IMG/VR virus record: IMGVR_UViG_3300048917_000432 | Location: 993-64,992 of that record | Source of the DNA: a virus | Lineage: Duplodnaviria > Caudoviricetes | Direction: 5' to 3' (one strand) | Length of the DNA: 64,000 bases | Part shown: positions 1 to 64,000 of the stretch, one piece after another | How the letters are laid out: every line of letters begins with the position of its first letter | Position numbering within the stretch: position 1 is the stretch's first letter | Program-made: the position numbers and the translations under genes | The notes under the pieces: model-generated | Database searches by the model: none | What the model was told of the DNA's origin: nothing | The model's input: only the letters and a program-made list of their open reading frames with translations

Positions 1-25
1 GAAACCCCGGGGCCAGAGCACGTCA

Positions 26-277
26 TCAGGAGTCAGCACTCCGGACTGCTGACCGGGCGGGGCGGGAATCTCTTGTTTGCACGAGGGACAGATGTCCATT
101 GCGCTCCTTCGGTGTGGAATCGGGTAGCCCGTCGCAGCGCTGCCAACCGGTGGAGTCGTGGACCCACAGGTTGTCGCCGGGCATGAGGACGATGTCGCGG
201 CTGCAGTGGGTGCAGACCGCGACCTGATAGACGCTGCCCTGGTCAGGGGCAGCTTGTTCAACTCTTTCGGTGCTCAC
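26..277 (-). CDS. Hypothetical protein with CxxC
   Basis: GTG start overlaps upstream stop (GTGA); VCTHCSRDI. Confidence 0.55.
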   Translation of the reverse strand: MSTERVEQAAPDQGSVYQVAVCTHCSRDIVLMPGDNLWVHDSTGWQRCDGLPDSTPKERNGHLSLVQTRDSRPARSAVRSADS

Positions 278-768
278 GGTGTGGCCAGCCAATCGGGGGG
301 GAGGGTCCGCTGTCTTGACCCAAGCCTCTCGTGAGTCTCGGCATCCACCAGATTGCGCGGACCGGTGTAGCCCACCGGGATTTGTTGACCAGGGGGCAGG
401 CAGAACAGGAAGTACTGGTTGGCCGTGTCCATCAATCGGGATTCGGCCGGATAGATCTCGAAGCCCTCGACCTCGGCCCCGGCGATCTCGGTCTTGATGC
501 GCTGGAAGTCCCGCCAGTCGTGGACCGCACGCCGGTCGGCCCGGCGGATGGACAACTCCTGGACCGCGCCGTCCTGCCACCGGGTCACCACCACGACGTA
601 CTTGTCGTTCCGCCACATCTCGGCCGACTCCAGTTCGGCGATCAACGGTGCGTCCTGGCCGATGAGCTTCTCCAGATGGGCCCGGCGCTCCGCGTCCAAC
701 GGCACCGGGAACGCCCTTCTCATCGGTTGCCAGAGATGCTTGGGTTGCTGCACCTTGCGTCGGCTCAT
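274..768 (-). CDS. Conserved phage protein (DUF7694-like)
   Basis: LSIRRADR..DWRDFQRIK..EIYPAESRLMDTANQY resembles a widespread phage family. Confidence 0.65.
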   Translation of the reverse strand: MSRRKVQQPKHLWQPMRRAFPVPLDAERRAHLEKLIGQDAPLIAELESAEMWRNDKYVVVVTRWQDGAVQELSIRRADRRAVHDWRDFQRIKTEIAGAEVEGFEIYPAESRLMDTANQYFLFCLPPGQQIPVGYTGPRNLVDAETHERLGSRQRTLPPDWLATP

Positions 769-1106
769 TTCATTGCTCCCTTGATCACGCGGAGCCCGGT
801 CCGCCAGGACAGACCGAGCACTTCCATGCGCAGCAAGGCTTTCTCGTCGGCTCCGATGGGGAACGAGGCGAGATAGCCGTCTGCGTAGGTGTAATGCGGC
901 GGGCCGTACTCACCTCGCTGCGAGAGCTGGAAGTGCTTGAACGTCCCGCAGTCGTTGTTGCAGGCCAGCGTGACGTTCCAGCCCCGCGTCCTGCTCGGCT
1001 GGTCCATGTCCGGCCGAGCGGTCCACGGCTTCCAGGCGTGGCCGAACGTCCGGCACTTGATCGCGCCCTCGTTCAGCTCGGTGAGGTTGCGGGCCTTGCG
1101 GGGCAC
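765..1106 (-). CDS. Hypothetical protein, possibly Zn-binding
   Basis: GTG overlapping upstream TAG; CRTFGHAW...CNNDCG. Confidence 0.6.
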   Translation of the reverse strand: MPRKARNLTELNEGAIKCRTFGHAWKPWTARPDMDQPSRTRGWNVTLACNNDCGTFKHFQLSQRGEYGPPHYTYADGYLASFPIGADEKALLRMEVLGLSWRTGLRVIKGAMK

Positions 1107-1762
1107 TACGCCTCGCCCCACATCTTGATGTCCAGGTCGATGGTGGCTTCGACCTCCTTGCGGACCCAACCGTCGTCATCGGACAGGTTGTCCAGGCCGT
1201 AGAAGCCCCACAGCTCCTCGACCTCCCGTTCGCCGTCAGGGGCGATGATCTTGTAGCCGAAGGTGTCTCCGGCCACCCAGCAGGCCCACTCCTCGAACGC
1301 GGCCCGCATGCTGTTGTCCAGCTGGTCGTTGGTGATCTCCGGGTAGTCAGCCATCTCCGCGTTGTAGAGGATCCAGCCGGCCCACCCGGAGTCCCAGCCA
1401 GCAGCGTCGAACATGTGCGTCTCGGCGCCCAGGTAGGCCGCGACGCCGGAGTGGTCGTAGAGGCTGAACGGCAGGCTGCGGGTCTTGTAGAAGATCCGCA
1501 GCCACCGATCGATGACGGCCAGCGCCCCCGTGGTGCCCTTCAAGTGGATGGTCGCCCGGCTGGCCAGCAGCTGGTTGAACGCGGTGTGCAGCCGCGCCTT
1601 CCACTCCGTGTCGGTGGTCCACCCGTACTTGCGCTCGTGATCAGGGGCGAGCACCAACACCGGCTGGAGGTCTGCGTCCTCCAGCGGGTTCTCGGCGTAG
1701 TCCTGATGGTGAGCCTCGATCTTGTAGCCCTTGTGCTCGATTTCCAGCAGTAGCTCCATCAC
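1106..1762 (-). CDS. Conserved hypothetical phage protein
   Basis: YDHSG..WDSGWAGWI..GDTFGYKI..WGFYG; coupled to neighbours. Confidence 0.7.
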   Translation of the reverse strand: MMELLLEIEHKGYKIEAHHQDYAENPLEDADLQPVLVLAPDHERKYGWTTDTEWKARLHTAFNQLLASRATIHLKGTTGALAVIDRWLRIFYKTRSLPFSLYDHSGVAAYLGAETHMFDAAGWDSGWAGWILYNAEMADYPEITNDQLDNSMRAAFEEWACWVAGDTFGYKIIAPDGEREVEELWGFYGLDNLSDDDGWVRKEVEATIDLDIKMWGEA

Positions 1763-2007
1763 TCCTCCAGTAGTCGCAGGTTGTCGATGTGCAGCCTGGC
1801 CGTCGTGCCACTGCGGTCCAGGCGCACGTAGTAGACGCCGCCCCGGTTGGCGACGCCGCCGAGGATGGTGCCGAACCGGTCCCCCTGCATCCAGCGGTCG
1901 GTCGCCGGGTGCAACTCCACCCGGCGACCCTCGAACTCGGTGGGCTGGTAGGACGGCGGCTTGGGGTTCTGCGCCGTCCTACTCTTGCGCGTCTCAGGAG
2001 AGGACAT
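1759..2007 (-). CDS. Small SH3-like hypothetical protein
   Basis: GRRVELHP..GTILG..YYVRLD; overlapping starts/stops. Confidence 0.6.
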   Translation of the reverse strand: MSSPETRKSRTAQNPKPPSYQPTEFEGRRVELHPATDRWMQGDRFGTILGGVANRGGVYYVRLDRSGTTARLHIDNLRLLEE

Positions 2008-2242
2008 TGAGCCTCAGCCCCGACCGGTCGTAGAGCCCGGTGACCACCACGATGGCCGGGCCCGAGGCGAAGATCTCCTCGGGCTTGTACGGGTGGAACA
2101 TCGTCTGCCCGTCGCCCAGCACGATGAACACCTGGCCGGGTGCCTTGTCCTTCAGCCGCTCCCGAACCTCGGTCAGCTCGATCGTCTCGCCGTCGGGGTC
2201 GGGCTGGACCACGGTGGCCTGGTACACGTCGAAGTTGCTCAT
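1994..2242 (-). CDS. Hypothetical protein
   Basis: ATG at 2242 in ATGA overlap. Confidence 0.6.
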   Translation of the reverse strand: MSNFDVYQATVVQPDPDGETIELTEVRERLKDKAPGQVFIVLGDGQTMFHPYKPEEIFASGPAIVVVTGLYDRSGLRLNVLS

Positions 2243-2511
2243 GCATTCCTCCCATTCAGGGTGCTGACGATGGCCTGGGTGGAGGTCGCCATCACCAGGG
2301 CGAAGAACCCGCCGGTCAGCAGATAGGTGCCGAACAGGCCGTTGTCGCCCTGCACGGTGGTGATCACCCCGACGCCGAACAGCGCGACCGCCAGGATCCA
2401 CAGCAGGATCAGCGACATCGGCGGCGCCGACTTGGTGATGCGGGCCGGGGTGACGGGTACCGGCGGGGTAGGCATCCACTGGGCGGTGGGGTCGAACTGG
2501 TTCTCGGTCAT
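2239..2511 (-). CDS. Two-TM membrane protein
   Basis: Two hydrophobic segments; RBS GGAAGGA. Confidence 0.7.
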   Translation of the reverse strand: MTENQFDPTAQWMPTPPVPVTPARITKSAPPMSLILLWILAVALFGVGVITTVQGDNGLFGTYLLTGGFFALVMATSTQAIVSTLNGRNA

Positions 2512-2532
2512 TGCGTTCCTTCCGAAAGTAAA

Positions 2533-2560
2533 AGGGCGGCCCCGGGATTGGGGCCGCCCT
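2533..2560 (-). promoter_or_regulatory. Leader hairpin with AAUCCC loop followed by U-run
   Basis: 11-bp perfect stem around gggatt (plus strand), about 21 nt before start codon at 2511. Confidence 0.7.
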
Positions 2561-2566
2561 GCACTA

Positions 2567-2815
2567 CTACTTGCTCGAATCGCGAGCGATGATCTCGGTC
2601 ATGTCCTTGAGCAGGGCCTTGCGCCCGTCTTTCCAGCCGGTTTGATACGACTGGCGCGCCAGGGCCAGCCTGGCGCGCTGGATCCGGCGGCACTGCCGAC
2701 GGCACCAGGTCGTCTTCGGGTGTTCGCAGGACGCGTGGCTCCACTTACCGTCTGCGCGGCGGATCGGGGACGACTGGTCGTGCGTGACGATCGGACGGCT
2801 GTCCGTGGTGGTCAT
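2567..2815 (-). CDS. Hypothetical protein
   Basis: ATGA overlap; Cys/His cluster. Confidence 0.55.
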   Translation of the reverse strand: MTTTDSRPIVTHDQSSPIRRADGKWSHASCEHPKTTWCRRQCRRIQRARLALARQSYQTGWKDGRKALLKDMTEIIARDSSK

Positions 2816-3063
2816 CGTCCATACCTCGCTTCGAACTCCTGCTGGTGCTTGGGGCACCGGGTCCGCAGGTGACCCTGCGGGTGTCGGGCGTGGTGGTGCT
2901 TGGTGACGGTGAGGTCCTTGTCCTCATCGCACCCCGGGTTCGAGCACACCCCGGTGGGGTTGATCCACCTGTAAGAGGTCTCGAACACCAGGTCCTGCCT
3001 GACCTCGACGTCGGCCCCGGGGAATTCCACCCCAGTGAACGTCCAGTACTTGTTGAAGCCCAT
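2812..3063 (-). CDS. Hypothetical protein, Cys/His-rich
   Basis: RBS GGAAAGGA; CSNPGC...CPKH. Confidence 0.65.
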   Translation of the reverse strand: MGFNKYWTFTGVEFPGADVEVRQDLVFETSYRWINPTGVCSNPGCDEDKDLTVTKHHHARHPQGHLRTRCPKHQQEFEARYGR

Positions 3064-3088
3064 TGCGGTGTTCCTTTCCGGAACGACA

Positions 3089-3167
3089 AAAGCGGGGCCA
3101 GGCACGGTGTGTGCCTGGCCCCGCTTCGAGTGTGGATACAGCAAAGGCCCCGCGGGTGCGGGGCCTT
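3089..3167 (-). promoter_or_regulatory. Two tandem hairpins in the 5' leader of gene 3063
   Basis: aagcggggccaggcac/gtgcctggccccgctt and aaggccccgc/gcggggcctt (loop ACCC on minus). Confidence 0.6.
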
Positions 3168-3240
3168 ACTTACTTACTTCATCGCCCTGGGGCTCTTCCA
3201 CTTCAGCGCGGGGCACGTTTATCCAGTAGGCGATGGGTAG

Positions 3241-3269
3241 ATATTACGACATGGACACCGAAAGATCAA
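3241..3269 (-). promoter_or_regulatory. sigmaA/sigma70-type promoter
   Basis: TTGATC-N17-TAATAT on minus strand at end of HNH-like gene. Confidence 0.6.
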
Positions 3270-3819
3270 GCGCGGCAAGGTCTTTCAGGCTTGCCCGCTC
3301 AAGCTGTCGCATCCACTGGTAGCCATCCATCCGGCTATGCCACTCATTGTGATGAGCGCGGCACAAGAACCCGGTTATCCAGTTGTCAGCATCGTCCCCG
3401 AAGGTGTTCTTGGGGGCGAAGTGGTGCAAGTCGTGACCCTCATCCGGGCAGCCCTTGTAGCCGCACGGTATCCACGGCCGCGGCGGATCGTCGACGTGCC
3501 AGGTTTCGACCCCTCCCCACGCCTTGACCACTTCCAGCGCCGGCGGCGCAGATTCCCACCCGCACACACAGCGGTCACGCCAGCTGCGCTTCCCGTTGGG
3601 CAGGACGTGAACGCCCAGACTGCTGGCGCTGCCACGACGCCATTCACCGGTGTCGCGGTCCCGAACGCTGTGGGACTCCTTGCAGCGGGGCTTTAGGCGG
3701 AATCGCTGCCGTTCGTCGTGCCAGAGCAGGGCGGCTTCCCGCTCCGTGAGCACGACGAGATCGTCGGGAACGACCTGTCCGATTTTGGCCGATGGCCGTG
3801 ATCGACAGAATCGAAACAT
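3244..3819 (-). CDS. HNH-like endonuclease / Zn-binding protein
   Basis: CGYKGC..DLHHFAP...FLCRAHHNEWH; RBS AAGGAAGGAAAGGA; A/T-richer codons than neighbours. Confidence 0.55.
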   Translation of the reverse strand: MFRFCRSRPSAKIGQVVPDDLVVLTEREAALLWHDERQRFRLKPRCKESHSVRDRDTGEWRRGSASSLGVHVLPNGKRSWRDRCVCGWESAPPALEVVKAWGGVETWHVDDPPRPWIPCGYKGCPDEGHDLHHFAPKNTFGDDADNWITGFLCRAHHNEWHSRMDGYQWMRQLERASLKDLAALDLSVSMS

Positions 3820-3851
3820 TCTTCCTTTCCTTCCTTGATGAGCGGACACAA

Positions 3852-3887
3852 AGAAGGCCCCCACCCGGGATGGGTGAGGGCCTTCTC
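3852..3887 (-). promoter_or_regulatory. Leader hairpin with AUCCC loop
   Basis: agaaggccc..accc/gggtgagggccttct around gggat; upstream of start at 3819. Confidence 0.6.
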
Positions 3888-3996
3888 TGAATCATCGAAT
3901 CCGACAGATTGTTGAGCTTCCTAGGCTCTCGCGTAGTTCCTGCGCGTGTGCCCCCACTGGGGACATCAGAGGTTCAGGTTGTCTCGCGGCTCCTTC

Positions 3997-4025
3997 ATTG
4001 TAACTCATCCGTCGTGAGACTTCAA
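3997..4025 (-). promoter_or_regulatory. sigmaA/sigma70-type promoter
   Basis: TTGAAG-N17-TACAAT on minus strand in intergenic gap. Confidence 0.65.
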
Positions 4026-4045
4026 GTCCACCAACGTTTCTCGCT

Positions 4046-4357
4046 CTAGTAGCTGGACGGGCCGGAGTTCATCCAGCCCAGACCGTAGTTCACCCGGGCG
4101 ACCGGGTCGGTCTCCAGGTTGGTCATCCAGTTGCAGATGGTCTCCCACTGCTGCTTCGGGATGGCCACCATGGTCGGGTCCACTGCCTTCTGCCGCTCCC
4201 ACAGCGACCAGCCGAAGACGAACACAACGACAGCCTCGAACCGCCGCTGGGTGGACTCGGTGGTGTCGGCCAGGATCGACTTGATCGCGCCCATCGCCAC
4301 CGGGGGCAGGGTGAACTGGAACTGCTCCGGCTCGACCGCCGCTGCGTGTTTGCTCAT
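4046..4357 (-). CDS. Hypothetical protein
   Basis: ATGA overlap with upstream gene. Confidence 0.6.
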   Translation of the reverse strand: MSKHAAAVEPEQFQFTLPPVAMGAIKSILADTTESTQRRFEAVVVFVFGWSLWERQKAVDPTMVAIPKQQWETICNWMTNLETDPVARVNYGLGWMNSGPSSY

Positions 4358-4938
4358 GACGAGCTCGCCACAGTGGCCGTCTTGACGAAGTACTCGACGT
4401 CCATGGTGGCCGCGTCGGCGAAGGGCACCGACAGGATCCGCTGGATCGGGAACGATCCATCCGGACTGCGTCCACGGCTGGCCCACCGGCCGGAGGCCCG
4501 GCTGGTGTACCCGGTGTAGACGTCCAGCTTCTCGGCGTCCACGTCGACCACATACGCCCACTCGCAGAAGCTGGAGTCCAGTGCGAACTCGTGCGAGTCC
4601 AGCGCGTAGCCGGCCTCCAGGGTCTTGTGCAGATCGCCCTGGCAGCCGCGCAGCACCTGGTACCAGACGGGCGACTCGCTCCGGTTCCCGACGTTCGGGT
4701 CGTAGAACCGGGCCAGATCGGCCACCTGGCGCTCGGTGGGGTTGGCATCCTCGTCGACCATCTGCAGGCTCTTGATGGCCTGCATCGTCTCTGGCTTGAG
4801 CCGGTTGGCCGAGGTGAGGTTGCCCTTGAGCCAGACCAGCGTCGCCGCCCCCAGCTCCGAGGGGTAGGAGTCGTAGTGGTTGTAGCTCAGCTTCTCGGTC
4901 TTGTCGATGACGAAACCGACCAGGCCGCGGGTGCCCAT
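4354..4938 (-). CDS. Conserved hypothetical phage protein
   Basis: MGTRGLVGF..YNHYDSYPSELG..FCEWAYVVD pattern recurrent in phages. Confidence 0.7.
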   Translation of the reverse strand: MGTRGLVGFVIDKTEKLSYNHYDSYPSELGAATLVWLKGNLTSANRLKPETMQAIKSLQMVDEDANPTERQVADLARFYDPNVGNRSESPVWYQVLRGCQGDLHKTLEAGYALDSHEFALDSSFCEWAYVVDVDAEKLDVYTGYTSRASGRWASRGRSPDGSFPIQRILSVPFADAATMDVEYFVKTATVASSS

Positions 4939-5195
4939 CAGCCCCTCATTTCTTTGTCGATGACCGACTTGCGCACCGAACCGTCCGGGTCGTGCAGGTC
5001 ACCGTCGTCATCGCCGACGGCATGCCACTCCAGGAAGTTCTGGGCCACCTCCTCGCCGTGGGCCACGGTGAGGAACACCGCGATCGCGTTGGCCTCGTTG
5101 CAGCTGAAGAAGGTCGCGTTGTCCGTGAACATGTCCAGGGGCAGCTCGTCGCGCAGCGTGTCGAATGCGTGGATCTTGTCTTCTGCCTGTGGCAT
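4938..5195 (-). CDS. Hypothetical protein
   Basis: TGATG coupling at both ends. Confidence 0.65.
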   Translation of the reverse strand: MPQAEDKIHAFDTLRDELPLDMFTDNATFFSCNEANAIAVFLTVAHGEEVAQNFLEWHAVGDDDGDLHDPDGSVRKSVIDKEMRG

Positions 5196-5764
5196 CAGTC
5201 GTTGTCCTGTTCTGTGTCGGTGACATCGATGTCGATGTCGAGAATGCGTTCGTCTTCGACGTCCGAGTCCATCCGGAACCCGTCGCGAATGGCTGCCTTC
5301 AGGTCCGAAACCTGGAGGCAGCCGTACACCCAGGACTCGTCCGGAACGCCGCGATTGCCGTCGTCACGGCTGGCCGCGATGTTCACCGTGATGGTCACGG
5401 TGGCCAGGAACTTGATGGGCTCGCGCTTCAGGCCCACCTTGTCCAGGATGCGGTCGATCTCGTCGCACCAGCCGTGCTCGTCGGCGGCTTCGGAGGCGAT
5501 CTCCACGATCTGCGCCTTGAAGCTGTCCAGCGCGTTGCGACTCCTGCTCACCTCGTCCTGGAGCTCGCCCATCCGGGTCTGCATCCGGGCGATGCGGCCC
5601 TCGAACTCGGTGTGCTCGACCAGCAGCCGGTCCCGCTCCGCGGTGACCAGGGACAGCTGGCCGGTCAGCTCCCCGTACCGGTCCGCGACAGCGCCCTCGA
5701 TGAGTGCGTTGACGGAGTCGGTGGCCGGTGTGGCGCTCTGGGCGCCGTTCAATACTTCGGTCAT
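5195..5764 (-). CDS. Coiled-coil protein
   Basis: Heptad-rich middle; RBS AAGGAAGGA. Confidence 0.7.
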   Translation of the reverse strand: MTEVLNGAQSATPATDSVNALIEGAVADRYGELTGQLSLVTAERDRLLVEHTEFEGRIARMQTRMGELQDEVSRSRNALDSFKAQIVEIASEAADEHGWCDEIDRILDKVGLKREPIKFLATVTITVNIAASRDDGNRGVPDESWVYGCLQVSDLKAAIRDGFRMDSDVEDERILDIDIDVTDTEQDND

Positions 5765-5799
5765 AATGCGGTAGTTCCTTCCTTGGGATACGGGTGCGC

Positions 5800-5836
5800 A
5801 AGGGCCCCAGCCGACTTGGTCGCGGCTGGGGCCCTT
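5800..5836 (-). terminator. GC-rich hairpin between genes (terminator or processing site)
   Basis: 14-bp inverted repeat aagggccccagccg/cggctggggccctt. Confidence 0.55.
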
Positions 5837-5849
5837 GTGCGTGGATGGA

Positions 5850-7238
5850 TCAGTTGGCCGAGAAGGCCAGTTCGAGCGCCTCCAGGGCCCGGACGTTCAG
5901 ATCGTGCGCGGCGTCCGGGTCGGACACCGTCTGGGAGAACGACGTGACCGCGTTCATCACGCCGCCGGTGGTCAGCTGCCCGGACATCAAGAAGTGGGCC
6001 AAGATTCCTTCGGCCTCGTCCTTGGTGAACGCCAGCTTCTTGGCGACGACCTCGATGGTGCGCTTGGGCTCGGTCACCGGTTTGCCGGCCTTGGCCTCGA
6101 GGTCGTTGATGGCCTTCTCCAGGTAGTCGGTGGACAGCACCGCCTTGACCACGTCCCGGGTCTGCGCCCGCACCAGCATGAGTTCCTTGCTGTTGGTGTC
6201 TTCGCTCCACGCGACGTGGCCGTCGTCCAGCCGGGAGCCGACGTGGGTACGGGCGAACCCGTCCTTGGTCATCATCAGGCCGTTGGAGCACCGCAGCACG
6301 GTGATCTCCGGCATGATCTGCCAGCGGCCGTTGCCCACCTCGGAGTTGGTGAGCAGGAACCCGGCGTGCACCAGTGGCTCGTTGCCGGGCTCGTAGAACC
6401 CGTGGTGCCCGTCGCCGTGGCCGCGCTCGCGGAACTGGCGGCCCAGCTCGATCCGCTGGTCGAGCGAGAGCCACTGGGTCTGCCGCTTGGCTCCCTCGAT
6501 CCCGGTGTCGAAGGGGGAGCGGTAGCCCTCCAGCAGGCCCGGCGCCGCGGCCAGGATCTGCGGAGCCGCGACGTGCACCATCATCCGGGTCTCGGACAGA
6601 TCCCCGTAGATGTTGAGCTGGTCGGTGCTCACCCCGGCTTCGCGGATGCCGTCGAGCATGGTGAGCAGGCCGTCCACGTTGTCCAGCCGGGCGAACTTGT
6701 TCGAGAGCATGGCCCGGGCGATGCCCGGCCCCTCGTCCGGCCGGATGAGTCGGAGGAAGAACGACCGCTTGTCGGCGGCCGCGCCCTCCCGGACGACGAT
6801 CGGCTCCGGCTTCTCTTCACCCTCGGGGGTGAAGGCCTGGTGCTTGAGCAGCGGCTTGCGCCCCCGGAGCAGGCCGTTGACGTTGCTGTCCCACAGATCC
6901 AGTCGCGGTGGCTGGGTCTGCTTGCCCTGCACCGTCTTTCCGTGCCGCAAGCGGCGCAGATAGGACGAGGTGATGTCCAGGCGCTCCGCGACCTGGTCAT
7001 CAAAGATTTGAGTTGGCCAGTACTCGCCGTTCGGGTCAGTGAAACCATCCTCCTCGAGGATCATCTCCTGACCGGTGATGACGAGCTGCCCGCCGGAGAA
7101 GCGCATCTGCTCCGCGGGCACGACCAGGTCGACCTTGCGGGCCTGCTGCTCGCGCAACAGACCCATCAGGTCGCCCAGATTGGCGTTCCGAACAGTCGGA
7201 ACATGAGCGGTTCCAGTCCGCTCCATGGCCTCAGCCAT
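5850..7238 (-). CDS. DUF932-like protein
   Basis: AMLSNKFARLDN..GFLLTNSEVGNG..VLRCSNGL..FARTHVG; RBS GAAGGGGA. Confidence 0.65.
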   Translation of the reverse strand: MAEAMERTGTAHVPTVRNANLGDLMGLLREQQARKVDLVVPAEQMRFSGGQLVITGQEMILEEDGFTDPNGEYWPTQIFDDQVAERLDITSSYLRRLRHGKTVQGKQTQPPRLDLWDSNVNGLLRGRKPLLKHQAFTPEGEEKPEPIVVREGAAADKRSFFLRLIRPDEGPGIARAMLSNKFARLDNVDGLLTMLDGIREAGVSTDQLNIYGDLSETRMMVHVAAPQILAAAPGLLEGYRSPFDTGIEGAKRQTQWLSLDQRIELGRQFRERGHGDGHHGFYEPGNEPLVHAGFLLTNSEVGNGRWQIMPEITVLRCSNGLMMTKDGFARTHVGSRLDDGHVAWSEDTNSKELMLVRAQTRDVVKAVLSTDYLEKAINDLEAKAGKPVTEPKRTIEVVAKKLAFTKDEAEGILAHFLMSGQLTTGGVMNAVTSFSQTVSDPDAAHDLNVRALEALELAFSAN

Positions 7239-7321
7239 GTGACCATCCCCTTCCAGGGATCGGTTCTGGCCCGACTCTCGGGCCAGTGTGGAACACGACA
7301 CCGACAGGGCGGTGTCGCGAG

Positions 7322-7501
7322 TCAGATCAGGCCCGCGCTGATCAGCGGGGACACGCAGCCCTCGGGGCAGCGGCCGTCCTGCTCGATCACGTGACCGTGC
7401 GGGCATTCCAGCACGCACGAGGAGCCCATCTGGGGGTCGTGGATCTCCCAGTCTTCGGGCAGCAGTTCTTCGAGCATTTCCACGAACGGGTCCATGGTCA
7501 T
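7322..7501 (-). CDS. Small Cys-rich protein (59 aa, not in ORF track)
   Basis: Hand translation MTMDPFVEMLEELLPEDWEIHDPQMGSSCVLECPHGHVIEQDGRCPEGCVSPLISAGLI; ATGA overlap. Confidence 0.65.
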   Translation of the reverse strand: MTMDPFVEMLEELLPEDWEIHDPQMGSSCVLECPHGHVIEQDGRCPEGCVSPLISAGLI

Positions 7502-7734
7502 TCGCCTTTCGGGTCGGGCAGCCGCAGCGTCGGCAGGTTCGGGTTCTGTTCCACGACCTCCCGGCAGGCCACCTTGAGGGTGGGGTCGTACTCGACGAAG
7601 TAGCCCACCCCGGCGACAGCGAGGCGGGCCAGTTCGTCGGAGTCCATGACGATCTCGGCGCCGCTGGAGTCCGAGGTCAGGACGTAGCGGTTGGTGTCGA
7701 TCATCTGCAGGACGATGTTGTCGGACAGTCTCAT
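7498..7734 (-). CDS. Hypothetical protein
   Basis: ATGA overlap, AAGGA RBS. Confidence 0.6.
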   Translation of the reverse strand: MRLSDNIVLQMIDTNRYVLTSDSSGAEIVMDSDELARLAVAGVGYFVEYDPTLKVACREVVEQNPNLPTLRLPDPKGE

Positions 7735-8108
7735 GAGGACACTTCCTTGACCGTCACCCGTGGGGCGCGCTCGATGAAGTACGTCTCGTACTGGTCGCCG
7801 GTCATCCGCCCGCGGGCCTTGGTCTGGTCGACGGTCAGGCTGCAGATCTCGTCGCCGTAGTCCGCGCGGGCCTTGGCGCCGTCCCACCACCTGTTGCGGG
7901 TGATCAGCACCTCGGTGCTGCCCTCGACGTGGCGGCCCAGCGGCAGATCCTGCCGGGCCTGGGTGACCAGCGCGTCGTACCGGGTCTGCGCCGCGTCCAG
8001 CTCGGCCTTGGCCTTACCCAGCTGGGTGATCAGCGACGAGTAGACGACCCGCCGCCGGACCGGTGGCGGCGGTGGGGGGGGAACCTGTGGGGTCTTCTGG
8101 GCGCTCAC
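7731..8108 (-). CDS. Hypothetical protein (paralog of 12963..13319)
   Basis: N-terminal polyproline, coiled coil, WDGAKAR..DEIC motif. Confidence 0.65.
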   Translation of the reverse strand: MSAQKTPQVPPPPPPPVRRRVVYSSLITQLGKAKAELDAAQTRYDALVTQARQDLPLGRHVEGSTEVLITRNRWWDGAKARADYGDEICSLTVDQTKARGRMTGDQYETYFIERAPRVTVKEVSS

Positions 8109-8320
8109 CGCTCACCCCAGCCCCACATGATGCTGTCCGCTTTGAGGGTGGGAGCCCCACCGAGCGCGACGGACAGCGTGGCCTGGGCGAGCGCCAGCGT
8201 GGCGTGCGCCTGGGCCTGGGCGAAGATCTGCATCGCCGAAGCGTCTTCCAGGAACGGATAGGGCGCTTTCACCATGCCCAACAGCCGTTCAGCCTCGTCG
8301 TAATGCTCTTTTCCGGTCAT
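8105..8320 (-). CDS. Conserved actinophage hypothetical protein
   Basis: MTGKEHYDEAERLL..AQAHATLALA; RBS GGAAAGGA. Confidence 0.7.
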   Translation of the reverse strand: MTGKEHYDEAERLLGMVKAPYPFLEDASAMQIFAQAQAHATLALAQATLSVALGGAPTLKADSIMWGWGER

Positions 8321-8345
8321 TTCGGGTCCTTTCCTGGAAACGGAT

Positions 8346-8384
8346 AAAAAAAGGGGGACGCCCCGGCCGAAGCCGGGGCGTCCC
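8346..8384 (-). terminator. Intrinsic terminator
   Basis: 13-bp GC stem, c(UUCG)g tetraloop and U7 tract on minus strand. Confidence 0.75.
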
Positions 8385-8388
8385 TTTG

Positions 8389-8805
8389 CTACAGGTGATT
8401 CGCGAGTTCCGCGAGGGCGAGCGGCTTCACTCCCCCGCGCGGCATGCGCAGGTAGCGACCGCTGTCCCCGCCGAGGCGGGCGATGTTGACCTTGTCGCCC
8501 TTGTCGGCCAGGACGACGAACACCCCGGGCCGGCTCGCCGAGGTGACGAGCGCTCCCGGGTCGAAGATGAACAGGTCGTTGGTGGTCGCCCCGTTCAGGA
8601 GCACGTCGGCCGCATTCGAGTCGGCCGGGTGGAGCATGTAGCCGGGGAACCGGGCACCGCGGCCGGGGCGGAGGGCCCCGTCCGCGGTGCATGGAACCAG
8701 GGTCGCGTTCTTCGGCCCGTGGTTGGTGACCTTGTACAGCCCCGGGCAGCGGGGGTCATCGATGGCGACGATGGTCCCGATCGGCGGGAGTGAGGCGTCG
8801 GACAT
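8389..8805 (-). CDS. Hypothetical protein, possible tandem SH3-like domains
   Basis: Two similar beta-rich halves (IGTIV..PGLYKV / PGALV..PGVFVV). Confidence 0.6.
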   Translation of the reverse strand: MSDASLPPIGTIVAIDDPRCPGLYKVTNHGPKNATLVPCTADGALRPGRGARFPGYMLHPADSNAADVLLNGATTNDLFIFDPGALVTSASRPGVFVVLADKGDKVNIARLGGDSGRYLRMPRGGVKPLALAELANHL

Positions 8806-9089
8806 CAGGCGTCCTTCGCGGTGGTGGTCTCCTCGGCCAGCGGCGGCACGATCCGCAGCTGGCTGTCGACCACCGCGGCCTTGTGGGCCCGGTGGCCGGC
8901 CACCGCGCCTCTGGTGGCGGCCACGGTGACCCGGCCCGCGGCGTAGACCAGGCGGGCCTCCTTGGGCAGGAAGGCGTACTCGACGACTCCACCCAGGGTG
9001 TTGGTGCGGTCCCATTCCTTGCGAACTCCACTGGCGGCGCCCTTGGCGGCGGCAGCGACGGCGGAGGTGGAGCGGTTGGCGTCAGCCAT
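8805..9089 (-). CDS. Hypothetical protein
   Basis: RBS AAGGGA about 8 nt before ATG 9089. Confidence 0.6.
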   Translation of the reverse strand: MADANRSTSAVAAAAKGAASGVRKEWDRTNTLGGVVEYAFLPKEARLVYAAGRVTVAATRGAVAGHRAHKAAVVDSQLRIVPPLAEETTTAKDA

Positions 9090-9124
9090 GGTGCTCATCC
9101 CTTTCAGGGAATCGATACAACGGA

Positions 9125-9152
9125 GGCCCCGCCACGGGATTGTGACGGGGCC
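9125..9152 (-). promoter_or_regulatory. Leader hairpin with AAUCCC loop
   Basis: 11-bp stem with one U-G wobble on the minus strand. Confidence 0.7.
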
Positions 9153-9172
9153 GTACTGCGGGTGGTGCAGGG

Positions 9173-9643
9173 TCAGACGGTCACGCGGTGCTTGCCACCG
9201 GCGCGGTGCTTGCCGGCGGCGGCCTTCTCGGCGGCCTTGGCCTCTTTCACGGCGGCCTTGGCCGCTTTCATTTCCTCCTGGACGGCGTCGCGGTGCGCCT
9301 CGTAGGAAGCCACGATCTTGAACTCGAGGTCGGCGATCCGGAACCCGAGGCTCGGGTAGCCGAGCTCGGCCTCGACCTGGGCGCCGATCCCCGGGAGGAA
9401 ACAGCCGAACTTGCGCAGGTTGGCGATCTCACACTCGACCTCATCGAGCAGGTGCCCCGCTGCCTGCATCTGCTCCTCGACCACGGCGAGGGTGACCAGG
9501 CTGACCAGCTTGGCCTGGTAGCCGGTCAGGGTCTTCAGTGCCGCCTTGATTGATGCCGGCCGTACCGAGGTGAACAGCTCTTGGCGGGCTGCCACGAACC
9601 CGGTCTGGGCAGCGGCGGCAATGCGGTTGACGATGGTGAACAT
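9173..9643 (-). CDS. Hypothetical helical protein with basic C-tail
   Basis: RBS GAAAGGA; ends AAGKHRAGGKHRVTV. Confidence 0.7.
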   Translation of the reverse strand: MFTIVNRIAAAAQTGFVAARQELFTSVRPASIKAALKTLTGYQAKLVSLVTLAVVEEQMQAAGHLLDEVECEIANLRKFGCFLPGIGAQVEAELGYPSLGFRIADLEFKIVASYEAHRDAVQEEMKAAKAAVKEAKAAEKAAAGKHRAGGKHRVTV

Positions 9644-9674
9644 GGGGTGTCCTTTCAGGACTGGGTACGACGAA

Positions 9675-9702
9675 GGCCCCGGCGCGGGATTGCGCCGGGG
9701 CC
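9675..9702 (-). promoter_or_regulatory. Leader hairpin with AAUCCC loop
   Basis: Perfect 11-bp stem ggccccggcgc/gcgccggggcc. Confidence 0.7.
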
Positions 9703-9714
9703 GTACTGCTGGTG

Positions 9715-9900
9715 CTACTTGGTGCGTGACAGGCGCAGGGCCTCGGCCCGCTCCTGCTCATTGAGGTGAGGCAGGTGGATCTTCGCCAGGTCCACCAGGG
9801 CGCAGTTCCGGCCGCGCCGGACCGCGCTCTGGGGGCGCTGGTTGTTGTCGTCGATCGAGCGGTAGATCGCGACGAGCTCGGTCAGGTGCGCGTTCACCAC
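9715..9900 (-). CDS. Hypothetical protein
   Basis: GTG start overlapping upstream gene end. Confidence 0.55.
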   Translation of the reverse strand: MVNAHLTELVAIYRSIDDNNQRPQSAVRRGRNCALVDLAKIHLPHLNEQERAEALRLSRTK

Positions 9901-10181
9901 GCGTACCGCTCACCGAGCTTCGGGGCGACGGTGTGTCGCACCGAGGACTGGTTGCACTTGAGCATGCGGTACTGCCCCAGGCGGTGCAGGGTGACGGTGT
10001 TGGTCTCGTCATCGACGGACCGGACCACCCAGTGGCCGTGGTCGGCCACCTTGCTGCCCGAGTACTCGACGTCGTCCCCGACCTCGAAGGCCTGGACGAT
10101 CTGCCCACCCTCGTACTGGGTGGTGATCACTTCGGCCAGGGCCTCGAAGAAAGTTCCGATGCCAGCCCACTTTGAAGCCAT
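9894..10181 (-). CDS. Hypothetical SH3-like protein, first gene of left operon
   Basis: FEVGDDVEYSG..HWVVRSVD; RBS GAGGGGGAG. Confidence 0.65.
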   Translation of the reverse strand: MASKWAGIGTFFEALAEVITTQYEGGQIVQAFEVGDDVEYSGSKVADHGHWVVRSVDDETNTVTLHRLGQYRMLKCNQSSVRHTVAPKLGERYAW

Positions 10182-10202
10182 GTCGCTCCCCCTCTGGGTA
10201 CG

Positions 10203-10235
10203 AAAAAAGCCCCGCCGCGGGATTGCGGAGGGGCT
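10203..10235 (-). promoter_or_regulatory. Leader hairpin with AAUCCC loop plus U6 (attenuator-like)
   Basis: Stem with one mismatch, between promoter at 10321-10349 and first gene. Confidence 0.65.
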
Positions 10236-10320
10236 GGGCGTTACCGGTGCAGTACTCGAAAGCGGGGCGGAGGTGTCAGATCCGGCCTGTTTTTGGGTAT
10301 GCAGCGGCGAACATGGCTCT

Positions 10321-10349
10321 ATTCTAGGTCATAAGTGCCTTCAACGCAA
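10321..10349 (-). promoter_or_regulatory. sigmaA-type promoter of leftward operon
   Basis: TTGCGT-N17-TAGAAT on minus strand. Confidence 0.7.
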
Positions 10350-10360
10350 GTGCCTTCAAC
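10333..10360 (+). repeat. 13-bp direct repeat overlapping the promoter (operator-like)
   Basis: aagtgccttcaac at 10333-10345 and 10348-10360. Confidence 0.75.
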
Positions 10361-10392
10361 ACGACACGTGTTGTGGCAGAAAGAGAGTGGTC

Positions 10393-10923
10393 ATGGAGCA
10401 CGCCCCGCGGGATTACGCCGACTCCCCCATCGTGCAGTACGTGCGGTCGCTACCCCAGGAATTCCTGCTGGCCCGGGAGGTGGCCATGGAGCTGAATGTC
10501 GCGCTGACCCTGCTCAACTACCTGGCCCGCGACCCCGAGCGCGGGCTCGGGCCCACCCACCAGGCCGCGTACGGCAGCCTGACCCTGCGGCTGTACACGC
10601 CGGAGCGGCTGGAGAAGATCCGGGCGCACCTGACCGCGCAAGGCGACACCGGCGGCAAGCCGCGCCTGTTCACCCCGATAGAACAGCTGAACCGCCGGCG
10701 CGAGGCCCAGCGGATCCGCAATCACATCAACGCGGCCAAGGCGTACCGGGCCGAGGGCAAGCTGGACAAGGCGGCCAGGTCGCAGGCCACGGCGGACGAG
10801 CTGCAGGTCGAGTTCGACGAAGTGCGCAAGGCCCGCTGTGCCGAATTGGGCATTCGGGACAGGTACAAGCCACGCAAGTCTCGTCGCGCTCCGGAGGGCA
10901 GCGTGACTGCGGGGTTATCCTGA
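10393..10923 (+). CDS. HTH DNA-binding protein (MerR-like N-terminus)
   Basis: LAREVAMELNVALTLLNYL..LRLYTPERLEKIR; divergent from left operon. Confidence 0.6.
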   Translation: MEHAPRDYADSPIVQYVRSLPQEFLLAREVAMELNVALTLLNYLARDPERGLGPTHQAAYGSLTLRLYTPERLEKIRAHLTAQGDTGGKPRLFTPIEQLNRRREAQRIRNHINAAKAYRAEGKLDKAARSQATADELQVEFDEVRKARCAELGIRDRYKPRKSRRAPEGSVTAGLS

Positions 10924-10929
10924 CCCCTG

Positions 10930-11151
10930 ATGATCAGGGACGATGCGCTCCTGCGGAGCGTCGAGCGACTGTGCGACCTGGAGGTCGAGTACGACATGAC
11001 GATCCGGGTCCTCGGTGTGGTGGTCGAACAGCTGCAACAGCAGACCCGGGCCACCGAGGTTCGGGTCTCCTCCTTCGCCCTGGACAACCTGCCCGACCTG
11101 TCGGCCTGGCGCAACGAGGACGGCTCAGTGTCGTTGCGGGCCAGCAGGTAA
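10930..11151 (+). CDS. Hypothetical protein
   Basis: Compact ORF filling the gap. Confidence 0.6.
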   Translation: MIRDDALLRSVERLCDLEVEYDMTIRVLGVVVEQLQQQTRATEVRVSSFALDNLPDLSAWRNEDGSVSLRASR

Positions 11152-11155
11152 CGCC

Positions 11156-11698
11156 GTGTTGCACACCCTGACGGCGGACGAAGAGGCACTACTCCCCCGT
11201 CCGGTACCGCCGGGGACGATGCCCCCACCGCGCTGGTTCACCACCGTTCCCCTGCGGGTCTCGGCCGGCGTCGAGCTGGCGCCGGGGGTGTGGATCGTGC
11301 CCGACCCCCGGTGGCTGCCGGCCACCGCGGTCGACAACGCGGCCGAGCTGGGCGATCGATCCGATGCCGACGATCCCCCCGTGCGCTCGGTGCGCTACGC
11401 CCCGACCGGGTGGAAGCTGCGCGGCCTGTGCTCCAAGCTGCCGCTGGACCTGTCCGACCCGCTGTTCTTCGGCGCCGAGGGCAACGTGCCACCCGAGGGG
11501 CTGATCATCGCGGTCAACGCGGCCCGACGGGTGTGCGCGGCCTGCCCGGTAGCTCGCACCTGCCTGACCGACGCGCTGCTCACCGACCAGCGCTACGGGG
11601 TCCGCGCCGGCACGTCGGGCCGGGAGCGGAGCAAGATGCGGCTGCGCCTCGCGGCCGGCGCCACGGTGACCGAGTTGGTGGACGAATGCCTGGGCTGA
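11156..11698 (+). CDS. whiB: WhiB-family regulator with N-terminal extension
   Basis: W..RGLC..PLFF..ARRVCAACPVARTC..YGVRAGTSGRER; four Cys, GVWGG-like turn. Confidence 0.8.
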   Translation: MLHTLTADEEALLPRPVPPGTMPPPRWFTTVPLRVSAGVELAPGVWIVPDPRWLPATAVDNAAELGDRSDADDPPVRSVRYAPTGWKLRGLCSKLPLDLSDPLFFGAEGNVPPEGLIIAVNAARRVCAACPVARTCLTDALLTDQRYGVRAGTSGRERSKMRLRLAAGATVTELVDECLG

Positions 11699-12282
11699 GG
11701 GGCCGGCGCAAGCCGATAGCCGGCGGCCTGGTCGAGCTCGGCGCCGACGGGCAGCCGCTGGTGCCGCCGCCAGTGCCCACACCACCGGACAAGGCGGCGA
11801 TTCGCGCGGCCCAGGCCGAGCTGCGCAGCCCGATGGTCGGCGCGGCCGCGATCGAAGCTGCGTCGCCGGCGGCCGATGCTTTCGATCCGGCCTACGAGGC
11901 GCACATGCTGCGGGTCTCCGGCCTGCCCTGGGACGAGGTCGCCGGCGCCACTGGCTACGCCACGCCCGGCGCGGCCGCGCGTGCGGTCAGCTCGTATCTG
12001 TCCAAGGCCGCGGCGAACCAGAGCAGCCAGCACCTGCAGGAAGCGCTGCAGACCCAGGTCGACAGGTACGAGAAGGTGTTGGCCAGCTGGTGGACGCTGG
12101 GCACCACCGGCAAGGACGAGAAGGCGGCCGGCGTCGTGCTGCGGGCGCTGGAACGGCTGGACCGGCTGCTCAAGCTGACCGACGCGGACACCGTGGTCAC
12201 CCGGGAGACCCTGGTGATCTCGGCCGACCGCGACGAGTACATCGCGCAACTCAAGGCGCTGACCGACGGCGAGAAGAAGTAG
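11686..12282 (+). CDS. HTH protein resembling actinophage terminase small subunit
   Basis: LRVSGLPWDEVAGATGY..AAARAV..DEKAAGVVLRALERLDRLLKL. Confidence 0.55.
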   Translation: MPGLRGRRKPIAGGLVELGADGQPLVPPPVPTPPDKAAIRAAQAELRSPMVGAAAIEAASPAADAFDPAYEAHMLRVSGLPWDEVAGATGYATPGAAARAVSSYLSKAAANQSSQHLQEALQTQVDRYEKVLASWWTLGTTGKDEKAAGVVLRALERLDRLLKLTDADTVVTRETLVISADRDEYIAQLKALTDGEKK

Positions 12283-12296
12283 ACCCGTTTGGCCCA

Positions 12297-12325
12297 TTGA
12301 CGGAGTTTCGTCATACAGACATGCT
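12297..12325 (+). promoter_or_regulatory. sigmaA-type promoter for a probably leaderless gene, with palindromic operator
   Basis: TTGACG-N17-CATGCT, ATG 6 nt downstream; TGACG-N6-CGTCA palindrome over the -35. Confidence 0.55.
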
Positions 12326-12331
12326 CTCCCC

Positions 12332-12544
12332 ATGACCGATCCAGACCTGCTCAGCACGGCCGAGGCGGCCGAGCTGCTGGGCTGCTCCCCTCGCACCGTC
12401 CACCGGCGCATCCTGCGCGGTGACCTCCCGGTGGCTCGCCAACTACCCGGCGAGACCGGGGCATTCCTGTTGCGCCGCACCGATGTTGAACGTGCGCACC
12501 AGCTTCAGCTGGGGCGCGACCGGCGGTACACACTCGCCGTCTGA
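12332..12544 (+). CDS. Excisionase-like HTH DNA-binding protein
   Basis: LLSTAEAAELLGCSPRTVHRRILRGDLP..FLLRRTDVE. Confidence 0.8.
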   Translation: MTDPDLLSTAEAAELLGCSPRTVHRRILRGDLPVARQLPGETGAFLLRRTDVERAHQLQLGRDRRYTLAV

Positions 12545-12636
12545 CTACCGCCACGGCGGTCGTCCCCGACCCTCGCCCGCCGTGGCGGTTCCTAGCCGTA
12601 CCCAGGGGTTCTTTGGGACCCGGTCAGGACTACGTC

Positions 12637-12906
12637 ATGATCGCCGAGCAGATCAGGTCCGAAGCGACCGACCCCTATCGGCCACCGAACTTCTGGGCCG
12701 CGGGGCTGCTGTCACTACCGCTGTGGGGGTTGATCATCGGCGCGTTCTTCTCCGTCGCTCTGCGGGCGGTGCTGTTGGCCACGCTGGTGCTGGTGGTCGC
12801 AGTGGTCCTGCCCCGCAGGTGGCATCTGGTGAGTGACCTGCTGTACCTGGTAGCCCTCGGGATAGTGATCGCCGGTCTCGCACTGGAGTTCGGAGTGTGG
12901 GACTGA
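12637..12906 (+). CDS. Membrane protein (about 3 TM)
   Basis: Three hydrophobic segments. Confidence 0.65.
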   Translation: MIAEQIRSEATDPYRPPNFWAAGLLSLPLWGLIIGAFFSVALRAVLLATLVLVVAVVLPRRWHLVSDLLYLVALGIVIAGLALEFGVWD

Positions 12907-12962
12907 CCAGTGTCGTACCACCCTGCTAGACCTGTCATACCCCCCCCAAGGAAGGGAGCAAG

Positions 12963-13319
12963 ATGCCAGACAATCCAGAGCCGGACCTGATCCTGCGCGG
13001 ACTCGTGGAGGACTACCTCGACGCCGTGTCGGGGCTGGACAAGTACCGGACCATGAAGGACCAACTCGCCGACCAGATCCTCGCCCGGGCCAAGCCGGGA
13101 CAGAAGATCGAGGTGCAACCCGGTATCGGGGTGCGGGTCCAGGCGCCGGCGCGCCGGTTCGACGAGGCCAAGGCGCGAGAAGTGCTGTCCGCGGCCGAGT
13201 TCGACGCGATCTGCGTGGCCAAGGTGTCCAGCCAGGTGGCCAGCCAGGTCCTGCCCGGCGCACTGCTGGACCTGTGCAAGACGCCCGGCACCAAGGCCTC
13301 CGTGGTGGTGCTGGGATGA
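12963..13319 (+). CDS. Hypothetical protein (paralog of 7731..8108)
   Basis: RBS AGGAAGGGAG; FDEAKAR..DAIC. Confidence 0.7.
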   Translation: MPDNPEPDLILRGLVEDYLDAVSGLDKYRTMKDQLADQILARAKPGQKIEVQPGIGVRVQAPARRFDEAKAREVLSAAEFDAICVAKVSSQVASQVLPGALLDLCKTPGTKASVVVLG

Positions 13320-13648
13320 CGGCCGGGGTCCGGCCCGATCCGGCGATCGATCCCAAGCGCGGCACCGTGCACCTGTGGAGCCGCAATGCCGTGCTGCCCA
13401 CCCGGATCCAGGCCTGCCTACGCCGGGACACCCCGCTGAAGGTCCGGGACAACGGTTGGGCCGCTTCGAACGAACCGATGGACTACTACATCGTGAGCTC
13501 GCTGTCGGCCACGGTGGAGCGCGAAGCGGCCCGGCACAACGCCATTCCGGTCGTGCTCCCGGCGGCCACGGTGTGGCTGGCGGCCAAGCTCGATGAGATC
13601 ACCGCCGCGGGCAAGGATGTCTCGATCTGTGTTCGGAAGGCGCCGTGA
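13316..13648 (+). CDS. Hypothetical protein
   Basis: ATGA overlap. Confidence 0.55.
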   Translation: MTAGVRPDPAIDPKRGTVHLWSRNAVLPTRIQACLRRDTPLKVRDNGWAASNEPMDYYIVSSLSATVEREAARHNAIPVVLPAATVWLAAKLDEITAAGKDVSICVRKAP

Positions 13649-14001
13649 TGACCGCTATCGACTACCACGCGCAGCAGAAGAATCGGGCCGAGGAGTGGGG
13701 CCTTCGCCAGACCAGCGATAACGGGTGCCCACGCAAGCTGGTCGGCCTGCCACACCTGGACGAGCGGTGCTGGTGCACCTCACGCCTCAACGACCACAGC
13801 GCCACGTACATCACCCACAAGTACAACCGGCACGTCGTCATCTGGGAGCCCTACGGCATCTGGGCGAGCGACCTGGAACCGGTGCTCATCGCGGCCCGGA
13901 CGGACGGCCTGAAGGTGGAGATCCACGCCTTCAGTCCGTGGAACCCCGGCCACACCATCGCGCTCAGCTTCTACGTGCCAGCCGAACTGGAACCGTCATG
14001 A
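13645..14001 (+). CDS. Hypothetical protein
   Basis: GTGA overlap; C..C..DH..WEPY. Confidence 0.6.
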   Translation: MMTAIDYHAQQKNRAEEWGLRQTSDNGCPRKLVGLPHLDERCWCTSRLNDHSATYITHKYNRHVVIWEPYGIWASDLEPVLIAARTDGLKVEIHAFSPWNPGHTIALSFYVPAELEPS

Positions 14002-14168
14002 CATCGTTCGACGACCCGAGGGTTGAAGCGTTGGTTGAGGAATACGGCGTCAACACCGAGCACATCCTGTCCGTCATCGACGCGGCTGATGCGGCCGCCG
14101 GGGTGCGCCGCTGCTGGTGGGAAGAGTACGGCGAGGAATGGGTACCCGTCGGCGAGCCGCCGTCATGA
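13998..14168 (+). CDS. Small acidic hypothetical protein
   Basis: ATGA overlaps at both ends. Confidence 0.5.
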   Translation: MTSFDDPRVEALVEEYGVNTEHILSVIDAADAAAGVRRCWWEEYGEEWVPVGEPPS

Positions 14169-14965
14169 TCAACCAGGACGCATTGACCCTGGACGCCGGC
14201 GCGGAGTGCAACTGGCCGCAGGTGGTGTTCGAGGAGATCACCGACGAGCTGCGCATGGCGATCGAATCCGCACCGCGCACACTGCAACGGCGGATCGGCC
14301 CCAGCTCCATCGGCGACCCCTGTGCGCGCTCACTGATCGCGGACATGTTCAACCTGCCCGGCCCGCCCGAGCCGCCCAACCTGCGGGCCTGGGTCGGCAC
14401 CCAGATCCATGCCGGCATGGAAGTGATCATCAACAATTCGCCGGCGCAGCTGACCACCTCCGGTAACCGATACCTGTTGGAGCACACAGTCACCGTGGGC
14501 GAGATCGGCGGTGAAACCATCACCGGCTCGGTTGACTGTTTCGACGCTCTGAGCGGTACGGTCGTCGACTACAAGAGCAAGTCCAAGACCCGGATGCTCG
14601 ACCACCGTCGGCACGGTCCGGGCCAGCAGTACCGGGTGCAGGCCCAGCTGTACGGGCTCGGCATCGCCAATGCCGGTTATCACGTCAACCGGGTGATGTT
14701 CCTGTACATCCCGCGGGACGGCGAGTTCGCCGACATCTTCCACTGGGCCGAGCCTTTCGACCCACAGATCGGGCTGGATGCGCTCACCAGGGCCAACCAG
14801 CTGCACGCGTTGGCAACACTGCTCGGTCCGCAAGGTGCAATCGACCAGCTTCCGCACTGTGACGGCGAGTTCTGCAGGACCTGCAACAACTTTCGGCCCC
14901 CCTACGGACAGGGAGCACCCCGTCCCCTGTCCACCTCAACTGCGGATCTGTTCCGCACCAAGTAA
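14165..14965 (+). CDS. Cas4-like PD-(D/E)XK exonuclease
   Basis: IGPSSIGDPC..GTQIH..GSVDCFD..VVDYKS..QAQLYG..C-x4-C-x2-C (four Cys). Confidence 0.85.
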   Translation: MINQDALTLDAGAECNWPQVVFEEITDELRMAIESAPRTLQRRIGPSSIGDPCARSLIADMFNLPGPPEPPNLRAWVGTQIHAGMEVIINNSPAQLTTSGNRYLLEHTVTVGEIGGETITGSVDCFDALSGTVVDYKSKSKTRMLDHRRHGPGQQYRVQAQLYGLGIANAGYHVNRVMFLYIPRDGEFADIFHWAEPFDPQIGLDALTRANQLHALATLLGPQGAIDQLPHCDGEFCRTCNNFRPPYGQGAPRPLSTSTADLFRTK

Positions 14966-14976
14966 GGAGCACGTGC

Positions 14977-15729
14977 ATGGGCATCAAGGAAATGCTGGCT
15001 GCGAGTCAGGGAGCCCCGAGCTTCTTCAACGCAGACAGCCGGGTCGGTGACAGCATCACCGGCCAGATCACCGCGACGGCCGTTCGGCAGGCCACCGACT
15101 TCATGACCAAGGCCCCACTGACCTGGGACGACGGCAACCCGCGCGAGCAGATCGTCATCACGCTGGCCACCAACCTGCGTGGCGAGGGCCCCGACGACGA
15201 CGGCACCCGCTCCATCTACGTCAAGTGGTGGGGCAGCCAGCGGCAGGCACTGGTGGCCGCGATCAAGGAGTCCGGCGACGATGACATCCGGGTCGGCGGC
15301 ACCTTCAGCGCGACCTACGTGCGGGACGAACCGGCCACCGAGCGCGGGCTGTCGGCGACCAAGATCTACTCGTACCGCTACCAGAAGCCGTCCGCGACCT
15401 CCGGGCTGTTCGCCCAGGCCGAACCGGCTCCGACCCAGGTGGACCCGTGGCAGGCGTCCTCACCTGCGGATGACCCGTGGGGCGCGCAGCGCAACGGCAA
15501 CGGCAACGGTCACGCGGCCCCAGCTGCTGCACCGCTCCCACCGGCTGCCGCACCTCCGGCCCCGGCTGCTCCGGCTGCACCGGCTGCGATCGCACCGGAG
15601 GATGCCCAGGCCAAGATGGCCCAGGTGCGGGCGTTGATCGGGATGGGACTGCCTGACCAGCAGATCGCGGCGGCACTGGGTGTCGACCACAACGCAGTGG
15701 CAGCCATCCGGTCCATTCCTTCGGTCTGA
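14977..15729 (+). CDS. Single-stranded DNA-binding protein (actinophage type)
   Basis: GDSITGQI..WDDGNPREQIVITL..SIYVK..ATKIYSYRY; Pro/Ala tail; follows exonuclease. Confidence 0.65.
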   Translation: MGIKEMLAASQGAPSFFNADSRVGDSITGQITATAVRQATDFMTKAPLTWDDGNPREQIVITLATNLRGEGPDDDGTRSIYVKWWGSQRQALVAAIKESGDDDIRVGGTFSATYVRDEPATERGLSATKIYSYRYQKPSATSGLFAQAEPAPTQVDPWQASSPADDPWGAQRNGNGNGHAAPAAAPLPPAAAPPAPAAPAAPAAIAPEDAQAKMAQVRALIGMGLPDQQIAAALGVDHNAVAAIRSIPSV

Positions 15730-15733
15730 GTCA

Positions 15734-15773
15734 GGGGGCCGCGGCGGGTTCACCCGATCCGCCGCGGCCCTTT
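15734..15773 (+). terminator. Intrinsic terminator
   Basis: 12-bp stem gggccgcggcgg/ccgccgcggccc followed by TTT. Confidence 0.6.
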
Positions 15774-15797
15774 GCCGTCCCAGGCCCAGGAGGGTCC

Positions 15798-18347
15798 ATG
15801 AGTCTGTCCCTGCCCGACCTGCTGGACCTGCTCGGCTACTCCGCCGGTGAGCTGGTCCAGACTGCGAGTGCCCACCCCGGCGGTGCGTTCACCACCGCGG
15901 TCCATCCCTACAACGACCTGCCCACCTTCGACCCCGACGCCGACCACTGGTTCGGGGTCAACCCGGTGGTGTACCCGACCGGCCGGTCCGGCAGCCCCAG
16001 GCCCAATGCCGACGAGGTGACCAGGCTGGCCGCGCTCTGGTCCGACCTGGACGTGAAGATCGGCGGCTGCCCCGACTGGGCTGTCGCGCAGGCCATCGTG
16101 GACACGCTGTCCGGCCTGCTGGGCACCAGGCCCAGCGCGCTGGTCTACAGCGGTCACGGAATCCAGCCGTACTGGACGGTCGAGAACCAGCCCATCGGCG
16201 ACGAGGTTGCGCCCGGCTCCGACGTGCTGCCCATCCCGCGCCCGGCGGCCAGGGCCATCCTGCGGCGCTGGCATCGGCTGGTGGCCAGGGTGGCCGAGCT
16301 GCACGGCGCCAAGGTCGACTCGGTGTTCGACCTGCCGCGCATCCTGCGCATGCCGGGCTCGGTGAATCACAAGAATGCGGCCGACCCGAAACCGGTGCTG
16401 GCACTGCCGGGCGACGGGGCACCGCTGGACCTCGAGCGGATCGACGAGGTGCTGACCGAGTACGGCATCCCGGAGCAGCCCGGCGACATGGACGATCCGG
16501 GCGTCATGGTCTCGCCCCCGGAGGATTGGACGTGGGCTCCGCAGGTCTGCGGCTACGTCAAGTCGCTGGTCAAGCGCTGGGCCACCGATGAGCCGAAGAT
16601 GGGGCGGCACCCTTGGCTGTTGGGTCAGTGCGTGCGCATCGGGGCCATGCACCGCTACGGCTGCCTGAGCGAGCAGGGCCGGGAGGATGTGCTCGAAGCA
16701 CTTGTCACCCGGTTCCGCGAGCTGCTGGTCACCCATGGGGACAAGCGCGAGGAGGCACCGGGCGAGATCGCCGATGCGTTCAGCTGGGGCCAGAACCGCG
16801 CCGCGGCGTTGTCGGACGACCAGGTGGCCAGCGAGCTCGGTGCCCACCAGCACTCGACCGACCGGCCACCCGTGGTCGTCTCCAACCCCTCCACTGCTGC
16901 GGCTCCCGGGGCAGCAGCAGCGCCGGCGGCACCGGCACCGGTGGTCATCGGCGGCTATTCCTGCACCGACGACGGCAACGCGCTGCGGTTCGTGGATGAA
17001 CACCGTCACCACCTGCGGTACGCACCGCATCGTGACCAGTGGCTGTCCTGGACCGGCACCCACTGGTCGCTCTGTCCCGACAACGGCCCGGCGATCACCG
17101 CGGCCCGGGACACCATCAGGGGCATCGATCCGGGGACCAGCGAGGCGCTGGAGAAGTGGCGCAAGGCCTCGCTGGGTGCGGGGAAGCTGTCCGCCATGGT
17201 GTCGCTGGCCTCGGCCGACGAGGCCATGCGGGTGACACCGGCACAACTCAATGCCGACCCGTACGCGCTCAACACCCCCACCGGCACGGTGGACCTGCGT
17301 ACCGGAGCCGTGCGGCCGTGTGATCCCGAGGATCTGATCACCCGGGTCACCAAGGCTTCTTTCGACCGGGCGGCCAGTTGCCCGCAGTGGCTGGCCTTCC
17401 TGGACTACGCGTTCTCCGGCAACACCGAGATGATCGCGTTCCTGGCCCGGCTGGTCGGCTACTCGGCCTGTGGGGTGGTGTCCGAGGCGGTGCTGCCGTT
17501 CCTGCACGGGCCGGGCAAGAACGGCAAGACCGTGTTCCTGGAGACCAACACCAGGGTGCTGGGCAACTACGCCGAACCGGCTGCGCCCGATCTGCTGCTG
17601 GCCGGGGCGCACCGGGACGAGTCGGCGATCGCTGACCTGGCCGAGCTGCGCTTCGTCATCGCCAGCGAGGTCAACCAGAAGGACAAGTTCGACGAGGCCA
17701 AGGTCAAGCAGCTCACCGGCGGCGACACCATCAAGGCCAGGCACCTGTATGCGAAACACTTCGCGTTCGAACCCACCTGGACCATCTGGCTGATGGGCAA
17801 CCACCAGCCCAGGGTGGAAGCGGGCGGCGAGGGGTTCTGGCGGCGACTCAAGCTCATCCCGTTCCACGTCACCGTCCCCGAATCCAAGCGAGACAGCACG
17901 CTGAAGGAGCGGCTGCCGGTGGAAGAGGGGTCGGGGATCCTCAACTGGATCATCGCCGGGGCGATGGATTTCTTCACCACCACCAGCCTGCGCGCTCCTG
18001 CCGAGGTCACCGCGGCGACCGAGACCTACGCGGAGGAAGAGGACGCGCTGGGCCGGTTCATCGCCGACCTGTGCCTGATCAACCAGGAGGGCGAGGAAAC
18101 CCGCATCTCCGACATCTACGAGAGCTACACCCGCTGGTGCAAGGCGGAGTCGGAGGATCCCATCACCCAGACCCTGTTCGGTCGGGAGATGAAGAACCGC
18201 TACCACGTCAAGCAGCGCAGGACGGCCAGTGCCCGGTTCTACGTCGGCATGGTGCTCCGCGCGCACAAGGAGGCCGAGGACGACCGGCGGCGACGCGAAG
18301 ACGCCTGGGCCGATGACCCCAGACTCGAGGACTGGAGAACGCGATGA
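15798..18347 (+). CDS. DNA primase-helicase (AEP primase + D5_N + P4-type SF3 helicase)
   Basis: LWSDLDVK, YSGHGIQPYW, RILRMPGSVNHK; TDDGNALRF; Walker A GPGKNGKT; KQLTGGDTIKARHLY. Confidence 0.9.
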   Translation: MSLSLPDLLDLLGYSAGELVQTASAHPGGAFTTAVHPYNDLPTFDPDADHWFGVNPVVYPTGRSGSPRPNADEVTRLAALWSDLDVKIGGCPDWAVAQAIVDTLSGLLGTRPSALVYSGHGIQPYWTVENQPIGDEVAPGSDVLPIPRPAARAILRRWHRLVARVAELHGAKVDSVFDLPRILRMPGSVNHKNAADPKPVLALPGDGAPLDLERIDEVLTEYGIPEQPGDMDDPGVMVSPPEDWTWAPQVCGYVKSLVKRWATDEPKMGRHPWLLGQCVRIGAMHRYGCLSEQGREDVLEALVTRFRELLVTHGDKREEAPGEIADAFSWGQNRAAALSDDQVASELGAHQHSTDRPPVVVSNPSTAAAPGAAAAPAAPAPVVIGGYSCTDDGNALRFVDEHRHHLRYAPHRDQWLSWTGTHWSLCPDNGPAITAARDTIRGIDPGTSEALEKWRKASLGAGKLSAMVSLASADEAMRVTPAQLNADPYALNTPTGTVDLRTGAVRPCDPEDLITRVTKASFDRAASCPQWLAFLDYAFSGNTEMIAFLARLVGYSACGVVSEAVLPFLHGPGKNGKTVFLETNTRVLGNYAEPAAPDLLLAGAHRDESAIADLAELRFVIASEVNQKDKFDEAKVKQLTGGDTIKARHLYAKHFAFEPTWTIWLMGNHQPRVEAGGEGFWRRLKLIPFHVTVPESKRDSTLKERLPVEEGSGILNWIIAGAMDFFTTTSLRAPAEVTAATETYAEEEDALGRFIADLCLINQEGEETRISDIYESYTRWCKAESEDPITQTLFGREMKNRYHVKQRRTASARFYVGMVLRAHKEAEDDRRRREDAWADDPRLEDWRTR

Positions 18348-18535
18348 GGACCACTGACAGGCATGGAAATGTCTGGTTCGGGGCCGAGCACCAGTGCCCA
18401 GCATGCTTCCCGCCGGTCTCGGAGGATGGCTACCACTGTCACGAATGCGGCCGGCTGTTCCCGACTCTGGCCGAGTTCGATGCACATCGACACCTAGGTG
18501 GCCTGGCCCAGCTCCAAGCGGTGACGGGTTTGTGA
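18344..18535 (+). CDS. Small C2H2-type zinc finger protein
   Basis: CPAC and CHECGRLF..FDAH..H; ATGA overlap. Confidence 0.55.
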   Translation: MRTTDRHGNVWFGAEHQCPACFPPVSEDGYHCHECGRLFPTLAEFDAHRHLGGLAQLQAVTGL

Positions 18536-18722
18536 CGGCTTTATGCGGAGTTTTTGGGGGTAGTTGTCATGGCTCTGATCAGCGAAGAAGGCCCTAATGA
18601 CAGGTATGACAGGTATTCCCTCCCCTTCACGTGAGAGAGACCGGTATTTATATACCTATGTGTATATAGAGATGAAATAGCGGGACATGTCATCCGGTCA
18701 TCCTGTCATCGGCCCGTCATAC
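18521..18722. other. Putative replication origin
   Basis: TGAC(A/G)GG repeats on left, inverted GTCAT repeats on right, AT-rich core 18645-18680; directly after primase-helicase. Confidence 0.6.
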
Positions 18723-18735
18723 CCAGGAGGAAGCC

Positions 18736-19173
18736 ATGAGTCCGACCCCTACCCCCATGCCTCGGTGGCTGGTCGAACGCCTGGACGCGGCCGGCTACAT
18801 CGATGCCCAGATGGGTGCCAGCCGCAAGGCCAGGGCGCTGAGTTGTCCCCGGTGCGGTGAGCCATTGCTCCGGGCCCTGGACGCGGACGTGTGCGCCCTC
18901 ACGGTCGATGCGGACCCCTACCCGTTGGCCCCGGAGTCCGAAGCGCTGGCCGCGCTCATGGAAATCCCGACCTTCGAGCTGAGCTGGCGGGGCGATCACT
19001 ACGAGCTGGACCGGCGTGACCAGTGGCGGATGCGGGGCAGGCCCGCGAGCAAACCAGGGGTGCAGATCCTGGCCGCGCATCGCTGTGGCCAGGCCCGCCT
19101 GCCGGGCAGGACACCCGGTGGCCACAGAACGGTCCATAGCCCGGCTGCTTACCCCGACGAACCCCCTTTTTGA
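18736..19173 (+). CDS. Hypothetical protein with Zn ribbon
   Basis: RBS AGGAGG; CPRCG..ALDAD..AAHRC. Confidence 0.7.
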   Translation: MSPTPTPMPRWLVERLDAAGYIDAQMGASRKARALSCPRCGEPLLRALDADVCALTVDADPYPLAPESEALAALMEIPTFELSWRGDHYELDRRDQWRMRGRPASKPGVQILAAHRCGQARLPGRTPGGHRTVHSPAAYPDEPPF

Positions 19174-19194
19174 GGCAGAGAGGCGCTGAGGGCC

Positions 19195-19635
19195 TTGATC
19201 CTGATCGAGATGCCGGCGACCGAGTTCCCGGGCAAGCTGCTGAACGTCAACAGCCAGCGCGGTCACAGCCGGGTCTACGGCCGGCTGGCCGATCCCTGGC
19301 GCAAATACGGCAAGCGCAAGGCACTTGCGCTGGGTGTCGAAGCACTTGAGACTCCAGTGGTGATCTGGGCCCACTTCCGGTTCGCCGACAACCGCAGGAG
19401 AGACACGTCCAACCTGTACCCGACGCTGAAAGCCCTGGTGGACGGGTTCGTGGATGCCGGCCTGATCCCCGATGACTGCGATGGGGTGATCCACGGACCA
19501 CACCTGCAGCGCGAGTATCCCAACGGTTCACCACGGCTGCTGGTCACGCTGCAGTCGGTCGGATACGAAGCACTTGGGCTGAAATCGCGAAGCACTCTGT
19601 CGAAAGCCAAGGCACTTGGTACGCGTGGGACGTAA
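19195..19635 (+). CDS. RusA-like Holliday junction resolvase
   Basis: RRRDTSNLYPTLKALVDGFVDAGLIPDD. Confidence 0.8.
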   Translation: MILIEMPATEFPGKLLNVNSQRGHSRVYGRLADPWRKYGKRKALALGVEALETPVVIWAHFRFADNRRRDTSNLYPTLKALVDGFVDAGLIPDDCDGVIHGPHLQREYPNGSPRLLVTLQSVGYEALGLKSRSTLSKAKALGTRGT

Positions 19636-19766
19636 GTGACACTAGGGGCTGCTGCTTTGAGAAATGGAGCATTCCTACAAGCCGGTTGTAGGAACCCTCC
19701 AACTGGTTGTGTGTGTCTGACCTGCGCGAATGCCGTTCGTGCGGGAAGATCTGGGCAAGGAGAGCC

Positions 19767-20018
19767 ATGAGCGAGAACCAGCAGTTGACCGTGACCAGCA
19801 CGGCTGGAGTGGCCATTGGCTGCCCCGGAGGGCCTGGTCACCCCAGTGGTGCCAGCCAGGAGCTGGTGCTGGGCACCGTTGCCGACATCGTCGAAGCGGT
19901 GGAATACCTGCCCCGGTTCCTGCATGACGTGAAGCCAGGCCTGCTGGTGGTGTGCCAATGCGAGCTGGCCGAGATCATCCAGGTGATGGCCGGCAAGCTG
20001 GCTGCGACCAAGCCATGA
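19767..20018 (+). CDS. Hypothetical protein
   Basis: RBS AAGGAGAG. Confidence 0.55.
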   Translation: MSENQQLTVTSTAGVAIGCPGGPGHPSGASQELVLGTVADIVEAVEYLPRFLHDVKPGLLVVCQCELAEIIQVMAGKLAATKP

Positions 20019-20200
20019 CCAACGACGAGGTCCAGGCCGCGGTGACGACCTTCCTCGAGACCTTGGGGTTCGGCATGAACCAGGTGGCCTCGGTCAGCAT
20101 TACCCCCGGTCTCATTGACGTGGTGCTCGTGGAACGCCACGACGACCCGGGCAAGGCCGTCACCACCACCCACACCACCATCAAGTGGATCCCGTCATGA
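20015..20200 (+). CDS. Hypothetical protein
   Basis: ATGA overlap. Confidence 0.55.
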   Translation: MTNDEVQAAVTTFLETLGFGMNQVASVSITPGLIDVVLVERHDDPGKAVTTTHTTIKWIPS

Positions 20201-20484
20201 GCTATGAGTCCGTCTTTGCCACTTCGCGCCAGCGTGGCGGTCTCGACTGGCCGGACCGACGCTGGGGGGCCAGGGTCACGCCCAGCCAGCTGGCGCGTCA
20301 GGACGAGAAGTGGACCAGGGAGCACTGCGGTGCGGAGAGCACCGTGGTCATGCCCAAGCTGGCCCAGAAGATCCACGGCGGTCGCCAGCATTACGTCTGC
20401 GGCCTGACCCGGGGCCACATGGGTCAGCATCGCTGGCCGGGCGATCCCAAGCTGTCGCCTCTGGCGCAGTGGCCGGCCTGGTAG
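20197..20484 (+). CDS. Hypothetical protein
   Basis: ATGA overlap; C..CGL..GH.G.H. Confidence 0.55.
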   Translation: MSYESVFATSRQRGGLDWPDRRWGARVTPSQLARQDEKWTREHCGAESTVVMPKLAQKIHGGRQHYVCGLTRGHMGQHRWPGDPKLSPLAQWPAW

Positions 20485-20508
20485 GCGAGCAGTGGCCTGG
20501 GGCAAATC

Positions 20509-20715
20509 ATGAGCATCACCTGGGGGCAGGCTGAGGACCTGATCGAGGAGAACTGGGGCGACTGGTCCTACGGCGATCCCGACTGGTGGGCGGACATGGT
20601 CGAGGTGCTGATGGAATATCCGTCGGTCAAGGCGCTCCGCCGGTCCGACCTGTGGCGCCGGCACGCGATGCGACTACCGAACCGCTGGCCGGGCGCCAAG
20701 ACCGCCGGCCGATGA
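20509..20715 (+). CDS. Hypothetical protein
   Basis: Trp-rich compact ORF. Confidence 0.5.
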   Translation: MSITWGQAEDLIEENWGDWSYGDPDWWADMVEVLMEYPSVKALRRSDLWRRHAMRLPNRWPGAKTAGR

Positions 20716-20852
20716 GCGCACTGGAATGGGTCCTGCTGATCCTGTGCATCCTCAGCGGGATCGCCCTGACCGTCGGCTGGGGGATCGTGGTGTGGGAGCA
20801 GATCCGCTGGGACTGGCGCACCCGCGACGCACCCTGGCGGAAGTGGCCGTGA
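20712..20852 (+). CDS. Single-TM membrane protein
   Basis: ATGA overlap, hydrophobic helix. Confidence 0.5.
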   Translation: MSALEWVLLILCILSGIALTVGWGIVVWEQIRWDWRTRDAPWRKWP

Positions 20853-20920
20853 GCGACGTCCTGGTGTTCGTCGCCCTCGTCGCCGTCCTGACGCTGATGT
20901 TGTGGCCGGCGCGCCGGTGA
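20849..20920 (+). CDS. 23-aa single-TM peptide
   Basis: GTGA overlaps at both ends; VSDVLVFVALVAVLTLMLWPARR. Confidence 0.4.
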   Translation: MSDVLVFVALVAVLTLMLWPARR

Positions 20921-21465
20921 GTTCCACCTGCAACCAGTGCGATGCGCCCATCGAATGGGCCCTCACGCCCAAGGGCAAGTGGATCCCGCTCGACCCCGAG
21001 GAGGACATCTTCGGCACCGTCGCGGTGAACAGTTTCGGCCCGGAGCCGACCTGCCGGTTCCTGCAGCCGGGTCAGGAGCCGTGGGACACCGAGAGCCTGC
21101 GGGTCAAGCATTTCGACACCTGCGGCAAGCCCCGGCCGCAGGTGCCGGAACCGCAGCCACCGGTGGACCTGGGCCCGGCCTACACCGAGGACAAGGTCGA
21201 TGCGGAGAAGCTGGCCTGGCTGAACGGCCTGACCGATGCCCAGTTCCTGTACGCGTTCATCGCCTACGCGCCCACCCCGTCGGCGTACCTGGTGGCGCGT
21301 AACCTCCGATTGGTCGAGATCGCCCGGAAGTTGGAGGCTCGCAGTGATCAAGAGCCTGTGGGCGTCGATCCAGGGGGATCCGGCCTTCATGCGCAAGGTC
21401 AACGGATACTTGACCCTGTTCTGGATCCTGATGATCCCGATCTCGATAGTGACTGGCTGGATTAG
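20917..21465 (+). CDS. Zn-binding hypothetical protein
   Basis: CNQCDAPIEWALTPKGKWIPLD..HFDTC. Confidence 0.65.
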   Translation: MSSTCNQCDAPIEWALTPKGKWIPLDPEEDIFGTVAVNSFGPEPTCRFLQPGQEPWDTESLRVKHFDTCGKPRPQVPEPQPPVDLGPAYTEDKVDAEKLAWLNGLTDAQFLYAFIAYAPTPSAYLVARNLRLVEIARKLEARSDQEPVGVDPGGSGLHAQGQRILDPVLDPDDPDLDSDWLD

Positions 21466-21637
21466 CTCGGTGGCTTACGTGTCGGCATTGAGCCTGTGGG
21501 CCTTGGTGTCCGGGCATTGGAGCGCGTGGCAGGCGGCCAGGGTCGAAGTGAAGCAGCAGGAGGACGTCGACGTGGCTCAGGTGCTGGCCGTCGTCACCGA
21601 GATCCGGGATCACCAGCGTAGGCGGGACACGCCATGA
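21344..21637 (+). CDS. Two-TM membrane protein
   Basis: GGAGG RBS before GTG; two TM helices; overlaps upstream ORF by 122 nt. Confidence 0.6.
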   Translation: MIKSLWASIQGDPAFMRKVNGYLTLFWILMIPISIVTGWISSVAYVSALSLWALVSGHWSAWQAARVEVKQQEDVDVAQVLAVVTEIRDHQRRRDTP

Positions 21638-22170
21638 AGCCACCCGAGAGGCCACTCGCCCCCTTGGCCAATGCGCTGCGGGCGATGAATGCGCCGGTGA
21701 CCATCCTGGAGCATTCCGACGTGAGCGAGTGGGGCCGGCGGGAGTGGACCTACGAGGTGCGCTACCGGGACACCGATCGCAGCGTCAGCTGTGCCACCAG
21801 CACCATCGGCGGGGCGGCGTTGCAGTCATCGCCGGCGCCGCACCAGGTGGTGGACGACGTGCTGGTCACCCTGCTGCAGCAGGTGGGCTTCCCCCAGGAG
21901 CTCATCCTGCAGGCCGTGGAGGTGAGCCGCCGGCTACCCGAGAGCGCGTTCCAGTGCGAGATGGTCGGGGGTTACCACGACGGGGCGATCCTGGCCGACG
22001 TTGCGCTCGACGAATACGGTTTCCCCCCGCCGAAGATCATCCTGCTGCTGCCCGTGAGCTTCGAGCTGAGCCAGCTCGAGGACGGCGTGGCCGAGGTGGA
22101 AGTCCCCACTGCCACCTATACCCGCGATCGACTGTCCCCTGAGAGGCGTACATGGCTGTACCGGACGTGA
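21634..22170 (+). CDS. Hypothetical protein
   Basis: ATGA overlap. Confidence 0.6.
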   Translation: MKPPERPLAPLANALRAMNAPVTILEHSDVSEWGRREWTYEVRYRDTDRSVSCATSTIGGAALQSSPAPHQVVDDVLVTLLQQVGFPQELILQAVEVSRRLPESAFQCEMVGGYHDGAILADVALDEYGFPPPKIILLLPVSFELSQLEDGVAEVEVPTATYTRDRLSPERRTWLYRT

Positions 22171-22406
22171 CCGAGGCATTCGTCGTCGTCTACTCCAACG
22201 GTGGGCTCTGGGAAGTCGTGGGGCCGATTCGCTGGAAGCGCGAGGTGGCCGAGGCTCACGTCCTGGTGCTCGAAGCCGACAGCGGCTCAGCCCACTCGGC
22301 CTTCTTCGTAGCCACCCTGACCTGGAGTGATGATGACCCAAGCGGATCTGATCGACCTGACGTCGCGCCAGTGCGTCTGCGACCCATGCGACCTGCCCCG
22401 CGCTAA
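22167..22406 (+). CDS. Hypothetical protein
   Basis: GTGA overlap; 3' end overlaps next ORF. Confidence 0.4.
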   Translation: MTEAFVVVYSNGGLWEVVGPIRWKREVAEAHVLVLEADSGSAHSAFFVATLTWSDDDPSGSDRPDVAPVRLRPMRPAPR

Positions 22407-22560
22407 CGGCGGCCGGTGCCCATCGATGGACACCGTCTACGAGACCCGCACCGGCGGTCTGGTGCACGCCAGCCACTGCATCCCGTGTGCCTTCTGCAGC
22501 CCGAATGACGAGCTGGTGGTGGAGTCGATCACCGGGGCCGTGCCGGATGATGGGGGCTGA
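22327..22560 (+). CDS. Cys-rich hypothetical protein
   Basis: CVCDPC..C..HCIPCAFC. Confidence 0.5.
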   Translation: MMMTQADLIDLTSRQCVCDPCDLPRANGGRCPSMDTVYETRTGGLVHASHCIPCAFCSPNDELVVESITGAVPDDGG

Positions 22561-22573
22561 CAAGGGGGAGTGC

Positions 22574-22744
22574 ATGGGGGCAGGCGCCATTGGCTGGCTG
22601 CTGGGCGTGGGTACGGGGGCGTCGATCGTGGTGCTGATCGCCGATTACCGAGAGGCCCAGCGGGATCGCCGGGAACAGGCCCTGCAGGAAGCCCGGCGCA
22701 AGGCCTGGTCCGAGCCCCTTCGCCTGTACACCCACGACTACTGA
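22574..22744 (+). CDS. Single-TM protein
   Basis: RBS AGGGGGAG, N-terminal TM helix. Confidence 0.5.
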
Positions 22745-22777
22745 GCCGCGTGCTGCGTACTTTGCGACACTGGGCCT

Positions 22778-23140
22778 GTGGCTACCGTCCCGCTGGGCCC
22801 AGCGACCGTCGATCTGACCGGTGTGCGTGCCGGCGACCAGAACGCGGTCACGCTGACCATCACCAGCAAGGGCGCGCCCTACAACCTCACCGGCAAGACC
22901 GTCACCGCCTCGGCCCGGGCCACCCCGATCGACACCATCTCGCTGGATGCGGTGGTCGACGTGACCAACGCCGCCGGTGGGGTGTGCGTGGTCCGGTGGC
23001 CCGGCGATGCGGTCACCGAGATCCTGGCCGGCAAGGATGCCTGGAAGGGCGTCTGGGACCTGCAGGTGGCAGCTCCCGGGGAGGACGCGCTCACCTTGGT
23101 CGCCGGCAGATTCAGCGTCGTGATGGACGTGACCCGGTGA
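22778..23140 (+). CDS. BppU N-terminal-like Ig-fold tail adaptor
   Basis: [28 protein letters not shown]. Confidence 0.6.
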
Positions 23141-23751
23141 GCACCGAGCTCACCATCGACGTCGCCAATTCCACCATCGACGTCGCCGTGGACATGCCGG
23201 CGGTGTCGATCGGTGTGCCCGGTGCCGACGGTGCGCCCGGCCCGCAAGGCCCACCCGGTGAACCGGGCCCGCCCGGACCCTCGGGCGGGCCTCCCGGCCC
23301 GCAGGGCGATCCCGGTCCGACCGGACCCGAGGGGCCGACCGGCCCGAAAGGCGACAAGGGTGACCCGGGATCGACCGGACCTGCCGGGGCCGACTCCACG
23401 GTTCCCGGTCCTGCTGGTGCTGCTGGACCGCAGGGGCCGAAAGGTGATCAGGGCGACCCGGGACCCCAGGGCATCCAAGGTTTCATGGGCCCCAAGGGAG
23501 ACACCGGATCGCCCGGGGTAACCGGGGCACAGGGCCCGAAGGGCGACCAGGGCGACCCCGGCACGCCTGGAACGCAGGGCGTCCAGGGCGTGAAAGGTGA
23601 CCCTGGCGCCCAAGGGCCGAAGGGCGACACCGGTGCCACCGGCCCGACGGGACCGCAGGGCGCACAGGGGGTCTGGGTGCAGATGACGCAGGCCGCCTAC
23701 AACGCGCTGGGCGTGAAGGATCCGAACACGCTGTACGTCATACTCGGTTAG
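23137..23751 (+). CDS. Collagen-like tail fibre protein
   Basis: About 50 Gly-X-Y triplets; C-terminal [19 protein letters not shown]. Confidence 0.85.
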
Positions 23752-23753
23752 CG

Positions 23754-24404
23754 ATGCCCGTCCTCGGCACTGCCAACGCGCTCAAGCTCGGCAATCAGAA
23801 CGTGGATGCGACCTACGTCGGCACCACCAAGACCTGGCCGCTGGTGGTGGCCACGCCCGAGCACACCATCTGGCCGAACACGCCGTTCTCCCCGGCGCTG
23901 ACGGTGTACGCGGACGGCACGCCCAAGATCACTCTGGCCGGAGTGTTCTATCGGACCGGCACCGCTACCAACGGTTGGCGGATCAAGGGTGGCCGGGTCT
24001 ACGTCCCCGCGGGCGCAACGGGTTTGCCCGGCACCATGCAGATCATGCTCTATGTGACGCCGTACCACACCAAGCCGGACCTGGCCCTCCCCCCGGACCA
24101 GTCCAAGACGGTCCCGGTGGTCATCGGCTCCTGGGTCCGAGCTCTGTTCGACACGCCCCGACCGATGGCCGTCGGCACGACCGAGATGGCCTGGATCGGC
24201 TACACGTTCAACGACGGCCACTACCTGCACGTCCCGATCCCGGCCCCGGATCCGGTGCAGTCCTACGACGGCTCGACTATCTGGCGCGGGGCGGCCGACG
24301 ACGGTGGCGGCAACTTCTCGATCTATCGGATCGGCACCGGCCCCACCGACTACTCGATCGGCGGGGCCGCCTACGGCACCGATGCGATCTGGGACGAGGG
24401 CTGA
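23754..24404 (+). CDS. Fibre-tip protein with DUF4082-like beta domain
   Basis: N-terminal LKLG..TYVG..WP; ITLAGVFY..GGRVY..GSWVRALFDTP. Confidence 0.55.
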   Translation: MPVLGTANALKLGNQNVDATYVGTTKTWPLVVATPEHTIWPNTPFSPALTVYADGTPKITLAGVFYRTGTATNGWRIKGGRVYVPAGATGLPGTMQIMLYVTPYHTKPDLALPPDQSKTVPVVIGSWVRALFDTPRPMAVGTTEMAWIGYTFNDGHYLHVPIPAPDPVQSYDGSTIWRGAADDGGGNFSIYRIGTGPTDYSIGGAAYGTDAIWDEG

Positions 24405-24486
24405 GCGCATCTTGACCCGGTATCAACGCTTGGCCTGAGCGCTCGGAAATGGTGTCCGGGAAGAGCCCGGAACAAGCCAAACGCCA

Positions 24487-24515
24487 CCGCCCCCGTGAGT
24501 GGTCAACGGGGGCGG
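24487..24515. terminator. Hairpin between convergent genes
   Basis: ccgcccccgt/acgggggcgg inverted repeat. Confidence 0.55.
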
Positions 24516-24529
24516 CTGCGTGCGGGGAA

Positions 24530-24742
24530 CTACTTGTTCTGCTGGCTGTACTGCTGGGCGATCTGGTGGAGCTGGGCCTCGACCTGCTCCTGAGGAAGCC
24601 CGGCCTCCTGGGTGAGTGTCGTGACGTCCGGCTCGGAGCCCAGGCTGGACTCGTCCACGTCGGGGAAGGTGGCCTTGATCTGGGTCTTGGCCTGCTCCCA
24701 GTTCTCCTTCAGGGTCTTCTTGTCCTGCTGGCTGAGCGTCAT
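24530..24742 (-). CDS. CsbD/YjbJ-like protein
   Basis: NWEQAKTQIKATFPDVDESSL..GLPQEQVEAQL fits the CsbD pattern; RBS GAAAGGA. Confidence 0.6.
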   Translation of the reverse strand: MTLSQQDKKTLKENWEQAKTQIKATFPDVDESSLGSEPDVTTLTQEAGLPQEQVEAQLHQIAQQYSQQNK

Positions 24743-24811
24743 GGCCCGTCCTTTCTGTGGGGGCCGACGGTGGCCCCGCGGTACCGCCCTGGTGCCCGGC
24801 GGTCGCCGGGG

Positions 24812-25027
24812 CTAGTCGCCCTGGCGGGCGATGCCGGCCGAGGCCCACATCATGACGTCCTCGAGGTGGGTCATGGCCAGAGCCTTCTCCCGCCCTTCGG
24901 GAACCACGGAGTCGAGCTCGGTGGCCAGGCGTTTGCAGCCGGCGCGGACGCCGGCGTGCTCGTCGGCATGGTCGATGCGGCTGTTCGCGTGGTAGTCGAA
25001 CCTGCGGCTGATCTCGGCGGCGTCCAT
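24812..25027 (-). CDS. Acb2/Tad1-like helical-hairpin protein (candidate immune-signal sponge)
   Basis: RRFDYHA..GREKALAMTHLEDVMMWASAGIAR. Confidence 0.7.
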   Translation of the reverse strand: MDAAEISRRFDYHANSRIDHADEHAGVRAGCKRLATELDSVVPEGREKALAMTHLEDVMMWASAGIARQGD

Positions 25028-25035
25028 CGGGTCGG

Positions 25036-25512
25036 CTACTTCGAGGCCCTGGCCTGGGCCGCCCGGTCCGCCTCGGTCTGGTTGGCCAGGCCCCGAGCTG
25101 CGGCTGTGGTGTCCGCGGACGCGCGGGACGTCTCGTGCGGGTTCGCAGTGCCGGCCTTCAGCCGCTCCTGGCGAGCCTTTTCCTCCTCGACCAGCGCCTT
25201 CTTGACCCGCTCCTGCTCGACCTTGGCCGCTTCGGCCTTGGCCTCCTTGGCGTTGTCCACGGCGATGAACTCGACCGGGCGGTCCTTGTCGTTTTCCCGC
25301 TTCTTCTTCTCGTCCTTGAGCTGCTTGACCACGTCGGCGAGCACTTCCTCGACCCGGCTCAGCTCCTGGCCCGACATCTGGGCGTAGCGCTCCGGCCGCA
25401 CCTCGTTGCCCAGGTGGGACGGGGTGATGTTGGGCAGCTGGTAGGCGATCAATCTGGTCGCCTCCTCCCAGTCGGCCTGGAGTAGTTCGGTGTCCTGCTG
25501 GCTCAGTGCCAT
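25036..25512 (-). CDS. CsbD-like N-terminal domain plus charged coiled coil
   Basis: MALSQQDTELLQADWEEATRLI paralogous to 24530 gene; RBS GGGAGGA. Confidence 0.65.
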   Translation of the reverse strand: MALSQQDTELLQADWEEATRLIAYQLPNITPSHLGNEVRPERYAQMSGQELSRVEEVLADVVKQLKDEKKKRENDKDRPVEFIAVDNAKEAKAEAAKVEQERVKKALVEEEKARQERLKAGTANPHETSRASADTTAAARGLANQTEADRAAQARASK

Positions 25513-25724
25513 GACTCGTTCCTCCCTGTCGACGGCGGTTGCCGTGTCCGGTACCAAGAATGATGCTCCGCCGGGCAGCACGCGTCTTGCTCCGGCGGCC
25601 ACGCTTGGGACGGGCGCACGGCATGGTGTCCGGGGAGATCCCGGGACGGGCCCTCTGGATGGCCTCATGAAACACCGCGCGCCGGCAGCACGCGCGTGTG
25701 GATCGGCCGTGGGATTCTCAGATC

Positions 25725-26006
25725 ATGACTACCAAGAAGAGCGCGACCGAAGCCACCGAGGTCCCCGGCGACTTCAGCGACCCGGCCTTCGCGGAGGCGA
25801 ACGAGCACCTGTACGACAAGGCCTATGACCAGACCATCCCGGCCGAAGAGGCCGAGGAGCAGGCGCTGGCCCGGGGCAAGGAGGCCGAGGAGGCCGCCAA
25901 GGACGAGGCCAAAGCCTCGGCCAGCAGCAACAAGGCCGAGAACCAGGAGCTGCACCACAACGCGGCCCAGCACAAGGCCGCGCATCCGGATCAGGCCAAG
26001 AAGTGA
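25725..26006 (+). CDS. Ala/Glu/Lys-rich low-complexity protein
   Basis: 93 aa, GTGA overlap with next gene. Confidence 0.6.
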   Translation: MTTKKSATEATEVPGDFSDPAFAEANEHLYDKAYDQTIPAEEAEEQALARGKEAEEAAKDEAKASASSNKAENQELHHNAAQHKAAHPDQAKK

Positions 26007-26344
26007 CCAGCCCGGACGGCGAAGAGCTCGCCCCGGCCGATGGCCCCTTCGTCGAGCCGACCGCATTGGCCGGGCTGGAGAAGGATTTCGCCGACGACGA
26101 CGAGGACGACGAGGATCCGGACGTCGAGATCGACGACGATGACGATGTCGTCGATGCCCTGACCCTGGCCGACGAGGAGGACGACGAGGACTTCGACGAC
26201 GAGCCCAACGAGGCCGAGGTCCAGCCCCTGGAGGACGACGAGGCCGCATTGGTCATCCGGCCCCAGGAGCAGGCCGGCGCCGAGGACGACCCCGAGGCCG
26301 ACCAGAACGTCGGGATCAGGGAGCCCGAAGGGGAAACTCCGTGA
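26003..26344 (+). CDS. Highly acidic protein
   Basis: Long D/E runs; GTGA overlap with endolysin. Confidence 0.65.
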   Translation: MTSPDGEELAPADGPFVEPTALAGLEKDFADDDEDDEDPDVEIDDDDDVVDALTLADEEDDEDFDDEPNEAEVQPLEDDEAALVIRPQEQAGAEDDPEADQNVGIREPEGETP

Positions 26345-27279
26345 CCAACTACCCCCGCAGCGCCTACGGGAGTTCGAATCCCAACGCCGGCTACCCGGCC
26401 AACGGCGACCGCGCCGCCTTCGGCGGCCATGCCTGGCCGGCCGGGGTGCCCACCGGGCTGCTGGCGCGCACGACCTACACGTCGTCCAAGGGACAGCGCA
26501 ATTTCGTGGTGATGCGCCGGGAGCTGGTGCCGCTGTGGAACCTGGCCTTCGAGATCTGCGATCGCAAGCACGGGTACACCGTGTGGTCGAATCACAACGG
26601 GGAGAACTGGGGTCCCTGGGGCTACGAGAACCGCGCCATTTCCGGCACCTCGACCGCATCCGGCCACTCCATGGGCCTGTCGGTGGACATCAACGCCCCG
26701 TTCAATCCGTACAGCTACACGTTCCAGTCGGACATGCCGCCGAAGATGGTGGCCGATCTGGAGTCGCTGGGCCTGTACTGGGGCGGTAGGTACCAGGGCC
26801 AGAAGTACGACGCCATGCACTTCGGGTTCTGCCGGGCGCCGGGCACGCTCGGCCAGTACATCGCCAAGGCCCGGGCGATCCTGGGCAAGCCGGCCCCCAA
26901 GCCGCCGGCGCCGAAGCCGCCGACCAAGGTGACGGGCATCCCCAAGCCCAAGAAGACCGCGACCTACAACCCGGCGGGACGTAAGCCGGTGTGGCCGCTG
27001 CCCGCGGGGCACACGCTCGGTGTCGCCAGCGGTCCGGCCACGCAGCACTCCGGAGACCCGCGCTACGACTCTGCGGTCACCCGCTCGCGGATCAAGATCC
27101 CCCAGTCCTACCTGGGGGCCATCGGGTGGTACACGGGCAGGATCGACGGTCTGTTCGGCAGCGGCATGGAGGCCGCAACCAAGCGATTCCAGAAGGCGTA
27201 CAACGGGCCGACCGGCAAGCTCAAGGTCGACGGCATCATCGGGCCCCGCACCTGGAACGCGATGGGTTGCCGAGTCTGA
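26341..27279 (+). CDS. Endolysin: M15-family peptidase + peptidoglycan-binding domain
   Basis: WGYENRAI..SGHSMGLSVDIN..WGGRY..DAMHF; IDGLFG..FQK..VDGIIGPRTW. Confidence 0.9.
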   Translation: MTNYPRSAYGSSNPNAGYPANGDRAAFGGHAWPAGVPTGLLARTTYTSSKGQRNFVVMRRELVPLWNLAFEICDRKHGYTVWSNHNGENWGPWGYENRAISGTSTASGHSMGLSVDINAPFNPYSYTFQSDMPPKMVADLESLGLYWGGRYQGQKYDAMHFGFCRAPGTLGQYIAKARAILGKPAPKPPAPKPPTKVTGIPKPKKTATYNPAGRKPVWPLPAGHTLGVASGPATQHSGDPRYDSAVTRSRIKIPQSYLGAIGWYTGRIDGLFGSGMEAATKRFQKAYNGPTGKLKVDGIIGPRTWNAMGCRV

Positions 27280-27290
27280 GGGTGGGGGAC

Positions 27291-27785
27291 GTGAATGCAC
27301 CGCGTGACGACGACCGACCCGGCACTGACAAGCGCATCGTCGACGCCGGTGCGGGAAGCGTTCTGGGTGACCCAATTCCGCCTGGTCCTACCGTTGGTAC
27401 TCGGGGCGGCGGCGTTCGTGACGGGGCTGATCACCAGGGACCTGCTGTGGATCGGGATCGGCGGGTCACTGATCGGGATTCCTGGTCTGGTCAGCGCCGT
27501 CGGTACGCGCTCCCACTCCTCGACCGGGTCCTCCTGATCGCCAGCTACGCCATTCTGGTGCTCACCGTCGTCTTCGGCGGCCTGTGGCTGCAGCACCAGC
27601 TGGATGACGCCAAGCAGGATCGTTGCCAGTTGGCCTACGGTCAGATCAAGGTGCTCAGGGCCGAAATCAACGTCTTCCAGGTGCAGATCCAGGCACTGCC
27701 GGCGGACCAACTGGCCGCCGCCCAGCAGGCGGTGCAGTCCGCGGTGGACTGGGTGAGCGCCGAGTGCGGTCCGATACCCTCCTGA
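27291..27785 (+). CDS. Single-TM coiled-coil lysis-cassette protein (start uncertain)
   Basis: Only canonical start is GTG 27291; TM LLIASYAILVLTVVFGGLWL followed by coiled coil. Confidence 0.5.
   Translation: MNAPRDDDRPGTDKRIVDAGAGSVLGDPIPPGPTVGTRGGGVRDGADHQGPAVDRDRRVTDRDSWSGQRRRYALPLLDRVLLIASYAILVLTVVFGGLWLQHQLDDAKQDRCQLAYGQIKVLRAEINVFQVQIQALPADQLAAAQQAVQSAVDWVSAECGPIPS
27295..27537 (+). CDS. Two-TM holin-like protein nested in the previous ORF
   Basis: Two TM helices directly after endolysin. Confidence 0.6.
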   Translation: MHRVTTTDPALTSASSTPVREAFWVTQFRLVLPLVLGAAAFVTGLITRDLLWIGIGGSLIGIPGLVSAVGTRSHSSTGSS

Positions 27786-27815
27786 CCAGCACGAACCGAG
27801 AGAGGGCGTGACCGC

Positions 27816-30125
27816 GTGGCCGTGTACCCGGGCGCGATCGACGACTTCCCCGACCCGTTACCCACCACCCGACAGGACACGATCTCCCACTCAGCCCTGC
27901 ACCAGGCCGAGGGCGACGCCATCATCGCCATCGAGACGGTGCTGGGTCAGCTGCCCGCGGGGCAGGCCACCACCGTCGCCGCCCGGATCAAGGCCACCGA
28001 GGATGCGATCGGGGCCAAGGCGGACGCCGCCACCACCGCCCAGGCGCTGCAGGCCAAAGCCGATGTAGTGCCCACCCAGGCGGCTTTGAACACCAAGGTG
28101 GACGCCAGCGCGCTGGCCCCGGTGGCGCTGTCCGGGAACTATGCGGACCTGACGAACAAGCCGGCGATCCCGGCCGCGGCCGCCGACATCCATGCGGTAC
28201 CTGACACCCGCAAGGTCAACAGCAAGCCTTTGACCGCTGATGTGGTGCTCAGCCCCGCGGATGTGGGGGCCGGCACCGCCGCGCAGGGTGCTCTCGCGGA
28301 CACCGCGTTGCAGCCGCAGACCGTGCACCCCGTCGCGATCTCCGGGGATTACGCCACCCTGAATGGCAAGCCACCACTGGTGGCGCAGCCTTCCGACATC
28401 GGCGCCGCCACCGCCGCCCAGGGCGCGAGGGCCGACACTGCGGTGCAGCCCGGTGACCTGGCCACCGTTGCCACCACCGGTGCCTACAGCGACCTGACCG
28501 GCGCCCCGCAGGTGCCGGTGCATCCCGCCGACATCGGCGCGGCGACCGCGGCTCAGGGCGCGAAGGCCGATACCGCCGCGCAGGTGACCTCGCTGGCCGC
28601 GGTGGCCTTCTCCGGGGCCTACAACAACCTGGTCGGCCTGCCGACCATCCCGTCGGCACCCGGCGATATCGGTGCAGCGACTGCGGCCCAGGGGGCGAAG
28701 GCCGACACCGCGGTGCAGCCGGTCAGCCTGGCCGTGGTCGCCGGCACCGGCCAGTACGCGGATCTGCTGAACAAGCCGGTCATCCCGCAAACCCCCGCCG
28801 ACCTGGGTGCGGCCACCGCCGCCCAGGGTGCGCTGGCCGACGGGGCCGCGCAGGCGGCGGCCCTGGCGGTCGTGGCGACCACCGGGTCCTACGGTGACCT
28901 GCTGGACCCGCCGTTCATTCCGCAGAACACGGAGGACATCGGTGCGGCCACCGCTGAGCAAGGTGTGCTGGCCGACACCGCGGTGCAACCGGACAGCCTG
29001 GCCCTGGTGGCCACCTCCGGGGCGTATGACGACCTGTCGGGCTTGCCCGACATTCCGCAGACCCCGGACGACTTGGGCGCCGCCACCAGTGATCAGGGCC
29101 TCCTGGCGGACACAGCGGTGCAGCCCGACATGCTGGCCGACGTTGCGTTCACCGGTGACTACGGCCAGCTGGTCAACGTCCCCGATGTGATCACTACCCC
29201 GGAGGACATCGGGGCGGCCGACGCATCGCAGGGCTTGCTGGCCGAGTCGGCGGTGCAGCCCGACGCGCTGGCCGCGGTGGCGTTCTCCGGGTCGTACGCC
29301 GACCTGCCGGACGCCCCGACCGTCCCGGGACAGGCCGAGGATATCGGCGCGGTTCCGGGCAGTCGTACCGTCCAGGCCGGACCGGGACTGCTCGGCGGCG
29401 GCACCCTGGACAGCGACCTGCAGTTCGACGTGGATTTCGGCGGTGACGGTGAGTCGGAGCAGGTAGCGCGGGCCGATCACACCCACAGCCTGGCCGATTT
29501 CGGCGCCGTGTGGAGCCCGGGCGACATCAAGGCCGCCGCCTACGTCACCCCCGACGACGGCTGGCTGCTGTGCGACGGTTCTGACCAGCTGATCAGCGAC
29601 TATCCCGCGTTGTTCGCCCGGATCGGCACCACGTTCGGGGCGGCCGTCGACCCGGTCAACTTCTTCAAGATTCCGATGCTGATCAGCCGGTTCCCCCGCG
29701 GCGCGGCCAACGGGACGCCGAACATCGGCGGCGGCAACAACAACCACACCCATTCCGTTCCGGGGTCCGCGCACACCCACACCTCCGACCCGCACACGCA
29801 CACCATCCCGGCGCACTCGCACCCGCTGTCCAGCAACGGCTGGGCGCAAGTCTGGGTCAGTACCAGCGGCGTCGGCATCCGCCGGATCAACGTCACGTCC
29901 TACGCGGAGACCCTGGCCTCCACCTCGACGTTTTCAGCCGCGTCCAGTTCGACCGCGCGGACGCTGGGTGCGGGACTGGAAGGCGGCACGGACAACTCCG
30001 CGGTGTTGACCTCCGGCTCGACCACTCCGGCCGCGACCGGTTCGACCACTCCGGCCGCAGTGACCGCGGCCTCGTCCTCGAACGTGCCCCAGTACACGGA
30101 CCTCAACTACTTCATAAAGACCTGA
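27816..30125 (+). CDS. Tail fibre with 45-aa repeats, tail collar domain and His-rich tip
   Basis: [30 protein letters not shown]; HTH/HSH motifs. Confidence 0.85.
28260..29339 (+). repeat. Eight 135-nt (45-aa) coding repeats
   Basis: D(I/L/V)GA starts at 28260, 28395, 28530, 28665, 28800, 28935, 29070, 29205, 29340. Confidence 0.9.
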
Positions 30126-30135
30126 GATCGGGGCC

Positions 30136-32513
<2,378 letters not shown>

Positions 32514-32514
<1 letters not shown>

Positions 32515-32957
32515 TGGCCGAGCTGCTGCCCAACAGCAAGGTGTTCTACGGGGACACCGAGGGCACCGCGCTGCACCAGAACAAGAAGAGCTGGCCGTAC
32601 GTCGATCAGACGCGGGCCGGCATCTTCATCATCTACGACCACCACATGCGTTACGACCACCCGGTTTTCTACGACGGGCTGATGCCCCGAATGGACATCA
32701 GCATCGAGGTCGGGGACAACCGGCGCCGCCCCGCGGCCCAGGCCCGCAAGACCCGACAGGCGGCCGCGGTCGGCGAAACCCGGGGCAACCCAGCCGTTGG
32801 GCCCACCCGACACAAGTCCGGATCCGGCCCGCTGGGCGGCACCAGGGTGGTGCTGTTTGCTCCAATAGGCGTAGAACCCACCAGAAGGCCGCAAATCTCC
32901 GGACCCACCCGCCGGCACTTCAAGGTGGGCCCGACCCGGCAGAGAAAGGGAGCGTGA
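32514..32957 (+). CDS. Hypothetical virion-associated protein with basic GPTR repeats
   Basis: TGATG coupling; within tail cluster. Confidence 0.6.
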
Positions 32958-32960
32958 CCC

Positions 32961-33284
32961 ATGGTCGTCGCCATCTACCACACCGCAACGGAGTACACGG
33001 CGAACGCCATCACCATGGCGCGCGGCACCCCGGCGGACATCGTGTCGGTGGGCGTCTACCACAACACCGATCCGCAGAAGGTCCCCGACGTCGCCGACTT
33101 CACCGAGGTGAGGTTGGTGCTGCCCGGGGATCTGCTGGCCGAGGGCAGCACCGTGGACATCCTGTCGCTGATCGGCCCGGGCGGTGATGTGGAGCTGCAG
33201 CCCGGCGATTACCAGCGATGGACGCTGATCACCACGGTGGCCGAGAACATCATCGACTCCGTCGACACAGTGAGCATTCTCTGA
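32961..33284 (+). CDS. Minor tail / hypothetical structural protein
   Basis: Beta-rich; RBS GGGAG. Confidence 0.6.
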   Translation: MVVAIYHTATEYTANAITMARGTPADIVSVGVYHNTDPQKVPDVADFTEVRLVLPGDLLAEGSTVDILSLIGPGGDVELQPGDYQRWTLITTVAENIIDSVDTVSIL

Positions 33285-33529
33285 TGGCCCGCGTGCGCCC
33301 CGACGGCCCCCGGTTCGAGGCCGACTGGCTGGTCGTCAACTGCGACGCCGCCGGCGCGGTCCCCGTGTGGATCAGTGTCGGTGGCGGTGATTTCGTCCCG
33401 GCGTACCGCGACTACTACGCCGGGGTACGGGCCGCCCAGATCCGCCACCCTCCCGGCGGATCCGGGCGGACCCCGGTTCGACTGAAGGTCGGTGACGTCA
33501 TCACCGACGCCGGAACGATCGATCTGTAG
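33284..33529 (+). CDS. Hypothetical protein
   Basis: TGATG coupling. Confidence 0.55.
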   Translation: MARVRPDGPRFEADWLVVNCDAAGAVPVWISVGGGDFVPAYRDYYAGVRAAQIRHPPGGSGRTPVRLKVGDVITDAGTIDL

Positions 33530-33534
33530 AGGCC

Positions 33535-36500
33535 ATGGTCACCCGCAACCGGTTGGGGCCGCAGGGCATCGGTGGTCCCACCGTCATCACCTACAACGCC
33601 CCGTCCTCCAGCACGCCCGACCCCCGGATTCCCGGTGCGCCCACCGCGCTGGCCGGCTACGGGTCGGTGTACCTGCTCGAGGGCGGCGGATACCAGTCGG
33701 CGGCGGTGCTGTCCTGGACCCCCTCCCCGGGCGACCAGGACGGTAATGCGATGAACCTGATGACCACCGAAATCTGGGGCAAAAAGGTGGTCACTGGGTC
33801 CACGTTCGCCCAGGTGGGGATGGTGAGCGCCGCTGACGACAGCGTCACCATCGACGGGTTCAAGCCGAAGGACACCTGGCAGTTCAAGCTGCGGACGTTG
33901 TCGGAGTCGGGGAAGGCATCTTCCTACTCCAACGTCATTTCGATCAAGATGCCCTACCAGGATGTGCCGCCGCCGGTGCCGTCGGTGCCGGTCCCCACCT
34001 CGCGGCTGGGCACGGTGAGCCTGCGGTGGGACGGCAAGGCCTCGGGCGGCGGGGCGATGCCGCCGGATTTCGACCACATCCGGGTGGACCGGTGCGCCGA
34101 CAATCTGTGGATCACCGGCGTGACGACGATCGACACGTTGAACGTCGCCAGCATCGCGGTGGACGCCCCGCTGACCGTGGGGGCCACCTGGTTCTACCGG
34201 TTCATCGCGTTCGACAACGCCGGCAACCCGTCGGGCCCCAGCGGGTCCGCTCAGATCAAGGTGGACGGGGTCACCGGGCCCGACATCCCGGCGAACCTGA
34301 TCGACGAAGGCAAGCTGGCCAAGTCGATCACCGACGACATCGACAAGGCGCTGATCGACTCGGCCGCCGCGGTGGGCGCGACGGAGAACTCGTCCAAGGT
34401 CTTCCTGCAGCCGGTGATGCCGACCACCGGAATGACCTCCGGGGACATGTGGTACGACTCGTCCCACGGCAACGCGCCCTACCGCTATGGCATCCCGGCC
34501 GGCGGCACCGTTCCCGCCTGGGTGTCGGTGCGGGACGACGTGCTCAACAAGGCGTTCCCCAACGGGGTGAGCCTGGACAAGGGCTTCCTGGAAGCCAGTG
34601 TGGTGCAGGCCAAGATGATCTCGGCCGGTGCTGTGGACGCCGAATACCTCATCGCCAGCAAGTCGATCACGTCGGCCTCCGGGGTGATCGGTTCGCTGAG
34701 CGCCGGCGACATCAAAACCGGGTTCCTGGATTCGGCGCTGATCAAGGCGGGCAGCATCACCGCCGGGAAGATGGTGCTGGGCGACACCGAGAACCTGGTC
34801 AGCGAACCCGGTTTCGCCGATCCCGGACCGTGGGTGGGTCAGGGCGCCCAGGCCGACGCATCGGACCTGCCGGCCTCCGGCGCGGGCAAGGTCTGGCGGT
34901 TCCTGGGCACCGGCCTCCAGCAGAACGCGATCAACACCCAGGTGTCACCGGCCCTGCCTGTGCAGAACGCCGGTAAGCCGGAGGAAATCCCTGCCGACTC
35001 GTTCTACGCCGAATGCTGGGTGCGCAAGACGGCCACCTCCACCACCGGCACCGCGGCCCTGGTGATGAACGTCAGCCGGAAAGGCACCACTGATACGTCG
35101 GTGGTGTTCGACTCGAAGGTCTACAAGACCACCGACCCGGCCAACGTCTGGGTGAAGCTTTCCGGCACCGCCCTGGTGCCGGCCCTGGGTTACGACGTGG
35201 CGCTGTGCGTGCGGGCTGGTGCCGACGTGAACGTCGGCGGGCAGATCCAGTTCAGCCAGGTGATGATGCGCCGCAAGCTGCACGGCTCCCTGGTGGTGGA
35301 CGGGTCGATCACCGCCGACCAGATCAAGAGCAACACCATCACCGGTGACCAGATTTTCGGTCACTCGATCACCGCCGCCGAGATCGACGCCAAGACCATC
35401 CGCGCCGACAGCTTCATAGCCGGCAGCATCACCTCCAACTCGGCGGTGATCGGTTCGCTCAACGCATCCAAGATCACCGCCGGGTTCATGGATGCCGAGC
35501 GCATCACCGCGGGCAGCATCACCTCCGATCGGCTGGATGCCGGGCACATCGAAGGCAGCGTGATCAAAGGCAACTCCATGCACGCGAACCGGATCCAGGC
35601 CACCACCTTCACCGGCGACAGGATCAACGGTCGGCAGATCAAGGCCGGTCACATCATTGCCGGCGAAATCACCGGCAACGAGATCCACGGCCGGACCATC
35701 AAAGCCGGTCACATCATTGCCGGCGAAATCACCGGCAACGAGATCCACGGCCGGACCATCAAGGCCGGTCACATCATTGCCGGCCAAATCACCGGCTACG
35801 AGATCCACGGCCGGACCATCAAGGCCGGTCACATCATTGCCGGCCAAATCACCGGCTACGAGATCAGCGCCACCGCCATCAACGGCAAGACCATCACCGG
35901 CGCCACCATCCGCACCGCAGCCTCCGGTCGCCGGGTGCAGCTGTCCAAAGGGGGGCTCTCTTTCGTCACCTCCAGCGGCACCCCGCTGCTCAGCCTGGCC
36001 ACCTCCAACAACGCGTTCTACATCCGGTCGGGCACCAGTGCGGCCCATTTCATCCTGGACAACTCCGGTTTCCGGCTCTACAACTCGTCCGGCAAGAACA
36101 CGGTGAACCTGTCCAACTCCGGGGGCGCCACTTTCCAGGGAAACGTCAACGCCAGCACCTTCAACGGCATGACGATCAACAGCGCCACCAACAGGGGCAC
36201 CATCTCCGGCGGCACCATCTCCGGCATCGTTCATTCCGGCGGCAGTCTCAGCGGCACCGTCACCAACCGCGGCGTTCTTTCCGGCGGCACCATGCGCAGC
36301 AGTGGTTCGACGACCCGGGTGCAGTTCAATTACGACCGGGTTGAGCTCATCCACGGCGGCACCATGAGCGGCATTTTGAGCCCCCGCGCGGATGGCGCGG
36401 GTATCGACCTGTATGCCGCGGGCAGTAGTGCGCGGGTGTTCTTCGGCACCAAGGATTCCCTCGTGGTGGCCAATTCCGGCACTATCTACTCCACCGGTAT

Positions 36501-36900
36501 CTACGGCAACGCCGCGTCCGGCGGTGCGGCGGTCTACATCCAATCCAACGGTTTCCTCACCCGGCACACCTCCAGTCAGCGGTACAAGACGGCGATCCGC
36601 GACCTGGGGTTGGCCCCGGAGTTCATGGACATCCGCACCGCCACCTGGCTGGACAAACCCAACCCGGCAACCATCTACCACCGGCTGTCCACCAAGGGCA
36701 GCAAACGGTTCACCGGGTTCCTGGCCGAGAACCTGCATCGCATCGGTTTGACCGATGCGGTCACCTATGACCGGATGGCTCGACCTGTCACCATTCAGAT
36801 GCCTGCCCTGCTGGCGCACACCGTGGCGTACGTCCAGTACCTGGTCCACCGGGTGGACGAGCTGTCCAAGAGGGTCGAGACCTTGGAGGGGGTGCTGTGA
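33535..36900 (+). CDS. Central tail fibre: FN3-like domains, GSITA repeats, CBM-like insert, C-terminal S74 chaperone
   Basis: LSWT..WQFKLR, LRWD..WFYRFIAFD..S; SSQRYKTAIRDL..GFLAENL..terminal coiled coil. Confidence 0.85.
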   Translation: MVTRNRLGPQGIGGPTVITYNAPSSSTPDPRIPGAPTALAGYGSVYLLEGGGYQSAAVLSWTPSPGDQDGNAMNLMTTEIWGKKVVTGSTFAQVGMVSAADDSVTIDGFKPKDTWQFKLRTLSESGKASSYSNVISIKMPYQDVPPPVPSVPVPTSRLGTVSLRWDGKASGGGAMPPDFDHIRVDRCADNLWITGVTTIDTLNVASIAVDAPLTVGATWFYRFIAFDNAGNPSGPSGSAQIKVDGVTGPDIPANLIDEGKLAKSITDDIDKALIDSAAAVGATENSSKVFLQPVMPTTGMTSGDMWYDSSHGNAPYRYGIPAGGTVPAWVSVRDDVLNKAFPNGVSLDKGFLEASVVQAKMISAGAVDAEYLIASKSITSASGVIGSLSAGDIKTGFLDSALIKAGSITAGKMVLGDTENLVSEPGFADPGPWVGQGAQADASDLPASGAGKVWRFLGTGLQQNAINTQVSPALPVQNAGKPEEIPADSFYAECWVRKTATSTTGTAALVMNVSRKGTTDTSVVFDSKVYKTTDPANVWVKLSGTALVPALGYDVALCVRAGADVNVGGQIQFSQVMMRRKLHGSLVVDGSITADQIKSNTITGDQIFGHSITAAEIDAKTIRADSFIAGSITSNSAVIGSLNASKITAGFMDAERITAGSITSDRLDAGHIEGSVIKGNSMHANRIQATTFTGDRINGRQIKAGHIIAGEITGNEIHGRTIKAGHIIAGEITGNEIHGRTIKAGHIIAGQITGYEIHGRTIKAGHIIAGQITGYEISATAINGKTITGATIRTAASGRRVQLSKGGLSFVTSSGTPLLSLATSNNAFYIRSGTSAAHFILDNSGFRLYNSSGKNTVNLSNSGGATFQGNVNASTFNGMTINSATNRGTISGGTISGIVHSGGSLSGTVTNRGVLSGGTMRSSGSTTRVQFNYDRVELIHGGTMSGILSPRADGAGIDLYAAGSSARVFFGTKDSLVVANSGTIYSTGIYGNAASGGAAVYIQSNGFLTRHTSSQRYKTAIRDLGLAPEFMDIRTATWLDKPNPATIYHRLSTKGSKRFTGFLAENLHRIGLTDAVTYDRMARPVTIQMPALLAHTVAYVQYLVHRVDELSKRVETLEGVL
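35641..35865 (+). repeat. Near-identical 60-nt tandem repeat (about 3.75 copies)
   Basis: aaggccggtcacatcattgccggc... at 35641, 35701, 35761, 35821. Confidence 0.95.
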
Positions 36901-37421
36901 GCTACCAGGATGTGGCCGACATGGCCGAGGACTGGGGCCTGCGGATGCGGCTGATCGCCTGCGCCGCGCAGGAGCACCACGAGGACCCGGTGCAGTTCGT
37001 CGAGGAACACATCTGGCGGCTCGCCGGCCAGCCCGGCTGGGCGCAGGCCTGGGCGAAGGCCAGGGCGGCGCACACCAGCGAGGGCGACTACGAGGCGGGC
37101 AAGGACCCGAAGGTCATCTCCGATGAGATGATCTTGACCGCCATGCGCAAGGTGGTGGGTCATGTCGTGGCCCGGGCCGACGCGGAGGAGGCCAAGGTGG
37201 CGGCGCGACAGGCGGCGCAACGCGCCGCCGAGCAGGCCCACCACCTGGACACCGTTCGCCGCCAACACGAGATCGACAGGCAATACATCGAACCGCTGGA
37301 CAAGGTGGGGCCCCTGCCGCGCCTGCGCCCCGACGGGAGCCACCCGGCCGACCCGAAGCCTGAGCCGCCGGCGCCCCCGAAGGCCCGGCCCGCGCCCAAG
37401 ACCAAGGAGTCCGTCACGTGA
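36897..37421 (+). CDS. Conserved actinophage protein following tail fibre
   Basis: SYQDVADMAED..RLIACAAQE..QPGWAQAW..ISDEMILTA. Confidence 0.65.
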   Translation: MSYQDVADMAEDWGLRMRLIACAAQEHHEDPVQFVEEHIWRLAGQPGWAQAWAKARAAHTSEGDYEAGKDPKVISDEMILTAMRKVVGHVVARADAEEAKVAARQAAQRAAEQAHHLDTVRRQHEIDRQYIEPLDKVGPLPRLRPDGSHPADPKPEPPAPPKARPAPKTKESVT

Positions 37422-37609
37422 CCGAGCCTGCCGCACTGTCCGCCGTGCCCGACGAGGACGACGGGAACGTCCAGGTGGACGTGCACGAACTGCTGGAGGC
37501 GTACGCCAAGGTGTCCGCCGACCAGATCACCAGCCTGCTCACCCGGTGCGCCCAACTGGAGGCCATGGTGGCTGCGCAGCAGCGGCAGCTGGCCAAGCGT
37601 GGGAGGTAG
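37418..37609 (+). CDS. Small coiled-coil protein
   Basis: GTGA overlap. Confidence 0.55.
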   Translation: MTEPAALSAVPDEDDGNVQVDVHELLEAYAKVSADQITSLLTRCAQLEAMVAAQQRQLAKRGR

Positions 37610-37612
37610 GCC

Positions 37613-38056
37613 ATGGCCGACATCGTCCTGTCCGCACTGGTGTCCAGGGATGCGCTGGGGTTGCTGCCGTTGGAGATCGCCGACGGCAACCCCTACTACC
37701 TGGCCACCCAGTTCATGGGGGCCGCCGTGGCCTGGGACCGGCAGTCGGTGACCAGCAGGTGGGTGGACGGGGACTACACCGTGTCCCGGCGACGGGCGAA
37801 TGTCATCGAGCAGGTCGGGGTGGAGACGCTGGCCGACACCATGCTGCAGCTGCGTGCCCGGCTGACCACCCTGATCGAAGCGTTCACCCAGGACCATTTC
37901 GTCTTCACCATCACCGTGGACGGCGCGATCTTCGCCTACGACTGCGAGGCGGCCGACTACACCAATTCGATGTGGACGACGCCGCGCCTGGCGTCCTGTC
38001 AGGGCCAGGTGCTGTTCAGCGTGCCCCGGCGGCCTATCGCTGTAGCGGGAGTGTGA
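37613..38056 (+). CDS. Minor tail protein (distal-tail-like)
   Basis: Beta-rich, within tail cluster. Confidence 0.55.
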   Translation: MADIVLSALVSRDALGLLPLEIADGNPYYLATQFMGAAVAWDRQSVTSRWVDGDYTVSRRRANVIEQVGVETLADTMLQLRARLTTLIEAFTQDHFVFTITVDGAIFAYDCEAADYTNSMWTTPRLASCQGQVLFSVPRRPIAVAGV

Positions 38057-38063
38057 GGTAGCG

Positions 38064-38483
38064 ATGGCCGGCGGCATCTCCACGCGCGCATCCAACGTGT
38101 GGCTGCCGGCCCTGTTCGGGATCGGCGCCATTCCGCAGCAGTACTACGTGGGTCTGGTGACCGCGGAGCCGCGGGGCAACGACACCGGCACCAGCATCTT
38201 CGCCATCGAGCCGTCCGGCTCCGCCTACCGCCGCCAGCTGTACTCCATCGGGCCGTCGTGGTGGCAGGTCACCGGGGGCTCGGTGTCCAACAAGTCCGCG
38301 GTCACCTTCCCCACGCCCCTGGCCAACTGGGGCTACATCACCCATTTCGTGCTGTGCAGCGCCCAGAACTTCGGCGACCTGTTCGCCTGGGGCGTTTTGC
38401 AGAATCCGCAAAACGTGGTGCAGGACGTGCCGCCCCGGTTCCCCGCCGGAGCGATGATCCTGACCATGCCGGCGAGCTCGTAA
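38064..38483 (+). CDS. Minor tail protein (paralog of 41844..42206)
   Basis: AYRRQ..SNKSAVTFPTPLANWGYITHF..FPAGAM. Confidence 0.7.
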   Translation: MAGGISTRASNVWLPALFGIGAIPQQYYVGLVTAEPRGNDTGTSIFAIEPSGSAYRRQLYSIGPSWWQVTGGSVSNKSAVTFPTPLANWGYITHFVLCSAQNFGDLFAWGVLQNPQNVVQDVPPRFPAGAMILTMPASS

Positions 38484-39664
38484 TGGCGGCCCCGGTGGAT
38501 CTGACCGCGGATCCGATCAAGGTGGGGCTCGACATCGGTGGATGGGTGACCACCGACCCGTCGGTGCGGTTCACCTCTGTGCATGGCGTCGCCCCGGTCG
38601 CCCCGCGGGCCACCGCGGTGGTGACGTTGCAGGCGCCGGAACCGGTGATCCATCTGGGCCGGCCGGAGATGCCCCGGTTCCGGGTGTCCAACCCGACGAC
38701 GATGACGCTTCACCAGGGCGTCGGTCATGCTCGGGCGGTGCCCAACCCGGCGCCGGTGTGGGACCCGCAACAGGGCAAGTGGGTGGTGCCGCCCGGCCTG
38801 GGCGGGGTGGGCACCTACCGCTGGACAGTGGCCACGTTGCCGCTGCTGGACGACTACGTCGCCGGGAAGTACGACCTGGGCAGCCGGTCCGGCCTGGACG
38901 AAACCACCGCCATTCCGGACAACCAGACCGGCTGGTATCCCGACGACGGCTCCGAAGTGAAGAACGGACCCATCTGGCACGCCGAATATCCGTTCAAACC
39001 CACCGTGGCGGTGCGCAAGTCGGTGGTGGCCGGCAAGACCATCGTCCATCCGATCGGGGTGCATTTTTCCAGCGGCAACCTCTCCCACATGTGGCTGGAC
39101 ATGGGGGCGAGCAAGCCGCAGCCGTTCACCTGGATCATCGTGGCGATCCTGACCCGCCGATTCGTGAAGCCCCTGCCGATCCGGCAGGTCATCCTGGAGG
39201 CCGGCCGCAACCCGTACCAGGTGGGGGTGCCGCAGAAGACCCCCGCCCAGCTGGGCGACAACATCGTGGTGAACGACGGGCTGGCCTATCACACCGCGCT
39301 GGCCAGCTCCGGGGACAACATCCAGATGTCCACCCTGCCCACCAGCGGTTCGCTGATCGCGGGCGGCATGTCCGGGGTCCGGCCGATGATGTTCGCCACC
39401 GTGTTCAACGGGGCCAGCTCGGTGCTGTTCGTCAAGGACAACTTGCATCAGGCCCGGGTGACCGGAACCGTGCAGAACGGGGCCCCCTACCAGCACCGCT
39501 ACTACGTGCTGGGCCGCAACCAGGGGCAGCTCAACGACCTGTTCGGTCAGGAGATGGTCGTCTTCGAAATGCGGTTCTGGACCCGGGTGCTCACCACCGC
39601 TGAGATCGACTCCCAGTACTCCGAGCTGTCCTCCACCTACCTGTTCAGTAAGTACACCAAATGA
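38483..39664 (+). CDS. Minor tail protein with LamG/ConA-like domain
   Basis: TAATG coupling; QPFTWIIV..FNGASS..LGR..EMRFWTRVLTTAEI. Confidence 0.65.
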   Translation: MAAPVDLTADPIKVGLDIGGWVTTDPSVRFTSVHGVAPVAPRATAVVTLQAPEPVIHLGRPEMPRFRVSNPTTMTLHQGVGHARAVPNPAPVWDPQQGKWVVPPGLGGVGTYRWTVATLPLLDDYVAGKYDLGSRSGLDETTAIPDNQTGWYPDDGSEVKNGPIWHAEYPFKPTVAVRKSVVAGKTIVHPIGVHFSSGNLSHMWLDMGASKPQPFTWIIVAILTRRFVKPLPIRQVILEAGRNPYQVGVPQKTPAQLGDNIVVNDGLAYHTALASSGDNIQMSTLPTSGSLIAGGMSGVRPMMFATVFNGASSVLFVKDNLHQARVTGTVQNGAPYQHRYYVLGRNQGQLNDLFGQEMVVFEMRFWTRVLTTAEIDSQYSELSSTYLFSKYTK

Positions 39665-41847
39665 GCCCCTGGACGTTCACCGCCAGCGCCGGGGTGCCCG
39701 GCCGGTTCCTCATCGCCGCGACGGGCTACAGCACCGACGGCCGCAACGTGGACATCACCACGGTGCGCGGCGTGCCCACCATGATCACGTCGTTCTCGTC
39801 GGCGGACCCGTTCGGCGACGCCTCCGCGGTGCTGTCCTTCCCCGGCATCACCCCGCTGGACGACATGGATTCGATCGAGCTGCGCCGCTGGCTGCGGTTC
39901 TACTCCGACATCGACATCTACTGGGCGCCGGCCACTCCCGCGCCGGGCAACGCCGACCCGGTGGACCTGGTGATCGACCCGGCGACCAACCGGGCCAACC
40001 TGACCGCGCCGTACACCAACGCCATCAAGGTCTGGGAGGGCTACATCGCCTCCATGGCGTTCAACGACGAGTCCGGTCTCGAGGTGTCCTGCCAGGGCGC
40101 GCTGTTCCAGGTGGACCGCTACAAGGCGAAGCCGTTCTTCCCCAACCGGCCGTGGCCGCTGGAGGCGCTGATCGCCGAGCAGTTCGCCCTGACCCGGCGG
40201 CCCGGGCTGCGGACCAAGCCGCTGGTGATGACCTGGCCCACCGGGTGGACCCGGGTGGCGCCGGCGCCGGAGACCGGGCAGCCCACCTTCTACGCCCCGG
40301 TGGTCGCCGCGGGGGCCAAATGGACGGGGTACTACAGCCGGGAGACCGGTGCCTGGGATGCGTCGCTGACCGGGTTCGTGCAGGACCAGCTGACCCCGAT
40401 GATCACCCGCCCGGAGGACGGCGCCTCGGTGGCCCCCGGGGATCAGTGGACGATCCGCAAGCGCATCAACCGCGTGCCGGAGATGATGGTCCGGAACCGC
40501 AACCGGCCGCCCGACTTCGAGCTGTGGGCGGGCCAGCCCGGGGTGAAGCTGAGCGTCACCGGGGATTCCACCCAGTGCGAGAACGTCATCTACGGGCAGG
40601 GTTCCGACCTCGGGGGCGGTAGCTGGAACGGCTCGATCATCTCCAACGACGGGTCCCGCACCGACTACGCCCCACTGGCCTACTGGTCGGCGGTGTGGCC
40701 GCCGGACAGCAACCTGAACTCGCCCGGGGTGTTCGTCACCGAGGCCTACACCAAGTTCGCCAACGGCTTCTCCCAGGACCAGGCGGAGGACGTCGCACAG
40801 CAGTACCTGGCCCGCGACCGGGAACCGGGGTGGACCGGCTCGATCGCGCTGAGCATCGACCCGTCCACCACCATGTCCCGGTGGCAGATCGCCGCAGGCA
40901 TGACGGTGCTGCTCAAGGGCTTCATGGGGACCGGCATCTACGGGACGCGCTTCCACATCTCCGCGGTCAGCTGCTCCCCCGAGTCGGGCACCGTGGATCT
41001 GACCGTGGACACCCGGTACCGGGATCTGCTCACCGTGCAGGAGACGATTCTGCGCAACCGGGACCCGCTGACACCGATCAAGATGCTGCAGGTCAACCGG
41101 GCCTCCAATGCCGTGGAGGACATCCAGCAGCCGTGGAACTACTCGGCCGGCTCGGGGAACATCCCCACCAAGAGCAAGGACTTCCACAAGACCCGGCCGC
41201 TCGGTGAAGGGTTCCCCTATGCGGCCTGGGCGGCCGGGCACCCCCCGACCACCAACCCGGACTACTACGTCAAATGCAACGCGAGCTCCAGCAGCTACGT
41301 GAACCGCTGGGCCGGGCCGATCGCGATCCTCACCTCGGAGCGCGGCGAGATCATCCGCACCGAGTTCGCCGCGTACGACAAGAACGGGAAGGTGCTGAAG
41401 ATCCCGTTCCACGTCTCCATCTACAGCTTGGACGTGTCCGCCGACGAGATGCCCACCGCGGCCAACGGGGTGGGTCCCAGCCCGTACATCAACAATGCCT
41501 TCGAATCCAAGGACCCGACCACCGGGCAGGACTGGCCGCCGAGCAACTACCTGGCCCCGCCGGACAGCTTCATCGTCGGCTGGGGTAACCGGGTGAACGG
41601 CGTCTACAACCGGGCGGGCTTCTACACCGGCGCGGAAGCGGACGGTCACCCTCCCACGGGGCTGTTCGTGGACTCCACCAGCTGGTCGTACGACAACACC
41701 GGCAACATCGAGTACGACCCGACCTTGCCGAACGGTCTGCAGGACGACCTGGCGGTGACCATCTATGCGATGTTCTATGCCGAGGCCAGCCAACCGGTGT
41801 ATTTCATGGGCCGGCTGTTCCGCAAGAACCCGGGAGGGTCTTCATGA
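39661..41847 (+). CDS. Large minor tail (hub/baseplate-like) protein
   Basis: 728 aa in tail cluster; DIDIYW..VWEGYI..VSCQG. Confidence 0.65.
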   Translation: MSPWTFTASAGVPGRFLIAATGYSTDGRNVDITTVRGVPTMITSFSSADPFGDASAVLSFPGITPLDDMDSIELRRWLRFYSDIDIYWAPATPAPGNADPVDLVIDPATNRANLTAPYTNAIKVWEGYIASMAFNDESGLEVSCQGALFQVDRYKAKPFFPNRPWPLEALIAEQFALTRRPGLRTKPLVMTWPTGWTRVAPAPETGQPTFYAPVVAAGAKWTGYYSRETGAWDASLTGFVQDQLTPMITRPEDGASVAPGDQWTIRKRINRVPEMMVRNRNRPPDFELWAGQPGVKLSVTGDSTQCENVIYGQGSDLGGGSWNGSIISNDGSRTDYAPLAYWSAVWPPDSNLNSPGVFVTEAYTKFANGFSQDQAEDVAQQYLARDREPGWTGSIALSIDPSTTMSRWQIAAGMTVLLKGFMGTGIYGTRFHISAVSCSPESGTVDLTVDTRYRDLLTVQETILRNRDPLTPIKMLQVNRASNAVEDIQQPWNYSAGSGNIPTKSKDFHKTRPLGEGFPYAAWAAGHPPTTNPDYYVKCNASSSSYVNRWAGPIAILTSERGEIIRTEFAAYDKNGKVLKIPFHVSIYSLDVSADEMPTAANGVGPSPYINNAFESKDPTTGQDWPPSNYLAPPDSFIVGWGNRVNGVYNRAGFYTGAEADGHPPTGLFVDSTSWSYDNTGNIEYDPTLPNGLQDDLAVTIYAMFYAEASQPVYFMGRLFRKNPGGSS

Positions 41848-42206
41848 GCAGCAGCTACCTCTCCACCTGGGCGGCGAACTCGTCGCTGGATTTCCTGCTG
41901 GCCTCCGCGTTCCTGTCCTGCCACATCGACGACCCCACCCCGGCCGGCCTGGGGTCCACCGAGATCCTGGGCGGCGGCTATCAGCGGCAGCCGATCACTT
42001 TCTCCGGCGCCGCCAACCGGGCCGCGGTGTCCAACAACCCGCAGGTGTTCACCGGGATGCCCGAGTGCACCGTGTTCTGGCTGGGCGTCTGGAACGGCCT
42101 GGCCGGCGGCCGGATGGTGTCGGCGGTGCAAGTGAGTCCGGCCATCCCGGTGCCCGCGTCCGGCCAGTTCGTGGTGGCCGCCGGCGACATCGCCATCCTG
42201 TTCTAA
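41844..42206 (+). CDS. Minor tail protein (paralog of 38064..38483)
   Basis: GYQRQPITF..SNNPQVFTGM..LGVWN..AAGDIAI. Confidence 0.7.
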   Translation: MSSSYLSTWAANSSLDFLLASAFLSCHIDDPTPAGLGSTEILGGGYQRQPITFSGAANRAAVSNNPQVFTGMPECTVFWLGVWNGLAGGRMVSAVQVSPAIPVPASGQFVVAAGDIAILF

Positions 42207-42232
42207 GTGCTGCCGGAGCGAGGAGCCCCCAG

Positions 42233-42745
42233 ATGAATGTGAAGCAGTTCGCGCTGGACACCGTTGAGCGCGCGGTGGCGACCTTCGTCGAAGTCCTGGT
42301 GGTGATGCTGTTCGCGGCGGACGGGAGCATCCTGGTCGATCCGCAGTGGTCGACGTCGCTGGCGGCCGCTGGGATCGCCGCCGCGGTGACGGTGCTGACC
42401 AGCCTGGCGTCCATCCCGGTGCCGCCGCTGCCGCCGCTGCTCGACCTGGCCTTCCGGGTGGTCAAGACGTTCATCCAGGCGTTCGTGGGTGCCCTGGTGG
42501 CCACCGGTCCCGCGGTGGACTGGAAGGGGGCGCTCACCACAGCGCTCCCGGTGGCCCTGCTGGCGCTGCTGAAGGGCCTGGCCGCGATGAACGTGCCGCG
42601 CACCGCAGACGGACCGTCACTGCTGCCTGAGTCGATGATCGAGCCCTTCGATCCGGAGACGTACGGCCGGCACGCCGCCCCGGTGCCGTCTCCGGCCCCG
42701 CGGATCGGGCACCGCGCCCCCGAGCCAGGGAATCAGGCCATCTGA
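42233..42745 (+). CDS. Holin with tandem r1t-type domains
   Basis: ERAVATFV..W..LTSLAS and RVVKTFIQ..VDW..GPSL; four TM; RBS AGGAG. Confidence 0.75.
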   Translation: MNVKQFALDTVERAVATFVEVLVVMLFAADGSILVDPQWSTSLAAAGIAAAVTVLTSLASIPVPPLPPLLDLAFRVVKTFIQAFVGALVATGPAVDWKGALTTALPVALLALLKGLAAMNVPRTADGPSLLPESMIEPFDPETYGRHAAPVPSPAPRIGHRAPEPGNQAI

Positions 42746-44298
42746 TGCGGAAGATCATCCTGCCGTACCCCCCGGCGGACCGGGAACAGCTCTGGTACGC
42801 GGTTAAGGCGCTGATGGGGGTGCAGATCCCGCGCACCAAGGTGTGCCCGGACCACTGCGCACCGTTCGACGCCTTCGCTGACGCCTATTTCGGCACCTGC
42901 TCGTTGCCCGGCTTCGAGGGGCAGCCGATCTCCCGGGCCATCTGGCACGCGTCCCGCGGCCTGGCCGGCAAGAGCTACACGATGGCGACCCTGGGGATGA
43001 CCTTCGCCTACATCCTCGGCGCCGACATCACCATCCTCGGCGGTTCCATGTCGCAATCCACCAACGTGCACGAGTACATGGTCAAGGCAATGTCCTACGA
43101 GGGCATCCCGGACGCCATGACCATTGACCAGACGGCGACGAGGATCAAGCTGACCAACGAGGGGCGGATCCGGCCGCTGCCGGCCTCCCAGAAGAACGTC
43201 CGTGGACCCCACCCGTCGATTCTGCTGATGGACGAGGTCGACGAGATGGAGCAGGACATCTACGACGCGGCCCTGGGGCAGCCCCTCCCTCAAGGCAACT
43301 ACCTGGGCCGCATCGTAGACACGTTCACGGTAGTCAGCTCCACCTGGCAGAACGCGCAGGGCACCTTCACCGAAGTGCTCAAGCGGGCCGACGAGAAGCA
43401 CCAGCCGGTCTACCGCTGGTGCTACAAGGAGTCGGCCAACCCGGTGGACGGGTGGCTGACGGACAAGACCATCCAGGCCAAGAAGGATGAAGTCTCGGCG
43501 GAGATGTTCCGCATCGAGTACGACCTGGGTGAGCCCTCGATCGGCAACCGTGCCTTCGACGGGGATGCCGTGGAGGCCGCGTTCAGCCTCAAGTTCAAGC
43601 CCGAGGACAAGATCGGGGAGGGTTCGGGATACGTCGAGCACAAGGTGTCCAAGGACTTCGAGGAGTACCGGTTCGCCCGCCGGGTCAACGCGGCTCAGTA
43701 CGTGGCCGGCGCCGACTGGGCCAAGGAGCAGGACAAGACGATCATCTGGGTGGCCCGGATCGACGGGGACCAGCGCGAGCTCGTCTACTTCCTGCGGGCC
43801 AACCGGCGGCCGTACCCGGTGATGATCGGCTTCCTGAACAAGGCAATGAACTACTACCGGGTGCCGCTCAAGGGCGTCTGGCACGACTCGACCGGCCTGG
43901 GCAACGTGGTCAACGACTACCTCGATATTCGGGCCCGGCCGTTCCCGATGACCGGTGACAAGCGGGCGGTGCTGCTCAACGACTACGTCAACGCGGTGGA
44001 ACGGGGCAAGTGGCGGATGCCCCGGATCACCGCCGCCTACATCGAGCACAAGTACTGCCGCACTGGCGACCTGTACTCGACCGCGCAGGATTTCCACCTG
44101 CCCGACACCGTGTGCGCGGCCGCCTTGGCCGAGTACGCCGCCAAGCGGTTCACCGGTGTGGGTGCGCCCGCGGTGGTCAAGCGTTCCGGCGCCCCGACCG
44201 CGCTGGACCGGGATTTCACCGGCGAGGACAAGAACCGGCGGTTGGACCCGGCCGAGATCGATCTGGACGTGATCGGCTCGTTCAACCTCACCGTCTGA
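42745..44298 (+). CDS. terL: Terminase large subunit
   Basis: Walker A SRGLAGKS, Walker B LLMDEVDE, nuclease GADWAK, HDSTGLG, PDTVCAAAL. Confidence 0.9.
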   Translation: MRKIILPYPPADREQLWYAVKALMGVQIPRTKVCPDHCAPFDAFADAYFGTCSLPGFEGQPISRAIWHASRGLAGKSYTMATLGMTFAYILGADITILGGSMSQSTNVHEYMVKAMSYEGIPDAMTIDQTATRIKLTNEGRIRPLPASQKNVRGPHPSILLMDEVDEMEQDIYDAALGQPLPQGNYLGRIVDTFTVVSSTWQNAQGTFTEVLKRADEKHQPVYRWCYKESANPVDGWLTDKTIQAKKDEVSAEMFRIEYDLGEPSIGNRAFDGDAVEAAFSLKFKPEDKIGEGSGYVEHKVSKDFEEYRFARRVNAAQYVAGADWAKEQDKTIIWVARIDGDQRELVYFLRANRRPYPVMIGFLNKAMNYYRVPLKGVWHDSTGLGNVVNDYLDIRARPFPMTGDKRAVLLNDYVNAVERGKWRMPRITAAYIEHKYCRTGDLYSTAQDFHLPDTVCAAALAEYAAKRFTGVGAPAVVKRSGAPTALDRDFTGEDKNRRLDPAEIDLDVIGSFNLTV

Positions 44299-44372
44299 GG
44301 CGCGTCTGGTTGCTCCTCGGACAATGAGGCCATGAAGCCTTCCAGCACACCCCGGGGACGGAAGGGAGCACG

Positions 44373-45944
44373 GTGACCCAATCCATACCCCAAGAGCTCA
44401 TGGACGCGAATCTCGGCGACGAGGTCAAGCAGTTCCCACCCACCCTTGAGGTCGGTCGCACCGGCCTCAAGCGGTCCGGTGGCTACGTCCAGGACGAGTT
44501 CCTGCCCCAGCTGCGCGGCCGGAACGCGGTCAAGGTCTATCGGGAGATGGCCGAGAACTCTCCCGTGCTCGGCGCGTGGATCTACACGGTCACCCAGCTG
44601 CTGAGCCAGGTCGAATGGCGGGTGGAGCCGGCGTCGCAGAAGCCCGAGGACCGGCAGAACGCGGAGTTCGTCGAGCAGGCCATGGACGACATGGAGCACA
44701 GCTGGGGGGACTTCGTATCCGAGGCCTGCACGATGCTGATCTACGGCTGGTCCGTGCACGAGATCGTGTTCAAGCGCCGCCTGGGGTTGTGGGCCACCAA
44801 TCCGGCGCAGAAGTCCAAGTTCGACGACGGCAAGCTGTCCTGGCGCAAGTTCGCGATCCGGGGTCAGGAGTCGCTGCTGCGCTGGGTGTTCGACCGCAAC
44901 GGTGACGTGCTGGCCATGGTCCAGATGCCGGCGCCCTGGTACGAGAAGATCGTCCTGCCGATGCGCCGGTGCCTGCTGCTGCGGCCGCGGCTGAACAAGA
45001 ACTCCCCCGAGGGGCACTCACTGCTGCGCACCGCGTACCGGCCGTGGTTCATGATCAAGCGCTTCGAGGAGATCGAGGCGGTCGGCATCGAGCGCGACCT
45101 GACGGGTCTCCCGGTGGCCTACGTGCCGCCGAACGTGCTCAACCCCAAGCCCGGCTCCGACGACGCCAAGATGCTGGCCGCCGTGAAGCAGGCCGTGCAG
45201 GCGGTGCGGCGCAACGAGCAGGAGGGCCTGGTCTGGCCGCTGGCCTATGACGACGACCGCAACCTGCAGTACGACTTCAAGCTGCTCACCTCGGGCGGCT
45301 CGCGCCAGTTCAACATCGACGGGGTCATCCAGCGCTACGAGACCCGGATGCTGATGAGCGTGATGGCCGACTTCATCATGACCGGCCACGAGAACAACGG
45401 CTCGTCCTACGCCCTGCACACCGACAAGTCGGGCATCTTCCGGACCGGGGTGAACGGCATCGCCAAGGCGATCGCGGACCCGATCAACCGCAAGGCGATC
45501 CCGCAGCTGTTCAAGCTGAACGGGATGCAGCCGGCCGAGCTGCCCCACCTGGTGCCCAACGACGTCGACCCACCGGACCTGAACCAGCTGGCCGCGTTCA
45601 TCTCGTCCACGTCGTCCGCCGGTATGCAGTGGTTCCCCGACGGGGAACTCGAGAAGTTCATCCGCGATGCCGCCCGGCTGCCGCAGGTGGACGAGGACAT
45701 CCTGCAGGCCCGCAGCGATCAGCAGCGGCAGTCGGTCATCCTCGCCTCGGCCCAGCAGAAGATGGAGGCGATGCAGATGGACATGCAGGCCGCGCAGGCC
45801 CAGCAGGGTCTGGTCCAGGGCGAGCAGCAAATCGCCGGCACCGAGCAGAACCAGCAGTTGCAGGCCCAGCAGGCCCAGCAGGAGGCGGCTCAACCGCCGG
45901 CCAAGCCGGGCGCCAAGATGCCCGCAGCCAAGGGAGGCAAGTGA
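44373..45944 (+). CDS. Portal protein (DUF935/Mu gp29-like) with Gln-rich tail
   Basis: Follows TerL; YGWSVHEI, NKNSPEGHSLLR, AVGIERDLTGLPV. Confidence 0.88.
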   Translation: MTQSIPQELMDANLGDEVKQFPPTLEVGRTGLKRSGGYVQDEFLPQLRGRNAVKVYREMAENSPVLGAWIYTVTQLLSQVEWRVEPASQKPEDRQNAEFVEQAMDDMEHSWGDFVSEACTMLIYGWSVHEIVFKRRLGLWATNPAQKSKFDDGKLSWRKFAIRGQESLLRWVFDRNGDVLAMVQMPAPWYEKIVLPMRRCLLLRPRLNKNSPEGHSLLRTAYRPWFMIKRFEEIEAVGIERDLTGLPVAYVPPNVLNPKPGSDDAKMLAAVKQAVQAVRRNEQEGLVWPLAYDDDRNLQYDFKLLTSGGSRQFNIDGVIQRYETRMLMSVMADFIMTGHENNGSSYALHTDKSGIFRTGVNGIAKAIADPINRKAIPQLFKLNGMQPAELPHLVPNDVDPPDLNQLAAFISSTSSAGMQWFPDGELEKFIRDAARLPQVDEDILQARSDQQRQSVILASAQQKMEAMQMDMQAAQAQQGLVQGEQQIAGTEQNQQLQAQQAQQEAAQPPAKPGAKMPAAKGGK

Positions 45945-48900
45945 TGCCGCTGAAGGAAGGCCGTTCGGCCAAGGCCGTCAGTGCCAACATCCGACTGCTG
46001 CGCCGTGAGGGCCGGCCGGAGAAACAAGCCGTCGCCATTGCGCTGGACCAGAAGAGGAAGCCCCCGGTGGCGAAGTTCGTCGACGCGCCGGGGTTCAACG
46101 CGCACGCGGCCGAGGTCATCTACAAGGCGATGACAGCGATGGACAGCGAATCCGCGCTGATCTTCGGTCGGATCCTGGTCGCGGAAGGGCTGCACTACGA
46201 CCTGATCGCGCACGGGGCCGAGATCAACAAGGCTGCGGGCGAGCTGATCGCCAAGCGGGCCGACGCGCTGCGCCGGCAGTTCTCCCGCACCGCGGTGGCC
46301 AAGAGCCGGGCCGGTGAGGATGCCAGCTACGAGATCCGCTGCCTGGCCGAACTGTCGAAGGCCTGGGACGATCGTGCGTTCTCCACCGGAGCCCGCAGCC
46401 AGCGGGCCAAGGAGCAGCACCGTGGCGCCGGCGGCCGGTTCGTCACCGAGCACACCCGCATCACGACCGACAACGGGCGCACCCCGGCAGCCCCGCGGGC
46501 CGCCGAGAAGATGGACGGCACTCCCCAGGCCTCGCACCTGTCCGGCGCCGACCAGGCGCACTACCAGCAGGCGTACGGGCAGATCCGCGACATGCTCGCG
46601 CCGTACCGCAACCGCGACCTCAACGCGGTGCTGCACCTGAATGTGCAGAACAAGAAGGGCGAGGAGCGCACCGAGATCCTGGACGTCAAGAACGGTCAGG
46701 CGGTGGGGGTGGGCGACGCGCTGCACTCCGAGGACCGGATCCAGACTGCCGCCGTGTCGGTGCACCCCAGGGCCGAGTCCTCCGCCTCGGCCGCGTTCGA
46801 CGCGGTGTCCGCGCTGGGTGGGCAGACGTCCGGCGCCCTCCGCGCGGGTGGGGCCGCGGCGAACATCGCCACCGGGGCGGCGCCCTCCGTCGTGCGCGAG
46901 TACAACGACCGTGGGGTCGGCCTGAAGGGCAACGAGGCCTACTCCGGCAGCACCCGTGCCATGAACCGGGTGGCCGACGCGACCGGGCTGTTGCAGGACA
47001 GCCTGGGCGACATCGCGCCGCGCAAGCTCAAGTACGCCCTGGCCGTGGCCAACCATGTGGGGCAGTTCGGCCCGGAGGCCCAGAAGGTGATCGGGCCGGC
47101 CGCGGATCGTGCCGCGTATCGCTACCGGGGCACCGAGCGCTCGCTGGACACCAAGCTGATCGGCGCGCTCGATCAGCTACGCCGCGATCCCCTGGTCACC
47201 AACAGCCGGCAGTTCACCGAGGCGGCCATCGGGGGGATCGAGCGGGAAGAGGGCTGGGACAGCGGCGCGGTCCTGACCTACTTCCACAACCAGCTGCCCA
47301 ACCCCGACCTGAACGAGTTGCAGCGCAAGTCCGGAGTGATCCCGCCGTCCGAGGGGATCATCATCAACAGCAAGGGCCAGGTCGCACACCAGTCCTCCGG
47401 CTATGCCGACGACTGGTACCTGCCGTTCAACCTCAAGCACCTGACCGGCCTCAAGGGCGGCCAGTACATCCGCACCCGTAGTTTCGGCGGGCCGACCACC
47501 GAGGACATCTACACCGGGCTGATGTCCGGGGCCAAGTCGATGACCGTGATCAGCCACAACGGGATCTACACCGTGGACTTCGACCGGAATCTGCGTGGCG
47601 GCCGCCGGTTCAACGACAAGGCCGCTCGGATGGTCGGTCGTTACGGCAGCCTGCTGGACGCGGTGCGCAATGGGTCGGTGACGGCCGGCGGCAACGTCAG
47701 CCGGTCCCGGATGAACGAGCTGCGGGCCAGTGCTCTGGAGATCGAGCCCGACGAGAACTCGACGCAGTTCAAGACCCTGGTCCGGCAGGCGGAGGCCGAA
47801 GAGCGGCGTAACCCGCAGCTCTCCCAGGTCGAGAAGGACAAGGCCGCGCAGGACTGGCTGGCCACGGCGGCAGGCAGAAACCGCACCCGGGACGGCAACG
47901 TCCAGCGCGGCGATCAGTTGGTCGGCGAAGTATTGGACCGGCGGGCCAACGAGGAGTTCCTGGCCCACAAGGAGGAAGCGGCCCGGTGGGGTGGACCGCC
48001 GCTGAGAAGTCTTTCCCAGATGCGGGCGCAGATCGGGGCCGAATATGCCGCCGCCCCCACCAAGGAAGCCCAGGTCAGGTTGCTGGCCGAGATGATGGGC
48101 AACAAGCAGTCCGACCGGTTCAACGCCCACATGACGCAGGTGGACGAGGCCAACAAGGATCGGCTGGAGCCACTGCGGCTCAACGGCCGCGGCTATCACA
48201 CCGCGCTGCTGGCGCTGAAGGAGCAGTTCCCGTACTACATCGCCGATGTGCGTTACCACGAGTGGCGCGATGAGACCGGCCGCGGCGAGGACACCACTCA
48301 CGAGCGGGCCCAGGACACGGGCTACGTGATGCCCAAGCACAACCGGCCGCAGGAAGCCCAGGCGGGCTACTTCGACGACATGATCAACGGCACCGGCAAG
48401 GTGCGGGCCGACTCCATCCGGCACCAGAACCGCCGGGTGCATCCCGATCCGCTCCCGTTCAAGGAACGTCCGGCGGCTGTCGCCGGCGACCTCGACCTCC
48501 GTGCTACCGCGGCTGGTGGCACGGAGGCCAGGTCGAACGTGCCCGATGCCGCGCGGGCCGCGGATCTGGCGATGATGCATGACCTGCAGACCCAGACCCA
48601 CTTCGCTGAAGGGGCCAAACTGCTGGGAGCCAACGCTGAAGGCGTTCCGGCTGAGGTCGACTTCGGGGGCGGCGAGATTCGGCAGGAGATTAACGACCCG
48701 CGGTTCCCCAACCCCGCGCTCCGGGAGTTCTACAGCCGGACCCCGGCCCAACTGGAGGCGCTGCCGCCGGATGAGTTGACCAGCCTGCTCGATCAGGTGG
48801 TGGGGCTGGCCCAAGGCCGGGAGAAGGTGGTCGCGGTCAACCCCCAGGTAGCGCACCAGTTCGTCAACCGGGGACGGGTGCAGCCCGCCAAGCCGCTGCC

Positions 48901-49390
48901 CGAGGCTCCCATGGCGAGACTGAACGAGCTGGACCTCGACCATGTGTTCGCCGACGGCGGTGCGCTCTACGACCCGATGCGACCGCCGCCGCACCCCGAT
49001 CGCATCCGGACCGAGTACGAGGGTCACACCGGCATCAAGGCGCTGGGCCTGCCCCCCATCGATGCTCCGGACGCCGATTTCGCCGACGCGGTCAGGCGGG
49101 TCGGAACGGCACAGCTGGAGCGGGCCCAGGAGCTGGTCCAGGCCCGGGATGCCGGTGGTGGGGCGATGGTCTTCGACTACCGCAAGCTGGACCGGGACAC
49201 CAATGCGCTCTCCCGCGCCACCCAGCTCCGCCGCCGGTACCACCTGGCGCTGGCCCAGCACCCCGTGCAGGCGCAGGAGCCGGACGTGCGGGACCAGATC
49301 CTTGTCGCCAACAAGGACGATCTGGATGCGGTCCTACGCAACATGAACACTCAATATCCCGATGACAAGCGGCGCGTGATCGAGGGATGA
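45944..49390 (+). CDS. Large putative capsid-internal protein (1148 aa)
   Basis: MPLKEG..QAVAIAL start, ELSK|AW..HRGAGGRF, degenerate JAB-like segment; between portal and protease. Confidence 0.65.
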   Translation: MPLKEGRSAKAVSANIRLLRREGRPEKQAVAIALDQKRKPPVAKFVDAPGFNAHAAEVIYKAMTAMDSESALIFGRILVAEGLHYDLIAHGAEINKAAGELIAKRADALRRQFSRTAVAKSRAGEDASYEIRCLAELSKAWDDRAFSTGARSQRAKEQHRGAGGRFVTEHTRITTDNGRTPAAPRAAEKMDGTPQASHLSGADQAHYQQAYGQIRDMLAPYRNRDLNAVLHLNVQNKKGEERTEILDVKNGQAVGVGDALHSEDRIQTAAVSVHPRAESSASAAFDAVSALGGQTSGALRAGGAAANIATGAAPSVVREYNDRGVGLKGNEAYSGSTRAMNRVADATGLLQDSLGDIAPRKLKYALAVANHVGQFGPEAQKVIGPAADRAAYRYRGTERSLDTKLIGALDQLRRDPLVTNSRQFTEAAIGGIEREEGWDSGAVLTYFHNQLPNPDLNELQRKSGVIPPSEGIIINSKGQVAHQSSGYADDWYLPFNLKHLTGLKGGQYIRTRSFGGPTTEDIYTGLMSGAKSMTVISHNGIYTVDFDRNLRGGRRFNDKAARMVGRYGSLLDAVRNGSVTAGGNVSRSRMNELRASALEIEPDENSTQFKTLVRQAEAEERRNPQLSQVEKDKAAQDWLATAAGRNRTRDGNVQRGDQLVGEVLDRRANEEFLAHKEEAARWGGPPLRSLSQMRAQIGAEYAAAPTKEAQVRLLAEMMGNKQSDRFNAHMTQVDEANKDRLEPLRLNGRGYHTALLALKEQFPYYIADVRYHEWRDETGRGEDTTHERAQDTGYVMPKHNRPQEAQAGYFDDMINGTGKVRADSIRHQNRRVHPDPLPFKERPAAVAGDLDLRATAAGGTEARSNVPDAARAADLAMMHDLQTQTHFAEGAKLLGANAEGVPAEVDFGGGEIRQEINDPRFPNPALREFYSRTPAQLEALPPDELTSLLDQVVGLAQGREKVVAVNPQVAHQFVNRGRVQPAKPLPEAPMARLNELDLDHVFADGGALYDPMRPPPHPDRIRTEYEGHTGIKALGLPPIDAPDADFADAVRRVGTAQLERAQELVQARDAGGGAMVFDYRKLDRDTNALSRATQLRRRYHLALAQHPVQAQEPDVRDQILVANKDDLDAVLRNMNTQYPDDKRRVIEG

Positions 49391-51027
49391 CCACCGCGGC
49401 CGTCGACCACGATCTGGCCTCGTCGGTGCTGGCCTCATTCGGCGTGGTGCGATCCGATCTGCAAGCGGCCAGCCCCCGGGTGGGGCGCGTCGAGACCCAG
49501 GCCTGGGCGGCGTTCGCCTGGCACGCGCATGCCTTCACCAAGCTGCTGGCGGCCGACCTGGCCCCGGAGTACGGCGAGATGCGGGCCACTGCGGTCGCCG
49601 GCGCGCTGACCGAGGCGATCAACCGCACCGCGGCCCAGGCCCTGGCCGAAGCCGTGGACATCCAGCTGGCCCGGGGCTGGGTGCCCGAGGTCGCCTGGCA
49701 GCGGGCCCTGGTCGGCTACGGCCTGAACTCCCGGGGAATGCACGCCCACCTGGCCACCGCGCTGTCCGGTGACCCGAAGACGGCCGCTGCGGTCGTCCCC
49801 CCGGCGGCCCGCGCGCTCACCGAGCGGCTGCTGGTGGGCTACGCCCAGGATGTGGCCAGGGACGGGATCACCGCGGCGCAGCAACTGTCCACCGAGGAAA
49901 TCTCCAAGGACTACGACCCCAAGGAGCCTCGGGACGAGTCCGGCCGGTGGACCCGTTCCGCGCGTTCTGCGCGAGTCGCGGAGAAGCCCACCGAGAAGGA
50001 TGCGGTGGATGAGGTCCTGGCGGGCGTGACCGAAGAAGTGCCGGACCGATACGCAGCGGCCAGGCCGGATCGATATGCCTCGGCCACGCCCGATCGGTAC
50101 GCGTCGGCCACGCCCGACCGGTATGCAACCGCACAGGCTGACCGCTACGCAACTGCACGGGCCGACCGCTATGCCGCGGCCAAGCCGGATCGCTATGCCA
50201 ACGCGACGGCCAAGGAGCGGAAGCAGCGGCGTCGCACCCTGATCATGGTCATGCCCGGGGTCAAGGACGAGGAGGCCACCGAGCAGGCGATGGAGGCCGA
50301 GGCCACCGGGCATGGCGGGTTCTTCCTGCCCATGTCGGACCTGGGGGTCTACGTTTCGGGGGCGGCCTACATGAACGCCGGCGAGAACGTGCAGGGGCTG
50401 CTCAACTTCTCCGTGATCCGGGACTTCTACAACTCGGTCGAGGACACCAACAACCCCATCGAGCTGCGGCACGCGCATGACCCGTGGGACATGGCGTCGG
50501 GCATCGAGATCGGTGACGCCGACTGGGACGACCTGGTTGACGACGCGCTGGAGCTGCACGACGAGGTGATGGAAGACCCGGTGTTCGCCGCGTCCCAGCT
50601 GAGCGGCCGGGAGCTCGAGCGGATCGGCGAGACCGCGGGGTACCCGTTGGCTTCGGCGGAGAAGATCAAGCGGCGGATCGCTGACGATTTCGACGCTCAC
50701 CAGGCCGGTATCGACTTCGACCCGAGCTTGCTGGACGCGCTGGCCGACCATGTGGTGTGGCGTAACGCCGACGTGCTGGGCGATGAGGGGGCCAGGTTCT
50801 CCGAGCGGCTGTCCGAGCTGGGCCTGGAGGAGGAGCTGGACGAGGACCCGCCCGAGGTGCTGGCGTTCACCGGCGGCCTGGCCGACGACGACGACAGCGC
50901 GAACATGAGCGGGCAATACGTGGCCCGCAGCGTGCTCTACCGCTCTGCGCTGGGGACGTTCCGGACCTCAACACCCCACGGCGTGATCGGGATGCGGGAA
51001 GTGATCATGCATCCGGATCGCGTGTAG
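49387..51027 (+). CDS. Putative head protein (MuF-like N-terminus, octapeptide repeats, acidic C-domain)
   Basis: GYGLNSR; EISK|DYDPKEPRDESGRW; 7 x DRYA repeats. Confidence 0.6.
   Translation: MTTAAVDHDLASSVLASFGVVRSDLQAASPRVGRVETQAWAAFAWHAHAFTKLLAADLAPEYGEMRATAVAGALTEAINRTAAQALAEAVDIQLARGWVPEVAWQRALVGYGLNSRGMHAHLATALSGDPKTAAAVVPPAARALTERLLVGYAQDVARDGITAAQQLSTEEISKDYDPKEPRDESGRWTRSARSARVAEKPTEKDAVDEVLAGVTEEVPDRYAAARPDRYASATPDRYASATPDRYATAQADRYATARADRYAAAKPDRYANATAKERKQRRRTLIMVMPGVKDEEATEQAMEAEATGHGGFFLPMSDLGVYVSGAAYMNAGENVQGLLNFSVIRDFYNSVEDTNNPIELRHAHDPWDMASGIEIGDADWDDLVDDALELHDEVMEDPVFAASQLSGRELERIGETAGYPLASAEKIKRRIADDFDAHQAGIDFDPSLLDALADHVVWRNADVLGDEGARFSERLSELGLEEELDEDPPEVLAFTGGLADDDDSANMSGQYVARSVLYRSALGTFRTSTPHGVIGMREVIMHPDRV
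50041..50208 (+). repeat. Seven 24-nt repeats encoding (P/A)DRYA-x-A-x
   Basis: Strict 8-aa period with diverged synonymous codons. Confidence 0.9.
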
Positions 51028-51049
51028 CGGCCAGCCCGACACTAGGGAT

Positions 51050-53728
51050 ATGACCCAGACCGCTCAGCCGCCCGTGGACCCGGTGTTCGCGGGCATCGCC
51101 AAGGCGCTCTACGGCGACGTCGATCCCCGCGAGGTGTTGGCCAAGTTCAGCCCCGGCAGCTCCGATCTGCACATGGACGGGCCGGTCGATCCGAAGAAGC
51201 AGGCCGCGCGGGAGAAGAAGCTGGCCGCGATCGGCATGGGCAGCACCGCTGTGGCCGGTGTCGGCGGTCTGCACGCGCTGTCCGCGACCCGCAAAGAGAT
51301 CCTGCACTCGTTCGCCGACAAGGGGTCGGAAAAGGCCGCCGCCAAGCTGAAGACGATCAACGACAAGGCAGCCACGAAGACCGCCGCGCGCGCCGCGCGG
51401 GTCGCTAGTGCGAAGGGCCCGACCGGCAAGGTGCTGCGCACCATCGCTGCCCACCCGCGACAGGCTGCCGCAGCCGCCGGGGCGGGGTGGGTCGGTCTGC
51501 ACGGTGTGGAGCTGGCCGCCGACTCACTGGCCATGCGGGCCAACGCCAAGGCCTACCGCAACGCCCAGCGCAAGCAGCAGGGGGTGTCCAAGGCGTTCCG
51601 GCTCAAGCCGCTGAACGTGGTGGGGGCCAAGCTGCCCAGCCTGCGGGCCAAGCGCCCGGCGGCCAACCCGCTGCCGAAGACACCGACTGCCCAGGGCGCG
51701 CTGTTCAAGCCGGTCGTCAAGAAGTCTGCCGCTGTGGTCATCATCGCCAAGGCCGGCAAGCACGCGTGGGAACCCATCAAGGTTGCCCCGGTGACGGGAT
51801 CGACGTTCAACTCCAACACTGGCCAGGGCGCCGGCAACCTGGGCGGCCAACAGGCTTACCAGGGCAAGCACCGTGCCCCGCCCGGTGCGACACCGCCGCC
51901 CCAGCCGGGCGCGACCCCGCCGCCCAAGCCGAACGCGACCCCGCCGACGCCGAAGCCCGGCGGCACCCCGGCGGGTGTCGACGGCACCGCACCCAAGGCG
52001 GGTCGGCTCATCCCCAAGCTCAAGAAGCTGGGCAAGCCCGGCTTGATCGCGGGCGGCCTGGTCGGCGCCGGAGTGGCCGGCGCTGCTGTCGGGGGCCGCA
52101 GGAAGAACGACGACCTGTCCAAGGGCGTCATCGGCGGCGTCAGGCGCACCGTGACGAACGCGGAGAAGGCCACCGGGCACGCCAGCAACGCAGCCAGGGA
52201 GGCGGCCGAGGCCACCGCCAAGATCAACGACCTGATCCCCAGCAAGAAGACCCTGAAGCGGGTCGCGCTGGGGACGGCCGGGGTCGGCTCGTTCGGCGTG
52301 GGCGGAGCCTATGGCGCCGGGAGGGCCGCCGGGCAGAAGAAGGAGCGCCGTCGGCAAGCCCGGCAGGAGCGGCCGATCCTGGTCCCGTCGAGCGTGACCA
52401 AGTCGGTGACCTGGACCGGCGCGATCGCCAAGGTCGACGCCGACAAGCGCCAGGTGTTCGGCTGGGCCTCCGTGTCGGCGATCAACGGCGAGCAGGTGAT
52501 CGATCTGCAGGGCGACATCGTGCCGATCGAGGAGACCGAGAAGGCCGCCTATCGCTACGTGATGGAGTCGCGCAAGGGCGGCGACATGCACCGCCGGGTG
52601 GCCAAGGCCGCCGACGAGCCGCTGCACACCGCGGACCTGATCGAGTCGTTCGTGGTCACCGGCGAGAAGCTGGAGAAGATGGGCCTGGCCCCCAACTCGC
52701 TGCCGCACGGCTGGTGGGTCGGGTTCAAGGTGAACGACGACGAGCAGTGGGGCCTGGTCAAGTCCGGCCACCGGGCCGGGTTCTCCATCCACGGCGCCGG
52801 CGTGCGTACCCCGGCCGGCATCTCCAAGGCCGATGCGCCCAAGGTGCTGAAGCTGCTGCCCGGCAAGCACCGCGGGCTGGCCGAGGCCAGCGCTTCCGGG
52901 GTGGGGCAGCACCGCGCCGCCGCTGACCGCAACAACTGGCGCAAGATCCAGCGGATCGGTGAGCGGTCCGCCCAGTGGGTGCCCGTAGGCCCCAAGCATC
53001 TGGCCAAGGCCGACCGGCGGTTCAAGACCGAGGGCGGCCAGCACCGGCAGGAGAAGACGCTGGCGCGGGCCAAGGCCGACCCCTGGGTGGTGCCGCTGCA
53101 TGCGAAGAAGCGCACCCCTGCCGACAAGCTGAAGCTGAAGATGATCGCGCACGGCGGGCTGATCAACCGGGTCGTCGACTACACCCCCAACGTCCTGCAG
53201 ACGGTGGGGACGCAGGTCTACCCGTTGCTCAAGGCCGACGTGGACAAGTCCTTCGACGATGTGAAGGACACCCTGTCCGATGCCAAGCGCACGGCGGGCA
53301 AGAAGGTGCGCCGGATCAAGGGCTCGCTGAAGACCCGCACCGACCAGGCGCTGCACCCGCCGAGCGTCAAGCTCAAGCCGGTCGACTCCTCTGCCGTGTC
53401 GGAGATGGGCTATCAGCCCCAGACCCGGCGGCTGGCCTACCAGCTGCGCAGCAACCCGGGCACCCAGTACACCTACAAGGTGCCGGTCACCGAGGGGGTG
53501 TCGGCGCTAAGCGCCGAGTCGAAGGGTCGGCACTACGCCACCAAGGTGGCGCGCAAGGCCAAGCGATCGGACAAGGTGACCCCGGTCGACCGGGCTCGGC
53601 TGTTCATCAAGCCCGACGTGAGCAAGGCCCTCAAACCCGCCGGGACGCCAGCCGGCAAGTCGTCTGCCCCCTCGGGCGCACGCCCTGGCGCTCCGACGGG
53701 CTCCATTGGAAAGGCTAGGACTCCATGA
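51050..53728 (+). CDS. Capsid maturation protease polyprotein (XkdF-like core + KTSC + Gly/Ala-rich modules)
   Basis: RQVFGWASV..DLQGD..EKAA..DMH..ESFV..GWWVGFKV..W..V..G..GFSIHG; KTSC-like VDSSAVSEMGYQPQTRRL. Confidence 0.85.
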   Translation: MTQTAQPPVDPVFAGIAKALYGDVDPREVLAKFSPGSSDLHMDGPVDPKKQAAREKKLAAIGMGSTAVAGVGGLHALSATRKEILHSFADKGSEKAAAKLKTINDKAATKTAARAARVASAKGPTGKVLRTIAAHPRQAAAAAGAGWVGLHGVELAADSLAMRANAKAYRNAQRKQQGVSKAFRLKPLNVVGAKLPSLRAKRPAANPLPKTPTAQGALFKPVVKKSAAVVIIAKAGKHAWEPIKVAPVTGSTFNSNTGQGAGNLGGQQAYQGKHRAPPGATPPPQPGATPPPKPNATPPTPKPGGTPAGVDGTAPKAGRLIPKLKKLGKPGLIAGGLVGAGVAGAAVGGRRKNDDLSKGVIGGVRRTVTNAEKATGHASNAAREAAEATAKINDLIPSKKTLKRVALGTAGVGSFGVGGAYGAGRAAGQKKERRRQARQERPILVPSSVTKSVTWTGAIAKVDADKRQVFGWASVSAINGEQVIDLQGDIVPIEETEKAAYRYVMESRKGGDMHRRVAKAADEPLHTADLIESFVVTGEKLEKMGLAPNSLPHGWWVGFKVNDDEQWGLVKSGHRAGFSIHGAGVRTPAGISKADAPKVLKLLPGKHRGLAEASASGVGQHRAAADRNNWRKIQRIGERSAQWVPVGPKHLAKADRRFKTEGGQHRQEKTLARAKADPWVVPLHAKKRTPADKLKLKMIAHGGLINRVVDYTPNVLQTVGTQVYPLLKADVDKSFDDVKDTLSDAKRTAGKKVRRIKGSLKTRTDQALHPPSVKLKPVDSSAVSEMGYQPQTRRLAYQLRSNPGTQYTYKVPVTEGVSALSAESKGRHYATKVARKAKRSDKVTPVDRARLFIKPDVSKALKPAGTPAGKSSAPSGARPGAPTGSIGKARTP

Positions 53729-55305
53729 CGGTTTCCGCGTTCGGTGTCGACGACTACCGCATCTCCAAGGCCGACGACAAGAGGCGGCGTCGCCAGGATG
53801 CGGCGCTCCTCGCCGCCGGCACTGCCGGCACCGCTGCCGCCTATGGCGGTGATCATGTGGAGCGTGGGGCCAGGGTGTTGCATGCGGAGCATCACGACAA
53901 GGCGATGGAGCACAGCGTCCGGGCGATGGGGAGTCGCGCGCGGGGAAAGTCGGACGCGGTCCACGCGGCGCTGCGAGACGAGCATGTCGCGGCCGCCAAG
54001 ACCGCCAGGAAATGGGCGGTAGGTGCCAAGCGGGTGAAGTACGGCGGGCTGGGGCTGGCCGCGGGCGCTCTGACCCCCCTGGCCATCCGGGGTATCAGGG
54101 ACCAGAAGGAAAAGGTCGGCAAGGCGCTCGGCGACCCCCCGAAGGCCAGACACGCCCAGGAGCGGAAGAAGGCCGGTCTGGGTGCCGCTGGTGTCGGCTA
54201 CCTGGCGGCCACCCGCGCCAAGGACGTTTCCCCGCACGCCGCCGAGATGGTGACCCGCTCGGCAAAGAAGATCGGCGAGGCGGAACGAGCGACCCGGATC
54301 GCGCGCAAGGTCAAGGTGATGGACCAGGTCGCCGGCAAGGGCGGCGCCGGGCTGGTCGCCGCCGGGCTGGGGCTGGCCACCGAGGGCTACATCAACGACC
54401 TGCGGCACCGGAAGGTGTTCGAGCACGCCAAGAAGAAGACGTTCGGCAAGGCGTACACCCCGGGCGAGATCAGCTATCACGACACCCAGTCGCAGATCCA
54501 TTCGCGCAAGGCCTCGTCGGCCGAGAAGCGGAAGCGCGCCGGCGACACAACGATCGCCGCGGGGTTGGTCGGTGGGGGCCTCGGGTATCACTACGCGCCT
54601 CAAGCTGCCCGGGCGGCCGGGCGGGTGGCCGACAAGACCGAGAGCCACGGCAAGGTGGCCAATACGCTCCGGTCCGCACCCAAGCTGCGCCGTGGCGCGC
54701 TGGGTGCCGGTCTTGGTGCGGCCACAGTGGGGGCCGGTCTGCTGGCCGAGGGGCACATCACCGCCGCTCGCCACCGGGGCAAGAAGACTGCTGAGCTGCG
54801 GGCCGTGCAGGAGGCCCGTCAGCGCCGTAACGCTGCCGAGCTGAACAAGTCGGCGTTCTTCGTCGAGAAGGCGTTCGACTCCGAGCGTCAGCGGCACAAG
54901 CGGGCCGATCTGTACGAAGGGGCCGCTGCGGGTGGCGCGGTCGCGGCCGGTACCGGCGCCGGAGTGCTGGCCGGCAAGTCGGTGAAGCTCAAGGTGAAGG
55001 CCGCGGGGAAGACGAAGGCTGCGGCCAACAACCGAGCGGAGGCCTCGGAGGCTCTGCGCCGGATGAACCTGGACCCCAAGGATCCGATCCGGTTGGTCCG
55101 CAACAAGACGAATGTCGAGGCCACTGCGCGCAGGCTGCGATCGGCCGCCGGACAGGATGCCGTGGCTCGGAAGGCGCGCATCGCCAGTCGTGCCCTCAGC
55201 GGCGGGGCCAAGGGCGCGGCCCTGGGCGCGGCCGGGCTGGGCGCTGCTGCCTATGGCGTCCACCGATCGGACCGCAAGGGGTCCGGCCGTTCCTACGCGT
55301 ACTGA
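53725..55305 (+). CDS. Putative capsid-internal polyprotein, four helical-hairpin modules
   Basis: SAFGVDDYRISK leader; paired Gly/Ala-rich hydrophobic helices; Lys/Arg-rich. Confidence 0.7.
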   Translation: MTVSAFGVDDYRISKADDKRRRRQDAALLAAGTAGTAAAYGGDHVERGARVLHAEHHDKAMEHSVRAMGSRARGKSDAVHAALRDEHVAAAKTARKWAVGAKRVKYGGLGLAAGALTPLAIRGIRDQKEKVGKALGDPPKARHAQERKKAGLGAAGVGYLAATRAKDVSPHAAEMVTRSAKKIGEAERATRIARKVKVMDQVAGKGGAGLVAAGLGLATEGYINDLRHRKVFEHAKKKTFGKAYTPGEISYHDTQSQIHSRKASSAEKRKRAGDTTIAAGLVGGGLGYHYAPQAARAAGRVADKTESHGKVANTLRSAPKLRRGALGAGLGAATVGAGLLAEGHITAARHRGKKTAELRAVQEARQRRNAAELNKSAFFVEKAFDSERQRHKRADLYEGAAAGGAVAAGTGAGVLAGKSVKLKVKAAGKTKAAANNRAEASEALRRMNLDPKDPIRLVRNKTNVEATARRLRSAAGQDAVARKARIASRALSGGAKGAALGAAGLGAAAYGVHRSDRKGSGRSYAY

Positions 55306-55319
55306 GAAGGGTTACAGCT

Positions 55320-56141
55320 ATGGGAATCTCAGCATTCGGCGTAGACGACAGCCGGATCTCCAAAGCCAGAGGCGACAAGGAGAAGGCTGCCGCGGCCGCA
55401 ACCGGTGTGGGCTCGGTTGCAGCGAGCGGTGTCGCCGTCGGGCATGTCGCCCAGGCTGCCAATCATTCGACCAACGCGAAGTCGCACGTCCGGGTCGTTG
55501 GACGTTTGGAGCAGCGCGCGGAGGACATGCGCGAGGCCTACCGGAAGAGCCCGAGAACCAAGGCCCACGGAGACCAGGCGGCCAGCCACATCCGGCAATA
55601 CCGGGACTCGGCCGGGGTGCACATGGATCACGCGCTCAGCGAGCGCGCTGCGGGAGTCAAGGCCGCCGGGAAGGCGATCCGCGCCGGGAAGGTCGCCGGA
55701 GTCACCGCGCTCGCGGCCGGTGGCCTGGCCGGCACCGGGGCGTACCGGTCACGCAAGAACGTTGCCAAATCGAGAGAGGGCTCGGAAATGAACTACTCAG
55801 CGTTCGGCGTCCAGGACGACCGGATTTCCAAGGCGGACGACGAGCCGCGACCCAAGGCCAGCGCGGGGCGGATCGCCACCGGGGCGCTGGTGCCGTCATG
55901 GCACGGCGCGATCGCCGGCAGGAAGGGTCACAAGCTGCGCGCCATCGGGAACGAGTGGGGCGGCGGCCTCCTTGGCGGTGCCGCCGGCCAGGGGGCCGGC
56001 GCCCTCGCCACCGCGGCCACGAGGGGCAAGGTCAAGGGCCTCAGAATCGGCGGAGGCGTCACGGGCAGCCTCGCCGGCGGTGCCACGGGCACTGTCCGCG
56101 CGCAGAAGAAGGGCCACCTGAAGCGCGAGGACAACAGCTGA
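55320..56141 (+). CDS. Putative capsid-internal polyprotein, two modules
   Basis: SAFGVDDSRISK leader and internal MNYSAFGVQDDRISK. Confidence 0.7.
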   Translation: MGISAFGVDDSRISKARGDKEKAAAAATGVGSVAASGVAVGHVAQAANHSTNAKSHVRVVGRLEQRAEDMREAYRKSPRTKAHGDQAASHIRQYRDSAGVHMDHALSERAAGVKAAGKAIRAGKVAGVTALAAGGLAGTGAYRSRKNVAKSREGSEMNYSAFGVQDDRISKADDEPRPKASAGRIATGALVPSWHGAIAGRKGHKLRAIGNEWGGGLLGGAAGQGAGALATAATRGKVKGLRIGGGVTGSLAGGATGTVRAQKKGHLKREDNS

Positions 56142-56190
56142 TCCTGCGTGTTGCGCGTATCCCGAGACTTAGAACCAAGGAGGCGAACAC

Positions 56191-57012
56191 ATGCCGCAGG
56201 CCGTACAGATCGTGAAGGACATGGAGATCGATGAGATCTCCCTGGTCGATCGAGCAGCCAACCAATCAGCGGCCATCGTGATCGCCAAGAGGGCCGACCA
56301 GGAGGATGGCATGCCCGATTACACGGATCAGGACGGCAACGAGCTGGACTTGAGCCAGTTCGAAGAGGGTGACGTCCTCGAGGGCGAAGATGGTCAGCTC
56401 TATGAGGTGACCTACGGCGACGACGATGACGAGGACGAGGACGACGACTACGAGGACTCCGAAGTCGGGGAACTCGTCGGAGTCGGCAAGTCGGCCTTCG
56501 GCGCCAGCTACGACGCCGGGGTGATCGCCGGCATCCGCGACGAGTTGTCCAAGGCGGTCAGCCAGGACGACCAGAACGCGGTGCTGAGCAAGGCTCTCGG
56601 CACGCTGGCCAAGCGGGCCGAGGAGGCTGAGTCCCGACTGCAGCGCGCCGAGGAAGTGGCCAAGGCCGAGCGCGATCTGCGCCTGGAGCGGGAGTACATC
56701 TCCAAGGCCGCCGAGTACAACGTCCCGGTCGACCCGACCGAGCTCGGCCCGGTGCTCATGCGGGCCACCGAATCGCTGTCCTACGAGGACTGCGCGGTGT
56801 TGCACAAGGCCCTGAGCTCCGCCGGCGAGATGCTGTACACCGAGGCGGGTTACGACGGCCGGGCCCTTGCTGAGGACCCGATGGCCGAGATCGAAGCCCT
56901 GGTCGAGGGCCAGGTCGCCAAGGGCGACGTGTCCAAGGCCGGCGCCCTGACCGCCTTCTTCGATGACAACCCGGGCGCGTACGACGCGTACCGGGCCGAG
57001 CGGACCCGCTGA
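56191..57012 (+). CDS. Scaffolding protein with protease-like N-terminal strand
   Basis: RBS AGGAGG; IDEISLVDRAANQ; acidic linker; coiled coil; precedes cement and capsid. Confidence 0.75.
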   Translation: MPQAVQIVKDMEIDEISLVDRAANQSAAIVIAKRADQEDGMPDYTDQDGNELDLSQFEEGDVLEGEDGQLYEVTYGDDDDEDEDDDYEDSEVGELVGVGKSAFGASYDAGVIAGIRDELSKAVSQDDQNAVLSKALGTLAKRAEEAESRLQRAEEVAKAERDLRLEREYISKAAEYNVPVDPTELGPVLMRATESLSYEDCAVLHKALSSAGEMLYTEAGYDGRALAEDPMAEIEALVEGQVAKGDVSKAGALTAFFDDNPGAYDAYRAERTR

Positions 57013-57022
57013 GGAGCGACTG

Positions 57023-57424
57023 ATGGCCTACGACGAGACCCAGCGGCGAATCTCGCTGGATGCCGACGCTTCGTTGGCGATCCGGACGGGCGTGCCGGGC
57101 ATGCCCGGTTCGGCCGACCCGAACGGCGGCAAGCAGTACTACTTCGTGAAGGTGACCGGTGAGCACCAGGCCGGCCTGGTCTCCGCGGCCGCTGGAGACT
57201 CGGTCGGGGTGATGCAGAACAAGCCCCAGATCCTCGGTGAGGCGGCCACGGTCTGCATCAGCGGGGTCAGCCTCGTGGTGGCCGGCACCGCTCTCGTCGC
57301 CGGTGATCCGGTCGCAGCCGGCGCCGACGGCCGCGGCACCAAGTGGACCACCGGCACCCAGGTGGGAACCGTTATTCAGGGCGCAGGGGTCGGACAGCTC
57401 GCTGTCGTCCTTGTGCGGATCTAA
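57023..57424 (+). CDS. Capsid cement/decoration protein (DUF2190-like)
   Basis: YYFVKV..VGVMQNKP..GEAATV..GVSLVVAG..GDPV. Confidence 0.75.
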   Translation: MAYDETQRRISLDADASLAIRTGVPGMPGSADPNGGKQYYFVKVTGEHQAGLVSAAAGDSVGVMQNKPQILGEAATVCISGVSLVVAGTALVAGDPVAAGADGRGTKWTTGTQVGTVIQGAGVGQLAVVLVRI

Positions 57425-57439
57425 GAGAGGACCGGACCA

Positions 57440-58441
57440 GTGCCTATGAACCCGGGAAGTCCCGACGTCCACATCGACGGTCCTCTGACCAACGTGTCGG
57501 TCGCCTACTTCCAGGACACGAGCGACTTCATCGCGGACAAGGTGTTCCCTTCGCTCCCGGTGGACAAGCGCTCGGATGTGTTCTGGAAGTACTCCAAGGC
57601 CGACTGGCGACGGGCTGACGCGCAGAAGCGCGCCCCCGGCACCGAGTCGGCGGGAATCGGCTGGTCCAACCAGACCGACAACTTCTACGCCGAGGTGTAT
57701 GCGGCGCACGTCGACATCGACGCGCAGACGCGGGCCAACGCGGACTCCAACTGGAACCTGGACTCCGACGCGACGCGGCTGGTGACCTCCCACCTGCTGC
57801 GCGGCAAGGACCAGCAGTGGGCCAACGAGTACTTCAAGTCCGGCGTCTGGGGCACCGAGCTCACCGGCGTGGCCTCCGCGCCGACCGGGAGCCAGTTCCT
57901 CCAGTGGAACCAGACGGCGTCAGACCCGCTGCTGAACTCCACCAACTGGCTGACCGACTTCCGCCTGCTGACCACCAAGGCGATCAACTTCGCGGTGCTC
58001 GGTGTGGACGTCTGGAAGGCGCTGAAGAACCACCCGGCGATCCTGGACCGGATCAAGTACACCCAGAAGGGCGTCATCACCGAAGAGCTGGTGGCCGAGT
58101 TCCTGGGCATCCCCAAGCTCTACATCGCCTACTCCAGCCAGGCCAACGGCCCCGCGATCAACGACGCCAAGTCCCAGGACGCGGCCGCGACCTACACCTG
58201 GACGATCGACACCAAGTCGGCGCTGCTCGGTTACGCCCCCAGCCGGCCCAGCCTGCTGGAGCCGTCCGCGGGCTACACGTTCAACTGGCGCGGCTACGGC
58301 GCCGGCAACAAGTCCGGCCTGACGATGAGCAGCTTCTACGACCCGAAGATCAAGGCGGACCGGATCGAGGGTGAAGCTGCCTACGATCTGAAGCTGGTCA
58401 GCCGCGACTGTGGGGTGTTCCTCAAGAACGCTGTCGTCTGA
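57440..58441 (+). CDS. Major capsid protein
   Basis: DVHIDGPLTNVSVAY..FIADKVFP.LPV..RAPGTES; 333 aa after scaffold and cement. Confidence 0.88.
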   Translation: MPMNPGSPDVHIDGPLTNVSVAYFQDTSDFIADKVFPSLPVDKRSDVFWKYSKADWRRADAQKRAPGTESAGIGWSNQTDNFYAEVYAAHVDIDAQTRANADSNWNLDSDATRLVTSHLLRGKDQQWANEYFKSGVWGTELTGVASAPTGSQFLQWNQTASDPLLNSTNWLTDFRLLTTKAINFAVLGVDVWKALKNHPAILDRIKYTQKGVITEELVAEFLGIPKLYIAYSSQANGPAINDAKSQDAAATYTWTIDTKSALLGYAPSRPSLLEPSAGYTFNWRGYGAGNKSGLTMSSFYDPKIKADRIEGEAAYDLKLVSRDCGVFLKNAVV

Positions 58442-58520
58442 CCGATCACCGCGACGACGGGTCGGGCCGTGCCTTTCGTCAGGGAGGCACGGCCCGATCT
58501 GTGTCCGGAGAGGAAGCGCA

Positions 58521-58856
58521 GTGATCAAGACCTTCGAGGTGCGCCGCCGGGCCCAGATCGGGGATGGCTGGCGCGAAGCTGGCGAGCCCTGCCCGGAGGC
58601 CCATCTCTGGCGGTTGACCTGGGGTCTGGTCACCGGCGGCGTGCTGATCGAGAAAGAGATGTCCGAGAAGGACTTCGCTGCCGCGGTTCAGAAGTACTGC
58701 CCCGAGGACGCCGGCGAGATCTACCCCCTCCTGGGTATCGAGGCCTTCGAGTCCGACGCCACCGACGACACCGGTGAGGGCTTCCCCAAGACCGCTCCAC
58801 GCAAGCGGGCATCCAAAGCCGTACTGACCAGCCCACCCAAGCCGCTGGGGGAGTAA
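58521..58856 (+). CDS. Hypothetical head-associated protein
   Basis: RBS GAGAGGA, GTG start, basic tail. Confidence 0.55.
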   Translation: MIKTFEVRRRAQIGDGWREAGEPCPEAHLWRLTWGLVTGGVLIEKEMSEKDFAAAVQKYCPEDAGEIYPLLGIEAFESDATDDTGEGFPKTAPRKRASKAVLTSPPKPLGE

Positions 58857-59329
58857 TGGCCTACGACGGCGACCCCGCGGCCAGCCCCCTGGAAGCCGTG
58901 CGGTTCTGGGCCCAGGACACCGGCACTCCGCCGCTGCTGTCCGACGAGGAGATCAACTACCTCTTCGAGTTCATCGACGATCCCGAGGCCTCACCGATCA
59001 CGGTGGCGGCTTTCGCGGCCGACGCTATCGCGGCCAAGTACGTCGGCGAGATCAGCATCAGCGCCGACGGTGTCAGCTACTCCGGCGACCAGCTCATGAC
59101 GCGCTACCAGGCGCTGGCCACCCAGCTGCGCAAGATCGACGCCCGGCAGACGGCGCGCTACGCCGCGCCGTACGTGGGCGGGGTGCTGATCGGGGAGCAC
59201 GCCCTGCCGGGGGTGCGCGAGCCGCAGTTCGGCATCGGCATGTTCGACAACCCCGAGGCCGGCAACCAGGAGTTCGGCTACCTCGGCGAGCTCGGAGTGG
59301 ATGACCCCGAGGGGTCGGTGGGCTACTGA
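58856..59329 (+). CDS. Head-to-tail adaptor
   Basis: LEAVRF..DT..LLSDEEI..AADAIAAKY..SISADGVS. Confidence 0.75.
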   Translation: MAYDGDPAASPLEAVRFWAQDTGTPPLLSDEEINYLFEFIDDPEASPITVAAFAADAIAAKYVGEISISADGVSYSGDQLMTRYQALATQLRKIDARQTARYAAPYVGGVLIGEHALPGVREPQFGIGMFDNPEAGNQEFGYLGELGVDDPEGSVGY

Positions 59330-59946
59330 TGCCCTATGCGATCAGTGAGTTCGCCCGGCAGAAGGTCCGGGCGTACGCCGAGGCTCACATGGACGGCCTG
59401 GTGACCATCGTGCGCGGCGGCCGCGGTGCGATGGACCCGACCACCGGGCGGGTCGCCGGGGTAGCGGTGACGGCCGTCGTGTACGGCAGCACCACCCTGG
59501 CGGCGCCGGGCACCCAGCTGGCACCACCTCCGCCCCCTCCGGTGCAGCAGCGGGCACCGGTAACGGTGTCGTTCCCCACCGATGAGCCCGCTCCCGACTC
59601 CGGCCCCGTCGTCACCCCGGCGGCCTTCCCCACCCCGGTCGAACAGGCTGAGGCCGATACCGGGGGCAAGGCCCGGTTCCACACCGTCACCGGGCAGGGA
59701 GCCATCTCCAACGGTGTCGGCGAGTACGACATGCGCCAGGTCATCGTGTCGATCCCGTGGAGCGCCGCCCTGCCGCGCCAGGACGACATCATCCTGGTCC
59801 GCGATGCCGGGGTGGATGACACGCTGAACGAGGCCACACTGCGCATTGTGGAGGTGGAAGGCGGTAGCGCCTTCGGGGACGCCAGAAGGCTCTCCTGCAC
59901 GCTGCAGGGCTACTCCGAGTACTGGACGGGGGTGGGGACGCTATGA
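59329..59946 (+). CDS. Head-to-tail stopper (DUF6093-like) with Pro-rich insert
   Basis: VTIVR..DPTTG..KARF..VSIPW..DDIILV..RIVEV. Confidence 0.7.
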   Translation: MPYAISEFARQKVRAYAEAHMDGLVTIVRGGRGAMDPTTGRVAGVAVTAVVYGSTTLAAPGTQLAPPPPPPVQQRAPVTVSFPTDEPAPDSGPVVTPAAFPTPVEQAEADTGGKARFHTVTGQGAISNGVGEYDMRQVIVSIPWSAALPRQDDIILVRDAGVDDTLNEATLRIVEVEGGSAFGDARRLSCTLQGYSEYWTGVGTL

Positions 59947-60218
59947 CCAGCCTGCTCGAATGGATCGGGATCCTCGAGAACGCCGCCCAGAGCACCGACG
60001 CGATGAAGAAGAAGGTGACCCGCAAGGCCAGCCTCCAGGCCGCGACGGGGTTCCGCAGTGCCGACATGCCCGGTCCGGGGCTGGAGTCGATCCTGACGCG
60101 CACCCGGAGCACCACCAAGAGGGTGGACGACAGCGCGCAGGCCGCGGCCACCGTCGCCGACGACATGGCGGAAGATGTGCTCACCAAGGGCACCGATGCC
60201 CTGATGGAGGACTCGTGA
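59943..60218 (+). CDS. Neck/tail-completion protein (short)
   Basis: Position between stopper and terminator; ATGA overlap. Confidence 0.45.
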   Translation: MTSLLEWIGILENAAQSTDAMKKKVTRKASLQAATGFRSADMPGPGLESILTRTRSTTKRVDDSAQAAATVADDMAEDVLTKGTDALMEDS

Positions 60219-60670
60219 GCACCACCATCGCCCGGGCGCCGTTGACCGACAAGGTGCTGGCCACTCTCAAGGCCACCGGGATCGCGGTCGGCGACGGGGA
60301 ACTGCCCGACGCGTCGTGGGTCGGGCACCCCAACGCGCCCGGGTCCAGCTATGAACCGTTCGCGGTGCTCGGCGAGCTGACCGCGGATCGGGCCGACGGC
60401 CCCATCGGCGACAGCCAGGCCGACTGGCGGATGCCCTACATGGTCGAGTACTTCGGCATCACCCGGTCCCAGGCATCCTGGCTGGCCGACAAGATGCGCG
60501 GCGCGCTGGACTCCCTGCGGTTCACCCGGATCACCCTGGGCCCCGCCGACTACAAGGTGCAGTACGTGCGCCACGACAACCTGGGATCGCCACAGCGCAT
60601 CTCGGTCACCAACCCGCCCTTCTGGCACCAGCAGGACGGAATCACTCTGTGGATGGGAAAGGAACGGTAA
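60215..60670 (+). CDS. Tail terminator
   Basis: VGDG..P..PFAVL..GPIGD..G.TR.QA.WLADK.R.AL. Confidence 0.7.
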   Translation: MSTTIARAPLTDKVLATLKATGIAVGDGELPDASWVGHPNAPGSSYEPFAVLGELTADRADGPIGDSQADWRMPYMVEYFGITRSQASWLADKMRGALDSLRFTRITLGPADYKVQYVRHDNLGSPQRISVTNPPFWHQQDGITLWMGKER

Positions 60671-60903
60671 TGGCACTCGAAACGATCAACATGGTCGACC
60701 CCAACGGCAACACCGTGGAGGTGCCGGCTTCCAGCCAGGAGGTCTACGAGCGGCAGGGTTGGACGGTGGCCTCCGATCAGGATGCCAACGCGGCCGGCCA
60801 GTCGGGCAGCGGTGTCCGCGAGGACCAGCCCCAGGTCCTGGGCGAGCCCGGCGGACGGAACGCACCGCCGGTCGACCCCAACACCGGACAGCCAGTCCAG
60901 TAG
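60670..60903 (+). CDS. Small hypothetical protein
   Basis: TAATG coupling; MVDP..VEVP..YERQGW. Confidence 0.6.
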   Translation: MALETINMVDPNGNTVEVPASSQEVYERQGWTVASDQDANAAGQSGSGVREDQPQVLGEPGGRNAPPVDPNTGQPVQ

Positions 60904-60966
60904 TCCCCGGCGCGTAATGACAGCGCCGCGACACTGGTTCTAACGACCGAGGAACAGGAGCAGGCG

Positions 60967-61431
60967 ATGGGCCGGTTCATACCGAACGAGAACACCTGGA
61001 TCGCATTCAGCCCGACCGAGCCGGCCGTCTTCGACGCTCCGAAGGTCTCCGAGCTGACCGCGGCCACCGAGGTAACTTCGCTGGTGTCTGGGCTGAACTT
61101 CAGCGCCCAGGGCAGCGCGGTGCCGACGCCGGACCTCTCGACACTGTTCGAGACCAGCATCCCCGGCACCACCACGGCCACCGCGTCGATGGACGGCTAC
61201 CGCGATGACACCGCCGACGATCTGTGGGAGCTGCTGCCCCGAGGGGCCAAGGGCGTCGTGTACATCGCCCGGTACGGCGGCAAGCCGGCCACCGGGGACG
61301 GCGTCGAGGTGTGGCCGGTTCGGGTGATCAGCCGCACCAACGCGAACATGACCAACAACACCGTGGCCACCTTCACCGTCACGTTCTCCGTGCCGCGGGA
61401 GCCGGCCGAGGATGCCATCGTCGGGACCTGA
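60967..61431 (+). CDS. Major tail (tube) protein
   Basis: APKVSELTA..TPDLSTLFETSIPG..YRDD..GDGVEVWPV. Confidence 0.85.
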   Translation: MGRFIPNENTWIAFSPTEPAVFDAPKVSELTAATEVTSLVSGLNFSAQGSAVPTPDLSTLFETSIPGTTTATASMDGYRDDTADDLWELLPRGAKGVVYIARYGGKPATGDGVEVWPVRVISRTNANMTNNTVATFTVTFSVPREPAEDAIVGT

Positions 61432-61496
61432 CGGGTTTTCCCAGGTAGTCATGGATATGCTCCCTCGCAGGGTCGCTGACTGCCGAGGGGAAATAC

Positions 61497-61937
61497 ATGG
61501 CTGCAATCACCACAGCGACCGAGACGACCGAGGAGCCGGAGAAGGTGTCCGGCAAGCCCGCCAAGCTGAAGCGGGCCACCCTCAAGGACCTGTTGGGCAA
61601 GAAGCCCGCTCAGGAGGAATTCTCGGCACCCTTGGGGTCGGGGGATGCCGAGATTTCCTTCCTCTTCGTATCCATCGGCGCCCGGCGCTACGACCTGCTG
61701 CTGTCCAAGTACCCGCCCACCACCGAGCAGCGGGCCGGCGGCGCCTCGTTCAACACGGACCTGTTCGCGCCGGCACTGCTCACCGAGGTCTGCCGGGAGC
61801 CGGCGATCGACAAGGACGGCTGGGCCGAGGTCTGGAACAGCGACAGCTGGAACCGCGGCGAGGTCGCCGCGCTGTTCTGGAAGGCTGTCGAGCTCTGCAA
61901 CTCCCGGGTGGAGGTAAACCCTATCGAAGCAGGCTGA
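61497..61937 (+). CDS. Tail assembly chaperone (G)
   Basis: Between tail tube and tape measure. Confidence 0.75.
   Translation: MAAITTATETTEEPEKVSGKPAKLKRATLKDLLGKKPAQEEFSAPLGSGDAEISFLFVSIGARRYDLLLSKYPPTTEQRAGGASFNTDLFAPALLTEVCREPAIDKDGWAEVWNSDSWNRGEVAALFWKAVELCNSRVEVNPIEAG
61916..61922 (+). other. -1 programmed frameshift slippery site A_AAC_CCT
   Basis: X_XXY_YYZ heptamer in frame near end of chaperone; -1 frame stays open to 62302. Confidence 0.7.
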
Positions 61938-62302
61938 GGGCCGACTCGGAGTTCTTCTTCGAGCTTCAGTTCTGCAACGAGCACGGCATTCCGCACTCCG
62001 AGTACCTGATGTGGGACCCGGTGGACAAGGCCAAGATGCTGGCCTTCGCGACGGAGAAAGCGGACCGGTGCTCCATGTGCGGCACCGGGACATGGGAATG
62101 GGATCCCGCCCAGGGCGGCAGCCGGCACGCGTACGAGCCGGTGGAGAAGTTCTGTCCCGGCTGCTACGCCAAGGCCGCGATGCGCACCATGGATGCGGGG
62201 CGCAACACCGACGGCATCACCATCGAGCTGGCGCGCAACGACCGGTCGGTGCAGGCTGCGCAGAGGCATGTGAAGGCTCGTAGACGGGCGGAGAAAGAGT
62301 GA
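61916..62302 (+). CDS. Frameshift extension of tail assembly chaperone (GT)
   Basis: KPYRSRLRADSEFFFELQFC..CSMC..CPGC; GTGA overlap with tape measure. Confidence 0.7.
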   Translation, partial: KPYRSRLRADSEFFFELQFCNEHGIPHSEYLMWDPVDKAKMLAFATEKADRCSMCGTGTWEWDPAQGGSRHAYEPVEKFCPGCYAKAAMRTMDAGRNTDGITIELARNDRSVQAAQRHVKARRRAEKE

Positions 62303-64000
62303 CTACCTCGTTCGCCGACGCGCCAGGGCAGGGTCCGGACCTGCACCGCCAAGTCGAAGTCAGCCTCGCCACCGATGTCTCCGCGTACACCGCCGGCATT
62401 CAGCAGGCCGTGGCCGCCACCAACCAGCTGGCTTCGGCCATCGGTGGTGCTGCCCAGCAGGCCGACTCGCTGTCCAAGCGGGCCGGCAAGTCCATGGCGC
62501 ACTTCGCCATGGGGGACTTCGCCGCCCTGTCCGGCGCTACCGCGGTGGCCTCCCGGTTCGAAGCGCAGCTGTCCACCCTGAACGCGACAGCCGCCATCAC
62601 CGGTTCGTCCATGCCCGCGCTGAAGAAGCAGATCTCCGGGGTGTTCACCGACTTCCCGGTGTGGCGCCAGCAGATCGTCGCGCTGGCCCAGGCCATCTCC
62701 AACCTGGGGGTGACCAAGCCCCAGGACGTCGGCGCGCTGACCCGGAGCTACACCAAGCTGGGCGCGGCCACCGGGGAGGACTCCTCCGGGCTGGCGTCCG
62801 GCGGCATCCAGTTGTCCCGCCAGATGGGCAACATGGACCCGGGCAAGATCGACAAGTACAACAACGCCCTGGTGACGCTGTCCAAGAACGCGGGCGTCTC
62901 CGCCCAGTCGGTCACCGACTTCGCCCAGCAGTTGGCCCCGTTCGCCAACCAGCTGGGCATCGGCGAAGCCAAGGTGCTGGGCATCGCCACCGCGTTCCAG
63001 AAGGCGGGGGCCGACGGCACCTACGCGGCCAACGCGTTCAACCAGATCGCCCAGGAGATCAGCCAGCTGGAGAAGACGGGCTCGCCGAACCTGTCCAAGT
63101 ACTCCGCGTTCCTGGGCAAGAGCAACCAGCAGTTCAAGAGCATGTCCGGCGAGGACCAGATCACCGCCATCTTCGAGAAGATGTCGAAGGGCGGGGCGCA
63201 GGCCGCGCAGTTCGCCGACACCCTCCCCGGCGGCCAGCGCACCCTCAAGGCCGCCCAGCAGGTGGCGCAGACCGGCGACATGCGGTCGATGATCGCCATG
63301 GCTGTGGGCAGCTCCCAGGACACCAAGAACCTGGACAAGGGCGCCCAGGCAGCCATGTCCGGGCTGGGCGACGCGGTCACCGGAGTACGCAACGAGTTCA
63401 CCGAGCTGGCCACCATCCTGGGAGACCCGCTGCTGGGTCCGCTCACCAAGCTGGTGAACCTGTTCGGCGACGTGGTGCACGGGGTGAACTCGCTCCTCGA
63501 GCCCCTGGGCAAGCTCCCCGCGATCGCCATGGCCGTGGCTGGCGCGGTGGCAATCCCCGGCGCGGTCGGCCTTGCGCATTCCGGTCTGGCCGCCGGGGCG
63601 GGGCTGATCCGGTCGTCCCTGGGCGGCAACTCCGGGTGGCGCACCGTCATGCGCGAGGGCCGCCAGGTGGGCCAGCAGATGGCCGGCGGCATGTCCCGCG
63701 ACGAGGCGGTCGCCGGGACCAACCTGGGCAAGCAACAGCTGCCCACGCACCTGCAGGCTCTGTTCGATCAGGCCATCAGCGCCGGGCAGAAGCAGGGCCC
63801 CGGTGGCGGTGGGCAGAACCCTCTGGTGGCGGCGTTCCAGGCGGGCCGGGCCGGGACGACCGGTGCACAGGCCACCAAGATGCAGCAGGCGGCCGCGGCG
63901 GCGGGGCAGGCGGCGGGGCAGGTCGGCCAGCTGGGCCTGTTCGACAAGCTCGGCAACGTCAGTGCCTTCCTCACCGAAGGTCAGTTCGACCCGGCGATAG
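62299..64000 (+). CDS. Tape measure protein (5' part, runs off window)
   Basis: Hand translation from GTG 62299: VSLATDVSAYTAGI..FEAQLSTL..NLGV..LGAATG; Ala/Gly-rich. Confidence 0.88.
   Translation, partial: MTTSFADAPGQGPDLHRQVEVSLATDVSAYTAGIQQAVAATNQLASAIGGAAQQADSLSKRAGKSMAHFAMGDFAALSGATAVASRFEAQLSTLNATAAITGSSMPALKKQISGVFTDFPVWRQQIVALAQAISNLGVTKPQDVGALTRSYTKLGAATGEDSSGLASGGIQLSRQMGNMDPGKIDKYNNALVTLSKNAGVSAQSVTDFAQQLAPFANQLGIGEAKVLGIATAFQKAGADGTYAANAFNQIAQEISQLEKTGSPNLSKYSAFLGKSNQQFKSMSGEDQITAIFEKMSKGGAQAAQFADTLPGGQRTLKAAQQVAQTGDMRSMIAMAVGSSQDTKNLDKGAQAAMSGLGDAVTGVRNEFTELATILGDPLLGPLTKLVNLFGDVVHGVNSLLEPLGKLPAIAMAVAGAVAIPGAVGLAHSGLAAGAGLIRSSLGGNSGWRTVMREGRQVGQQMAGGMSRDEAVAGTNLGKQQLPTHLQALFDQAISAGQKQGPGGGGQNPLVAAFQAGRAGTTGAQATKMQQAAAAAGQAAGQVGQLGLFDKLGNVSAFLTEGQFDPAI

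Follow-up and report, generated by a model that had tools for sequence, protein, structure and literature searches.

Introduction

The closest described relatives of the protein studied here are the sponges of the Acb2 and Tad1 types. In PaMx33 Acb2, the dinucleotide pocket contains a stacking tyrosine, Y11, and a phosphate-binding lysine, K26, and the phosphates of cA3 are held on the three-fold axis by R67 and T74. In CbTad1, the pair R90/T97 holds the cA3 phosphates in the same manner (the numbering of the CbTad1 chain equals the numbering of the paper plus one), and these two residues contribute in Tad1 to the hexamer as well. The Tad1 proteins (CbTad1, 7UAV, and CmTad1) are 120-140 aa long, with an N-terminal antiparallel beta-sheet that forms the gcADPR/dinucleotide pocket.

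The activities of many such proteins were compared by Hadary et al. (bioRxiv 10.1101/2025.08.24.671296), who tested 84 sponges, 46 of them Acb2 homologs, on seven defence systems that rely on signalling; cyclic-trinucleotide systems lay outside that screen. Of the 84 sponges, 19 showed no activity against any of the seven, and Thoeris I was inhibited by 10 of the 46 Acb2 homologs. The same study showed that Acb2 homolog 43 (Acb2_43, PDB 9PTQ) binds 3'cADPR via T4, H5, L6, V7, K19 and K55 together with extra beta strands, and that its activity is directed against Thoeris I and not against CBASS. Homolog #35, which is encoded by cluster-K-like mycobacteriophages such as Krueger and Ximenita, inhibited the 3'3'-cGAMP CBASS of E. 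albertii in liquid and in plaque assays and was without effect on Thoeris I, II and IV and on Pycsar (Hadary et al.).

Here we analyze a 71-aa protein encoded by an uncultured virus, within a stretch of 64,000 nucleotides that we call the window. An initial annotation had read the gene as an immune-signal sponge candidate and an anti-defence gene, and this reading is supported by the sequence comparisons presented below.

A three-gene cassette between the tail-fibre and lysis genes

The window, 64,000 nucleotides long, comes from an IMG/VR viral record of 64,992 bases, which is 85% complete according to CheckV and has a GC content of 68%. The contig encodes a Mu-type portal, an XkdF-type protease, collagen-like and tail-collar fibre genes, a D5-type primase and an M15 endolysin. 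The nearest matches to the portal (46%) come from Arthrobacter phages, in agreement with the actinophage setting proposed initially. A megablast search with the 10 kb around the acb2-like gene returned no phage record.

The acb2-like gene (P0001) lies on the minus strand from 25027 to 24812, with its ATG at 25027 and a TAG stop codon at 24814-24812. The presence of a 71-aa open reading frame with an Acb2/Tad1-like sequence was confirmed. Its GC content at the three codon positions is 0.69/0.46/0.93, a coding-type pattern shared with the endolysin gene and with the portal gene of the same contig (0.66/0.40/0.94), and we therefore consider the reading frame as real. Furthermore, its start methionine coincides with that of the homologs. 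Two longer reading frames over the same site were dismissed on codon-position GC. The first, a 287-aa frame of the mechanical list, extends the gene upstream in frame, and this extension, with a GC3 of only 0.49, is non-coding; the second is an overlapping plus-strand frame of 312 aa (GC3 0.78). The length of 71 aa given initially was thus correct, but the protein does not end at GREKALAMTHLEDVMMWASAGIAR as had been written: this stretch is present and is followed by the three residues QGD, so that the C-terminus reads ...ARQGD.

Together with one minus-strand gene on either side, the acb2-like gene forms a three-gene cassette that lies inverted between tail-fibre genes of the plus strand, which end at 24404, and a plus-strand lysis block that starts at 25698. 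Upstream in the operon, gene A (25036..25512, minus strand, 158 aa) is preceded by a good Shine-Dalgarno sequence, GGGAGGA. Its stop codon lies 8 nt before the ATG of the acb2-like gene, which has no Shine-Dalgarno sequence of its own, and from these two features we infer that translation of the acb2-like gene is coupled to that of gene A. Downstream, gene C (24530..24742, minus strand, 70 aa) has its own Shine-Dalgarno sequence, GAAAGGA. Genes A and C are paralogous over 70 aa (33% identity, E 2e-11): the N-terminal domain of about 65 aa in gene A, with the motif M-x-LSQQD..L...WE.A common to both proteins, is followed by a tail rich in Lys and Glu. Neither protein had a Pfam or PHROG match, even at an E value of 10, nor relatives in a word-indexed protein search, and gene C is an orphan outside its own cluster. 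Neither gene occurred in 80 other viral loci with an Acb2 homolog. A search of the Atlas gave a faint lead towards a CsbD/DUF883-like fold for the two proteins, at scores below 0.9.

Immediately after gene C, a GC-rich hairpin at 24478..24516 on the minus strand (-35 kcal/mol, z -3.4, none of 200 shuffles as good) is probably the terminator of the cassette at the point where it meets the convergent tail-fibre genes. A second candidate hairpin, between the acb2-like gene and gene C, was no better than shuffled sequences (z -0.11) and was rejected. A consensus promoter scan between the divergent operons found nothing. The diverging lysis block (25698-27537, plus strand) begins with two small, very acidic proteins of 102 and 113 aa that belong to no family, followed by a 312-aa endolysin with an M15_4 peptidase and a PG_binding_1 domain, and ends with a membrane protein of 80 aa that faintly matches DUF3040.

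The 71-aa protein belongs to the Acb2 family

The protein matched the Acb2/Tad1 hairpin domain of Pfam (PF24729) with an E value of 4e-18 and 65.8 bits, for a cut-off of 27, over model positions 2-58 (57 of 58), which is far beyond chance. The domain was found once in the 64,992-bp record by a six-frame search (65.1 bits), and the same profile search gave no match in 14 control cellular genomes. PHROG 1454 (phrog_1454), a group whose function is not known, was matched at E 3.6e-25. Searching the PDB with the single sequence retrieved Acb2_43 as the best match (E 0.0018); with a profile built from eight close relatives, this match improved to 2e-7 and CbTad1 was also reached, at 4e-3. The family is very large: when 1.84 billion representatives were searched with a profile, 7,211 clusters were collected at E <= 1e-3, of which 2,398 at <= 1e-10.

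By tblastn, the family was found in 324 phage records, mostly of actinophages, the hosts being mainly Mycobacterium (201 records), Paenibacillus (59), Gordonia (38), Streptomyces (9) and Arthrobacter. Every homolog listed among these records is annotated as "hypothetical protein", including Fionnbharth gp5 and others from the well-studied mycobacteriophages of cluster K; the Krueger/Ximenita type has already been shown to block CBASS, yet homologs in phage records keep the label. The genomic neighbourhood of the homologs varies from phage to phage, which fits an accessory gene. Fused or extended variants also exist, as seen from Streptomyces phage KimJongPhill gp38 (L003:3989-4393), in which the Acb2-like hairpin makes up the first ~70 of 134 aa and whose gene adjoins the endolysin gene, and from the longer forms, up to 193 aa, that are common among the profile matches.

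Comparison with the solved proteins specifies the kind of member. PaMx33 Acb2 and T4 Vs.4 (8H2J, 8H39, 7UQ2) belong to the same Pfam domain (71 bits for T4 Vs.4) and are likewise made of a short N-terminal element and a two-helix hairpin, but neither has a significant direct pairwise similarity to the 71-aa protein, which is 17-23 residues shorter and without insertion between the helices. With Tad1 it shares the homologous C-terminal hairpin, whereas the N-terminal beta-sheet is absent: the structural model contains no strands, and on Tad1 the alignment with the family profile is limited to residues ~52-108. Since the beta domain is missing, the architecture is that of Acb2 and not that of Tad1. 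These results bear on several statements of the initial annotation. Family membership, proposed there as a candidate, is clearly borne out by the profile match. The stated likeness to the C-terminal helix of Tad1 was correct, as the CbTad1 chains align to residues 44-64, and so was the lack of the Tad1 N-terminal beta region, given the length of 71 aa, the all-helical model and the alignment of the C-terminal hairpin only. The description as a short version of an Acb2/Tad1-like protein holds for the family and needs refinement for the architecture, the protein being an Acb2 rather than a truncated Tad1. By its sequence it is a clear member of the Acb2 family, an ordinary and well-conserved one from an uncultured actinophage-like virus. 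In Table S1 of Hadary et al. (bioRxiv 10.1101/2025.08.24.671296; a list of 4,204 members), the part used for comparison did not contain the exact protein.

Predicted fold and homodimer

The AlphaFold2 model, built from an alignment of 70 sequences, has a pLDDT of 91 and consists of a short helix followed, after a loop, by a pair of long antiparallel helices. The N-terminal helix (residues 3-10) leads into a loop (residues 11-20) with the F10-D11-Y12-H13 motif. The first helix of the hairpin (residues 21-41) carries R28 and is joined through the turn P43-E44-G45 to the second (residues 46-67), which carries R46, T53, E56 and W61; four residues then remain up to the C-terminus. Foldseek searches of the PDB with this model gave no match at E <= 0.001, the Tad1 chains appearing only at E 2.4. 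When the model was compared with 48,161 representatives using VIA-align, 9PTQ and 7UQ2 were both recovered at Z 6.1 (rmsd 2.7 and 3.4, respectively, over 57 residues) among many unrelated helical proteins. Because the Acb2 structures stand within this background of unrelated helical hairpins, the fold search is neutral with regard to family assignment.

A homodimer modeled with 3'3'-cGAMP riding along reached an ipSAE of 0.61, against 0.00 for the best of three controls, and thus passed its controls; among solved pairs of one chain, 20 of 30 reached the mark, and among single chains 1 of 23. Agreement between the runs was 100% in terms of contacts, with partner pLDDT values of 87 or higher, and the interface followed helix 2. 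Since like assemblies have already been solved, the result may show likeness to the known Acb2/Tad1 assemblies rather than bring independent evidence. Members of the Acb2 family are normally hexamers, organized as a trimer of dimers. The equivalents of the Tad1 hexamer contacts, R46, T53, M60 and W61, are present in the 71-aa protein, M60-W61 matching the M-W pair of the Tad1 hexamer interface. The helical hairpin would accordingly be expected, by analogy, to assemble into a homo-oligomer, presumably a hexamer.

Conserved residues of the two predicted pockets

The invariant or nearly invariant positions of the family are R9, F10, Y, F or H at position 12, H13, H24, R28, P43, R46, E47, T53, E56, W61, A64, A67 and R68. 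The 71-aa protein retains every family-invariant residue except for the substitution N63S. In the family alignment R46 is invariant and T53 is found in 68 of 70 sequences. These two residues align directly with R90/T97 of CbTad1 and, via T4 Vs.4 (T68), with R67/T74 of PaMx33 Acb2. They reproduce the signature of the trinucleotide pocket, an Arg and a Thr seven residues apart in helix 2, and suggest that the cyclic-trinucleotide site is probably working.

At the putative dinucleotide pocket, the 71-aa protein appears to have an aromatic and a basic residue at the places of Y11 and K26 of PaMx33 Acb2. In the 70-sequence alignment, position 12 is always aromatic or His, H13 is present in 69 sequences and R28 in 65. 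The spacing between Y12-H13 and R28 is that of the tested homolog #4 (Y11...R26). R28 aligns weakly with K23 of T4 Vs.4, the equivalent of K26 of PaMx33 Acb2, the lysine being replaced by arginine, and it also aligns with K19 of Acb2_43. The register of the N-terminus relative to PaMx33 Acb2 and T4 Vs.4 is uncertain, and since this alignment is not significant (domain score of -1.2 bits) either Y12 or H13 may be the counterpart of the stacking Y11.

Tested relatives and the likely ligand

We then turned to Table S2 of Hadary et al. (bioRxiv 10.1101/2025.08.24.671296), which lists several proteins that share the motif type of the 71-aa protein. The closest of the tested relatives is #35, with 50% identity over 64 aa and no gaps. 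The two proteins are of the same length class and of actinophage origin, and share the pattern RF-x-[FY]-H ... H..VR ... P.GR.KALA.T.LEDVM. They differ in that #35 (Krueger gp4/Ximenita gp5 type) has an N-terminus longer by 9 residues, and H and R in place of E47 and W61. The next relatives are #4 (41% identity), which inhibits cGAMP CBASS, and #44 (36% identity), which inhibits both cGAMP and cUA CBASS (Hadary et al.). Within the same motif type, #33, #20 and #14 also inhibit cGAMP CBASS, #27 inhibits Thoeris I and cUA CBASS, and the close-looking #38, #37 and #17, as well as #19, were inactive everywhere (Hadary et al.). Most active members of this motif type inhibit cGAMP CBASS, and because members of the type differ in this way the prediction of an anti-CBASS activity is probabilistic. 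Nevertheless, ligand specificity, which the initial annotation had left open, is less so than stated there, as three tested relatives of 36-50% identity inhibit CBASS and not Thoeris.

Taken with the conserved residues, these comparisons make it fairly probable that the protein is an anti-CBASS sponge of the Acb2 family, which would bind cyclic dinucleotides and probably cyclic trinucleotides (cA3/cAAG) too. The 3'3'-cGAMP-like dinucleotides would lie in a pocket made of N-terminal elements from two protomers, with Y12 or H13 stacking and R28 on the phosphates, and R46 and T53 would probably hold cA3 or cAAG on the three-fold axis. Such a sponge would sequester nucleotide second messengers produced upon infection by abortive-infection systems of the host, and would thereby keep the effector from ever being switched on.

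The sponge fold may have been kept with a ligand from outside the tested set, such as the cA4/cA6 of type III CRISPR, a signal specific to actinobacteria or the housekeeping c-di-AMP/c-di-GMP, or binding may have been lost. The 19 of 84 sponges inactive in the seven systems give this explanation some ground, as does #38, one of the inactive proteins, which shares the pattern F-x-Y-H ... H..VR ... GREK ... MMWA.AGIAR with the 71-aa protein. PaMx33 Acb2 also binds c-di-AMP, and cyclic-trinucleotide systems were outside the screen of Hadary et al. We consider it unlikely, however, in view of the family-invariant residues, which are intact apart from N63S, and of the inhibition of cGAMP CBASS by most active members of the motif type.

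Like Acb2_43, the protein could instead bind 3'cADPR, the signal of type I Thoeris, and not the CBASS nucleotides. Acb2_43 is its best sequence match in the PDB with the single sequence as well as with the profile. The two proteins share the PEGREK turn and the T.LEE helix, F2-D3-T4-H5 of Acb2_43 lines up with F10-D11-Y12-H13, and the pocket histidine (H5, here H13) and basic residue (K19, here R28) are both kept. Moreover, the 10 of 46 Acb2 homologs that inhibit Thoeris I include #27, with the same FTYH-type motif. However, four of the six contacts of Acb2_43 are changed (T4 to Y12, L6 to A14, V7 to N15 and K55 to A64), which leaves only the equivalents of H5 and K19. Acb2_43 also possesses N- and C-terminal beta strands that have no counterpart here: the C-terminal extension forming its beta2 is absent, the 71-aa protein stopping four residues past the helix. 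In addition, none of the three closest tested relatives (#35, #4 and #44) inhibits Thoeris I. A 3'cADPR sponge thus appears distinctly unlikely, and the retention of only H13 and R28, with no C-terminal extension, argues for cyclic oligonucleotides of CBASS as the most likely target rather than Thoeris signals.

The cassette itself suggests a further idea, which we regard as a very doubtful one: the orphan paralogs A and C might be new counter-defence partners of the sponge, for instance by masking it from systems that sense sponges, such as Panoptes, or the sponge might be tuned to actinobacterial c-di-AMP/c-di-GMP and manipulate host physiology, not defence. Finally, it is highly improbable that this is a small helical protein with a non-defence role (structural, regulatory or chaperone-like) whose profile match reflects a common helical hairpin, because, although the fold searches put the model among many unrelated hairpins and the listed homologs in the 324 phage records are all "hypothetical", the sequence match is specific, 38 bits above the curated cut-off of Pfam, the conserved polar residues are the ligand-binding ones of the solved members, and none of the 14 control cellular genomes matches the family.

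Discussion

As a new member of the Acb2 sponge family, the protein leaves the knowledge of sponges unchanged; the annotation is sound and an ordinary one. Nevertheless, it offers a firm and specific annotation for a gene family that is labelled "hypothetical protein" in 324 deposited phage genomes. It also leads to a prediction on the biology of the virus, namely that its high-GC host, or relatives of this host, would use a defence based on cyclic-oligonucleotide signalling. Since both pocket signatures appear to be kept, the 71-aa protein would be a compact test case for whether an actinophage Acb2 can bind di- and trinucleotides at once.

Follow-up and report, generated by a model that had tools for sequence, protein, structure and literature searches.

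A head gene block with an XkdF-type protease, a SAFGV leader and putative lysine cut sites in an uncultured phage

The region between the portal and major capsid protein genes of the phage discussed here raises the question of what a short lysine motif, repeated through six ORFs, is for. The window, by which we mean the whole stretch of 64,000 nucleotides analysed, is from an uncultured high-GC phage with a genome of about 65 kb related to siphoviruses. The motif is (V/I/L/F)-x-K followed by A, S or G, below also φ-x-K, with a cut or putative cut marked by an arrow. The preliminary description took all six ORFs to be polyproteins, from which an XkdF-type protease releases small basic proteins inside the capsid. 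We put a probability of about 0.6 on a related reading, in which the region is a capsid-assembly and cargo module built round the XkdF-type protease of one of these proteins, gpC, with cuts at φ-x-K, a SAFGV leader and modules that associate with DNA. The genes are as follows.

44373..45944, + strand: portal protein, Mu / P23-45 type (PF06074 E=8.5e-31; phrog_113 E=3.7e-79), upstream edge of the block
45944..49390, + strand: gpA, head-module protein of 1148 aa, with a family match (phrog_2423) limited to its first 40 aa
49387..51027, + strand: gpB, MuF-related minor head protein (L018 homolog, L024 syntenic gene)
51050..53728, + strand: gpC, 892 aa, with motif enrichment and sites conserved in relatives
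53725..55305, + strand: gpD, 526 aa, leader, four basic two-hairpin modules and a mini-leader
55320..56141, + strand: gpE, 273 aa, leader, module 1, internal leader and E2 module
56191..57012, + strand: gpF, scaffold, 273 aa (motif enrichment, N-terminal strand)
57023..57424, + strand: small conserved ORF between scaffold and major capsid protein, likely a decoration protein
57440..58441, + strand: major capsid protein, lambda gpE type (phrog_1005 E=1.1e-75), downstream edge of the block

The position of the XkdF protease between portal and major capsid protein is shared by the related contigs L008-L013, L018, L020 and L024. ORF 57023..57424 is present in all relatives and in phages Salgado (gp25) and ValentiniPuff (gp55), and is not enriched in the motif; it is a likely decoration protein from its position only. 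The major capsid protein is without a delta domain, its fold beginning directly, and the scaffold is a separate gene; it has one motif match against 1.2 expected. Among 50,697 phage records a near-DNA search found nothing matching the 14-kb block, scanning genome contigs with the module alignment gave no prophage relatives, and no cultured relative carrying the modules was found in the phage-record, homolog and contig searches.

The sites given as examples in the preliminary description are all present: gpA K139; gpB K174; gpC K181, K358, K451, K593, K733 and K859; gpD K15, K133, K242, K375 and K382; gpE K15, K150 and K171; gpF K100, K121, K134, K172 and others. However the extension to six polyproteins is not supported: gpC, gpD and gpE are the putative chains, gpA and gpB have no motif enrichment and one conserved site each, and gpF is a scaffold and not a cargo chain. 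In the case of gpA the conserved candidate site is ELSK139↓A (K codon 46358-46360), with EVVSK↓A as its counterpart in L018, and a cut there would remove an N-terminal piece of about 139 aa; a PDB sequence search and the ESM Atlas gave no match for gpA. In the case of gpB it is EISK174↓D (K codon 49906-49908), ahead of YDPxExRDxxGRWT, with φ-x-K kept in seven contigs (window, L004, L008, L011, L012, L013 and L018). The Pfam profile search gave no match for the window's gpB, including to MuF / SPP1 gp7 (PF04233), and the MuF signs are in its counterparts, an HPNCRC motif in the L018 homolog and a PF04233 match in the L024 syntenic gene. gpB also has a tandem repeat:

50040-50211: tandem 8-aa PDRYA(S/T)A repeat in gpB

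The XkdF-type protease that had been proposed is in gpC, together with a second recognisable domain.

52403..52828, + strand: XkdF-type prohead serine protease domain, gpC aa 452-593 (PF14550)
53387..53551, + strand: KTSC-like domain, gpC aa 780-834 (PF13619 E=0.0026, below cut-off)

PF14550 (Peptidase_S78_2) matches gpC aa 459-585 with 55.4 bits against a cut-off of 24, in a domain of 142 aa bounded by VTK451↓S and ISK593↓A. The candidate catalytic residues are His514 (GGDMH), invariant in all eight aligned sequences, and Ser579 (GFSIHG), the Ser of G(F/Y)SI being present in all seven that are XkdF-type. The Pfam family is S78_2 and not S78, and the MAFFT alignment with HK97 gp4 is poor; our literature search found no determined cleavage specificity for an XkdF-type (S78_2) protease. 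Ahead of the protease gpC has a leader, PVFAGIAK18↓A, and three basic Gly/Ala-rich modules ending at K181, K358 and K451, and after it come basic linker pieces (K653, K728/K733), the KTSC-like domain, which is kept in relatives and matches PDB 4rgi with E=0.006, and a tail (K859, K888). A PDB sequence search with gpC gave nothing beyond this weak KTSC match.

With regard to the relatives, K181, K451, K593 and K859 of gpC are kept in L008 and L011-L013 despite divergent flanks, and K859 also in L010. In L013 the module after K358 stands as a gene of its own (MSSFGPGEAPISK↓K...), and in L008 and L010 it belongs to a different ORF. φ-x-K bounds the protease domain in every relative, and the protease ORF ends within a few residues of the window's GISK↓A in L005, L020 and L024 and six residues past RVQK↓A in L018. 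Leader-bearing modules lie downstream of the XkdF ORF in L005, L020 and L024, which are independent contigs, and the L020 scaffold has seven sites.

The scaffold, gpF, has an EISLVDRAAN strand and an acidic domain in aa 1-100, then K100↓SAFGA, and then a helical part with seven further sites of the φ-x-K-small type. All of the gpF homologs tested have 7-10 motif matches against 0.5-1.5 expected, and such motif-rich scaffolds include those of the cultured Microbacterium phage ValentiniPuff (gp54) and Arthrobacter phage Salgado (gp24), both of which also encode an XkdF domain; the Arthrobacter phage Laroye likewise has the domain and a motif-rich scaffold. In the protease-scaffold fusions psiM2 ORF12 and HK97 gp4 the protease domain is followed by a segment that the gpF N-terminus matches. 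The view that the sites are processing junctions is supported, as they are kept while flanks diverge, match gene boundaries of relatives, bound the protease and are concentrated in the scaffold.

The modules themselves are best seen in gpD and gpE. The leader of gpD is MTVSAFGVDDYRISK15↓A, and its four modules (aa 16-133, 134-242, 243-375 and 383-526) have the lengths of 118, 109, 133 and 144 aa originally given; each is basic (pI 10.4-11.1, net charge +11 to +18) and has two stretches of 14-19 aa that are rich in Gly and Ala and uncharged. The last is preceded by a mini-leader, K375↓SAFFVEK382↓A. K242 and K382 are invariant in an alignment of seven sequences with 45% mean identity, and in L012 aa 136-526 (modules 2-4) form one ORF with the protease. 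An AF2 model of the whole of gpD from the seven sequences has a pLDDT of 43.7, which is too low for a fold search, and we used only its helix breaks, several of which, the longer ones included, are at sites; nothing usable for gpD came from the ESM Atlas. Similar modules had also been noted in the ORFs starting at 51050 and 55320, and we see them in the N-terminal part of gpC and in gpE. In gpE the leader is MGISAFGVDDSRISK15↓A, VAK150↓S ends module 1, and the second half is made up as follows.

55788-55832, + strand: internal leader of gpE, MNYSAFGVQDDRISK171↓A, aa 157-171
55833-56138, + strand: E2 glycine-zipper module of gpE

The segment of gpE from aa 157 to 268 matches the whole of two free genes, L012_E and L011_E2, of 104-108 aa and at 51-60% identity. 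However the ATG of M157 is kept and has an SD-like GAGAGGG 7 nt upstream, so that E2 could also be made without cleavage.

What these modules do is the point on which the readings differ most. It is possible, though we would not call it probable, that the processing is as we propose but that the basic modules are internal core proteins, DNA-condensing or forming a transient inner scaffold, with no membrane activity and with Gly/Ala helices that pack proteins, as for the T4 internal proteins and adenovirus VII/mu. This would fit the net charge of +10 to +23 and pI of 10.4-11.5 found over the modules of gpC, gpD and gpE, and a hydropathy of the Gly/Ala segments (1.2-1.8) that is borderline for a membrane helix; nor was there a significant match to pore formers or membrane proteins, Foldseek of the E2 model against PDB and BFVD giving only E>1 with weak holin and AhlB rows. 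The window's E2 module has no Pfam glycine-zipper match either. Against this view, every module has paired stretches of 14-20 aa that are GxxxG-rich and uncharged, and up to 9 of 62 relatives match glycine-zipper families of Pfam (PF13441, PF13488 and PF05433 with 9, 8 and 4), all below threshold with best E of 1e-4 to 8e-3. AF2 predicts E2 to be a helical bundle (pLDDT 78; helices 49-77 and 89-107) with the leader unstructured. In a wide VIA-align search this model gave Z of at most 5.7, non-diagnostic for a helical hairpin, and several small two-helix membrane subunits are among the weak top neighbours, a further point against this view.

The leader is 12-16 aa long, M-x-x-SAFGV(D/E)xxx(I/V)-S-K↓A, and opens free modules and joins fused ones. 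The window has copies at gpD aa 1-15, gpE aa 1-15 and gpE aa 157-171, and degenerate ones in gpD and gpF. In relatives a module is either a gene of its own, beginning M-x-x-SAFGV...φSK, or is fused behind φ-x-K, and module edges retain φ-x-K where the flanks differ or are displaced by 0-4 residues; such edges include the two boundaries of the protease, AFRLxP, the end of gpC, the M2 module and the last module. A profile search with one module found at least 233 clusters in metagenomes, the profile including the leader columns and hence favouring leader-bearing matches; a word-based homolog search for gpE gave two matches only. The gene context of database matches was read from IMG/VR loci. Among the 150 family representatives listed there are 114 leaders, with Lys at +5 to +14 in 111, and in these P3 is I, V, F or L in 109 (background 17%), P2 is Ser in 71 and P1' is Ala in 66. 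Some relatives have C-terminal SAFGVDHGY tails. With regard to these ends, stop-codon recoding and contig truncation were both rejected in view of L020, in which two successive ORFs end in SAFGVDHGY with stops TGA and TAA and the next ORF is each time in another frame.

These data also bear on the suggestion that leader and φ-x-K serve for docking or assembly and are never cut, with Lys contacting acidic scaffold or DNA and the chains acting at full length. The free and fused forms would then be ordinary gene fusion with internal starts, for which there is the SD-like site in the window and a Met 1-4 residues upstream of 25 of 53 internal leaders, whose modules could arise by internal initiation, and the conserved tails without a Lys site would also be accounted for. 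However 14 internal leaders come directly after K, mostly as φ-x-K, and have no Met, and φ-x-K also bounds modules that lack the SAFGV leader and the protease domain itself. Further, eight sites in a scaffold of 273 aa fit scaffold disposal by proteases of the same fold, and HK97 cuts such a site (PMC10275583). We consider an uncut motif quite improbable.

It remains to consider chance, which we estimated by within-protein shuffles for [VILF]-x-K-[ASG]. The counts are 14 against 5.4 expected for gpC (p~0.002) and 8 against 0.6 for gpF (p<0.001), and gpD (5 against 2.9) and gpE (3 against 1.4) are marginal together, whereas gpA (4 against 2.4) and gpB (0 against 0.7) are not enriched. The whole block has 34 against 13.4, and the 26 other ORFs of the contig 22 against about 20. 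The enrichment over non-head ORFs that had been predicted for the block is thus real for gpC and gpF, marginal for gpD with gpE and missing in gpA and gpB, and by these per-protein counts bulk enrichment is confined to gpC and gpF. In gpD and gpE the residue after K is small in all eight cases with hydrophobic P3, and non-small in none against 6.5 expected. The motif is not in itself sufficient to define a cut, as K519 and K571 of gpC match it but fall within the folded protease core.

That φ-x-K-A arises from chance or from Ala/Lys-rich amphipathic helices, with no specific function, is barely credible: gpA, gpB, gpD and gpE are singly within chance and Ala/Lys-rich helical proteins naturally hold AKA-like strings, but in gpF and gpC other registers and R, E, D or Q at P1 show for the most part no enrichment (a weak one for two Arg patterns in gpF, 3 against 0.8 and 4 against 0.8), φ-x-E-small is not enriched, non-head ORFs are at expectation, φ-x-K is found 16-34 residues upstream of the core in 123 of 123 testable modules against 64.7 expected, and the P3, P2 and P1' preferences persist between clusters less than 50% identical, with position kept while flanks diverge. 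A composition artefact is contradicted for gpC, gpF and the leaders; the additional gpA matches K61, K96 and K120 are by default put down to it.

Returning to the reading we prefer, of a capsid-assembly and cargo module, the protease would cut after Lys in (V/I/L/F)-x-K↓(A/S/G), as at F-N-K103↓S104 of HK97, and would release itself as a domain of 142 aa (K451↓S ... K593↓A). From gpF the acidic N-terminal piece would be split off at GK100↓SAFG and the remainder reduced to peptides of about 5-40 aa, able to exit the shell. The gpC, gpD and gpE chains would give about nine basic helical Gly/Ala-rich proteins of 93-177 aa and a few other basic pieces. The SAFGV...(I/V)-S-K↓A tag probably marks the places cut by the capsid protease. 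The same tag may load modules into the head, the leader then serving at once for cleavage and for docking to the inside of the procapsid; docking is suggested by the scaffold's own copy (K↓SAFGA), by the C-terminal tags without a Lys site and by the ..GTFGA.. strand of HK97.

The trimmed glycine-zipper proteins might stay in the head and leave with the DNA, and might neutralise DNA charge, enter the host membrane or both; ejection and membrane activity are weakly suggested by the sub-threshold glycine-zipper matches and the non-diagnostic fold of the E2 model. In a more specific proposal SAFGV copies the scaffold's shell-binding strand and works at either end of the cargo, and a cut after the downstream Lys frees, inside the head, glycine-zipper pore formers that leave with the DNA and form a membrane channel in a host of Gram-positive type. 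This we think unlikely. Building the membrane channel is a role for which the tape measure protein is usually held solely responsible.

Provided that the cuts are real, head proteases of the XkdF type, which are common in phages and archaeal tailed viruses, obtain with them a first substrate rule, and one that is tied to the single known HK97 site. The modules are an unannotated family of small head-module proteins, absent from Pfam and PHROGs, and are candidates to consider as internal or ejection proteins, which in siphovirus-related phages are poorly known. The 12-16-aa tag is a candidate capsid-loading signal, and could serve for packaging of foreign proteins into HK97-fold shells. As modules move between ORFs, gene boundaries in the block carry little information, and this mobility matters in annotation of actinophage-like genomes.

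It is useful to compare the block with known systems. The capsid-cargo proteins of T4 offer a parallel for the leader: the capsid-targeting sequence (CTS) on IPI-III and Alt is a short leader on several small basic head proteins that ends in a protease motif and is removed by gp21, and gp21 also breaks the T4 scaffold core down to small peptides, as we propose for gpF. However the T4 protease is of the S77 type and cuts after Glu, at (L/I)-x-E, whereas in the window it is PF14550 and the putative cuts follow Lys, and the cargo proteins of T4, a myovirus, are separate genes and not chains, whereas the window leader occurs internally as well, and some relatives have it at the C-terminus. Adenovirus AVP trims the basic core proteins pVII and pX and the membrane-lytic pVI and destroys the L1-52/55K scaffold, all at a short consensus, but it is an unrelated cysteine protease of a eukaryotic virus with another motif, and offers an analogy only. 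In encapsulins a short terminal peptide, at either terminus, docks cargo inside an HK97-fold shell; the peptides are not cleaved, and their use at either end may be compared with the C-terminal SAFGVDHGY tails.

In phiKZ (gp175) and SPN3US (gp245) one head protease recognises a short motif in many head-internal substrates and takes off propeptides (PMC5694885, PMC10052503). These are giant phages, with an S77-type protease, (A/S/G)-x-E as motif, and large unrelated substrates, and differ in having no repeated glycine-zipper modules. The phage polyvalent proteins (Iyer et al. 2017, PMC5512222) resemble the window proteins in being multi-module, encoded near portal/MuF genes, with modules shuffled and predicted to be packaged and processed, but they carry enzymatic effector domains and other peptidases, whereas the window modules are small, non-enzymatic, basic and helical hairpins.

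T4 gp21 and phiKZ gp175 were the precedents first put forward, but both cut after Glu, and HK97 gp4/gp5 is closer. The maturation cut of HK97 gp5 is at K103/S104, in the context T-F-N-K↓S-L-G-S, and like the window motif has hydrophobic P3, Lys at P1 and small P1' (PMC10275583). Four such motifs lie within the 103 aa of the HK97 delta domain, and gp4 has a REISVCTFPAN strand, the window counterpart of which is at the gpF N-terminus. The ..GTFGA.. strand of the HK97 scaffolding domain (residues 92-97 ..GTFG), seven residues before the cut, adds to the capsid P-domain sheet and resembles SAFGV...φSK↓. However the HK97 protease is S78 and the window's S78_2 (XkdF), related but different Pfam families, and in the window the protease is embedded in a chain of 892 aa, with its last strand apparently on another gene. 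HK97 has no cargo chains or shared leader, and the window has a lambda gpE-type capsid protein and a separate scaffold. The system is the T4/HK97 paradigm in a new form.

The (V/I/L/F)-x-Lys sites followed by Ala, Ser or Gly (φ-x-K↓small, the arrow marking the putative cut) in gpA to gpF, the six ORFs at 45944-57012, are well supported as putative protease junctions, given the comparative evidence and the HK97 precedent. What is new here is a putative XkdF/HK97-type Lys rule, a very widely conserved SAFGV tag and a putative glycine-zipper cargo. The preliminary description treated all six ORFs as polyproteins, a label that fits only gpC, gpD and gpE.

Head gene block in gene order, with [VILF]xK[ASG] counts (expected values from shuffles)
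Upstream of portal, + strand: r1t-type holin, then large terminase
44373-45944, + strand: portal, Mu/P23-45-type
gpA, + strand, 1148 aa: 4 observed, 2.4 expected
gpB, + strand, 546 aa: 0 observed, 0.7 expected
gpC, + strand, 892 aa: 14 observed, 5.4 expected, p~0.002
gpD, + strand, 526 aa: 5 observed, 2.9 expected
gpE, + strand, 273 aa: 3 observed, 1.4 expected
gpF (scaffold), + strand, 273 aa: 8 observed, 0.6 expected, p<0.001
Between gpF and major capsid protein, + strand: small conserved ORF
57440-58441, + strand: major capsid protein, lambda-gpE-type
26 other ORFs, same contig: 22 observed, about 20 expected

The source, a viral contig from IMG/VR, is linear, 64,992 b long, about 85% complete and about 68% GC. 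A DNA-level search with the 14-kb head block gave no match, and the closest cultured capsid proteins, of Microbacterium phage ValentiniPuff and Arthrobacter Laroye-like phages, are about 40% identical. A Pfam search placed an XkdF-type protease domain at aa 459-585 of gpC (PF14550, 55.4 bits), matched a KTSC-like domain weakly in the same protein, and gave no family for gpA, gpB, gpD or gpE.

The bulk motif count in the block exceeds chance only in part: gpC and gpF are clearly enriched over their shuffles, gpA, gpB, gpD and gpE are near theirs, and the non-head ORFs are close to expectation. The scaffolds of every relative are likewise enriched (7-10 observed, 0.5-1.5 expected). The signal is specific to register and to Lys, as in gpF and gpC neither φ-K-x-small and φ-x-x-K-small nor Glu, Asp or Gln in place of Lys were enriched, and Arg gave weak enrichment in gpF only. 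In gpD and gpE together a small residue follows φ-x-K in 8 of 8 cases, with 6.5 non-small expected and none observed. Two motif matches fall within the protease fold. The tail protein at 33535-36900 (1121 aa) is the sole non-head ORF exceeding expectation (7 against 3.2, p=0.036), possibly by chance.

Relatives were fetched through the capsid protein (contigs L008-L013 at 71-80% capsid identity, L018 at 55%, and L005, a 1.8-kb ENA contig). In all of them protease and scaffold are separated by small basic Gly/Ala-rich ORFs, varying in number, which start M-x(1-3)-SAFGV(E/D)...φ-x-K or are fused behind φ-x-K↓SAFGV. By BLAST the gene boundaries shift among relatives and the modules persist: gpE aa 157-268 corresponds to two free-standing proteins over their full length, L012_E (60% identity) and L011_E2 (51%); in L012 the counterpart of gpD aa 136-526 is fused C-terminally to the protease protein; and the module that follows K358 of gpC stands alone as a gene in L013 (MSSFGPGEAPISK↓K...) but belongs to the gpD-like ORF in L008 and L010. 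At the module edges φ-x-K is retained, with flanks that are unrelated or offset by 0-4 residues. Across contigs the edge before the protease reads SVTK↓S, LFGK↓S, PVGK↓S, PVSK↓SELAD or PVSK↓VGD, and that after it GISK↓A, TVAK↓M, GISK↓M, AVSK↓S or TVSK↓M; a retained φ-x-K also precedes AFRLxP, the M2 module and the last module, and another lies near the gpC end. K242 and K382 of gpD are invariant columns in an alignment of 45% mean identity. The protease ORF ends at about the position of the window's GISK593↓A in L005, L020 and L024, and in L018 six residues past RVQK↓A, its counterpart. L020 and L024, found via module similarity, have modules directly after the XkdF ORF; the L020 scaffold has EISLVDRGAN and 7 motif sites, and L024 has the window's order of large protein, MuF, then protease. 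The modules are absent from the cultured relatives, and a scan of GTDB representative genomes turned up no prophage copy.

The leader, M-x-x-SAFGV(D/Q)DxRISK↓A as read from translations, stands at the starts of gpD and gpE and again within gpE; the interior of gpD (K↓SAFFVEK↓A) and the scaffold (GK↓SAFGA...ELSK↓A) contain degenerate copies. A profile of the second gpE module (E2) was built from gpE aa 157-273 and six relatives. Among 1.84 billion cluster representatives it matched 233 at E<=1e-3 (164 at E<=1e-10), the matched proteins being 89 to 1021 aa long. Of the 150 matches listed, 61 have the leader at the protein start, and 53 more full copies are internal; Lys lies 5-14 residues after the leader Ser in 111 of 114, with I/V/F/L at P3 in 109 (background 17%), Ser at P2 in 71 (6%) and Ala at P1' in 66 (16%). 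Members without SAFGV have variants (SYWGV..., DPFEVSK↓) or φ-x-K↓A alone. In all 123 module cores with sufficient upstream sequence φ-x-K lies 16-34 residues upstream of a conserved His (64.7 expected from shuffles of the same stretches), although the profile included leader columns and the representatives, while <50% identical, are phylogenetically non-independent.

Internal initiation has to be weighed against cleavage. Of the internal leaders 14 directly follow K and 12 have K 2-6 residues upstream, but 25 of the 53 retain a Met within four residues. In gpE the internal Met157 has an SD-like GAGAGGG 7 nt upstream (55765-55790), similar to GAAGGG at the true start, and gpE has the look of two genes recently joined in frame. 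Since several junctions thus keep a start codon, some modules can arise by internal initiation without cleavage.

At least 16 family members carry the tag C-terminally (..KKNDST-SAFGVDHGY-stop) without the φ-S-K part (L020:1559-2821, L020:2775-3800, P0026, P0028, P0050, P0052, P0087, P0091, P0101 and P0141 among them). Contig truncation and recoding are ruled out by L020, in which two consecutive ORFs end in SAFGVDHGY, one stopping at TGA and the other at TAA, each followed by an ORF in a different frame. This suggests that the tag may be a docking peptide acting independently of cleavage. One database protein, P0100 (348 aa), has a scaffold-like start (..LTDLEIDEVSLVDRPA..), an acidic stretch and ELVGK↓A, then directly an E2 module, so that protease strand and cargo module are within one chain.

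The modules are basic and appear to be helical glycine-zipper-like hairpins. The sites listed in the preliminary description were all found in the translations, and the gpD pieces are of 118, 109, 133 and 144 aa and basic as it claimed (pI 10.4-11.1, net +11 to +18), each with two uncharged Gly/Ala-rich stretches. AF2 gave a poor, all-helical model for whole gpD (pLDDT 43.7), in which several helix breaks, longer ones included, fall at proposed junctions (1-14, 135-138, 241-253, 377-386). For E2, with a 62-sequence alignment (pLDDT 78, pTM 0.62), the leader is unstructured and helices span 26-43, 49-77 and 89-107. Foldseek found no significant structural neighbour (E>1); the best VIA Z, 5.7, was to small membrane hairpin subunits and is non-diagnostic for helical proteins. 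Sub-threshold glycine-zipper Pfam matches occur in 9 of the 62 members, the window's copy having none. That the modules are membrane-active and ejected is a guess.

gpA and gpB are not polyproteins, with one conserved candidate site each. ELSK139↓A of gpA matches EVVSK↓A of L018, and at EISK174↓D of gpB φ-x-K is kept in seven contigs (window, L004 and five relatives), in all of which ..RDxxG(R/K/Q)(W/F) follows, more fully ..(Y)DPxExRDxxG(R/K/Q)(W/F) (49906-49960). In gpA HRGAGGRF lies about 35 residues past the site (46400-46450), where L018 has DPRTGQF; these motifs could be a short element common to head-internal proteins. gpB is judged to be MuF-related through its L018 and L024 counterparts. 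It also has about 7 tandem copies of a 24-nt (8-aa) repeat, PDRYA(S/T)A (50040-50211), and homologs have other short aromatic repeats there (PDLFG in L018, DPFAAA in L008). The first 40 aa of gpA (45944-46063) match phrog_2423, a stand-alone phage protein family of roughly 50 aa, and some database module chains (P0039, P0052) start MPYQS.AQ..FMHA.HPE, possibly similar to the gpA start.

With regard to known systems, the T4 and phiKZ precedent of the preliminary description holds for head-protease cutting at a short motif, but both cut after Glu, and HK97 is closer, its maturation cut being K103/S104 (PMC10275583). The residues around that cut are T-F-N-K↓S-L-G-S, and φ-x-K-small occurs four times in the 103-aa scaffolding domain. 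The scaffolds of the cultured Arthrobacter phage Salgado and of ValentiniPuff are also motif-rich, with the XkdF domain encoded elsewhere in both genomes. Public annotations of two Salgado (L002) genes look wrong by their motifs: gene 17, "capsid maturation protease", shows the CxxC...HPGCRC motif of MuF proteins but does not match XkdF, and gene 18, "RNA ligase", contains a pair of HxT motifs, as is typical of 2H phosphoesterases, and has at its end an XkdF protease domain preceded by LTK↓A. In the window the EISLVDRAAN strand is on the scaffold gene (gpF N-terminus, 56191-56320), with the protease domain (52403-52828) about 3.4 kb upstream; Salgado and ValentiniPuff likewise have XkdF domain and strand-plus-scaffold in separate genes, unlike psiM2 ORF12, where such a strand follows the GFSI serine motif in one chain, and HK97 gp4 includes the equivalent REISVCTFPAN. 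According to PMC10275583, the P-domain sheet of the HK97 capsid protein gains a strand from K92-G97 (KQGTFG), which lie immediately ahead of the cut. The layout of xFGx, 6-9 residues and φ-x-K↓small resembles the leader described here, a likeness that we regard as a lead.
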